Source: an uncultured Pseudomonadota bacterium (GTDB lineage: Bacteria > Pseudomonadota > Alphaproteobacteria > Rs-D84 > CACZYB01). From it: DNA of 30,715 bases. How positions within the stretch are numbered: the first letter of the stretch is position 1; the number at the start of each line of letters is the position of its first letter. The stretch is taken from contig CACZYB010000010.1 of NCBI GenBank assembly GCA_902785275.1, positions 1-30,715 of the forward strand. Reading direction: 5' to 3'. The notes beneath the pieces were generated by a model, which made no database searches, had not been told where the DNA came from, and saw nothing but the letters and a program-made list of their open reading frames with translations. Shown here piece after piece: positions 1 through 30,715 of the stretch. The position numbers were made by a program, and so were the translations under genes.

Positions 1-1
1 T

Positions 2-415
2 GGAAGAACATATACAGCAGAAGGAAATATAAAAGAAGGAGCAATAGAGTTAGCAGCAGCTGCAACTGCTGGTATTGCGGTAAAAGGCGTTGGAAAAGTA
101 GTAAGTAAAGCAAAAGCTACCAAAACGCTAAGTAAAGCAACAAAAGCTACTAAAAATACAAATAAATTACATAAGAATTCTAATTGTTATAACGGAAAGT
201 GTTGGTTATATCAAATAGACAATAAAACTACAGGACAACCTTATAAAATTGGAGAAACTGGAGTTGCTCCAAACTCAACAGGTAAATTACCTAGACCTCA
301 ATATCAAGTAAATAAATTAAATAAGAATTCTACAAATTCTTTTGACTACAAAGTTCTAGGAGAATATAATGGAAAAGCAGAGGTAAGAAAAATCGAATTT
401 ATAAACGAGGTGTAG
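2..415 (+). CDS. 5'-partial polymorphic toxin (CdiA/TpsA-like) C-terminus with URI/GIY-YIG-fold nuclease-like tip; original stop probably 444 (frameshift)
   Basis: Frame 2 is open from the window start: hydrophobic helix ELAAAATAGIAVKGVGKVV, then HKNS...LYQIDNKTTGQPYKIGETG...RPQYQVNKLN...YKVLG...KAEVRKIE, a Tox-URI-like pattern. The expected terminal GVELPGNKGLH* lies in frame 1 and ends at 444, abutting the next ATG. TpsB is downstream. Confidence 0.75.
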   Translation, partial: GRTYTAEGNIKEGAIELAAAATAGIAVKGVGKVVSKAKATKTLSKATKATKNTNKLHKNSNCYNGKCWLYQIDNKTTGQPYKIGETGVAPNSTGKLPRPQYQVNKLNKNSTNSFDYKVLGEYNGKAEVRKIEFINEV

Positions 416-444
416 AATTACCAGGAAATAAAGGATTGCACTAA

Positions 445-987
445 ATGAAAATTGAATTTATAGATAAAAGTTTAATATTAGAAAATGGAATAAAGTTTAC
501 TTTTGGTATGACAAAATCAGAAGTTGCAAAGTTATTAAAAGGATATGAATATTTATATGGTAAAATGCATCTCATTTATCCAAAAAAAATAAGACGTTTA
601 GATGAGACTTATCAATATGAAAAATTAGGTAATATAAGATTACGTTATTTAGATGATTGTTTATATTTATTTCATATACCAGTTAAATCTAATGAATTAT
701 TTTTTGAAGGTATCAATTTATTAAATGAAGATTATAAATGTACGGTCGAACAATTAAATAAACAAGGATATGATTGTTTTTACCATAATAGTATAGTATT
801 TCCATCATATATTTGTTCAAACATTCCTATAGAATTTGCTATAGAAGATAATAAGTTACTACAGGTCGATATAATGTCCCAAGAATATAAAAAAGCTATG
901 GAAAAAGAAGAAGGTTTATATTATGCAAAAATGAGTAGAGATGAAGAAGATAATGTCGTTATTAGATATACAAGAATTAAAAAATAA
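445..987 (+). CDS. Putative cognate immunity protein (CdiI-like)
   Basis: ATG directly follows the toxin-tail TAA (442-444); homologous to both halves of ORF 1952..2830 (FGM...LYLF...INL...C). Confidence 0.7.
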   Translation: MKIEFIDKSLILENGIKFTFGMTKSEVAKLLKGYEYLYGKMHLIYPKKIRRLDETYQYEKLGNIRLRYLDDCLYLFHIPVKSNELFFEGINLLNEDYKCTVEQLNKQGYDCFYHNSIVFPSYICSNIPIEFAIEDNKLLQVDIMSQEYKKAMEKEEGLYYAKMSRDEEDNVVIRYTRIKK

Positions 988-1006
988 ATGACTAAATTTT
1001 TAACCT
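984..1006 (+). repeat. 23-bp direct repeat shared with 11528-11550
   Basis: ATAAATGACTAAATTTTTAACCT vs ATAAATGACTAAACTTTTAACCT (22/23). Confidence 0.75.
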
Positions 1007-1033
1007 ATGATTATAAAGTTATAGGAGAGTAAT

Positions 1034-1381
1034 ATGTTGGAAATAGAAAAATATTTAAATGAAATTATATTAAATAGAAAATTAACTTGTATAAAAGATA
1101 ATATTTCTGTTTACGATTTAAAATTTGATAATGAAATTTGTTTATCAGTCAATAACAAGTGTTATTTTTCATCTGATATAGATCAATATATAAATCATAA
1201 TATTGTAAAAATTAATGTTATACTAGATAAAGAAATTAGATTTACTTTGGATAATTCTTTAACTTTTTTTATAGGACTAGATGAAAAATCAGCAGATACT
1301 CCCGAAGCATTTCTTTTATATTCTAAGAAATTTAATATTTATTTAATTTATAATAATTTTAATGAAATTTTTGAATTTTGA
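1034..1381 (+). CDS. Putative immunity protein (all-beta, DUF6188-like)
   Basis: AGGAG RBS; pattern LxFD...IxFxLDN...PEA; resembles ORF 10235..10552; located in the post-toxin array. Confidence 0.6.
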   Translation: MLEIEKYLNEIILNRKLTCIKDNISVYDLKFDNEICLSVNNKCYFSSDIDQYINHNIVKINVILDKEIRFTLDNSLTFFIGLDEKSADTPEAFLLYSKKFNIYLIYNNFNEIFEF

Positions 1382-1393
1382 AAGAGAATTAAA

Positions 1394-1933
1394 ATGTATT
1401 GGAAAAATTTAGATTTATTTAAAAAATACGGTATTAATTTATCTTTAAAAGATTTATATATTGGAGTATCAAACAAATATTTTCCTACAAACATATTGAG
1501 TGAATATTTTGATATCCTTTATGCTTCTCCATTATACAATGAAAAATATGATGTATTATTAGAAGAATTTGAATATAGAGAAGACGCTTTAGATTGTCTT
1601 AAAAAATTAGTGGATGTAAATAATATTAAAATTGATGATAGGGAGGATAAAGATGTCAAAAATTTTAATAGAAAATTGATGTATGTTAGATATTCAAATG
1701 CTTTGGAAACAATAAATAATTATGATGATTTAGTATATGAAGTTAATGATATTGCAGAGGACTTTTTTTATTATCCACCTAATATTTATGATTGCGTTTG
1801 GTATACGCCCTCTGCAGAATATAATATATTAGAACATACAAAAACGGAAAATTATGAAAGAATGGTTAACATACTTAAAAAATTTTTAGAAAATGAAAGA
1901 TTGGAAATAATCAAAAATGATAACGAAATATAA
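1394..1933 (+). CDS. DUF2247-like putative immunity protein
   Basis: Motifs RKLMY...IAEDFFYYP...VWYTP...NYERM..LKKFL resemble DUF2247 (IYADFxYP...YMP...NxxRL). Confidence 0.7.
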   Translation: MYWKNLDLFKKYGINLSLKDLYIGVSNKYFPTNILSEYFDILYASPLYNEKYDVLLEEFEYREDALDCLKKLVDVNNIKIDDREDKDVKNFNRKLMYVRYSNALETINNYDDLVYEVNDIAEDFFYYPPNIYDCVWYTPSAEYNILEHTKTENYERMVNILKKFLENERLEIIKNDNEI

Positions 1934-1951
1934 AAAAATAGGATATTTATT

Positions 1952-2830
1952 GTGTTAAAATATATAGATAGAAATACATTATGTTTACCAGATAATAGAA
2001 TCCTAAAATTCGGTATGAAAGAAAAAATCTTTATTAATGAATTTAAAGATATAATTACATGGTCTTCTAATACTCCAAATTTAATAAAACATAATGATGA
2101 TAGTGTAGAACATAATATGGAGTATCAAATTTTAGATAGTGTTTATGTTAATTTTTCTGATGGTTTTTTGTATTTATTTGATTTTTCTGAATGCAAAAAT
2201 TTTTACTATAATGATATAAATCTTGTAAATAACAATTATCAGAGTGTTATTAAAAGTATAAAAAACCTTGATTTTTCTTGCAAAAAATTACACTCAGGCT
2301 TCAAAAATTATGAATGTAAGGAATTAGGTCTTTTATTTGGTGAGGTTGGAAATTCTGGAAAAATAGCCACTGCATTTTATGCAGATTTTTTCAATCCTTC
2401 TACATTAGAAGTTAATAATATATCTAAATTTAATGGGAATTTTAAATATATAGACAGACATACACTACAATTACCCGATGGTAAATATTTGAACATAGGA
2501 ATTTCTGAAGACGATTTCCTTTGCAAGTTTAAAGATGATATTTCATGGCAATCTGAAACATCTTATTATATTTGTAACTATCGTTTACATATAGGTTTTT
2601 CAAACAAGACTTTGTATATGGTGGAATTTATTGGAAAAGAAAAATTTTTCTATAATGATATAAACTTAGCCGATACCGATTTTAAAAAGGTTATAAAGAA
2701 ACTTAAAAAACTATCTATAGATTGCATAAAAACAGAAAATGGAAACTACGATTGTAAACAGCTTGGTATTTTATTAGGTCCTGTCAATAACACACAAAAT
2801 ACTATTACAGCATTTTATTATAAAAAATAG
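1952..2830 (+). CDS. Putative immunity protein with two tandem copies of the domain in 445..987
   Basis: Internal duplication KYIDRNTLCLPD / KYIDRHTLQLPD, FYYNDINL / FFYNDINL, YECKELGLLFG / YDCKQLGILLG; GTG start with AGGA RBS. Confidence 0.7.
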   Translation: MLKYIDRNTLCLPDNRILKFGMKEKIFINEFKDIITWSSNTPNLIKHNDDSVEHNMEYQILDSVYVNFSDGFLYLFDFSECKNFYYNDINLVNNNYQSVIKSIKNLDFSCKKLHSGFKNYECKELGLLFGEVGNSGKIATAFYADFFNPSTLEVNNISKFNGNFKYIDRHTLQLPDGKYLNIGISEDDFLCKFKDDISWQSETSYYICNYRLHIGFSNKTLYMVEFIGKEKFFYNDINLADTDFKKVIKKLKKLSIDCIKTENGNYDCKQLGILLGPVNNTQNTITAFYYKK

Positions 2831-2879
2831 GGGATAAAACTTTAAAAAGAACGTTGAAACAATAAATGGATAATTAAAA

Positions 2880-3215
2880 ATGATAACGAAATATGAAAAA
2901 ATAAAATTAAATATTGAACAATATAGTATGTTAAAGGAAGTTTTAAATTTACCTGAAAATATAGTTGATAATTTGGGTTTTGTTGATGAGTATAATATTG
3001 ATTATATTTCTTTAAAAAGTAAATTGAAAATTTTTGAGGAAAATAATAAATATTTTTTATGTGGAAATATTGATGATATAATTGAATTGAATATAATTGT
3101 TCATGATTATTTGATATATTGTGGATTTGATGAAAATTATGAACCTAATAAAAAAGGTAAAATTTTAGAAGATTTAGTTGATTTACTATATGATGAAATA
3201 GAGAAGGAGAATTAA
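2880..3215 (+). CDS. Putative immunity protein (GFDENYEPNxxGxxLExL motif)
   Basis: Small acidic ORF; the C-terminal motif recurs in the N-terminal half of ORF 8444..9082. Confidence 0.65.
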   Translation: MITKYEKIKLNIEQYSMLKEVLNLPENIVDNLGFVDEYNIDYISLKSKLKIFEENNKYFLCGNIDDIIELNIIVHDYLIYCGFDENYEPNKKGKILEDLVDLLYDEIEKEN

Positions 3216-3216
3216 A

Positions 3217-3795
3217 ATGAAAAAATATGTTATATTACTTTTGTTAAATATGTTTACATTATCATGTTTAGCAGATACAAGTATTAATGAAGAAAAATAT
3301 TTAATTATAAATTATTCAAGGGCTTTTGGAAGAGGTGGAGAAAGTATGGTTTCTTTGTCAGATTTATCTTATAAAAAAAACTATAAAGATAAAAAAATAG
3401 AAAGTATTAATTATTATTCAAAATCAGATTGTATTAATGAAATTAGCAATTATATAAAAGAAGAAATATCTAGTGATACAGAAAATGGAAAATCTTTTAT
3501 ATATTATTATACTCCAGAAATTTATACAGTGTATTTTTGCATTGAAAAAAACATTTGGAATAGTGTTTATAAAAATGAAAAAGTAATTGCAAATAAGATA
3601 CAAAGAAAACGATATGTAAGTGGAGAGGAAAATATTTACAAAGATTTAAATGATTTTACAGAAAAAATGAAAAAGTGTGGGTTAATACATAAAATTGATG
3701 CAGATTATTTACCAACACCAGAAACTCCAGTTATTTGTGATAAATATAATGAAGAAAATCCAATTCCAACTAAAAAATTAAAGGATTTCTATTAA
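3217..3795 (+). CDS. Exported protein / possible lipoprotein, immediately upstream of tpsB
   Basis: N-terminal MKKYVILLLLNMFTLSCLA signal peptide with a Cys (non-canonical lipobox); AAGGAG RBS. Confidence 0.65.
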   Translation: MKKYVILLLLNMFTLSCLADTSINEEKYLIINYSRAFGRGGESMVSLSDLSYKKNYKDKKIESINYYSKSDCINEISNYIKEEISSDTENGKSFIYYYTPEIYTVYFCIEKNIWNSVYKNEKVIANKIQRKRYVSGEENIYKDLNDFTEKMKKCGLIHKIDADYLPTPETPVICDKYNEENPIPTKKLKDFY

Positions 3796-3812
3796 AATTT
3801 ATTGGTTAATTT

Positions 3813-5498
3813 ATGAATAAGTTTGGTTTTTATTTTACTGCTTTTATATCTTTAGCTACAAGTGTAAATGCACAGGTGGCGGAGGATATTCAACGTCATC
3901 AGCAGAATTTGATTGATGCTGGATTTCAAAAGCAAGAACTTGATCGTGCAATACATCAAACTCCCGCTTCAACATTTAAATATGCTGAACCAAAAACTCA
4001 AAAACCAAAATCTTCAAAATGTGTTGATATAAAAACAGTTGAATTTGATGGTAACACTAAACTTTCTAATTTTAGGATTAACCGAATTGTAAAACCATAC
4101 CTTAATAAATGTTTGAGTGTTGATGATATAAATAAGATTTTAAATACTATCACAAATGCCTATATTGATGCGGGGTATATCACAAGTGGGGCATACCTTA
4201 TTAATCCTCAAACAAAACTTAATGATGGTATTCTTCAAATAAAAATTGTAGAAGGGACAATAACCAAATTTACTGGAATAACAGAGGCAGAACGTAAAAC
4301 AGCTTTTCCATGGGTTTTGGGTTCTATCTTAAACCTTCGTGATATAGAACAAGGTTTGGATCAGATGAACAGACTTTCTTCTAATCATGCAAAAATGGAA
4401 ATAAAGGCAAACGAGGATGCAAATGGTACAAGTCAGGTTGTAATCACTAATGAACCAGAAAGTCCAACAAGCTATTCTGTTTATACTGATAATCTTGGCT
4501 CAAAATCAACAGGAGAATATAGATTAGGCCTAAGTTTAGTAGAAGATAATTTGTTTGGTATAAATGATCAACTTAATCTTGGTTATACAAACAGTTTGAC
4601 CTCTGAGTTAAATGAAAAATATTCAAGAGCTCTAAGTTTGGGGTATTCTATTCCTTTTGGATATTGGACTTTTACAAACAATGCATCATTTTCAGAATAC
4701 CAGACCTATATGAAACTACCAGTAAGTGGAGAAAAACTTTATTCGTTTGGTGATAATTTTAGCGAAAGTTTTATTATTGATAGAATTTTATCTAGGGGGC
4801 AAAATTATAAACTTTCATTATCTGCAAGTATGAATTACAAAAAGCCAAATAATTATACAAAGGTGCTTGATATAAAGACTAAGAATGACTCATCAAGCAG
4901 AGAAGTTGCTTTCTTTGAATATGCTTTACCTACAACTTTTTATTTTGATAGAGGTATAATTTTTGTAAAACCATCTTTTGTAGATGGAGCAAACTTTTGG
5001 GGTGTAGAGAAAGATAATGGAACTTATCCACAAAAGGCACAATTTGATGCTTATAAGTTATATTTGTATTCTAACTGGAATTTTGGATATGTAAGCTACA
5101 CTATGGCATTTGATGGACAATATACAGAAGATGAAATTATATCCTCTGAAACAGTATATATTGGTGGAGAAACTTCTGTTCGTGGATTTAAAGATGGTAT
5201 AAGTGGGGATAGTGGTTTTTATGTAAGGAATGATTTTAACCTAAATTTAGCAGAAATATTTAAAACTGAATCTTTATGGGCAAAATCAATAACGCCAAGT
5301 TTATTTTTTGATTATGGATGGGTAAAATCTAATTCAGATGATAGTAAGAATGAACTTTCTGGAGCTGGAACAAAATTATCATTTAGCTATGGTATGTTAG
5401 ATGCATCAGTGTCATATGCTATTCCAATAAAAAAAGAAGATAATATGACATCTAAAGGATATACATCTGTATATGTTGGTATCAAAGGAAGAATTTAG
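3813..5498 (+). CDS. ShlB/FhaC/HecB family two-partner secretion transporter (TpsB/CdiB)
   Basis: Signal peptide; POTRA motifs TNAYIDAGYITS, GILQIKIVEG, LNLRDIEQGLDQMNRL; Omp85 loop-6 motif IGGETSVRGFK; C-terminal beta strands. Confidence 0.95.
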   Translation: MNKFGFYFTAFISLATSVNAQVAEDIQRHQQNLIDAGFQKQELDRAIHQTPASTFKYAEPKTQKPKSSKCVDIKTVEFDGNTKLSNFRINRIVKPYLNKCLSVDDINKILNTITNAYIDAGYITSGAYLINPQTKLNDGILQIKIVEGTITKFTGITEAERKTAFPWVLGSILNLRDIEQGLDQMNRLSSNHAKMEIKANEDANGTSQVVITNEPESPTSYSVYTDNLGSKSTGEYRLGLSLVEDNLFGINDQLNLGYTNSLTSELNEKYSRALSLGYSIPFGYWTFTNNASFSEYQTYMKLPVSGEKLYSFGDNFSESFIIDRILSRGQNYKLSLSASMNYKKPNNYTKVLDIKTKNDSSSREVAFFEYALPTTFYFDRGIIFVKPSFVDGANFWGVEKDNGTYPQKAQFDAYKLYLYSNWNFGYVSYTMAFDGQYTEDEIISSETVYIGGETSVRGFKDGISGDSGFYVRNDFNLNLAEIFKTESLWAKSITPSLFFDYGWVKSNSDDSKNELSGAGTKLSFSYGMLDASVSYAIPIKKEDNMTSKGYTSVYVGIKGRI

Positions 5499-5512
5499 AA
5501 AAGAACTTTGGA

Positions 5513-5714
5513 TTATGGAAAACTATTCCATAAAAGCTCTAATTTTAGGGATTTCTAAAAGAAATAGATGAGTTAGAGAGTAGTGTTGTTATGGGTAGAG
5601 TTTTAGATTAAAACAACTTAGAATTGCAGATTTCTGCTAATTTAGAAAAGTTAGAGAAATGATGTTGAGTGACTCACCAAAAATCAGAAAAAACCGTTCT
5701 CTAAACGATTTTTT
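5513..5714 (+). repeat. Junction element copy 1 (att-like; core CACCAAAAATCA at 5675-5686) with hairpins
   Basis: 5641-5686 matches 11643-11688 at 43/46; perfect IR TTATGGAA/TTCCATAA at 5513-5533; imperfect terminator-like hairpin at 5688-5714. Confidence 0.85.
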
Positions 5715-6130
5715 ATTTCCTACAACACTAGGCTAAATCTAGCCTTTCTTGGGATTTTATCTGTGGGTACCAAATCAATTTTTTCCAAAAATTTTCCATT
5801 TTTTTGAGCCATTTTTCCTCTATTTTCTACGTTTAATCATTGGGTCCCGAGATTAAATTGTCATATAAAATTTGGTTCTTTTTAGGCTAACTATCAGATT
5901 TTACATGATTTATTGAAATTTCAATCATAAGGCCCTCAGTTCGAGTTCTGTAAGGCATAAAGATACCTAATAAACCCCAGAATTTAGCCATTTCTATATT
6001 CATATAAATTTCAGATTTTTTGATTTATATATTCTCTATGTCTTTTTATTTGTACTTTAGAAACATAGATAATACCTTAGTTATTGGTCATTGGTACCGA
6101 TAGAAAAGTTTTTTTATTTTCAGTAGTACC

Positions 6131-6158
6131 AAAACAACCTAATAAAACTCATCTATTT
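6131..6158 (-). repeat. ~28-bp inverted repeat, left copy (partner 11566-11592)
   Basis: Reverse complement AAATAGATGAGTTTTATTAGGTTGTTTT vs AAATAGATGAGTTTTTATGGTTGTTTT at 11566; AAATAGATGAGTT also occurs at 5562-5574. Confidence 0.75.
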
Positions 6159-6185
6159 TGAGAAGCATTATAAGGTTTATTTTCC

Positions 6186-6214
6186 TTGAAAGAAAGTTAT
6201 ATGAAATGTATAAT
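6186..6214 (+). promoter_or_regulatory. sigma70-type promoter of the immunity array
   Basis: TTGAAA-17 bp-TATAAT, followed by AAGGA RBS and ATG at 6241. Confidence 0.7.
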
Positions 6215-6240
6215 ATAGAATATTTATTTAAGGAAATATT

Positions 6241-6834
6241 ATGAAAATAAAATCAAAAGAACTTATTAATCAAATCTCAAATTTATATAATGTTATTTCT
6301 TCAAATAATATAGGTATTGATAATTTATTAAATTATAATTTAGATGATATAATAGATTGTGTATCTCAGGAAGAACAAAAAATCTGTGAGAATTTTAATG
6401 AATTATTTTTAAAATTAGATATAGAAGTTGGTGAGGCTGAACTTGAGGATAGAAATATTAATAAAAATCTAATTAAAGATATGGCTAATAAGGTCTTAGA
6501 AAAAATCAATTATTATAAGTATTTTATAGAAATAGATTTATCTCAATATAGTCCAATTCTTGACATGAATATTAAAGAATATATTAATATTTATACGAAT
6601 GTTAAACCTGATTTTTCAATTGAATTAAATAGTATTGTTCAAGATGGAATAAAAAGTTTCGGATTAAACGATGTTACTATCATTGATTTTATTAGGCAAG
6701 TTTCAATAGAATTAAAGAAATCAAATATTTTACTATTTAAAGATAAACTATGTTATAAAGATATAGAGCAATCATTAAGAGATTGGGAAAAAGATAAAAC
6801 TGATAAGTGGATTTTTAAGTACGGGAAAAAATAA
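6241..6834 (+). CDS. Hypothetical protein, candidate orphan immunity protein
   Basis: 197-aa acidic ORF with RBS; TAATG-coupled to the next ORF. Confidence 0.6.
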   Translation: MKIKSKELINQISNLYNVISSNNIGIDNLLNYNLDDIIDCVSQEEQKICENFNELFLKLDIEVGEAELEDRNINKNLIKDMANKVLEKINYYKYFIEIDLSQYSPILDMNIKEYINIYTNVKPDFSIELNSIVQDGIKSFGLNDVTIIDFIRQVSIELKKSNILLFKDKLCYKDIEQSLRDWEKDKTDKWIFKYGKK

Positions 6835-7295
6835 TGTTTATAAGTTTAAAAGAAAAAATAGGAATAAAAATGTTAAATTTTTTATTTAAAAGACAACGGA
6901 ATAAAGCTCAAAAGGATATTGATGGATTAAATCCAAACACATTAGTCCATAATTATAAAAAAATTTTGGAATTTATTAGCATTAAGATGCCAAAAATGCG
7001 TTGGCAAGACAATTACTTAGACGAAGATATTTGGGCTAATAATGTTAGTGAAATAGATAAATTACATAAAGCATTAAAAAATTTTTATATAGATTACCCA
7101 TTATCGACATATAAGATGAAGTTATATTGTGATAAAAACTGCAAATACTTGTTTGAAGATTTATTTAATGGTAAAAAAGTATCTCAAGATGTAAATCCCA
7201 TAACTCACGTTAAGTGTTCTTTTACTTTAAATGGCAAAACACAACACAAAATGATAAAGATTTCAAAATGCAAATTTATCCTAAAAAGGAACTAA
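6834..7295 (+). CDS. Hypothetical protein (basic) in immunity array
   Basis: 153-aa ORF translationally coupled (TAATG) to the upstream gene; no recognised motif. Confidence 0.55.
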   Translation: MFISLKEKIGIKMLNFLFKRQRNKAQKDIDGLNPNTLVHNYKKILEFISIKMPKMRWQDNYLDEDIWANNVSEIDKLHKALKNFYIDYPLSTYKMKLYCDKNCKYLFEDLFNGKKVSQDVNPITHVKCSFTLNGKTQHKMIKISKCKFILKRN

Positions 7296-7309
7296 AAAGG
7301 GAAAATAAA

Positions 7310-7843
7310 ATGATAAAAGCAAAATATGTAGAAGATATATCAAGTATCAAAGATCTTCTTATTATAGATGGTGAAAAATGTAAGACAGAACAAGATTTAT
7401 TTAATGAATATGCAACTGTACTAAACTTCCCAAGTTGGTTTGGAAAGAATTGGAATGCTTTTGATGAATGTCTGAATGAGTGTGTTTATAACGAAGAGGA
7501 TAAAAATAAACCTATATATGTATATATAAAGAATATAGAAATGATTTGTTGTAAAATGTATATTTTGGAAAGTTTTTCTAATTTCTATAATAAAGTTAGT
7601 TTTGATGATGACGAAGAAAGTAATATTTGTTTTATATTTGATAAACGTACTTTGATGTTTTTACGAAAAGAAATAATCAAAAATTTTAAGAATAATGATT
7701 TTTATCATTTGTTTTTTTCAGATATTTATTGGAATGATGATATTGGTGAAAAAATAAAAGTCCGAATGCTAGAACATTATATTTTATCTTTTTTACATAT
7801 CCTTGGTGTTTTGAATTTGAAAATTATTCTTTTAGAATCATAG
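7310..7843 (+). CDS. Barstar-family (RNase inhibitor) immunity protein with C-terminal extension; probable frameshift near the 3' end
   Basis: IIDGEKCKT..DLF..YATVLNFPSWFGKNWNAFDECL is the barstar signature; ATG at 7310 has an AAGGG RBS and is preferred over 7214. Confidence 0.85.
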   Translation: MIKAKYVEDISSIKDLLIIDGEKCKTEQDLFNEYATVLNFPSWFGKNWNAFDECLNECVYNEEDKNKPIYVYIKNIEMICCKMYILESFSNFYNKVSFDDDEESNICFIFDKRTLMFLRKEIIKNFKNNDFYHLFFSDIYWNDDIGEKIKVRMLEHYILSFLHILGVLNLKIILLES

Positions 7844-7880
7844 AAGATGCAATTTATGATATTTTAAAGAAGGATAAATA

Positions 7881-8429
7881 ATGAACGATAAAAAGGACCT
7901 CTTACAAGTTAAATATTATCTGGAAAATATCTATAACAATATAGATATTGAAAATAATATAAAATTATTTCAAAGTATTATTTGGGATGAAAGTAAAGAT
8001 TTTTCAGAATACCTTCTGGAATTAGCATATGATTTGGACTTCTATAATTCTGATGCCTTGGATGAAAAAGTATGTGGCTTAGCTGATAGAAATGGTTTTT
8101 ATAGTTACAATACTATTAAAGATATGATATACGATACATTAAGAATATTAAATATGGAAGTATTATTAAAAGAACAAGAAGATAAGATATTAGATAAAAA
8201 TTTAAAAAAATGGTATATTGCTCATAAAATACTGCCTAAACGAATTACTATAGAAAATCAAAATCTTTATTTAATTACAGATCATAATGGTGTTGATGAT
8301 GCAAATTATAGAATATTTTTAAATCCTACAAATAATACTTTGGGTTTAGAATTTTTGGATAAAAACGATAACAGTATAATAATTGAAGAAAATATTGCAG
8401 ACTTAAATGAAGCATTAAATAATATGTAA
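7881..8429 (+). CDS. Putative two-domain (poly)immunity protein
   Basis: N-half LELAYDLDFY motif; C-half W...P...LITDH..DD..YRI..N...T similar to ORF 9932..10228. Confidence 0.65.
   Translation: MNDKKDLLQVKYYLENIYNNIDIENNIKLFQSIIWDESKDFSEYLLELAYDLDFYNSDALDEKVCGLADRNGFYSYNTIKDMIYDTLRILNMEVLLKEQEDKILDKNLKKWYIAHKILPKRITIENQNLYLITDHNGVDDANYRIFLNPTNNTLGLEFLDKNDNSIIIEENIADLNEALNNM
8367..8411 (+). repeat. 45-bp direct repeat with 11084-11128
   Basis: GATAACAGTATAATAATTGAAGAAAATATTGCA(G/A)ACTTAAATGAA, 44/45 identical. Confidence 0.9.
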
Positions 8430-8443
8430 AAGGCTAGAAGTAA

Positions 8444-9082
8444 ATGATTATAAATTTAAAAGAAAAAAATATAATTGAAAAATATTTGAAAGAAGCCTCT
8501 TATAAAATAGATGTTATTTCGGATAAAAAATTTGATTTCCAATTTGAAAATTTAGATAAAACAATAGATTTACTAACAGATATTTTTACAAATTATGGTT
8601 TACAAGAAAATGATGAACCTAATGAAGATGGTTTAATTTTAGATAATTTAATAGGAAAATTATGGCAATTAAAGTTAAATAACAATAAAGAAAAACTTGA
8701 TGCATGGATTAAAAATCAAAATGTAAATTATCCATCAAGTGGTCATTTGGATGATATTTTTGAAGTGTCTACAATAGATTTGGATATAATTGAATCTTCA
8801 TTGAATTTGTTATCAGAATGTAATACAAAATCTGAGCCAGATAAGATATTAACTTTATGTATATACTTGAAGGAAAGAAAAAATAGTCTTGCGAATATTA
8901 CTCAACTAAAGATGAATATGTTATCGGAAGAACCTCCTGAATTTGTTTTCCAAAAAAATAAAGATATTCCTACAAAAGAAATTTTTATTAAAAACTTCCC
9001 TGTAAATTTAAAATACTATTTAGGAGAGGTTTTTGATAATGATGATAAATTATATTATCCATACATAGTTGTGAAGAGGTAA
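8444..9082 (+). CDS. Putative two-domain (poly)immunity protein
   Basis: N-half GLQENDEPNEDGLILDNLI is homologous to 2880..3215; unrelated C-half (HLDD...EPPEF). Confidence 0.65.
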   Translation: MIINLKEKNIIEKYLKEASYKIDVISDKKFDFQFENLDKTIDLLTDIFTNYGLQENDEPNEDGLILDNLIGKLWQLKLNNNKEKLDAWIKNQNVNYPSSGHLDDIFEVSTIDLDIIESSLNLLSECNTKSEPDKILTLCIYLKERKNSLANITQLKMNMLSEEPPEFVFQKNKDIPTKEIFIKNFPVNLKYYLGEVFDNDDKLYYPYIVVKR

Positions 9083-9084
9083 TA

Positions 9085-9927
9085 ATGCAAGAAAGAGATG
9101 TTATATTAAAATTAATACATTTATTAAAAGATGATAAGGATATTATTTCCATAGCAAATGATATATTTTTTTACAGAGGTATTTATTCTGATTTTAAATA
9201 TTCTGATAGATTTAGAGAGATTTTGCTAGATATTATTACACAAGAAGAAGGCGAAGAATTTATTATTCCAAAAGAAGAATTGTTGAATAAATTACATTTA
9301 TTGCTTGCAGAAAATAAAAATAGCACTGTTTCAACAGTTGAATTAAGAATTTTAAAGGAAATTTTTAATACTGGTTTTGTATCAAGTAATAATATCACGG
9401 ATTTTGCTTATGCTTGTTCAAATGATATGAACGATTTATTAACTGAATTATATAAATATGAAAATAAGACTATAAATGATGATATAAAATTTAAAATATC
9501 TAGATTTATTCATAAATTGGAAGGAGATGACTTTCTTTCTGATAAACCAACAAATTTAGGCATTGTTTTAGAAGATATAATTAAAAAATTTCCAGACGTA
9601 AAAGATGATGTAGAGCAAGAGTTATCAGATTGTTATATTCCTATAAATGCTATAAAATATTTATCTCATTTGGATATAATAATGTTTAGTGTTATTGGGC
9701 GTGTTTGTTTTAGGAAATATAAAGATAATAATATTGAGTATGTAAAAAATGTTTTTGATTATATGGAAAACCTTTATATGAAGGATAAAACATTTGATCT
9801 AAGTATAAAAACAGGATTTGTCGAAGCCTTTGTTAATCAGTTTGATAGTGTAAATGATATACAAAGTATAATAGAATTTATGTCCGAAAACTTAAAGAAA
9901 TATGTTTCTGCATATATTGGAGAGTAA
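9085..9927 (+). CDS. Putative multi-domain polyimmunity protein
   Basis: N-terminal helical module ending QEEGEEFIIPKEEL; C-terminal helical module FPD...VFDYMENL...IKTGFVEA (DUF7674-like by eye). Confidence 0.6.
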   Translation: MQERDVILKLIHLLKDDKDIISIANDIFFYRGIYSDFKYSDRFREILLDIITQEEGEEFIIPKEELLNKLHLLLAENKNSTVSTVELRILKEIFNTGFVSSNNITDFAYACSNDMNDLLTELYKYENKTINDDIKFKISRFIHKLEGDDFLSDKPTNLGIVLEDIIKKFPDVKDDVEQELSDCYIPINAIKYLSHLDIIMFSVIGRVCFRKYKDNNIEYVKNVFDYMENLYMKDKTFDLSIKTGFVEAFVNQFDSVNDIQSIIEFMSENLKKYVSAYIGE

Positions 9928-9931
9928 TAAA

Positions 9932-10228
9932 ATGAATGAATTTGCAAGTTATAGCATATTAAGTGACAAAGTAAAAAATTCTCACCTTCCACGATATGTT
10001 AAAGATTGGTTCTTTGAGTATATGGATGTCGTTCCTTTTGAAAAAAGTATTTATGATTTAGACGGTAATAATTTTAAAATTACAGATAAAATTGTTGATG
10101 ATGGAGAATATTTGATTTGTTATAATAGCTTTGATGATACTTTCTATTTCATCTGTCTAGATGATGTTGGAAATATGAAAATACATGGAAAAAGTAATAA
10201 TATTATAGGCATACTAACTTTTAGGTAA
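9932..10228 (+). CDS. Candidate orphan immunity protein
   Basis: ATG 9932 with GGAG RBS (preferred over 9902); similar to the C-half of 7881..8429. Confidence 0.6.
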   Translation: MNEFASYSILSDKVKNSHLPRYVKDWFFEYMDVVPFEKSIYDLDGNNFKITDKIVDDGEYLICYNSFDDTFYFICLDDVGNMKIHGKSNNIIGILTFR

Positions 10229-10234
10229 AATAAC

Positions 10235-10552
10235 ATGACAAAAAATATTAAGTATATAAATAGTAAAGTTATAGATTTTAAAGGCAACAAAATCTTCTTT
10301 GAGAATGGAAGTATTTTAATTGTTATTTCAGATTTTAAATTTACTGGAGAAAAGATAAAAGGACTATTTCTTTCGGATTACGAAATTTCTGAAAAAAAGG
10401 TTAAGTTTAATTTTGAAAATAAATGCGATATAGAAATTATCGCTCCGTATTCTGAGGATGAGGTTTTCTGTGTAATTAATGTAGATGAGAAATATAGATG
10501 CCTATTAACAAAAGATAATATTTTTGGAGAATGGATAGGATTAGAGAAATAA
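10235..10552 (+). CDS. Candidate orphan immunity protein (beta-rich, similar to 1034..1381)
   Basis: Two IxFEN/FxFEN beta-hairpin units; tight operon spacing. Confidence 0.55.
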   Translation: MTKNIKYINSKVIDFKGNKIFFENGSILIVISDFKFTGEKIKGLFLSDYEISEKKVKFNFENKCDIEIIAPYSEDEVFCVINVDEKYRCLLTKDNIFGEWIGLEK

Positions 10553-10564
10553 AGGGAAAATACA

Positions 10565-11041
10565 ATGATTGATTTTACAAAATTTTACGATGATCTTAGT
10601 TTTATCTATGCCTTGTTTATGGAGAATAAATTAACCATAGATGATATAAGAAAAATTTCTGATAAATTAGTTATTGAAGATGGTAATGATTATTTAGTTA
10701 ATATATTAATTTCAAATGATGAAGAAGTTTCAAATTCTTTTGAAAATTATTTCAAAGATAAAAACATAATAATAGAAAATCCTAAAATAGAAATTACGAA
10801 GAAAATTTTTTCATATATCTTAAAAGGTTGTATTTCTATGAAGGCTGGTATTGATTTTGTGCATTACCAAATTAGTGATCAGTCAAAATATAAAAAATAT
10901 GTTGGTGATGATTTAGGTATAGAGCAAATTTTAGGAAACTATTTTGCAATAGATGATGGAGATGTTGCTGATGAAAAACAAATTCATGAACTTACACAAG
11001 AAATATACAAAGAAATGCAGGAATATATTGAAAAGTATTAA
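10565..11041 (+). CDS. Candidate orphan immunity protein (helical, acidic)
   Basis: 158-aa ORF, AAGGG RBS, within the co-oriented array. Confidence 0.6.
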   Translation: MIDFTKFYDDLSFIYALFMENKLTIDDIRKISDKLVIEDGNDYLVNILISNDEEVSNSFENYFKDKNIIIENPKIEITKKIFSYILKGCISMKAGIDFVHYQISDQSKYKKYVGDDLGIEQILGNYFAIDDGDVADEKQIHELTQEIYKEMQEYIEKY

Positions 11042-11065
11042 AATTAATAAAAGGAAAATTATTAA

Positions 11066-11146
11066 ATGAAAATAAAATTTAAAGATAACAGTATAATAAT
11101 TGAAGAAAATATTGCAAACTTAAATGAAATATTAGAAAATTTATAG
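11066..11146 (+). pseudogene. 26-aa remnant mini-ORF MKIKFKDNSIIIEENIANLNEILENL
   Basis: Has an AAGGA RBS and stop codon; the body duplicates the last codons of ORF 7881..8429 in the same frame. Confidence 0.65.
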
Positions 11147-11155
11147 GAGGTATTT

Positions 11156-11539
11156 ATGCAACAAGAATATAGAATATTTTTACCACATGAAATACAAAAT
11201 AAGGTCTTTCCTTTAGTTCCATACTATAATAACCAATTAGGATTTTATATAGATATCTTAGATGATATTATAAAATTTGTAAAAGAATATGAACTTTTAA
11301 TAGGTTATGGAGAGATCTTTAAAAAAATAGATGATAAAGATTTTGATTATGATCCAACGGGATTTACTCATTGGGAATACAACTATAAACCAGAAAATGA
11401 ATATAGAAAATCTGTATCAGAAGCGATAGAACAGATGAAAGAGTATTTAAAATTTGTATCTTCTATAAGACAAGATAAATATTTAATTTCAATAAAGTTG
11501 TATGATAAATATAGCATTCAAAATTTTATAAATGACTAA
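11156..11539 (+). CDS. Imm40-like immunity protein
   Basis: AGGAGG RBS; pattern LIGYGEIF...THWEY...SVSEA..MKEYL resembles Imm40 (ILGGDVY...DNWY...S...A..YI). Confidence 0.6.
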   Translation: MQQEYRIFLPHEIQNKVFPLVPYYNNQLGFYIDILDDIIKFVKEYELLIGYGEIFKKIDDKDFDYDPTGFTHWEYNYKPENEYRKSVSEAIEQMKEYLKFVSSIRQDKYLISIKLYDKYSIQNFIND

Positions 11540-11565
11540 ACTTTTAACCTTTTGATTTTTTTAGT

Positions 11566-11716
11566 AAATAGATGAGTTTTTATGGTTGTTTTTGTTTATC
11601 CGAAATAGATTAGAAACTTGTAGAATAGCAAAAAGACTGACTTTTAGAAAAGTTAGAGAAATGGTGTTGAGTGGCCCACCAAAAATCAAGAAACCGTCCT
11701 AGTAATGGTTTTTTCT
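11566..11716 (+). repeat. Junction element copy 2 (core CACCAAAAATCA at 11677-11688); starts with the right copy of the 28-bp IR
   Basis: Colinear with 5562-5714 (AAATAGATGAGTT ... TTTAGAAAAGTTAGAGAAATG ... CACCAAAAATCA ... AAACCGT hairpin). Confidence 0.85.
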
Positions 11717-12094
11717 TTGCCTGTAAACCCTAGGTTCTGCCTAGTGTTTGGATTTCAGATTTTTCTATAAAACCCACAGAATTGATTAAAAACAAATTTT
11801 TCACAGTATTTTCTCTCTATTCTCTATGCTTTATCTGTGGGCTCCGTTAACCATTTGATATTACTTAGTTTTCTTTTGATGGGTATCTTAGAAAAGTTGT
11901 AAAAAAATTAACCAGTAGCGGATTTATATTTGCTAACTGATGCATAGAGGTAGTCTTAAATTTTAAAACCTTAGTTTTCTGTGATATTTACGGGGCCTAT
12001 AGACTTTATTAATAAAAACAAATTCCTTCTAATTATTCCTAATTTATGGTATGATAAATTTAATTATTAGACTAAATTATTGATAAAATAAATA

Positions 12095-12123
12095 TTGACA
12101 AATAATAATTATAAGTCTATATT
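12095..12123 (+). promoter_or_regulatory. sigma70-type promoter of the helicase gene
   Basis: TTGACA-17 bp-TATATT; the ORF track's TTG start at 12095 is this -35 box. Confidence 0.75.
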
Positions 12124-12145
12124 TATATCAAATGAGGTATATAAA

Positions 12146-14764
12146 ATGAATATAGTTAATTTAGTAAAAAATACAATATTAGATAATGTTAAAGCATTAA
12201 GGATTGGTATAAGTAAATTTTTAGAAGAAGAACAAAATTTACCTGATGATACCCCACGTAAACTTCGTGGAAAACAAACTGAAGTTTTTGAGGCATTATT
12301 AAAACCGGAATTTTCAGATGAAGATATTGCAAGAGGTTATTTCAAACTTCCAACCGGATTTGGAAAAACTGTTATGTTTGCTCATTTAACAAAATCTTTC
12401 TTAAATGAAACACCTGATAGTAAAAAGAAAATATTGGTTTTGGTACCAAGAATTAACTTACTTGAACAAACAGATGAAAAATTTGATAAATTTATAGGAG
12501 TAGATACAAGCTACTTTTATGGTAAAGAAAAAGATACATCTTCAAGAGTAATTATTTCAACATACCAATCTCTTAGTAATTTATTAAAAAATATTAATAA
12601 AGAAGATATAGATTTAATTATTGCCGATGAAGCTCATCATTCTCTTGGTGAAAATACAAGTAAAATATTTAAAGATTTACAAAAGTATGCACCTACAATT
12701 GCATTTACCGCTACACCAAATTATTCAGGTGATAAAAAGTTATCAAACTTATTTTCGAAAGAAATTTATTCAATGACCACTATTGATGCAGTACAAAACA
12801 ATATGTTGGTTCCTGTAAAAAATATTCTTTTAAGGTCAAGTATTGAATTTGATTTATCTCAAATTAAAAAGAAAACTGATGGAAATTTTGATTATGAAAA
12901 AATTGCAAATTCTATAAGTATGGAAACATTATCCAAAGAAATTGCAAAGGCATATTTGTATGGTGAAGATAAGGATGAAGAAGGTAATTCATTCCGTTTT
13001 TTTGGTAAAAAGGCAATGATAAGTTGCCCTAATGTTAAAACAGCAATAGAGCAAGCAGAAAAACTTAATGAACTTGCGGGGCAAGTTATTGCAAAACCAA
13101 TATTCCAACATATGGGAATGTCTTCAAGATTTGGTAAGTTCGATGAAACAGTCGAAGATTTCAAAAATAATAAATTCCTTGTTGCATGTCAGGTTAATAC
13201 CTTAACTGAAGGTTTTGATGATACAGAGGTAAGTATCAGTATTAATTATCCAACATCATCTCCTGTAAGAGAAGAGCAATCTGCAGGTCGTGCACTTCGT
13301 ATCAATGAAAAAGATCCGAACAAAGTTGCATATGTTATTGATACAGTATTTTCTGTTGGTAAAGATGATGAAAATCCATTTGAAACTGCACAAAAGGCTG
13401 GACAAGTTTTATTTAGTGATGTTGCTGGTGCATCTGTTATATTCCCTGAAAATTTTAAACATAAAAAAGAAGAAAATGATAGGGATAATAAAGGAAAAGA
13501 TAAAGAAAAATTTCCACTTCCAACACCAGATATAGAAATACCAGGATTTAAAATTTTTACTGACACAGAAAAATTATTACAGGTGTTTAATGACAAAATA
13601 AAAGATGATAACTACTATTCTACCATAGATTTAGCTAACGATAAATCTTTAGGTGTAGAGGCTTCTCATACTACACATCGTAAATACCTAAATAAAGCTT
13701 ATAATTCAAATGATCCTAAATATGCTAAACTAAAAACTCATATAAGAAAAACTAGAAATGATGAACTACGTTTGCATAAGGATGGTTTGGAACTATACAA
13801 AGAAATCTATTTTAGCAATAATCGGTATTCTGCCGCAGATTTAGCTAACGATAAATCTTTAGGTGTAGAGGCTGCTAAATCAACGCATTGGAGATACCTA
13901 AATGAAGCTTATGAATCAAATGATCCTAAATATGCTAAACTAAAAACTCATATAGAAAAAATTAAAAACGGACTACGTTTGCATAAGGACGGTTTAGAAT
14001 TATATAAACAGATCTATTTTAGCAATAATTGGTATTCTACCACAGATTTAGCTAACAATAAATCTTTAGGTGTAGGGGCTTCTAACTCAACACATTGGAC
14101 ATACCTAAATGAAGCTTATAAATCAGATGATACTAAATATGCTGAATTAAAACCTTATATAGGAAAAATTAAAAATGGACTAAGTTTGCATAAGGACGGT
14201 TTAGAATTATATAAACAGATCTATTTTAGCAATAATTGGTATTCAGCCACAGATTTAGCTAACGATGAATCTTTAGGTGTAGAGGCTTCTATAAATACAC
14301 ATTATAGATACCTAAAAGAAGCTTATGATAAATATGCTGAATTAAAACCTTATATAAAAGGACCACGTTTGCATAAGGACGGTTTAGAATTATATAAACA
14401 GATCTATTTTAGCAATAATTGGTATTCTGCCTCAGCTTTAGCTAACGATGAATCTTTAGGTGTAAAGGCTTCTAAAAATACACATTTGAATCACCTAAAT
14501 AAAGCTTATAATTCAAATGATCCTAAATATGCTGAACTAAAAACTTATATGAAAAAAACTGATAAAGGAAGTAAAAGTTTTATATATTTGCGTAAAGATG
14601 GTTTGAAGCTATATGTTCAAACATTTAAAATAAAAATCAGAGATCCTGAAATGTTTGAAAAAGCAACAAAGAAAATAGAACAAAAAATTGCGATGGAAGA
14701 TGCGGCACAAAATGCAAAATCTTCAATCAATAAAACTATAGCAGGTGACAACGAAGGAAGATAA
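12146..14764 (+). CDS. SF2 DEAH-box helicase (ResIII-like + helicase C) with five C-terminal HTH-like repeats
   Basis: LRGKQ (Q motif), LPTGFGKT (Walker A), ADEAHH, FTATP, LTEGFD, QSAGRALR; ATG 12146 has a GAGG RBS. Confidence 0.9.
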   Translation: MNIVNLVKNTILDNVKALRIGISKFLEEEQNLPDDTPRKLRGKQTEVFEALLKPEFSDEDIARGYFKLPTGFGKTVMFAHLTKSFLNETPDSKKKILVLVPRINLLEQTDEKFDKFIGVDTSYFYGKEKDTSSRVIISTYQSLSNLLKNINKEDIDLIIADEAHHSLGENTSKIFKDLQKYAPTIAFTATPNYSGDKKLSNLFSKEIYSMTTIDAVQNNMLVPVKNILLRSSIEFDLSQIKKKTDGNFDYEKIANSISMETLSKEIAKAYLYGEDKDEEGNSFRFFGKKAMISCPNVKTAIEQAEKLNELAGQVIAKPIFQHMGMSSRFGKFDETVEDFKNNKFLVACQVNTLTEGFDDTEVSISINYPTSSPVREEQSAGRALRINEKDPNKVAYVIDTVFSVGKDDENPFETAQKAGQVLFSDVAGASVIFPENFKHKKEENDRDNKGKDKEKFPLPTPDIEIPGFKIFTDTEKLLQVFNDKIKDDNYYSTIDLANDKSLGVEASHTTHRKYLNKAYNSNDPKYAKLKTHIRKTRNDELRLHKDGLELYKEIYFSNNRYSAADLANDKSLGVEAAKSTHWRYLNEAYESNDPKYAKLKTHIEKIKNGLRLHKDGLELYKQIYFSNNWYSTTDLANNKSLGVGASNSTHWTYLNEAYKSDDTKYAELKPYIGKIKNGLSLHKDGLELYKQIYFSNNWYSATDLANDESLGVEASINTHYRYLKEAYDKYAELKPYIKGPRLHKDGLELYKQIYFSNNWYSASALANDESLGVKASKNTHLNHLNKAYNSNDPKYAELKTYMKKTDKGSKSFIYLRKDGLKLYVQTFKIKIRDPEMFEKATKKIEQKIAMEDAAQNAKSSINKTIAGDNEGR
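13610..14625 (+). repeat. Five in-frame coding tandem repeats (units start 13610, 13820, 14027, 14234, 14417; first four 210/207/207/183 bp)
   Basis: Consensus NxYSxxDLANDxSLGVxAxxxTHxxYLNxAY...KYAxLKxxI...LHKDGLELYKxIYFSN; DNA-level identity is obvious. Confidence 0.95.
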
Positions 14765-14810
14765 AACCTTTGTTTTTAGCCATTTTATAAAATTTAGATC
14801 AATTTAGTAA

Positions 14811-14930
14811 TTATGGAAATGGTAGGGTATTCCCATAAGGTACAAATTAGAGAAGTGTAAAAATAGTAGATTTCTCTAATTACAACAAAAGTTATAAGAA
14901 GTGCTATGGTGTTACCCACCAAAAATCAGA
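14811..14930 (+). repeat. Junction element copy 3 (core CACCAAAAATCA at 14917-14928), island/core-genome boundary
   Basis: TTATGG...CCATAA hairpin as in copy 1; AGATTTCTCTAATT...AAAAGTTA...CACCAAAAATCAGAAA; internal IR AATTAGAGAA/TTCTCTAATT at 14845-14881. Confidence 0.75.
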
Positions 14931-14958
14931 AAGGCTTCCTTACGGAGGCCTTTTTTTT
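14930..14958. terminator. Rho-independent terminator
   Basis: AAAGGCTTCC-TTAC-GGAGGCCTTT stem followed by a T tract; also faces the convergent gene ending at 14971. Confidence 0.8.
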
Positions 14959-14970
14959 ATCTTGTCTTGA

Positions 14971-15330
14971 TTAATTATTCAAATCTGTTGATGGCAAAAT
15001 ATAGTTTTCATAAGTTACAACAGGAACAGTCTTTCTTTCGCCAAGACCTGTTTTATACTCATAAATACCACTGTGTACAGCACACTTACCCGCAGGAATT
15101 TCAATTTTTGCAGTATCAAAGTATGTTACACCAGGTTCTTTTGCAATTTTGACAGTTGTTGTGTAATGACATTTGCCAAACAATGTATCTTCACATGCTT
15201 TTGCAAGTACATAGTCAGTACCAACTTGATAAACTTCGAATGCTTCGTAATCTTTACAATTTTCATTTCTTACACCTTCAAAAGGAACACAAGCGCAAAG
15301 AAGTAATGGTAAAAGTAATGATTTTTTCAT
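14971..15330 (-). CDS. Hypothetical lipoprotein
   Basis: MKKSLLLPLLLCAC lipobox; AAGGAG RBS; DUF3157/OB-like GxYxYxT motif not assigned. Confidence 0.75.
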   Translation of the reverse strand: MKKSLLLPLLLCACVPFEGVRNENCKDYEAFEVYQVGTDYVLAKACEDTLFGKCHYTTTVKIAKEPGVTYFDTAKIEIPAGKCAVHSGIYEYKTGLGERKTVPVVTYENYILPSTDLNN

Positions 15331-15478
15331 TTATTATCTCCTTTTTAATTTTAATCAAGATATATTTTATATAATTAAAAGAATAATACAAGGAAATTTT
15401 TCCGCATAAGCTTTTTTCTTGATTATCTTTTAAAATTGATTTATATTTAACGACGGTTCACAAACAAAAGGGAAAAAA

Positions 15479-15880
15479 ATGATAAATATTCTTTTAGTTC
15501 TTAATATTATAGTAGTAGTTTTACTTATTGGAATAATCCTTCTTCAAAAATCCGAAGGTGGTGTTTTGGGTATGGGTGGTTCAGGATCCAGAAATGGTAT
15601 CTTCACAACAAGAAGTGCCGGAAATCTTGTAACAAAAACAACATATATCCTTGGAGCACTATTCTTTTTAATCTGTATCTTGCTTGCATTTTTGGTTTCA
15701 CGTCGTGATAACTCAAAATCATTTATCGAAACTATGGCAAAAAAAGATAGCGTAGAAGTTAAAGAAGTAAAATCTTTGTCTGTTAATAAAATTCCAGAAG
15801 ACAAAGTAAAAGAAGAACTTAAAAGAGAAGCAATAAAGGTTGAAGCAAAAAAGAAACCTACTGCTCCTGTTACAAAATAG
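15479..15880 (+). CDS. secG: Preprotein translocase subunit SecG
   Basis: ILLQKSEGGVLGMGG...RSAGNLVTKTTYILGALF, two TM helices. Confidence 0.95.
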   Translation: MINILLVLNIIVVVLLIGIILLQKSEGGVLGMGGSGSRNGIFTTRSAGNLVTKTTYILGALFFLICILLAFLVSRRDNSKSFIETMAKKDSVEVKEVKSLSVNKIPEDKVKEELKREAIKVEAKKKPTAPVTK

Positions 15881-15898
15881 GTTATTCTTAAAAAAATC

Positions 15899-15933
15899 AT
15901 CCCCACTTTTGTTTTTCATAGTGGGGATTTTTT
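15899..15933 (+). terminator. Rho-independent terminator after secG
   Basis: ATCCCCACT/AGTGGGGAT stem plus T tract. Confidence 0.8.
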
Positions 15934-16008
15934 ATTAAATATACTCTTTACAAAAATTGAGAATTATGAGATAATAGACCCATTATTAACGATAATAAAG
16001 GTATTAAA

Positions 16009-16716
16009 ATGGCTAAACCTGTTATTAAAAATATTATGTGGGATGTTGATGGTGTGCTTGCAAATCTTGACCACGCTTATTTCCGTTTCTTAAAGGAACA
16101 TCCAAATTATAAGGAGGAGTACAAGGATTTAAAGTGGGAAGATTTGCCAAAGGCTTTGCCTATTGATCCAAAATTTGGTTCACTTGAATTAACATCTCAT
16201 CCAACAAAGGGTAAAGAATTTAACGAAGATTTTTGCCACAATAGTGGTGAAATTTATTTCGATCGTCCACTTTATGAAGGGGTTGTTGAAACATTGACTG
16301 ACCTTCATAATCGTGGCTATATGCAACTTACTATGTCATCTGGTTTCAATGCTGAAATAAAAAGAAAGATGATTGCTGACACATTGGGCGATAAACTTTC
16401 ATTTGTAAACATTGAAGTTGTTGAACACCAAAAATCAACAGAGGATGCAACTCATGGTAAGGCTATGGTTGGTGAAAAAGAACAACGCATTATCGAATGT
16501 TTGAAAAAATATAACCTTAAACCAGAAGAAACAGTTTTGGTTGATGACCGTATCTTCAATTGTCAAACTGCGGTAAAGGTTGGTATGCACACTGTTCGTT
16601 GTCGTGCTGGTTTCACAACTGATACACCTGCTGATGTAAAGGCAACTTTTGATGCAGAAGTAAAAGGTGTTGCAGAATTCAAGGATTGGCTTTTGAATAA
16701 TACAACAAAATATTAA
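16009..16716 (+). CDS. HAD-superfamily hydrolase
   Basis: Motif I DVDGVL, motif II TMSS, motif IV VLVDDR. Confidence 0.85.
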   Translation: MAKPVIKNIMWDVDGVLANLDHAYFRFLKEHPNYKEEYKDLKWEDLPKALPIDPKFGSLELTSHPTKGKEFNEDFCHNSGEIYFDRPLYEGVVETLTDLHNRGYMQLTMSSGFNAEIKRKMIADTLGDKLSFVNIEVVEHQKSTEDATHGKAMVGEKEQRIIECLKKYNLKPEETVLVDDRIFNCQTAVKVGMHTVRCRAGFTTDTPADVKATFDAEVKGVAEFKDWLLNNTTKY

Positions 16717-16739
16717 TAAAATAATAAAAGGAGATTTTT

Positions 16740-17513
16740 ATGAGTAAAGTTATTACAATGATACCGGTTCGTATGGCAGCAACTCGTTTGCCAAACAAAC
16801 CACTTCTTGACATTAACGGTAAATCTCTTATTCAAAGAGTTTATGAAAATGTTAAAAAGGTTATCCCTGGTGATGTTGTGGTTGCTGCTGGTGACCAAGC
16901 AATCGTTGATGAATGTGCAAAGTTTGGGGCAAAGGCTGTTTTGACTGATCCAAAGCTTCCAAGTGGTACTGATCGTATTGCCGCTGCATTAAAGAAACTT
17001 GATCCAAATGGCGATAAATACGATATCGTTGTAAATTTCCAGGGCGACAATATAAATGTTGATCCATCTGTATGTTTACCACTTGTAAAAATGGTTGAAG
17101 ATACAGGATGTGACATTGCAACATGTGGTATGGTTTTCAAATCAGAAAAGGATGTTGCAGACCCAAATATGGTTAAAATTGTTATGGGTATTCGTGATGG
17201 TGAAGATGAAGGTCGTTGTGTTTACTTCACACGTGCAGCCGCACCATTTATTCGTAACCCAGAAAAATCAAAATCTCATAACTTCTACCATCACATTGGT
17301 ATCTATGTTTATAAAGCAGAATCTTTGAAACGTATGGTATCACTTCCTGTTGGTGTGTTAGAAGACCGTGAGGCTTTAGAACAACTTCGTGCAATAGAGG
17401 ATGGTATGACAATCCGTGCCAAAGTTATTGGTGGTATGAAACTTATTGAAGAAGCACCTGCCGATATCAATACAATGGAAGAATACGAAGAAGCAAAAAA
17501 ATGGATTAAATAA
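16740..17513 (+). CDS. kdsB: 3-deoxy-manno-octulosonate cytidylyltransferase
   Basis: IPVRMAATRLPNKPL, SGTDRI, VNFQGD, HIGIYVY, EALEQLRA. Confidence 0.95.
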   Translation: MSKVITMIPVRMAATRLPNKPLLDINGKSLIQRVYENVKKVIPGDVVVAAGDQAIVDECAKFGAKAVLTDPKLPSGTDRIAAALKKLDPNGDKYDIVVNFQGDNINVDPSVCLPLVKMVEDTGCDIATCGMVFKSEKDVADPNMVKIVMGIRDGEDEGRCVYFTRAAAPFIRNPEKSKSHNFYHHIGIYVYKAESLKRMVSLPVGVLEDREALEQLRAIEDGMTIRAKVIGGMKLIEEAPADINTMEEYEEAKKWIK

Positions 17514-17532
17514 AATCTATTTTACAAAATCA

Positions 17533-17560
17533 AAAGCCCTCAATCTTGAGGGCTTTATTT
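17533..17560. terminator. Bidirectional terminator between kdsB and dgkA
   Basis: AAAGCCCTCAA/TTGAGGGCTTT inverted repeat between convergent genes. Confidence 0.85.
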
Positions 17561-17564
17561 TTAT

Positions 17565-17930
17565 TTATAAAAATTTCCAACAAATCATTGTCCAAACAAA
17601 AATTAAGTAAATAAATGAGATTAGAACTAGTAAACTTCCTATATCTTTTGCAGCCTTTGATAATGCGTGCCATTCCGAAGAAATGCGGTCTATGCATGCC
17701 TCAATCGCGGAATTGGTAAGTTCAGCAAAGAGTACAAAAAACATACCAGAACAAAGAATTATTTTTTCAACCTTTAATACTGGTAAAAAGTAAGTTACAA
17801 TAAAAAGTATTGCGCAGACAACCAAATCTTGGCGGAATGCTTCTTCTTCACGAATAACATACTTTAGGCCATCAAATGAGTTTTTGAAGGCTGAAAGTAT
17901 ACGTTTAAATCCTTTGTATTGATGTTTCAT
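17565..17930 (-). CDS. dgkA: Diacylglycerol kinase
   Basis: EEAFRQ, ELTNSAIEACIDRI...HALSKAAKDIGS. Confidence 0.93.
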   Translation of the reverse strand: MKHQYKGFKRILSAFKNSFDGLKYVIREEEAFRQDLVVCAILFIVTYFLPVLKVEKIILCSGMFFVLFAELTNSAIEACIDRISSEWHALSKAAKDIGSLLVLISFIYLIFVWTMICWKFL

Positions 17931-18736
17931 TATTTACCTTCGTAATTTTTTTTCATTTTTAAGAATTTAAGACATGTGTATGGTACTGTTAAAATATAGA
18001 ATGTCCAGATAAATGATGCTGTAATCCAGAAGTGGAAATACATCATGCCAAGGAATAATACAAATCCAAGTAGGAATACTGGAACATAACTTTTTGCAAC
18101 AGTCATCTTTTTCAATGAAAGGGTTGGAATACGGCTTATCATTAAGAATGAAACCAAAATCATCCATCCCATGCAAATGTAAGGGCATGTAAAGATTTTT
18201 TCATCTGTTGCAGTGTAAAGCATTATTGGTGTCAATGCCATTAATGCACCAGCAGGAGCAGGTACACCAGTAAAGAAATAGTGCCAATATTCTGGAATTT
18301 CTTCGTCACCTGTCATTACATTAAATCTTGCAAGACGGAGAACACAAGAGATTGCAAATAATATTGAAACTATCCAACCAAAACTTTTGATATTTTGTGT
18401 TGCATAGAAGAACATTACAAATGCAGGTGATACACCAAAGCTTATGCTGTCTGCAAGGGAATCAAGTTCAACACCAAATTGTGATGATGCGTTAAACATT
18501 CTTGCAACACGGCCATCGAATCCATCAAAAACAGCAGCAAGTATGATTGCAATAACTGCCTTTTCAAATTCTCCACGAGAAGCAAGTAAGATTGCAGTCA
18601 TTCCGGCAACGATAGAAGATAATGTTATCATTGAAGGAAGAACCTTTGTAATAGGTAAGAATTTTGTTTCTGGCAAAATCTTACTTACGTGATTTTTAAG
18701 TTTCGATTTTAAATCTTTTTTTACTGTTTTTTTCAT
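17930..18736 (-). CDS. pssA: CDP-diacylglycerol--serine O-phosphatidyltransferase
   Basis: DGFDGRVAR...FGVELDSLAD, LRLARFN, FTGVPAP; adjacent to psd. Confidence 0.93.
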   Translation of the reverse strand: MKKTVKKDLKSKLKNHVSKILPETKFLPITKVLPSMITLSSIVAGMTAILLASRGEFEKAVIAIILAAVFDGFDGRVARMFNASSQFGVELDSLADSISFGVSPAFVMFFYATQNIKSFGWIVSILFAISCVLRLARFNVMTGDEEIPEYWHYFFTGVPAPAGALMALTPIMLYTATDEKIFTCPYICMGWMILVSFLMISRIPTLSLKKMTVAKSYVPVFLLGFVLFLGMMYFHFWITASFIWTFYILTVPYTCLKFLKMKKNYEGK

Positions 18737-18747
18737 TTTCCCCTCCG

Positions 18748-19446
18748 TTATTTCTTACGAACAGCAAGAATTGTTTCACCACTTACCATAACTTGGCCAG
18801 GTAAAACTTTGATGTCATATTTATCTTTTGGAAGATAGATATCCAAACGTGAACCAAATTTTATAAGTCCGAAACGTTTACCTTGTTCAACAACGTCGCC
18901 TTTTTGAATTCTGGAAACGATACGGCGAGCAATAAGACCGGCAATTTGTACATAGCAAACTTTGTCGCCATCTTTTGTTTCAACCAAAACAAGGTTTCTT
19001 TCATTATCTTTACTTGCTTTATCCAAATCAGCGTTAAAGAATTTTCCTGCGATATAAAGTGTTTTAAGAATAACACCAGATACAGGATTTCTGTTTACGT
19101 GAACGTTGAATACAGACATGAAAATTGAAAATTTTATATATTTTTCATCGCCCATGTTAAGTTCTTCTGGTAAAGTTGTTTCCTTTATTGGTAACAATCT
19201 TCCATCAGCAGGGGAGATTACCAAACCTTCACCAATAGGTGTGTACCTTTCTGGATCGCGGAAAAAGTAAAATGCGAACAAAGATACTGCGATTGCCAAC
19301 ATTCCAACAACGTTAGAAAGAAGTAGCAAGAAGAAAGATATTGCAAAAAATACAGCAACAATTACAACACCTTCAGCGCTTATTTTTGGAAGCAAAAAGC
19401 TTTTAATACTTAAATCAATTTTTGGTTCATTTTCTTTTTTAGTCAT
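18748..19446 (-). CDS. psd: Phosphatidylserine decarboxylase proenzyme
   Basis: FFRDPER, SPADG, FMSVFNVHVNR, QIAGLIARRI, KFGSRLD cleavage site. Confidence 0.95.
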   Translation of the reverse strand: MTKKENEPKIDLSIKSFLLPKISAEGVVIVAVFFAISFFLLLLSNVVGMLAIAVSLFAFYFFRDPERYTPIGEGLVISPADGRLLPIKETTLPEELNMGDEKYIKFSIFMSVFNVHVNRNPVSGVILKTLYIAGKFFNADLDKASKDNERNLVLVETKDGDKVCYVQIAGLIARRIVSRIQKGDVVEQGKRFGLIKFGSRLDIYLPKDKYDIKVLPGQVMVSGETILAVRKK

Positions 19447-19486
19447 TTTATTATATCTCCTTTTATTTTATGAATGAAATTTTAAT

Positions 19487-20248
19487 TTATTTTTTAACAA
19501 ATGTAAATGTGTTTTTTATTATTTGGGAAAGTACCCATACGATACGTCTTAGTGCAATGAAAATCTTGTATCCAAAAGTTGGAAATTTTTTGTACCATGG
19601 CTTTCTGTTTTTCTTCATTGCTTTATAGTCAATTGTGGATGGACCGTCTTCCTCCCATGATGGAAATGGAGATAGAGAGAAACCCTTTATTCCATATTTC
19701 CAGAATTTTACATATTCGTGATCGATAGGTACGAACATAGGAAGCATTTTATCAGTATAAGATTTTGCAGCTTTTTTGTTCATTAAGTATGCACCAGTTT
19801 TTGATTGGTGGAATAAGTTCCAAACCAAATTTACACCATCTATAATGTTTCTGTATTTTATATTTCCACCACTGTGTCCTCCATTAAATTTTACCAAATC
19901 CCAATCGTTTGATTTTTTTAACAAAGCTTTTAGGGTAGGGAGAAAATCTTTTGAAAAAATCATATCGTCTTCTAATACAAGAGCAAAATTTTTATTGGAT
20001 TTTAAAAATTCTTTCATTGTATTATAGTGGGAAATGTAACATGCAACTTCGGTTGGAGTGATGTATTTTCCGTGAAGTAATGAATATTTTTTTGAATTAA
20101 TTTCCTTTTCAGTAAATACAGTATTTTTTCCATCAACGGCAGGAATCCTTGTAAAGCTTAAATCAAGGGCTTTTAATTTTTTTTCCATTGCAAGAAGTCT
20201 GTCTTTACTTCTATCCAAATTAATAAGATATATTTCTAAATCTTTCAT
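19487..20248 (-). CDS. Glycosyltransferase family 25
   Basis: YLINLDRSKDR, PAVDG, ACYISH, LVLEDD, GAYLM, PID. Confidence 0.92.
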   Translation of the reverse strand: MKDLEIYLINLDRSKDRLLAMEKKLKALDLSFTRIPAVDGKNTVFTEKEINSKKYSLLHGKYITPTEVACYISHYNTMKEFLKSNKNFALVLEDDMIFSKDFLPTLKALLKKSNDWDLVKFNGGHSGGNIKYRNIIDGVNLVWNLFHQSKTGAYLMNKKAAKSYTDKMLPMFVPIDHEYVKFWKYGIKGFSLSPFPSWEEDGPSTIDYKAMKKNRKPWYKKFPTFGYKIFIALRRIVWVLSQIIKNTFTFVKK

Positions 20249-20251
20249 TTT

Positions 20252-22498
20252 TTATTCCTTACTAAATTTGTTTGATTTTGGGAAACCATCAGGTGGCATA
20301 TGTCCAACACTGGCGCGTTTACCACTCCACATAGAAACATCATCTACTTTGAAGTTACGTGCACCATTTTGCCATTTAAGACCTTCAGCTTTTGCAAAAG
20401 TTTTTATATCAGCAAGGTATGTTTTGGGTTCCTTATATTTTTGAAGGATAACACCTTTACCACGTGTGAATGATGGAATTTCAGCCAAATCGAAAACAAG
20501 AAGTTTTCTGTTATCACCGATGATTGCAACACTGTCATCATCTTTGCCTATTATGCAAACTTTAGCCAATTTATCATCATCGGAAATGTTTACAACCTGA
20601 CGGCCAGTTTTTGTTTGGGCGATACAATCGGACATTTTTGTTTTGAAACCGTATCCATTTTTTGTTGCAAGGATTATTTCGGTATCGTTTGTTGCAACGA
20701 ATATACGAACAAAGCTTGCATTGATTGGAAGGTCAATCATAAGTCTTACTGGATCACCATATCCACGACCACTTGGGATTTTATTTGCATCAAGGGTGAA
20801 GAATTGACCGTTTGACATAGCAAATAATATTTTATCATTTGTGTATGCGTGAAGAGCTACATCCAAGCTGTCGCCATCTTTGAATGAAAAATCAGAATTT
20901 AAATCAACATGATTTTTGATTGATTTTATCCATCCCTTTGATGATAAGATTATTGTGATAGGTTCCTTTGGAACGAAAGCTTCTACTGGAACAACGATAT
21001 TTTCTGTTGTTTCATCAATTTGTGTAAGACGTGCGGAAAGCTTTTTATTCTTTGCAAATACTGCACGCATATTTTTTACCTGTTCAGAAACTTTTTTAAG
21101 TTTGTGTTCTGTATCACTGTTTAAAAGTTGAAGATCAGCTTGTTCCTTTCTTAAATTATCTGCTTCGGTACGAATTTCCATTTCTTCAAGTTTTCTTAAA
21201 GAACGAAGTTTCATATTAAGGATTGAATCAGCTTGAAGTTCGGTTAACTTAAATTCTTCCATCAACTTTTCTTTTGCATCATCGTATTCACGAATGATAT
21301 GAATAACTCTATCAAGATTTAGGTATGCAGTTAGGTAACCTTCTAAAATCTCAAGTCTGTGTGCAATGTTTTTAAGACGGAAGTTTGTACGTCTTGTTAG
21401 AACTTCTACTTGATGATCAATATATGCAGAAAGAACTTCTTTTAAGTTCATAACTCTTGGAACACAATTTTTATCAAGAACGTTCATATTAAGGGCAAAC
21501 TTGCTTTCAAGTTCGGTAAGAGAGAAAAGCTGTGCCATGATGATTTTTTCATCAATAGTTCTTGATTTTGGTTCTATAACAATACGTATATCTTCTGTTG
21601 ATTCATCACGAATATCACCAATAGTTGGAAGCTTTCCTTGTTCCATTAAATCGGCAATTCTTTCGATAAGTTTTGATTTTATAACTTGGTATGGAATTTC
21701 AGTTATAACTATTTGATAGTTGCCATAGGCCAAATCTTCACGTTCCCACTTTGCTCGGATTTTGAATGTGCCACGTCCTGTTTCGTATGCGGAAATAGTT
21801 GTTTGCTTATCTTGATTTATGATACCACCGGTTGGGAAATCAGGAGCCTTTATATATTCAACCAATTCAGGTATAGTAATTTCTGGATTTTTTATAAGGG
21901 CTGTAATTGCATCACAAACTTCCAAAACATTGTGTGGTGGAATGTTTGTTGCCATACCAACAGCAATACCATTTGAACCGTTTAAAAGAAGGTTTGGAAA
22001 TATTGCAGGCATAACCACAGGTTCTTGTTCTTCACCTGAATAAGTATCCATAAAATCAACACTGTCTTCATCAAGACCATCCATAATTGCAAGGGCTGCA
22101 TCGGAAAGTTTTGCTTCGGTGTAACGCATTGCAGCAGCACTGTCGCCATCGATGTTTCCAAAATTTCCTTGTCCCATAACTAATGGATAACGAACGGAAA
22201 AGCCCTGTGCCAAACGAACCATTGCGTCGTAAATAGAAGCATCGCCGTGTGGATGGTATTTACCCATAACATCACCAACAACACGGGCGCACTTTTTGTA
22301 TCCGCTTTTGGGGTCAAGTTTAAGTTGGCGCATTCCGTAAAGAATCCTTCTGTGAACAGGCTTTAAACCATCACGTACATCAGGAAGTGAACGAGATACA
22401 ATAGTTGACATTGCGTATGCCAAATATCTTTCACTTATAGCATCAGATAGTTGTTGTACTTTTATGACATCTTTTCTTTCTTGTTGAATTTCAGACAT
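20252..22498 (-). CDS. parC: DNA topoisomerase IV subunit A
   Basis: [27 protein letters not shown]; 748 aa, no GyrA box, alphaproteobacterial ParC C-terminus. Confidence 0.95.
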
Positions 22499-22616
22499 TA
22501 TTACACCCTTTACAAAATATTTTGTATTTCGACATTATCAAAATAAAAATAATTCTCCTTTATTTAATCAGTTAAAGAGTTTATAATATAAAAAAATAAA
22601 AATCAAAGGATAATTT

Positions 22617-23339
22617 ATGCAATGGGCAGATAAAGGTATTTTAATTGCAATTTCGAAATTTGGTGAAACCGACCAATTAGCCACTTTTCTTAGTGAAAAT
22701 CACGGAATGGTGAAGGGGTTGATTAAAGGTGGTATTTCGAAAAAACAAAAAACTTATCTTCAGATTGGTAATGAATTCCAGATTAATTGGAAATCAAGAC
22801 TTGAGGAACAGCTTGGCTTTTTTTCGTTTGAACCATTAAAGGTTTATGGGGCAAAACTTTTTGAAACAGAACTTAAACTTACGCTTTTAAGTTGTTGTTG
22901 CAGTATGCTTTATGATTGTTTGGTTGAAAACCAGCTTAATAAAAAAATTTATGATATTACTTTGTTTATGCTTCATAACATAGAATCCGAATCAAATGAT
23001 ATGATTATTTTGTATAATTATATGCTTTGGGAGAAGGAACTTTTATCACAGATTGGTTTTGCATTGAATTTGGATAAATGTAATGCGACTGGGCAAACGA
23101 CAGATTTGTCTTATATATCACCAAAGACTGGACATGCAATATGTAAAAGTGCAGGGGAACCATATCGTTCAAAGCTTCTTCCTATGCCGGAAATTTGGCA
23201 ATCTAAGCCAAGTGTAGAAGGGCTTTCTTTTGAAAAAATTGCTCCGGCCTTAAATATTCTTGCTTACTTTTTTGATAAGCGTGTTTTTCAAGAAAAAAAC
23301 AAATCTATGCCATATTTAAGGCGGAATTTAGTTAAATAA
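22617..23339 (+). CDS. recO: DNA repair protein RecO
   Basis: MQWADKG, WKSRLEEQLG, GFALNLDKCNATG...YISPKTG. Confidence 0.93.
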   Translation: MQWADKGILIAISKFGETDQLATFLSENHGMVKGLIKGGISKKQKTYLQIGNEFQINWKSRLEEQLGFFSFEPLKVYGAKLFETELKLTLLSCCCSMLYDCLVENQLNKKIYDITLFMLHNIESESNDMIILYNYMLWEKELLSQIGFALNLDKCNATGQTTDLSYISPKTGHAICKSAGEPYRSKLLPMPEIWQSKPSVEGLSFEKIAPALNILAYFFDKRVFQEKNKSMPYLRRNLVK

Positions 23340-23365
23340 ATTACTGGTCAAAATTTATCTTTGAT

Positions 23366-24778
23366 TTATTTTGCCTTTATGTTAAATCTGTCTGGTTTAT
23401 CTTCAATAATATATCCAGCATCAGAAATTTTTGTTCTTAGCTCATCTGCCAAAGCATAGTTTTTGTTTTTCTTTGCTTCTAATCTTTCCTGTGCCATTTT
23501 TGTGATTTCTTCAGGAATATCGGAAAAATTAGATTTTTCCAATGCTTTTGCATTTTCGATTAAGTTTAGTCCCAAAATTTCATCAAAGAACTTTATAAGT
23601 TCGGCCTTTGTTGATGCTGTTTCGTTTGATTTCAAAAGTTCTTGTAAAATAACGATTGCACCGGCAGTGTTTATATCATTATTTAGAGTTTCAAGAATCT
23701 TTGTCTTCCAATTTTCGACAACAGATTTATTAAAGTTCCTATCTGCTTCTTTTGAAATTACATTAACTTTTTTGACCAAATTTTCATAGCTGTTTTTTGC
23801 ACCATCCAAAAGTTCGTATGAAAAAGTGATTTGCTTTCTGTAACTTGCCATCAAAAGAAAATATCTGTATACGATTGCTGGATAACCCAAATCTTCCAAT
23901 TTTGAAAGAGTTAAGAAGTCGCCTTTTGATTTACTCATTTTTCCGGTTAAATCGTTTAAAAATTCCATGTGTACCCAATAGTTTACCCACTTGTGGCCTA
24001 TGACAGGTTCAACTTGTGCGATTTCGTTTGAGTGGTGAACTTTTATGTGGTCAACACCACCAGAGTGAATATCCATACGGTCGCCAATTTCTTTTAAACT
24101 CATTGCAGAACATTCAATATGCCAACCTGGGAAGCCAACACCCCATGGGCTGTCCCATTCCATTTGGCGTTTTACATCTTTAGGAGAGAATTTCCATAAT
24201 GCAAAGTCAGCAATGTTACGTTTTCCATCTGCAAAATCAATTCTTGCACCGGCCTTTAGATCATCAAGTTTTTGTCCGCCAAGTTTCCAATAGTCGGCGA
24301 ATTTTGACGTATCGTAATAAATACCATCACCTTCGATTTTATATGTATATCCCAAATCTTCTAATCTTTTAACAAGATCAATTTGTTCCTGTATGTATTG
24401 GGTTGCAGGTGTGTATTTTGTTGCAGGAAGTATGTTAAGTTTTTTGATATCGCTTAGAAAAACATCGGTATAATATTTTGCAATTTCCCAAACAGATTTT
24501 CCTTCACGACGGCTTCCTTTTTCCATTTTATCTTCACCGGTATCACCATCAGAAGTTAGATGTCCAACATCGGTGAAATTCATAATGTGTTTTACATCAT
24601 AACCGTTTGCAATAAACATTCTTTTCATAACATCTTGGGAAACATAAGTGCGAAGGTTTCCGATATGTGCAAAGTGATAAACAGTAGGTCCGCAAGTATA
24701 CATTGAAACTTTACCTTCTTCTAAAGGTTTAAAAATTTCAATACTTTTTGACATAGTGTTAAATAATTTTATTTCCAT
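23366..24778 (-). CDS. cysS: Cysteine--tRNA ligase
   Basis: YTCGPTVY, HIGN, GFPGWHIECSAM, KMSKS. Confidence 0.97.
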   Translation of the reverse strand: MEIKLFNTMSKSIEIFKPLEEGKVSMYTCGPTVYHFAHIGNLRTYVSQDVMKRMFIANGYDVKHIMNFTDVGHLTSDGDTGEDKMEKGSRREGKSVWEIAKYYTDVFLSDIKKLNILPATKYTPATQYIQEQIDLVKRLEDLGYTYKIEGDGIYYDTSKFADYWKLGGQKLDDLKAGARIDFADGKRNIADFALWKFSPKDVKRQMEWDSPWGVGFPGWHIECSAMSLKEIGDRMDIHSGGVDHIKVHHSNEIAQVEPVIGHKWVNYWVHMEFLNDLTGKMSKSKGDFLTLSKLEDLGYPAIVYRYFLLMASYRKQITFSYELLDGAKNSYENLVKKVNVISKEADRNFNKSVVENWKTKILETLNNDINTAGAIVILQELLKSNETASTKAELIKFFDEILGLNLIENAKALEKSNFSDIPEEITKMAQERLEAKKNKNYALADELRTKISDAGYIIEDKPDRFNIKAK

Positions 24779-24806
24779 GATAGTTTATCCTTTTTTATTA
24801 AATCTT

Positions 24807-25529
24807 TTAATCAAGCCAGAATTCGATTGTTGAAACAACACGAACTTTTTTATCTATTGATTCACGTTCGGAACCGTTTTCATCTTGGGATAAAATGTTA
24901 AAGATTCCCTGTGATGCCTTTTTTATTTTTCCAACGGTGGAACCGCTTGCCTTTGCGAATTCCATTGCGGAATCTTTTGCGTTTTTAGTTGCTTGTTCTA
25001 ACATTTCTGGTTTTATATCATTAAGTTTTGTAAAAAGGTATGTTATTGGGTTTGAATATTCGTTACCTTCGAAAACTATACCTTTTGATATAAGGGTTGA
25101 AATGTTGTTTGATGCTTTTTCAATCAAGTCAACGTTGTTTGATTTTACATCAACTTTTTGTGTTAAAAGATATCTGTACATTGGATTACTGTCGCCATAA
25201 CGTTCAGCAAATCTGTCCACAACAATCAAGCTTGGGATGGTAATTTCAGTATCTGAAAATCCGTTTTCTGTAAGATATTTTTTTACTAAATCAAGTTGTG
25301 ATAAAATCTTTTTTTGTGATAAAAGCATATCATTTCCAGCGATTGTAAATTTTATATTCCATATTGCAAGGTCGGCCTTTACGTCCTTTTCTGCTAAACC
25401 CTTAACTGTTACAGAATTGTTTGTTTTATAGGTTTTGTAGTAATAATATCCTGGGAAAAAGCCAGCACACATAAATCCAAAGCAAAGTATTATTCCGTAA
25501 ATTATTTTTGATTTTGTTTTATCTTCCAT
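24807..25529 (-). CDS. SIMPL domain (DUF541) protein
   Basis: SVTVKGLAEKDVKADLAIW, FTKLNDIKPEML, KKVRVVSTIEF; second ATG (25529) is correctly spaced from AGGAG. Confidence 0.88.
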   Translation of the reverse strand: MEDKTKSKIIYGIILCFGFMCAGFFPGYYYYKTYKTNNSVTVKGLAEKDVKADLAIWNIKFTIAGNDMLLSQKKILSQLDLVKKYLTENGFSDTEITIPSLIVVDRFAERYGDSNPMYRYLLTQKVDVKSNNVDLIEKASNNISTLISKGIVFEGNEYSNPITYLFTKLNDIKPEMLEQATKNAKDSAMEFAKASGSTVGKIKKASQGIFNILSQDENGSERESIDKKVRVVSTIEFWLD

Positions 25530-25595
25530 TTTCATCTCCTTTTTTTGAATAAAAGTATTTTAAAATATCCGTGTGTTAAAATCAAGTTTTATAAG

Positions 25596-25627
25596 AAAAA
25601 TCCGCTTTGGTTTCAAAGCGGACTTTT
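25596..25627 (-). terminator. Terminator after fabF
   Basis: TCCGCTTTG/CAAAGCGGA stem with A/T tracts on both sides. Confidence 0.75.
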
Positions 25628-25645
25628 CGAATATTTTGTATCCGC

Positions 25646-26902
25646 TTATATTTTCTTTAAGATGATACAAGCATTTGTTCCACCGAAACCAAATGAGTTA
25701 GAAAGAACGATATCAACCTTTCTTTTCTTTGGTGTGAATGGAACCAAATCGATACATTCTGTACCTTCTTCTGGGTTATCCAAGTTAAGTGTAGGAGGTA
25801 CAATTTGATCACGGATTGCAAGTGTACAGAAAATAGCTTCTACTGCACCAGCAGCGCCCAACAAATGTCCAGTAGCAGACTTTGTTGATGACATACAAAT
25901 CTTATCCAATGCAGGGGCAAAAACTTCTTTTACAGCATTGAATTCAAGCATATCACCCATTGTTGATGTTCCATGAGCGTTGATATAGTCAACATCTTCT
26001 GGTTTTATATTTGCAGATTTTAAAGCAGCAAGCATTGCACGTTTTGCACCGTTACCATCAGATGCAGGTGCAGTCATGTGATATGCATCACCACTCATAC
26101 CGTAACCGATAACTTCTGCGTAAATGTGAGCACCACGAGCTTTTGCGTGTTCATATTCTTCTAATACAACAACACCAGAACCTTCACTCATAACGAATCC
26201 GTCACGATCTTTATCCCATGGACGACTTGCTTTTTCAGGTTCGTCATTTCTTTGTGAAAGAGCTTTTGTTGCACTGAAACCAGCAACACCCATAGGGTTT
26301 ACAGCAGCTTCGGCACCACCAGCAATCATCACATCAGCTTCGCCACGTGCGATGATACCAGATGCATCACCAATTGCGTGTGTACCAGTTGCACAAGCAG
26401 TTACAACAGCATGGTTTGGACCTTTGAATCCATATTTAATTGAAACATGACCAGATGCCAAGTTTATAAGACATGCTGGAATGAAGAAAGGAGATACCTT
26501 TGCAGTATCCTTTTCAACCATTGATTTTGCAGTTTCGTAAATTGTACCAAGTCCACCAATACCAGAACCAATCATAACACCTGTACGGCATTTTTCTTCA
26601 TCGCTTTCTGGATGCCAATTTGCATCATCAATAGCATCAGTTGCAGCAGCCATTGCAAATTGAATGAACTTATCCATTTTCTTAATATCTTTGAATGGAA
26701 TAACTGTTTCAGGGCTGAATTGACCTTCTGCGTCGCCAAATGGAACCTCACCTGCAATCTTTGTTGAAAACTTTTCTGTATCAAACAAAGAAATCTTTTT
26801 TATACAGGATTTTGATTTCAAAAGTCCTTCTTCCCAGTTAAATTTGGTGCCACGACCAAAAGGACTTACTATACCTATACCGGTAATAACAACACGTCTC
26901 AT
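25646..26902 (-). CDS. fabF: 3-oxoacyl-ACP synthase II
   Basis: TACATG, NAHGTST, GHLLGAAG, SNSFGFGG. Confidence 0.97.
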   Translation of the reverse strand: MRRVVITGIGIVSPFGRGTKFNWEEGLLKSKSCIKKISLFDTEKFSTKIAGEVPFGDAEGQFSPETVIPFKDIKKMDKFIQFAMAAATDAIDDANWHPESDEEKCRTGVMIGSGIGGLGTIYETAKSMVEKDTAKVSPFFIPACLINLASGHVSIKYGFKGPNHAVVTACATGTHAIGDASGIIARGEADVMIAGGAEAAVNPMGVAGFSATKALSQRNDEPEKASRPWDKDRDGFVMSEGSGVVVLEEYEHAKARGAHIYAEVIGYGMSGDAYHMTAPASDGNGAKRAMLAALKSANIKPEDVDYINAHGTSTMGDMLEFNAVKEVFAPALDKICMSSTKSATGHLLGAAGAVEAIFCTLAIRDQIVPPTLNLDNPEEGTECIDLVPFTPKKRKVDIVLSNSFGFGGTNACIILKKI

Positions 26903-26983
26903 AAAAATACTCCTTTTTTATTTTTCAGTAAACCGAATATACAACAAATAGTTAAAATTTTCAAGTAGAATTAAAAAATCTTA

Positions 26984-27457
26984 CTATTTGACGTCTATTC
27001 TTGAATCTCTTGGTGGAAAATAATCATCAACAATATAGTAGTTGCTATATTTTGATATTTCATCTTCGTTTATTAGTATAAATGTAAAGTTGTTGTGGTA
27101 AATTGTTTCTGTATATGTCTCTGTTTCAGGTATATATACAGTTTTTCCATTTGATACAACAGCCCTTGATGAAGAAACAGTTCTTTGAATTTCCTTTGTT
27201 CCAATATCTTTATCTTTTACTGTAAAATATAAATATCCTCTTCTAAATGCTGTTTCCGAAGCTGTTTCCAAACATTTCTTATCAACATAATCTGAATTTC
27301 CCGAGCTTTTACAAGCTATAGAAAATAATCTTCCTTCAAAATCTGAATACTTATACCCCATAACTTCATTGTATTTAAGTTCTTTAAGACTTATATCAAC
27401 ATTTGGCGTAAATGTACAACCTGCTAAAGTAAGAATAAACAAACTCGTTTTCTTCAT
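26984..27457 (-). CDS. Hypothetical lipoprotein
   Basis: MKKTSLFILTLAGC canonical lipobox; GAGG RBS; coupled to rarA. Confidence 0.75.
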   Translation of the reverse strand: MKKTSLFILTLAGCTFTPNVDISLKELKYNEVMGYKYSDFEGRLFSIACKSSGNSDYVDKKCLETASETAFRRGYLYFTVKDKDIGTKEIQRTVSSSRAVVSNGKTVYIPETETYTETIYHNNFTFILINEDEISKYSNYYIVDDYFPPRDSRIDVK

Positions 27458-27458
27458 A

Positions 27459-28754
27459 TTATACCTCTTTGTTTTTCTTTTTTCTTAGATTTTCCCAATA
27501 TTCGATACGCTTTTTAATATCGCGTTCAAAACCACGTTCTACTGGATTATAGAATTTTTGTCTTTTCATATCATCTGGCCAATAGTTTTGACCAGAAAAT
27601 CCATCCTTTGTATCAGGATCATAGACATAACCTGCACCGAAACCTTGCTTTTCCATTAGCTTTGTTGGAGCATTTATTATATGCATAGGTGGTGGAAGTG
27701 AACCCGTAGATTTTGCCATTGCATATGCATTATTCCAAGCAACTTCACTTGCATTTGATTTTGGTGCGGTACCAAGGTATATAACCAATGATGCGATTGC
27801 CAAATCACCTTCTGGGCTTCCTAAACGTTCGTATGCTTGCCATGCAGATATTGCGTAAGGTAGGGCGTGTGGATCGGCAAGGCCAACATCTTCTACTGCA
27901 AAACGGGTAAGTCTTCTAAGTATATACTTTGGATCTTCTCCACCAGCAATCATCCTTGCGCACCAGTAAAGTCCAGCATCAGGATCGGAACCACGAAGTG
28001 ATTTGTGTAGGGCAGATATTAGATTATAGTGAGCTTCACCGCTTTTATCATAGTTAGGCATACGGTTTTGAAGTATTTTTGTAAGGCCATTTTCATCAAT
28101 AATTTCGCCATGATAAAAATCAAATATCATTTCTATCATATTAAGAAGGTATCGACCGTCGCCGTCTGCTATTTTTATAAGGTTTTTCTTTGCTTCATCG
28201 GTAAGTGGAAGTTTTTTTTCAAGTTCGACTTCAGCCCTTTCAATAAGATGAGATAGGGCATTATCATCGAGTCTTTTTAATATCAATACCTGACAACGGG
28301 AAAGAAGCGCAGAATTAAGTTCGAATGATGGATTTTCGGTTGTTGCCCCGATAAGAGTTATTGTGCCATCTTCAACATAAGGTAAAAAGCTATCCTGTTG
28401 AGCTTTATTGAAACGATGAATTTCATCAACGAAAAGTATAGTTCTTCTTCCAACGGCCCTTAGATTTGATGCATCTTGGAAAACTTTCTTTAAATCTGAA
28501 ACTCCGGAAAATACGGCCGATAACATAACAAATTCGGCATCGATGTACTTTGCGACAAGTTTTGCAATAGTTGTCTTTCCGCATCCAGGAGGTCCCCACA
28601 AAATCATAGATTTTATATTGCCGTTTTTAAGCTGGTTTGTAATAATTCCATCATCACCAAGTATATGGTCCTGTCCTACAACGTCAGCCAAACTGTCAGC
28701 TCTTAACCTTTCGGCGAGAGGTGTACCAATTTTTGTATCGAATAATCCAGCCAT
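27459..28754 (-). CDS. rarA: Replication-associated recombination protein A (MgsA/RarA AAA+ ATPase)
   Basis: PLAERLR, GPPGCGKT, DEIHRFNKAQQD, ISALHKSLRGSD. Confidence 0.95.
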   Translation of the reverse strand: MAGLFDTKIGTPLAERLRADSLADVVGQDHILGDDGIITNQLKNGNIKSMILWGPPGCGKTTIAKLVAKYIDAEFVMLSAVFSGVSDLKKVFQDASNLRAVGRRTILFVDEIHRFNKAQQDSFLPYVEDGTITLIGATTENPSFELNSALLSRCQVLILKRLDDNALSHLIERAEVELEKKLPLTDEAKKNLIKIADGDGRYLLNMIEMIFDFYHGEIIDENGLTKILQNRMPNYDKSGEAHYNLISALHKSLRGSDPDAGLYWCARMIAGGEDPKYILRRLTRFAVEDVGLADPHALPYAISAWQAYERLGSPEGDLAIASLVIYLGTAPKSNASEVAWNNAYAMAKSTGSLPPPMHIINAPTKLMEKQGFGAGYVYDPDTKDGFSGQNYWPDDMKRQKFYNPVERGFERDIKKRIEYWENLRKKKNKEV

Positions 28755-28839
28755 AAAAATCCCCTTTGCGTAATATATAGTGGATTATAAATATTTTTAT
28801 TCGAAAAGCAAGAAATAGTTTTTTATGGTGATTTTTCCC

Positions 28840-28868
28840 TTGACATATAAAATAATATACGATACAAT
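28840..28868 (+). promoter_or_regulatory. sigma70 promoter of rpmB-rpmG
   Basis: TTGACA-17 bp-TACAAT. Confidence 0.75.
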
Positions 28869-28902
28869 TCAGCAATCTAATTACGAATTAAAGGATAAAA
28901 AA

Positions 28903-29202
28903 ATGTCAAGAGTATGTGAAATTACAAAGAAGAAACCTATGTCTGGTCATAACGTTTCTCATTCTGAAATAAAGACTAAAAGAAGATTTTTACCTAATCT
29001 TCAGATTGTTTCTTTCTTATCAGAAATCCTTGGAACAAAGGTTAAATTATATGTAACAAGTCGTGGAATCAAAACAGTTGAAGCAAATGGGGGAATTGAT
29101 TCTTACCTTCTTAACACCGGTAATTCAAAATTAACTCCTGAAGCAAAGGCTGTTAAAGCAAGAATTCAAAAATGCCAAGCTAAAAAGGCTGCAAAAAAAT
29201 AA
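28903..29202 (+). CDS. rpmB: 50S ribosomal protein L28
   Basis: MSRVCEIT.K.PMSGHNVSHS..KTKRRFLPNL; true start at 28903 (AAGGA RBS). Confidence 0.97.
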   Translation: MSRVCEITKKKPMSGHNVSHSEIKTKRRFLPNLQIVSFLSEILGTKVKLYVTSRGIKTVEANGGIDSYLLNTGNSKLTPEAKAVKARIQKCQAKKAAKK

Positions 29203-29222
29203 TTTATGAAAGAGAGTAAAAA

Positions 29223-29393
29223 ATGGCTAAAAAAGGTGTAAAAATGTTAGTTAAGTTGAGAAACCCTGAAACAGGTACTTTCTACACAACTTACAGAAAT
29301 CCAAAATCTCCTAATACAACTGAAAAACTTTCTTTCAGAAAGTATGATAAGAAGACAAGAAAACACGAAATTTTTGTTGAAAACAAGATTTAA
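29223..29393 (+). CDS. rpmG: 50S ribosomal protein L33 (Cys-free type)
   Basis: Manual translation MAKKGVKMLVKLRNPETGTFYTTYRNPKSPNTTEKLSFRKYDKKTRKHEIFVENKI*; missing from the ORF track because of size. Confidence 0.93.
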   Translation: MAKKGVKMLVKLRNPETGTFYTTYRNPKSPNTTEKLSFRKYDKKTRKHEIFVENKI

Positions 29394-29419
29394 TTTTTTC
29401 TTGGACGGATTTAAAATTT

Positions 29420-29448
29420 TCCCCCCGATTTTTCGGGGGATTTTTTTT
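29420..29448 (+). terminator. Terminator after rpmG
   Basis: CCCCCGA/TCGGGGG stem plus T8. Confidence 0.85.
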
Positions 29449-29484
29449 ATTCATTGGCTTTTATGCTTAAGTAATAGAAAATAC

Positions 29485-29513
29485 TTGACAAATTAAAGGT
29501 TTTAATGTATATT
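29485..29513 (+). promoter_or_regulatory. sigma70 promoter of rpsD
   Basis: TTGACA-17 bp-TATATT. Confidence 0.75.
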
Positions 29514-29519
29514 TCTGAC

Positions 29520-29672
29520 TACCGAGAAAGTAGAACTGAGTAGGGCGACTCCCGCCTGATAAGGCTCTCAGCCACCTTTTAAAGGAATGGACTATCGGAC
29601 AAACCCAAGGTAATCGCTCAATTATCTTGTAAAATAAACCGCCCATTTGGGCATAATTTAAGGAGACTAACT
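29520..29672 (+). promoter_or_regulatory. Structured 5' leader of rpsD (candidate r-leader)
   Basis: GC-enriched ~150-nt UTR with nested complementary segments. Confidence 0.45.
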
Positions 29673-30290
29673 TTGAGTAAAAGATTAGAAACTAAACACA
29701 AACTTGACCGCCGCTATGGTGTAAACACATGGGGTAGGGCAAAATCACCTGTTAACAAAAGAAAATATAAGCCAGGACAACATGGTCCAGTTGCTCATAC
29801 AAAAAGAACTGACTATGGTACACAGTTGTCTGCTAAACAGCTTTTGAAAGGTTACTATGGAAACATTTCTGAAAAGAAATTCCGTTCATACTATGATGAA
29901 GCTATGCGTAGAACTGGCGATACAGCAAGTGAAATTATTGCACAACTTGAATCAAGACTTGATGCAATAGTTTATCGTGCAAATTTTGTACCAACAGTAT
30001 TTGCTGCACGTCAGGTTGTAAGCCATGGACATATCTTGGTTAATGGTAAACGTGTAAATATTCCATCATACCAAGTAAAAGTTGGTGATGTTATCACTTT
30101 GAAAGAAAGTGCAAGAAACATCCCAATGGTTGTTCAAGCTAAAAACAATAAAGAACGTGAAGTTCCTGATTATGTATCTGTAAATGATAAATATGAAGCA
30201 ACTTTTGTTCGTATTCCTACACTTGAAGAAGTTCCATATCCAGTAAAGATGGAACCAAATTTGGTTGTGGAATTCTACTCTCGTCAGTAA
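29673..30290 (+). CDS. rpsD: 30S ribosomal protein S4
   Basis: [45 protein letters not shown]; TTG start with AAGGAG RBS. Confidence 0.97.
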
Positions 30291-30311
30291 TTTGTCAGAG
30301 TGCAAAAAATT

Positions 30312-30342
30312 ATCCCCTCACATCGTGGGGGGATTTTTTTTT
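30312..30342 (+). terminator. Terminator after rpsD
   Basis: ATCCCCTCAC/GTGGGGGGAT stem plus T tract. Confidence 0.8.
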
Positions 30343-30630
30343 CTAAAAATGCAATGCAAAAATTCTGTATCCCGCAGGAAACAGCCATTTATTGAAGATT
30401 TTGAGTGATATACAAAAAAGGACCCTTTTTTGTATCTCGTTTTTTTAAGATAAATTTGTTGAAAAAATATGTTGATTTTTCAATATTTTCCTTGATTTTT
30501 TAGGAATATAGATAAATAATCAAAATAGTAAAGAAAAAAGGGTGATTTTTTTTATATGGGTGGAGAATTTTCATGACTTTTATCCACCCTCCCGCAAACC
30601 CCTTAATTCTTTATAAAAAAGGAGAGAGAA

Positions 30631-30715
30631 ATGATGAAAAAATTTATCATAGCTGCATTGTTACTTGTGCCATCAGTTGCAAGAGCAGAAATCTTGGCAT
30701 CGCAAGTAAATAATG
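30631..30715 (+). CDS. 3'-partial exported protein
   Basis: AAGGAG RBS; MMKKFIIAALLLVPSVARA-EILASQ signal peptide with an AxA site; runs off the window. Confidence 0.7.
   Translation, partial: MMKKFIIAALLLVPSVARAEILASQVNN

Follow-up and report, generated by a model that had tools for sequence, protein, structure and literature searches.

Results

Gene content of the locus

The window, by which we mean the whole 30,715-nt stretch analysed here (contig C10 of genome G000), begins with a row of co-oriented genes in three cassettes (A, B and C), which are separated by non-coding arms and followed by chromosomal genes. The features are as follows.

2–415, + strand: 3' end of cdiA (toxin C-terminal domain), cassette A, open at the contig start
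445–3795, + strand: six small ORFs of cassette A, immunity-like or orphan modules, with DUF2247 in 1394–1933
3813–5498, + strand: cdiB/TpsB outer-membrane transporter, final gene of cassette A (ShlB, E = 1.9e-69; POTRA_2 and POTRA_3)
5551–5674, + strand: right arm, copy 1 (alignments; match to right-arm model R1 at 5551–5718, E = 2.3e-21)
5675–5686, + strand: core 1, CACCAAAAATCA after a T, which gives TCACCA, a tail of the tRNA-Arg type
5687–6240, + strand: left arm of cassette B, with a weak hairpin (5688–5714), a palindrome (about 5723–5744), a TTTTTCCTCTATTTTCTA box (5813–5830) and a promoter-like site (6186–6214)
6241–11539, + strand: cargo of cassette B, about 11 small co-oriented ORFs, immunity-like
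11554–11676, + strand: right arm, copy 2 (R1 match 11554–11718, E = 1.6e-35)
11677–11688, + strand: core 2, preceded by GGCC
11689–12123, + strand: left arm of cassette C, with a hairpin (11688–11714), a palindrome (11730–11744), boxes (11809–11826 and 11888–11905) and a promoter-like site (12095–12123)
12095–14764, + strand: cargo of cassette C, a ResIII/SNF2-type helicase (Pfam) with about five 69-aa C-terminal repeats
14798–14916, + strand: right arm, copy 3, the most diverged (R1 match 14798–14958, E = 9.4e-20)
14917–14928, + strand: core 3, preceded by ACC
14928–14955, + strand: strong intrinsic terminator at the array end, 12-pair stem, also found by a terminator scan; putative B' side of an attR-like junction
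14971–15880: first chromosomal genes past the array, a 119-aa ORF (− strand) and secG (+ strand; SecG, E = 1.1e-15)

The toxin end of cdiA (2–415) gave a weak Tox-URI2 match (E = 0.005) that fell below the cut-off, and cdiB is the sole ShlB match genome-wide. In cassette B, Pfam recognized Barstar in ORF 7214–7843 and DUF7674 in ORF 9085–9927, and PADLOC returned zero matches to defence systems. Paralogues of ORF 3217–3795 lie at C4:15034–16212 (83% and 59%), and those of ORFs 445–987 and 2880–3215 of cassette A and 7214–7843 of cassette B lie where contig C8 begins. Cassettes A and B are thus both CDI-related, with immunity genes that have paralogues elsewhere in the genome; a first-pass annotation had described three functionally distinct cargos, a description that fails because CDI-type immunity genes are present in both A and B. 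The helicase gene of cassette C, which probably starts further downstream than the TTG at 12095, contains a tandem repeat with a period of 207 and weak PADLOC matches to REase_I and PbeA; it was found in 0 of 13 congeners. The core genes said to follow the third copy are indeed conserved, the secG segment being kept in 13/13 congeners, but elsewhere in their genomes.

A core repeat resembling tRNA tails

The exact 12-mer CACCAAAAATCA starts on the + strand at 5675, 11677 and 14917, the three positions originally reported; a further match, at 16426, lies inside a HAD-hydrolase gene and is unrelated to the array. These four occurrences compare with 0.02 expected in the window, a count reached in 0 of 100 shuffles. 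A repeat search returned a single family of three copies, 51 nt long and spaced 6002 and 3240 nt apart, the other two being 90% and 65% identical to copy 1.

The proposed likeness of the core to tRNA 3' ends was borne out by the genome's real tRNAs, since those for Phe, Asn, Gln and Met end in CCA followed by (T/A)AAAATCA and a hairpin. The tRNA-derived identity extends over just 6–8 nt plus this generic trailer, and the pseudo-tails of the window (TCACCA, CCCACCA and CCCACCA) differ from the tRNA-Met tail, GCCACCA. The 45 nt upstream of the core bore no significant likeness to tRNAs in 9/9 arms (shuffles reaching the score, 0.13–0.98), ARAGORN detected no tRNA genes inside the window and Rfam gave no gathering-level match there.

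Arms, hairpins and terminators

Three-way alignment agreed with the arm homology claimed earlier: the right arm (~130 nt) is homologous before all three cores, and the homology 3' of the core (hairpin, CTAGG..CTAG palindrome and TTTTCTCTATT box) is limited to copies 1 and 2, which alone are followed by a non-coding left arm of 400–550 nt. Such a left arm far exceeds the usual length of a P' arm and includes a promoter; in cassette B the promoter-like site matches at 11 of 12 promoter positions. Right arm copy 2 is 94% identical to C1:45100–45227 and 84% identical to C2:151227–151361.

A hairpin with a T tract is present at each copy, as had been noted, but the hairpins are unequal, running from strong at copy 3 (−16.8 kcal/mol, z = −4.7) through moderate at copy 2 (−7.2 kcal/mol, z = −1.8) to weak at copy 1 (−3.9 kcal/mol, z = −1.7). 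The clean terminator described behind copy 3 is therefore real, and it is 80% like the terminator behind tRNA-Met on contig C7.

A probable tRNA-Met anchor

A tRNA had been predicted to the left of the array, and contig C7 carries tRNA-Met(CAT), which ends in GCCACCA. Behind it come AAATCA, a terminator and the left arm known from the window, and then the start of cdiA. This cdiA, the genome's only gene with a TPS domain and FHA repeats, runs off the contig. Because the 5' part of the sole cdiA is on C7, and the sole cdiB and a toxin C-terminus are in the window, C7 almost certainly joins the left end of C10; the two contig ends share no overlap. The genome, of ~1.05 Mb, comes from a bovine gut metagenome.

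The read-level check drew on the contigs of the best-holding run, with no other read data. Contigs bridge copy 1 (3926–7325) and copy 3 (14504–18000), and at copy 2 one contig gives way to another, the two overlapping by 21 nt (11628–11648); the 94% identical arm at C1:45100–45227 would branch the assembly graph at this copy. The suggested search of reads for circles yielded neither a circle nor an excision junction among these contigs, and because contigs were the sole read data we infer mobility rather than observe it.

The same arms at other tRNA genes

The R1 search of the genome gave seven matches, one of which is the tRNA-Met trailer itself. Each of the remaining six has a tRNA upstream of it on its own strand, so the element is not scattered irrespective of tRNA genes; three are in the window and the others are C2:151226, C4:14809 and C1:45112, at 11.5 kb from tRNA-Lys(ttt), 8.8 kb from tRNA-Arg(cct) and 1.9 kb from tRNA-Lys(ctt), respectively. 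A left arm directly abuts the intact tRNA-Met, tRNA-Lys(ttt) and tRNA-Arg(tct); behind Arg(cct) the arm is a variant, and behind Leu(gag) it has a short form. The arm family is thus a multi-locus, tRNA-linked one, occurring at the window's array and at five other tRNA genes. The Arg island ends in a TCACCA pseudo-tail and the Lys islands in CCCACCA; together with a Met island in congener G001 (GCCACCA, with a 15-nt direct repeat, E = 8e-4), these indicate that pseudo-tails track the head tRNA at islands other than the window's. Arm-only remnants that lack the core occur at C1:45112 and on contig C16 of congener G003.

Cargo replacement among congeners

At a threshold of E <= 1e-4, the right arm was detected in 7/13 congeners, in 0/5 genomes of the family's other genera and, marginally, in one of 102 genomes of other families, which confines it to the genus. 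Alternative cargos, which had been expected in relatives, were found between the same arms at three sites. G000 and G003 are 91% identical over 743 nt at Arg(cct), with no likeness beyond and different cargo; G000 and G011 share the tRNA and left arm at Lys(ttt), and G000, G012 and G001 share them at Met, again with differing cargo. Cargo has thus been replaced between species. The site of the cdiA cassette is tRNA-Met in G000 and tRNA-Arg(tct) in G001, while in G011 the cassette lies behind a pseudo-core. G011 also has an independent two-islet array with three cores at tRNA-Lys(ttt). The end of the G000 Lys(ttt) island matches the tail and trailer of the intact G011 tRNA-Lys(ttt) at 39/40 positions. 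The empty site also looked for in relatives was not found in clean form with both flanks conserved, as the synteny of the array's surroundings is not preserved in the congeners.

At the core, left and right parts combine independently of each other: the left part of copy 2 is 87% like the end of the G011 Lys island (right part, 67%), and its right part, the trailer of left arm C, shares 90% identity with the trailer behind tRNA-Met in G001. Mosaicism also extends beyond the core, with a T2 terminator joined to a type 1 body at copy 1 and a T1 terminator joined to a type 2 body at tRNA-Met.

Recombinase genes

Cassettes B and C had been said to encode no recombinase, and Pfam searches of all ORFs of A, B and C extended this to cassette A. 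All genome-wide PF00589 and PF00239 matches are on contigs other than the window's. The tyrosine recombinase sought upstream was absent from upstream of the array and from its interior, and no integrase lay in or beside any array inspected (five or six loci in G000, two in G011, and those in G001 and G003). Large tyrosine recombinases of 516 and 507 aa, both intact and 60% identical to each other, immediately follow the 3' ends of tRNA-Thr(tgt) and tRNA-Gly(tcc). Their left arm contains an AAATC..GATTT inverted repeat, of which AAATC is common to the cassette trailer, but it is a different left arm, and the R1 search found no right arm in their islands. G011 has six R1 matches yet lacks the large integrase type (about 510 aa). 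Integrase decay can be seen at tRNA islands in this lineage: a G011:C2 island ending in a right arm has a split integrase (164 + 96 aa), and at tRNA-Leu(taa) of G000 a 56-aa piece of the large integrase is left, with a frameshift.

Discussion

With confidence a little above even, we favour tandem accretion, in which non-autonomous, CIME-like islets would have been added by site-specific recombination at a tRNA CCA end, the recombinase having been lost or acting in trans. The window would be the distal part of a three-islet tandem array anchored at the 3' end of tRNA-Met(CAT). Each islet consists of a 400–550-nt left arm, cargo, a right arm of ~130 nt and a pseudo-tRNA tail (xCACCA then AAAATCA). 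The left arm combines a hairpin and its T run with an 8+7+8 palindrome and conserved boxes rich in A/T, and it has a sigma-70-like promoter that may drive expression of the cargo. The tRNA junction would be B-O-P' (attL-like), the inter-islet junctions at copies 1 and 2 right arm-core-left arm, or P-O-P' (attP-like), and the last junction, at copy 3, right arm-core-terminator-chromosome, or P-O-B' (attR-like), in keeping with the tandem-integration arm pattern recognized in the first-pass annotation. Repeated site-specific integration of circular elements into the tRNA CCA end would yield such a layout. The islets would be CIME-like because they lack an integrase, and may be fossils whose recombinase has decayed or elements moved by one encoded elsewhere. 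Their cargo is biased towards conflict genes, namely the CDI toxin, transporter and immunity genes, orphan immunity genes and the helicase.

An unlikely but substantial alternative is that homologous recombination shuffles the cargo, the arms (130–550 nt, dispersed in 10 or more copies per genome) serving as portable homology. RecA could form circles from direct repeats that re-enter any arm by a Campbell-type event, or cargo could be swapped after DNA uptake, so that a dedicated recombinase would be unnecessary. The lack of integrase in all inspected arrays and the core-less arm remnants are consistent with shuffling, as are mosaic boundaries outside the core, where terminator type and left-arm body assort separately, and a 281-nt non-coding block, 94% identical between G000 and G011, which lies inside islands with flanks of about 75% identity and ends away from any core. 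However, shuffling leaves unexplained the tRNA-tail mimic at the end of every right arm, the invariable start of arrays exactly at a tRNA CCA end and the tracking of the head tRNA by pseudo-tails at the Arg, Lys and Met islands, and arms that are 65–90% identical between copies in one genome are a poor RecA substrate.

We regard it as quite improbable that the array is immobile, the arms being regulatory elements (tRNA-style trailers and terminators, and a shared strong promoter leader) that duplication and gene conversion have spread around three adjacent operons. In its favour, AAAATCA plus a hairpin is the genome's generic tRNA trailer, the promoter module TTTATTTTCCTTGAAAG also lies behind an unrelated integrase-bearing island at C2:25143, the tRNA-Arg(cct) island contains housekeeping-looking genes (e.g. 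glutathione peroxidase, a DXS-like enzyme and flavin reductase), and no excision product was seen, which is not decisive with contigs only. Against it, congeners carry totally different cargo between identical arms, none of the 13 has the helicase, the cdiA cassette occupies three sites in three species, and a terminator needs neither a CCA-tail mimic nor a 130-nt conserved upstream arm that has no RNA structure.

Very improbable is a live integron-like platform, as first proposed, where promoter-bearing cassettes are inserted and shuffled at many tRNA CCA ends by one recombinase acting in trans. Six tRNAs of one 1.05-Mb genome use one arm family, and the two intact large recombinases, with the AAATC common to their left arm and the cassette trailer, would be candidates; but this integrase type was not found in the array-bearing G011, and the candidates' own islands have the other left arm and no right arm. 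Like integrons, the array is a row of co-oriented, recombinase-less cassettes bounded by a repeated recombination-site-like element, with cargo biased to accessory and conflict genes. Unlike integrons, it has no adjacent intI, no attI and no attC-type folded site, it is tRNA-anchored, and each cassette has a long leader with its own promoter-like site; we therefore rejected the integron assignment. IMEX elements and pdif modules are also integrase-less and form tandem arrays with the aid of the host recombinase Xer. The genome's one canonical-looking dif candidate is at C6:43646; the cassette junctions do not resemble it, and a Xer/dif-based system was likewise rejected. Almost no weight can be given to the idea that right arm and core make up a structured RNA, be it a small RNA gene or an element at the 3' end of the cargo mRNA that resembles a tRNA, which would fit the CCA end, tRNA-style trailer and terminator, since RNAalifold predicts the terminator hairpin only, with no pair in the 130-nt arm (covariation term +0.48), neither Rfam nor ARAGORN gives a match, and indels and frame are not conserved.

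The layout that tandem accretion would produce is already known from decayed mobile islands; unusual here are the lack of a recombinase gene and the reuse of conserved ends at several tRNAs. Islands at ssrA of Dehalococcoides reportedly have their own recombinase genes and a repeat of about 20 nt of ssrA, whereas here there is no recombinase and several tRNAs are targeted. Those islands are described as horizontally acquired and located at a single small-RNA gene (PMC3146451). The variable tycheposon islands of Prochlorococcus lie beside several tRNA genes, and successive integrations push older elements inward, leaving partial tRNAs and fragmented integrases (10.1101/2020.12.28.424599). The defining features of tycheposons are a tyrosine recombinase and a replication module, neither of which the array has, and tycheposons are not known to have the long conserved non-coding promoter arms seen here.

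The closest parallel is CIME accretion, as in ICESt1/ICESt3 of Streptococcus thermophilus and the IME/CIME tandems at streptococcal tRNA-Lys, whose islets are similarly integrase-less; according to the account in PMC5704250, CIMEs retain attL and attR but lack integration and transfer genes, and tandem accretion follows a three-step scenario. The present array differs in that the genomes searched yielded no intact ICE or IME partner with its arm family, and its tRNA-derived repeat is just 6–8 nt plus a trailer. It also differs in its host, a genome of ~1 Mb from a bovine gut metagenome, in the use of one arm family at six tRNAs and in a left arm that is a 400–550-nt leader with its own promoter.

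Repeated junctions in the window

Analysis of the window revealed three copies of the 12-mer CACCAAAAATCA (the core) at 5675, 11677 and 14917, with 0.02 expected; a fourth match, at 16426 within a HAD-hydrolase gene, is unrelated. A repeat search of the window placed the three core sites in one 51-nt repeat family with spacings of 6002 and 3240 nt. Three-way and nine-copy alignments showed that the ~130 nt preceding each core are homologous (the right arm, R), and that a long homologous stretch of 400–550 nt (the left arm, L) lies downstream of copies 1 and 2 only, confirming what the first-pass annotation had observed. The hairpin that it had placed after each copy is present at all three, but these are of unequal strength (copy 1, −3.9 kcal/mol; copy 2, −7.2 kcal/mol; copy 3, −16.8 kcal/mol) and only that of copy 3 passed the terminator scan. 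The window yielded neither a tRNA nor an Rfam family nor a recombinase; the Pfam search, which covered all window ORFs up to 23339, bears out the absence of a recombinase from the blocks of small immunity-like ORFs (block B) and of the helicase (block C).

The window is one entire contig (C10) of a source genome of 18 contigs (1.05 Mb, 32% G+C, 95.7% complete). The single TPS-domain gene of this genome begins on contig C7, ~430 nt past tRNA-Met(CAT), as a 2143-codon open frame that contains all FHA-repeat matches and runs off the contig, and the only TpsB lies in the window, which begins within a toxin C-terminus; C7, reversed, therefore almost certainly precedes the window, although the two contig ends do not overlap and are separated by a gap, across which we infer cdiA to continue. 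The tRNA-Met on C7 ends in GCCACCA, followed by AAATCA, a terminator of −17.1 kcal/mol and an L arm 76% like that of copy 2. A tRNA had been predicted left of the array and, given the join of the two contigs, this is it. The tyrosine recombinase predicted with it is absent, all five PF00589 matches of the genome lying outside C7 and C10.

Because C7 reversed almost certainly precedes the window, we read the array as tRNA-Met, L, cdiA with immunity ORFs and cdiB (cassette A), R and core 1, L, block B, R and core 2, L, the helicase, R and core 3, a terminator and the chromosome. Read in this way, cassette A contains all parts of a CDI or two-partner secretion locus, namely TpsA, toxin, immunity and TpsB:

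C7, TpsA N-terminus, TPS (E = 3.8e-37) and Fil_haemagg_2
cassette A, toxin C-terminal domain, weakly named (Tox-URI2, E = 0.005)
cassette A, immunity-type gene, DUF2247 match
3813-5498, TpsB, ShlB (E = 1.9e-69)

The core reads as a mimic of a tRNA tail and its trailer, because in real tRNAs of this genome (Phe, Asn, Gln and Met) the terminal CCA leads into (T/A)AAAATCA and then a hairpin. The likeness of R to a tRNA is limited to xCACCA, with nothing significant beyond, and ARAGORN and Rfam each returned no tRNA gene or pseudogene at the cores of the window. The arms at C4:14.9k and on contig C2 of the congener G011 resembled tRNA-Arg(cct) by eye; when the last 45 nt of nine arms were compared with 39 genomic tRNAs, none of the nine beat shuffles, and R was rejected as a decayed tRNA 3′ half. 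R was likewise rejected as a small ORF, a 35-codon frame being open in G011 and broken by indels in the other copies.

Modular left arms

The modules of L occur in a fixed order in 10 of 13 aligned trailers:

module 1, hairpin and T run
module 2, 8+7+8 palindrome, AACMCTAG-N7-CTAGYSTT
module 3, box TTTTCTCTCTATTYTCTA, 125-139 nt from CCA
module 4, second box, TTAGAAAAGTTGTA
module 5, predicted σ70-like promoter

The best two promoter-like sites in 5400–15100, matching 11 of 12 consensus positions (6186–6214 and 12095–12123), lie at the ends of the two L arms, and the module is kept in other L arms; by consensus match, each cassette is predicted to carry its own promoter-like site. The R box TTAGAAAAGTTAGAGAAA and the L box TTTTCTCTCTATTCTCTA are 76% complementary over 17 nt, and the latter was not recovered at ≤3 mismatches; we regard their inverted-repeat relation as a lead, not a finding. 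The L of copy 1 and the L behind tRNA-Arg(tct) have in common an extra insert of ~200 nt (at window 5830–5950 and C4:83790–83990, respectively) with a 15-nt match to the tRNA-Lys(ttt) anticodon arm and a T-arm-like GTTCGA motif; the insert may be a tRNA remnant.

The arm family at other tRNA genes

A sequence-only model of R gave seven matches in the source genome, one being the tRNA-Met trailer. The remaining six are all downstream of a tRNA on the same strand, three of them in the window and three elsewhere:

C2:151226, 11.5 kb from tRNA-Lys(ttt)
C4:14809, 8.8 kb from tRNA-Arg(cct)
C1:45112, 1.9 kb from tRNA-Lys(ctt), core lost

The matches are thus all tRNA-linked, and the scatter regardless of setting that would speak against the first-pass interpretation was not seen in this genome. 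L lies directly behind intact tRNA-Met, tRNA-Lys(ttt) and tRNA-Arg(tct), a variant of it behind tRNA-Arg(cct), and a short terminator-plus-promoter form behind tRNA-Leu(gag), with no recombinase in any of these islands. Among the products of the genes carried there are LysR and MerR, a KAP NTPase, a patatin, DUF4379 proteins, a UmuC-like polymerase, a DXS-like enzyme, a glutathione peroxidase and a phosphatase. If our reading is right, at least 48 kb (~4.6% of this ~1-Mb genome, by our own sum of island lengths) resides in integrase-less cassettes on at least five tRNA genes, and these cassettes concentrate the toxin, immunity and defence repertoire of a reduced genome from the ruminant gut.

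Paralogues of the immunity-like ORFs of the window occur at C4:14965–16212 and C8:1–2808, one locus lying directly behind the terminal R-core of the tRNA-Arg(cct) island, which puts spare immunity genes at three or more loci. The ORF at 3217–3795 has paralogues of 83% and 59%, and those at 445–987, 2880–3215 and 7214–7843 (Barstar-like) also have paralogues in these stretches.

Arrays and alternative cargos in relatives

R was detected at E ≤ 1e-4 in 7 of 13 congeners (10 of 13 at E ≤ 0.01), in none of five genomes of the family's other genera and, marginally, in one of 102 genomes of the order's other families; a metagenome scan with a 29-nt R-arm pattern returned one 1.4-kb contig, of the type of the congener G003. 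The conserved arms offer a simple sequence handle for finding cassettes, and listing their cargo, in metagenomes of the genus.

G011 has an independent array at tRNA-Lys(ttt), in the order tRNA-core-terminator, L, cargo, core, L, cargo, R-core, with core and terminator present three times and a zeta toxin and SAM synthetase as second cargo. In another congener, G001, a 4.5-kb islet at tRNA-Met is bounded by a 15-nt direct repeat. The alternative cargos anticipated in relatives were found, in that the same tRNA and L are followed by wholly different cargo in different species: at tRNA-Arg(cct), the source genome and G003 are 91% identical over 743 nt, where homology ends; at tRNA-Lys(ttt) with its L, the source genome and G011 differ in all cargo; and at tRNA-Met, the arm is 94% alike in G012 but the genes beyond differ. 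The site of the cdiA cassette with its leader also varies: it is tRNA-Met in the source genome and tRNA-Arg(tct) in G001, and in G011 the cassette follows a pseudo-core (a core bearing a tRNA-tail mimic, or pseudo-tail).

tRNA-Met is present in 11 genomes, the source genome included, with L homology behind it in three (the source genome, G012 and G001); in the other eight, two of them on short contigs, the trailer runs into unrelated sequence. No empty site emerged from these loci: the 119-aa gene and secG are located elsewhere in G003 and G012, and the flank beyond the G001 island matches no other tRNA-Met locus.

Behind a DUF4379 gene lies a non-coding block of 281 nt that the source genome (C2:144128–144408; locus L025:5628–5908) and G011 (locus L018:7980–8259) share at 94% identity, with tRNA-Lys flanks ~75% identical; it leads into an R-core in G011, and the core is absent in the source genome.

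Recombinases

Tyrosine recombinases of the source genome, and the remnant of one, are found at the following places:

two Xer-like recombinases, kept in all 14 genomes of the genus
C2:22680-32308, integrase-bearing island at tRNA-Thr(tgt)
C1:221423-223144, integrase-bearing island at tRNA-Gly(tcc)
C4:55547-55713, frameshifted 56-aa remnant of a large integrase at tRNA-Leu(taa)
C16, partial tyrosine recombinase

The two large enzymes share 60% identity, and each is encoded immediately 3′ of its tRNA: that of 516 aa (C2:22895–24445) at tRNA-Thr(tgt), that of 507 aa (C1:221621–223144) at tRNA-Gly(tcc). The left arm at these sites is not that of the cassettes, and the arm family at the decayed copy also differs from theirs. 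The tRNA-Thr(tgt) island carries a type I restriction-modification-like operon. G011 has arrays and lacks the large integrase type; on its contig C2, an island closed by an R arm contains a split integrase.

The 13 congeners yielded no autonomous relative carrying these arms. Integrases of ~390 aa in G011, G013, G009 and G004 were rejected as the parent, having no arms and no intact tRNA nearby, as was a G005 integrase near tRNA-Met, whose partial tRNA copies break in the anticodon region, indicating a different att type. At the G005 locus (C7:18500–38499 of that genome, L031), two partial inverted tRNA-Met copies (positions 32–77 and 1–39) and the integrase, of 366 aa, lie near the intact one; this element recombines in the anticodon region, unlike the CCA-end cassettes.

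The source genome also encodes four serine recombinases and has no rve-type and no Y1 transposase; with no terminal inverted repeats seen either, a transposase origin was rejected. So was Xer/dif mobility (IMEX), in which a dif-like 28-bp site stands at the junctions. The best dif-like site of the genome, C6:43646 on the minus strand, agrees at 22 of 28 positions with a proteobacterial dif motif; the junctions are unlike it, and none is among the matches to this motif at ≤8 mismatches.

Origin of the array

Anchored at CCA, the left and right parts of the junctions assort independently. Copy 2 and the end of the G011 Lys array, for example, are 87% alike on the left side but only 67% on the right, where copy 2 is 90% like the trailer of the intact G001 tRNA-Met; the end of the Lys island in the source genome is identical at 39 of 40 positions to the tail and trailer of the intact G011 tRNA-Lys(ttt). 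Recombination at the core or beside it would be expected to leave this pattern. At Arg, Lys and Met islands outside the window, the pseudo-tail corresponds to the tRNA at the head of the island. Within the window it is of Arg type at core 1 and of Lys type at cores 2 and 3, and nowhere of Met type, which fits cassettes that bring their own P arm between sites.

We give somewhat better than even credence to the array having arisen at tRNA-Met by accretion of elements like CIMEs, which keep att sites without integration or transfer genes. Direct repeats that take in the target gene's 3′ end flank the array (a 12-nt exact core in three copies, of which the tRNA-derived portion is short, 6–8 nt), and inside it there are no integrase, excisionase or transfer genes. 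Its anatomy is that of the tandem accretion of decayed integrative elements set out in passages of PMC5704250 on CIMEs, and also matches the successive integrations at tRNA-linked islands of Prochlorococcus in passages of 10.1101/2020.12.28.424599. Unlike the elements in those passages, the present family lacks integrase-bearing members throughout the genomes searched, serves six tRNAs with one arm family, has a very short tRNA-derived repeat and has as its left arm a long leader with a predicted promoter. Tycheposons differ in having a tyrosine recombinase and a primase/helicase replication module; here there is no recombinase, and the block C helicase, which is of ResIII/SNF2 type and weakly resembles restriction enzymes, is no primase-helicase. 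The literature searched yielded no description of the arm family, which does not prove that none exists.

Terminator types and L-arm bodies assort too, and not only the two sides of the core, so homologous recombination or gene conversion among copies contributes as well; as the main explanation in place of CIME-like accretion, arm-mediated homologous recombination seems to us rather unlikely. Among the contig joints listed (four runs, contigs only) none is at a core, and all sides are 20–22 nt, a result that neither favours nor disfavours circular forms.

We think it unlikely that the cassettes belong to a live, genus-specific capture system, in which a recombinase acting in trans would insert and shuffle promoter-bearing cassettes at the CCA ends of many tRNAs (Met, two Lys, two Arg and Leu), reading a generic xCACCA and A-rich trailer and not one tRNA; the 516- and 507-aa tyrosine recombinases are concrete candidates for the enzyme. 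In functional terms, such a system would correspond to an integron anchored at tRNA genes and serving toxin, immunity and defence genes, within a ~1-Mb genome. If the cassettes are mere fossils, they are a clean example of tRNA-linked islands decaying into modular, self-promoted gene blocks. That the repeats, with their terminators and promoter-like sites, are non-mobile regulatory punctuation is a still less probable account.

The interpretation of the first-pass annotation is partly supported by the tRNA and the alternative cargos, and its integron-like platform, as a live one, is very doubtful. In integrons, an IntI-type recombinase adjoins the array, attC sites, which are imperfect inverted repeats, fold as single strands at cassette 3′ ends, and the mostly promoterless cassettes are read from a common Pc; here, C10 and C7 encode no such enzyme, R pairs only in the terminator, and a promoter-like site stands at each L end of the window. 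By these features the array is not an integron. A structured RNA is scarcely credible, since R has no conserved fold, the consensus of nine right arms pairing only in the terminator hairpin.

The helicase cassette

The block C helicase is absent from all 13 congeners; in another family of the order, 9 of the 92 genomes have it, at 38–48% identity. There, it lies 140–310 nt behind tRNA-Pro(tgg) at two of four loci inspected (L047, G108:C5; L048, G106:C4), indicating that tRNA-linked placement of this helicase is not limited to the genus. The TTG start listed for the window ORF coincides with the best promoter-like site (12095–12123), and the real start codon is probably downstream. The C-terminus (window 13546–14569) holds ~5 tandem units of 207 nt (69 aa), 67–87% identical to one another, and a 42-nt piece of the unit resembles 3977–4018 within cdiB.

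Follow-up and report, generated by a model that had tools for sequence, protein, structure and literature searches.

Winged helix-turn-helix (wHTH) domains of the excisionase/MerR type occur in Tn916 Xis, Pukovnik Xis, RdfS, BldC, RacA, pSK1 Par, and the N-domains of MerR proteins. On direct repeats, Xis, BldC, Par, and RacA assemble head to tail into multimers that coat the DNA. TALE repeats are helical, span about 33 to 35 amino acids, and carry two hypervariable residues. The gamma domain of FtsK is a winged helix, and like the target-recognition domains of type I restriction HsdS, it is a swappable or sequence-reading DNA module that directs an ATP-driven motor. Several small domains also stand in a row in the winged helices of SelB and in the actinobacterial “HA” helicase-associated repeats. 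The C-terminal tandem winged helix of Lhr and the LOTUS/OST-HTH arrays are further cases, some of them attached to helicases or acting on them, to judge by the titles and opening lines of the abstracts of three papers (PMC7437997, PMC10953399, PMC7279887), and one of these describes MARF1 as having multiple LOTUS domains (PMC7279887).

We analyzed a 30,715-nucleotide stretch of DNA, referred to here as the window, in which one gene encodes a superfamily 2 (SF2) helicase that continues into five tandem units. These units share with excisionase/MerR domains a size of about 55 to 70 amino acids and, in the predicted fold, the same order of elements (helix, turn, helix, beta-hairpin wing, helix), and such domains were their best matches in three structure searches. 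They differ in that the domains are covalently chained one to nine times and fused to a motor, and in that the lineage of the window has, in the model, an additional short helix after helix 2 and before the wing. Chaining the domains covalently would imitate the multimers that Xis, BldC, Par, and RacA form. With TALE, zinc-finger, and PPR readers the protein shares a concept, namely tandem near-identical units with few hypervariable positions and with gain, loss, and shuffling of units. It is not a TALE array, since its units have 61 to 73 residues, contain a beta hairpin, and have about 10 variable positions each. No one-unit-one-base code is apparent, the variation is spread over those positions, and whole unit subtypes differ. 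Unlike in HsdS and FtsK, the putative reader is a tandem array within the motor protein itself, with no methylase or nuclease. Finally, neither the window protein nor its units matched the Lhr, LOTUS/OST-HTH, SelB, or HA families, or any other known helicase-associated repeat, in Pfam at an E value of ≤1. We know of no report that the Lhr, LOTUS, SelB, or HA repeats are hypervariable or cassette-like.

A probably monocistronic gene for a helicase with a C-terminal array

The 872-residue product consists of a DExH SF2 helicase, five tandem units of 61 to 73 residues, and a 41-residue tail. All features are on the plus strand.

12095 to 12123, plus strand: promoter-like site TTGACA-17-TATATT, 11 of 12 matches, a consensus match only
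12146 to 14764, plus strand: helicase-array coding sequence, 872 amino acids, with an ATG at 12146 after a GAGG ribosome-binding site
12260 to 12721, plus strand: first RecA-like lobe of the SF2 motor (aa 39 to 192), ResIII, with motif I GFGKT and motif II DEAH
13004 to 13306, plus strand: second lobe of the SF2 motor (aa 287 to 387), Helicase_C, 29.5 bits against a Pfam cutoff of 23.5
13307 to 13612, plus strand: post-motor segment and acidic linker (aa 388 to 489), with columns invariant across the family in the alignment
13613 to 13822, plus strand: repeat unit 1 (aa 490 to 559, 70 aa), from tandem repeat and alignment
13823 to 14029, plus strand: repeat unit 2 (aa 560 to 628, 69 aa), the unit that was folded
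14030 to 14236, plus strand: repeat unit 3 (aa 629 to 697, 69 aa), from the alignment
14237 to 14419, plus strand: repeat unit 4 (aa 698 to 758, 61 aa), lacking 8 residues between helix 2 and the wing
14420 to 14638, plus strand: repeat unit 5 (aa 759 to 831, about 72 aa), more divergent and more basic than the other units, net charge +8
14639 to 14761, plus strand: C-terminal tail (aa 832 to 872, 41 aa), conserved within the genus

The stop codon lies at 14762 to 14764. A TTG at 12095, also listed as a start, is probably not the true one. The gene is probably monocistronic and is followed on its 3′ side by a terminator-like hairpin (14928 to 14955). No Rfam family or tRNA was found in the window. 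Isoelectric points are 9.3 for the array, 5.6 for the motor, and 4.8 for the linker.

The motor

As had been proposed, the motor is of the ResIII-like SF2 type. ResIII matched aa 39 to 192 in Pfam (E = 2.2e-29; 102.9 bits against a cutoff of 22.5), Helicase_C scored above its gathering cutoff, and Walker A (GFGKT) and DExH (DEAH) motifs are both present in the translation. DEAD (E = 7e-16; 58.8 bits against a cutoff of 26) and SWI2_SNF2 (E = 4.3e-14) also matched. In PHROGs, the motor matched phrog_16, “DNA helicase,” at an E value of 2.5e-54, and its nearest solved sequences are DNA enzymes, namely XPBII (1.5e-8), RadD, Hef, Rad25, and HsdR. The GKT and DEAH motifs and both domains are common to the window protein, to the ResIII, XPB, RadD, and HsdR motors, and to phrog_16, and the similarity is significant but distant (23 to 30% identity to phage relatives). 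Compared to the ResIII, XPB, RadD, and HsdR motors, the window protein has no nuclease, zinc finger, or partner subunits.

More specific identities were rejected. The RadD model NF053632 of NCBIfam gave 65.4 bits against a cutoff of 720, and the type I restriction HsdR model TIGR00348 gave 41.4 bits against 284.55, with no nuclease domain in Pfam. A phage origin was also rejected: GenBank phages matched the helicase core alone, at less than 60% identity, with none of 1,132 records covering at least 80% of the query, and IMG/VR helicases were just 23 to 29% identical, with the unit absent from all 80 viral loci.

Five units with variable positions in a shared scaffold

The array was the top-scoring tandem repeat of the whole 1.05-Mb genome in Tandem Repeats Finder (period of 207 nucleotides, 3.4 copies, 87% matches, score of 1052) and so is not a product of chance. 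The shortened fourth unit appeared as a period of 183 nucleotides. The predicted number of five repeats held up, with tandem units of 70, 69, 69, 61, and about 72 residues whose starts are placed to within one residue (aa 490/491, 560/561, 629/630, 698/699, and 759/760) and which are 61 to 78% identical to unit 2. Their scaffold had been described as near-invariant. This is right at the level of motifs only: when the five units are aligned, 40 of the 63 columns vary in one unit or more.

Across 11 units, those of the window protein and of its closest relative, P0002, entropy was highest at columns 3 and 4 (after YS), 18 and 19 plus 22 and 23 (flanking TH), and then 30, 45, and 48 and 49. The variable positions named beforehand, at the YSxx pair, right after LGV, and in the wing-like loop, were therefore correct. 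In the model, columns 18, 19, 22, and 23 have the spacing i, i+1, i+4, i+5 and occupy the opening two turns of helix 2. The C-terminal half of unit 5 is conserved with relatives whose arrays are otherwise different, and the last 50 residues are 59 to 74% identical within the genus, independent of array content.

Contigs of the best-covering public run tiled the window array with no differences, but as pieces of 80 to 205 nucleotides. Since no contig of that run reaches from one end of the array to the other, the count of five units depends on the original assembly. Three other runs (X2 to X4) left parts of the stretch uncovered. Two contigs of low depth hint at copy number variation: one X2 contig repeats a unit (it “goes back 210”), and one X4 contig, with only 25 letters on one side, skips 13789 to 14614.

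The predicted fold is a winged helix whose nearest structures are of the excisionase/MerR type

An AlphaFold2 model of unit 2, built on a 15-unit alignment, was confident (pLDDT of 92.4, pTM of 0.81) and has the order strand, helix, helix, (short helix), beta-hairpin wing, helix. The top Foldseek matches in the PDB were HiNmlR (a MerR protein), Pukovnik Xis, and RacA. In BFVD, they were excisionases and HTH, MerR, PrtN, and AlpA-type proteins, with probabilities up to 0.99 and TM scores of 0.45 to 0.64. The best structural matches are weak yet coherent, comprising excisionases, MerR-type regulators, Par, RacA, and BldC. In a three-unit model (pLDDT of 83.9, pTM of 0.58), the last helix of each unit continues straight into the next unit, and the final helix of the linker (residues 4 to 18 of the model) resembles the last helix of a unit. 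A fold search with this model returned single-domain matches alone and no known multidomain arrangement.

Sequence searches did not name a family. In Pfam, no family was matched by two or more of 42 single units, and HTH_17 and MerR were absent among families with an E value of ≤1 for the window protein, its relatives, and these units. PF0610-like_N (PF21476), a wHTH family with a cutoff of 33 bits, was passed by two Enterousia relatives (P0037, 37.5 bits; P0042, 35.9 bits) and was not matched by the window protein. A Bro-N/KilA-N identity was rejected; Bro-N appeared on 1 of the 42 units (E = 0.0023), and the protein of locus L004 scored 17 bits against a cutoff of 25.6. In the PDB, the array sequence had no matches at an E value of ≤10, and the 42-unit profile had nonsignificant ones alone (the AtxA N-terminal wHTH and an Lrs14-like protein, both 0.14; MarR, 1.2). 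The array likewise had no significant match in PHROGs or NCBIfam. Taken together, the MerR/excisionase wHTH assignment of the original prediction is in keeping with the predicted fold and the weak but coherent structural matches of a single repeat, without a sequence match to the HTH_17 or MerR models.

Arrays diversify and are exchanged against a conserved motor

In five relatives from the same genus, the motor is 92 to 95% identical to that of the window protein, while the best unit identity is just 30 to 40%. Identity falls at about aa 481 and returns at about aa 811. The two parts also come apart within Enterousia, where loci L012 and L014 have motors that are 97% identical and units that are about 70 to 80% identical, and loci L011 and L012 have motors that are 91% identical and units that are about 98% identical. 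Arrays are related through insertion, deletion, duplication, and shuffling of units. By these comparisons, whole arrays are exchanged against a conserved motor.

In 10 arrays, differences among the units of one array peak at profile columns 9 and 12 (helix 1), 18 to 20 and 24 (the start of helix 2), and 44 to 47 (the wing tip), with values of 0.62 to 0.93 compared to ≤0.1 at core columns. These hot positions are partly loops and helix ends, places that are variable in any domain. We defined hot columns on five old arrays and tested them on five young ones as a cross-validation. At the hot columns of the young arrays, dN was 0.43 and dS was 0.20, about a twofold excess, with an omega of 0.57 elsewhere; the test is crude, using Nei-Gojobori counts and nonindependent pairs without a recombination model, and gene conversion between units can distort such estimates. 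The ratio of dN at hot columns to dS at all columns was 26.9 for L009, 5.6 for L010, 2.0 for L014 and for L016, and 1.3 for the window, whose own excess is small. L009 has 16 amino acid-variable columns and 1 synonymous-only column, and L010 has 19 and 3. By this crude, cross-validated test, the prediction of diversification holds for the family as a whole, with the excess of replacements in helix 1, where helix 2 begins, and at the tip of the wing.

An undescribed family in two genera of Rs-D84

The helicase-array architecture is confined to 2 of 30 genera of Rs-D84, a gut order with reduced genomes (58 of 328 genomes). In the genus of the window, the gene is accessory, being present in 3 of 14 genomes. 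All 19 helicase loci in species-representative genomes carry units, and helicase domains were also found in 56 of the 64 proteins recovered by the unit profile. Arrays have one to nine units, although most assemblies are metagenomic, in which tandem repeats may be collapsed or misjoined, so that very short arrays and copy numbers are uncertain. Clustering at 88% identity grouped the 506 units of 123 proteins into 314 clusters.

Stand-alone arrays without a motor also exist, which implies that the array does not need the motor; no helicase gene was found beside them, as a split gene would have it. Two matches from the representative library (P0005 and P0006) were unrelated repetitive proteins and were dropped. 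Two loci (L005 and L006) encode helicases of 31% identity with different N termini and no unit matches and were placed outside the family; by sequence, they look like type I restriction R subunits.

The repeat family and the helicase architecture are undescribed, and the current annotation is only “DEAD/DEAH box helicase family protein.” Among titles and the openings of abstracts, the literature on tandem winged helices with helicases held nothing on this architecture. The word “helicase” is absent from the available main text of the study of Rs-D84 (PMC12306168), passages of which infer that these bacteria are obligate symbionts or parasites.

Genomic context

Repeated intergenic elements lie on both flanks of the gene.

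11540 to 11960, plus strand: upstream repeated intergenic element, a direct repeat with a conserved core around 11640 to 11700, then a terminator-like hairpin
14850 to 14960, plus strand: downstream repeated intergenic element, a shorter copy that includes the terminator-like hairpin at 14928 to 14955

A 14-nucleotide core of the element occurs at 5673, 11675, and 14915, where 0.48 occurrences are expected, and more copies of the element are found on contigs C1, C2, and C7. No mobility gene stands beside the helicase-array gene in the window. The idea that the gene is cassette cargo has weak support, from its accessory distribution (3 of 14 genomes) and the flanking elements. A tandem-repeat scan of the whole genome for a target of the array gave no noncoding array obviously linked to the gene.

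A scan of the 35 other open reading frames of the window found no nuclease or methylase, as had been stated for potential partners. Neither a conserved partner gene nor a defense-island context was found in the window or at the loci of relatives. PADLOC-DB v2 gave just partial matches to the helicase core (REase_I, 4e-14; PbeA, 1e-6) and, for the window and relatives, no specific anti-phage system match with partners. In 6 of 19 loci (L020 to L024 and L027), the gene is fixed directly upstream of ligA and a PBP1 gene, a place that suggests ordinary DNA metabolism rather than conflict. With generic PADLOC matches, no defense island, and one subgroup syntenic with ligA, the claim of a single-gene defense or effector system would be a conjecture. 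The window gene itself adjoins a two-partner-secretion toxin/immunity array.

A translocase that may be aimed by its array

With moderate confidence, we read the protein as a DNA translocase whose target is set by a modular wHTH array that evolves rapidly. Its C terminus would form a semirigid chain of five wHTH modules of the excisionase/MerR structural type. The basic array would bind nucleic acid, most likely double-stranded DNA, and each unit would make contacts through the beginning of helix 2, helix 1 before it, and the tip of the beta-hairpin wing. Situated between a conserved motor and a conserved tail, the array would be the specificity part and would determine the site, or the DNA molecule, at which the ATP-driven motor works. 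In nature, it is exchanged, lengthened, shortened, and point mutated at the proposed contact positions, and the swapping suggests a targeting device that can be reassorted. Nucleic acid binding, sequence specificity, and biological role of the array are what we infer from the comparisons above. Such fast change fits a target that itself changes, either mobile or foreign DNA or fast-evolving repeated sites. A conflict-related role, in defense against mobile DNA or in its control, would thus be the most likely biological setting of the family.

Alternative explanations

The place upstream of ligA raises another reading, a housekeeping or repair helicase whose wHTH chain is a nonspecific DNA tether or processivity aid, much like the repeated accessory DNA-binding domains that other helicases carry, with the variation reflecting drift and concerted evolution of a loosely constrained tail. 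The basic array, the repair enzymes among the nearest solved motors, the missing partner gene and nuclease, and an omega below 1 outside the hot columns all agree with it. However, a housekeeping gene would not be expected to show so patchy a spread (2 of 30 genera, and a minority of genomes even in the genus of the window), and a drifting tail would account poorly for dN above dS at cross-validated positions, for young arrays rich in amino acid-changing columns, and for sharp identity breaks at array borders with a mosaic of motor and array conservation across lineages. We consider this reading unlikely.

Hypervariability and module shuffling would also suit a sensor. The units could be winged helices that bind a protein or another ligand, respond to a fast-evolving partner (a protein of a phage or of a partner cell, for instance), and turn the motor on or off; protein contacts through winged helices are known, and arrays do occur on their own. 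Yet the named structural neighbors are nearly all DNA binders, the variable positions match the usual DNA-contact elements of wHTH domains, and the array has a net positive charge, which makes a ligand sensor quite doubtful.

The enzyme is very unlikely to be an RNA helicase or remodeler with an array for binding RNA, structured RNA, or G-quadruplexes. Some tandem winged helices, such as those in the C terminus of SelB, do bind RNA, and the motor does match Pfam DEAD; against this, motif II is DEAH, ResIII is the best match, the nearest solved relatives are XPB, RadD, Hef, and HsdR, and neither an RNA family nor a structured RNA turned up in the neighborhood.

If the protein were a secreted effector, it would act on DNA in a host or partner cell; this would suit an organism thought to depend on other cells (PMC12306168, in the passages noted above), a tail conserved in each lineage, and a neighboring toxin/immunity array. 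That neighboring locus, however, belongs to the contact-dependent toxin type, the helicase gene is served by a promoter-like site and a terminator of its own, no signal peptide or recognized secretion signal was seen, and the context differs in relatives, so this reading strikes us as highly improbable.

We give next to no credence to an assembly artifact as the source of the array or its variability: the array is not spanned by a single contig of the best public run and some relatives have suspiciously short arrays (e.g., one or two identical units), but independent contigs cover every part of the window array at 100% identity, the architecture is seen again and again, in 58 genomes and in 123 proteins of many assemblies, with the reading frame open in all of them, and unit differences are overwhelmingly coding and position specific.

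Implications

Returning to the translocase with a modular array, a bolder version is speculative and, in our judgment, improbable. The units could make up a wHTH alphabet for DNA recognition in which each reads a short DNA word through a few hypervariable residues in helix 1, where helix 2 begins, and at the tip of the wing. Bacteria would reassort hundreds of unit types into arrays of one to nine units that direct an SF2 motor to chosen DNA or go there on their own. Nature would then have a second counterpart of TALE arrays, unrelated to them in structure, and it possibly serves as a single-gene system against mobile DNA in symbionts with reduced genomes. If the array does read DNA unit by unit, it would offer a new and compact framework on which DNA targeting could be designed, with about 70 residues per unit and more than 300 natural unit types from which to work out a code. 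On a modest reading, too, an undescribed repeat family and helicase architecture have been defined. The family also shows clearly how a specificity module diversifies in cassette-like fashion in bacteria whose genomes measure about 1 Mb. Because such genomes keep few accessory genes, a gene that is retained and diversified points to strong selective pressure, for example, from mobile DNA or from partner-cell interactions, and no member of this lineage has yet been brought into culture.

A helicase gene with its own promoter-like and terminator-like sites

The window is one entire 30.7-kb contig of a 1.05-Mb genome with 32% G+C. Because its helicase-array gene is flanked by its own promoter-like site and terminator-like hairpin, it looks monocistronic.

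Features of the helicase-array gene
12095-12123 (+), strong promoter-like site upstream of the ORF
12146-14764 (+), helicase-array ORF, preceded by a GAGG ribosome-binding site; 872-aa product
14928-14955 (+), terminator-like hairpin 3' of the ORF

The N-terminal part of the product is an SF2 motor, in which Pfam identified ResIII (aa 39 to 192, E 2.2e-29) and Helicase_C (aa 287 to 387). GFGKT and DEAH motifs were both read in the translation, and by sequence the motor belongs with those that act on DNA. The motor is acidic (pI 5.6) and the array basic (pI 9.3). Five tandem units of 70, 69, 69, 61, and about 72 aa begin at aa 490, and a 41-aa tail closes the protein. A tandem-repeat scan of the DNA (period 207 nt, 87% matches, score 1052) ranked this array as the top tandem repeat of the whole genome. 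Independent contigs from one public run tile the array with 0 differences in short pieces only, and the copy number rests on the original assembly. Our unit alignment reproduced the repeat motifs and variable positions named in the original prediction, but its “near-invariant scaffold” was too strong, as one or more units differ at 40 of 63 aligned columns.

Each unit is a predicted winged helix

The array had no covering sequence match in Pfam, PHROG, NCBIfam, or PDB, and no Pfam family was matched by at least two of 42 single units. We therefore conclude that, at the sequence level, the unit represents an undescribed family. AlphaFold2, given unit 2 and 15 aligned units drawn from three lineages, returned a model (pTM 0.81, pLDDT 92.4) with a strand, helices at 8 to 13 and 23 to 35, a short helix at 39 to 45, a beta hairpin at 48 to 58, and a helix at 59 to 70. 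The short helix maps to a stretch present in the window lineage only. Fold searches with this model gave weak yet mutually consistent matches. The best Foldseek matches in the PDB were a MerR regulator, Pukovnik Xis, and RacA (E 0.3 to 0.4), and those among viral models were excisionases and HTH, MerR, PrtN, and AlpA-type proteins (E 0.02 to 0.4, probability up to 0.99). Two Enterousia relatives passed the Pfam threshold for PF0610-like_N, a winged-HTH family. From the models, we conclude that the unit is a predicted winged HTH of the two-helix-plus-wing kind, the fold originally expected for one repeat.

In a three-unit model (pTM 0.58, pLDDT 83.9), the last helix of each unit enters the first strand of the next without a linker, and a similar helix sits ahead of unit 1. 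These linker-free joins suggest that the units probably form a fairly stiff chain, not beads on a string.

Arrays change faster than motors

We compared the window protein with five same-genus relatives. The motors are 92 to 95% identical and the last 50 residues 59 to 74% identical, while the best unit-to-unit identity is 30 to 40%. Along the protein, identity is 80 to 100% over most of the motor to about aa 480, falls to 6 to 53% from there to about aa 810, and partially recovers afterward. The five relatives carry 2 to 6 units each, of three or four different subtypes. The window's subtype is shared with its closest relative (P0002) alone, whose array of six units includes a nearly identical pair. 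In Enterousia, unrelated arrays sit on motors 85 to 97% identical. Between loci L012 and L014, the units are about 70 to 80% identical and the motors 97%, while between L011 and L012 the units are about 98% identical and the motors 91%. This mosaic pattern among Enterousia loci indicates recombination. Clustering at 88% identity sorted 506 units from 123 proteins into 314 types, and arrays are distinguished from one another by inserted, deleted, duplicated, and reused units.

The units of an array differ most in the first helix (profile columns 9 and 12), where the second helix starts (columns 18 to 20 and 24), and at the tip of the wing (columns 44 to 47). These would be the positions that usually touch DNA in winged-helix domains. 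To avoid circularity, the ten hottest columns were set on five old arrays and tested on five young ones. In the young arrays, dN exceeded dS at the hot columns (0.43 versus 0.20) and omega was 0.57 at the remaining columns; the window array's own excess, at a ratio of 1.3, was modest. The two youngest arrays had 16 and 19 amino-acid-changing columns versus 1 and 3 synonymous-only columns. Since these are Nei-Gojobori counts over dependent pairs, with no gene-conversion model, and the sequences are metagenome assemblies, we take the result to indicate strongly, but not to prove, that selection favors diversity at the hot positions.

The family is patchy within Rs-D84

A unit profile search recovered 64 proteins, 56 of them with helicase domains. 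Species-representative genomes yielded 19 helicase loci, all with units; these genomes are animal-gut MAGs that carry the label Candidatus Enterousia or uncultured Alphaproteobacteria. The profile matched 58 of 328 genomes of the window's order (37 of 224 high-quality genomes), confined to 2 of the 30 genera of Rs-D84, namely the window's genus (3 of 14 genomes, its own included) and one other (55 of 257). The family was absent from the viral contigs searched. Rs-D84 members are described as having ~1 Mb genomes and an inferred dependence on other cells (PMC12306168).

Arrays hold 1 to 9 units. Motor-less arrays of 312, 373, and 460 aa lie inside long contigs, and no helicase gene was found beside the stand-alone arrays in the neighborhoods inspected. 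One of them, with five units, lies at L030:3522-6517 (genome G164), immediately 3' of a large serine recombinase gene (Resolvase, Recombinase, and Zn_ribbon_recom domains), which suggests carriage on an integrative element. A distant motor relative (P0132; 681 aa, 35% identity) has HTH_23, HTH_38, and HTH_Tnp_Tc3_1 in its precomputed Pfam list in place of repeat units; these transposase-type families raise the possibility that other HTH tails may be attached to this motor type.

Neighboring genes

Upstream of the gene lies a two-partner-secretion toxin/immunity array; downstream are core genes of 33 to 38% G+C, including secG, kdsB, pssA, psd, a topoisomerase subunit, recO, and cysS.

Features surrounding the helicase-array gene
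1-11539, two-partner-secretion/contact-dependent-inhibition-type locus, 21-25% G+C
1394-1933, DUF2247-like ORF, immunity-like
3813-5498, ShlB/FhaC-type transporter, mid-locus
7214-7843, Barstar-like ORF, immunity-like
9085-9927, DUF7674-like ORF, immunity-like
5499-5920, 11540-11960, and 14850-14960, repeated noncoding element
G000 C1:45100-45227, C2:151227-151361, and C7:6608-6729 (other contigs), further copies of the element
14971-15330 (-), 119-aa ORF without a Pfam match

The toxin C terminus is truncated by the contig start and weakly matches Tox-URI2. About 16 small same-strand ORFs, some immunity-like, follow the transporter, and contigs C4 and C8 carry paralogous pieces of the locus. 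ORF 6834-7295 overlaps the Barstar-like ORF by 82 nt. The latter matches C8 in several separate pieces and thus may be a frameshifted or rearranged immunity gene.

The repeated element (about 100 to 400 nt), in which a terminator-like hairpin comes after a conserved core, had no Rfam match. Copies sit 3' of the transporter gene, the immunity array, and the helicase gene, so that the last two bracket the helicase gene. The element may serve as a terminator module or a small RNA, or mark a recombination junction. The 119-aa ORF reads toward the helicase terminator from the opposite strand, and its N terminus, a hydrophobic segment that ends in Cys, resembles that of a lipoprotein.

Gene neighbors vary among the relatives' loci with no conserved set; one integrase and one resolvase were seen. 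GNAT acetyltransferase genes (Acetyltransf_3 type) occur within a few kilobases, on either strand, at the Enterousia loci L007, L008, L012, L014, L016, L018, L025, and L026, and none adjoins the window copy. The gene plsX adjoins a helicase-array gene (L019:3593-7115) and a stand-alone array (L028:5431-7825) in two different genera and may be a recurrent insertion site.

What the array may do

No description of this architecture was found in full-text literature searches, nor was a curated family found for the unit; other forms of tandem winged helix and of helicase-attached repeat are already known. The structural and evolutionary reading of the original prediction largely held; its proposals of defense or effector function, of “cassette cargo,” and of a “TALE-like code” are still hypotheses.

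Two purposes are each favored by some evidence. Conflict with mobile DNA would fit the pace of array change and the patchy distribution. Ordinary DNA metabolism, with the array as a loosely constrained tether, would fit the synteny with ligA in one divergent subgroup. At its six loci (L020 to L024 and L027), the helicase-array gene lies directly upstream of ligA (NAD-dependent DNA ligase, same strand) and the gene for PBP1, a class A penicillin-binding protein (e.g., L021:2992-9399), a fixed place in the core genome with fabI and a TM2-domain gene on its upstream side. It would also fit the lack of partner genes: as originally noted, no nuclease or methylase, nor any other partner, was found in the window or the relatives' loci. 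For the window protein, PADLOC reported only helicase-core similarity. Possible too are an array that senses protein or binds RNA and a protein that is an exported effector. We consider a genuinely modular DNA-reading code unlikely.

Taken together, the DNA-type motor, units that look like DNA-binding winged helices, diversified contact-type positions, and a cassette-like array point to an aimed translocase as the best-supported mechanism, to which we give roughly an even chance. The array would be a swappable cassette held between a conserved motor and a conserved tail, its units would act as DNA-binding winged helices whose diversified positions contact DNA, and this modular, fast-evolving array would aim a DNA translocase or helicase.
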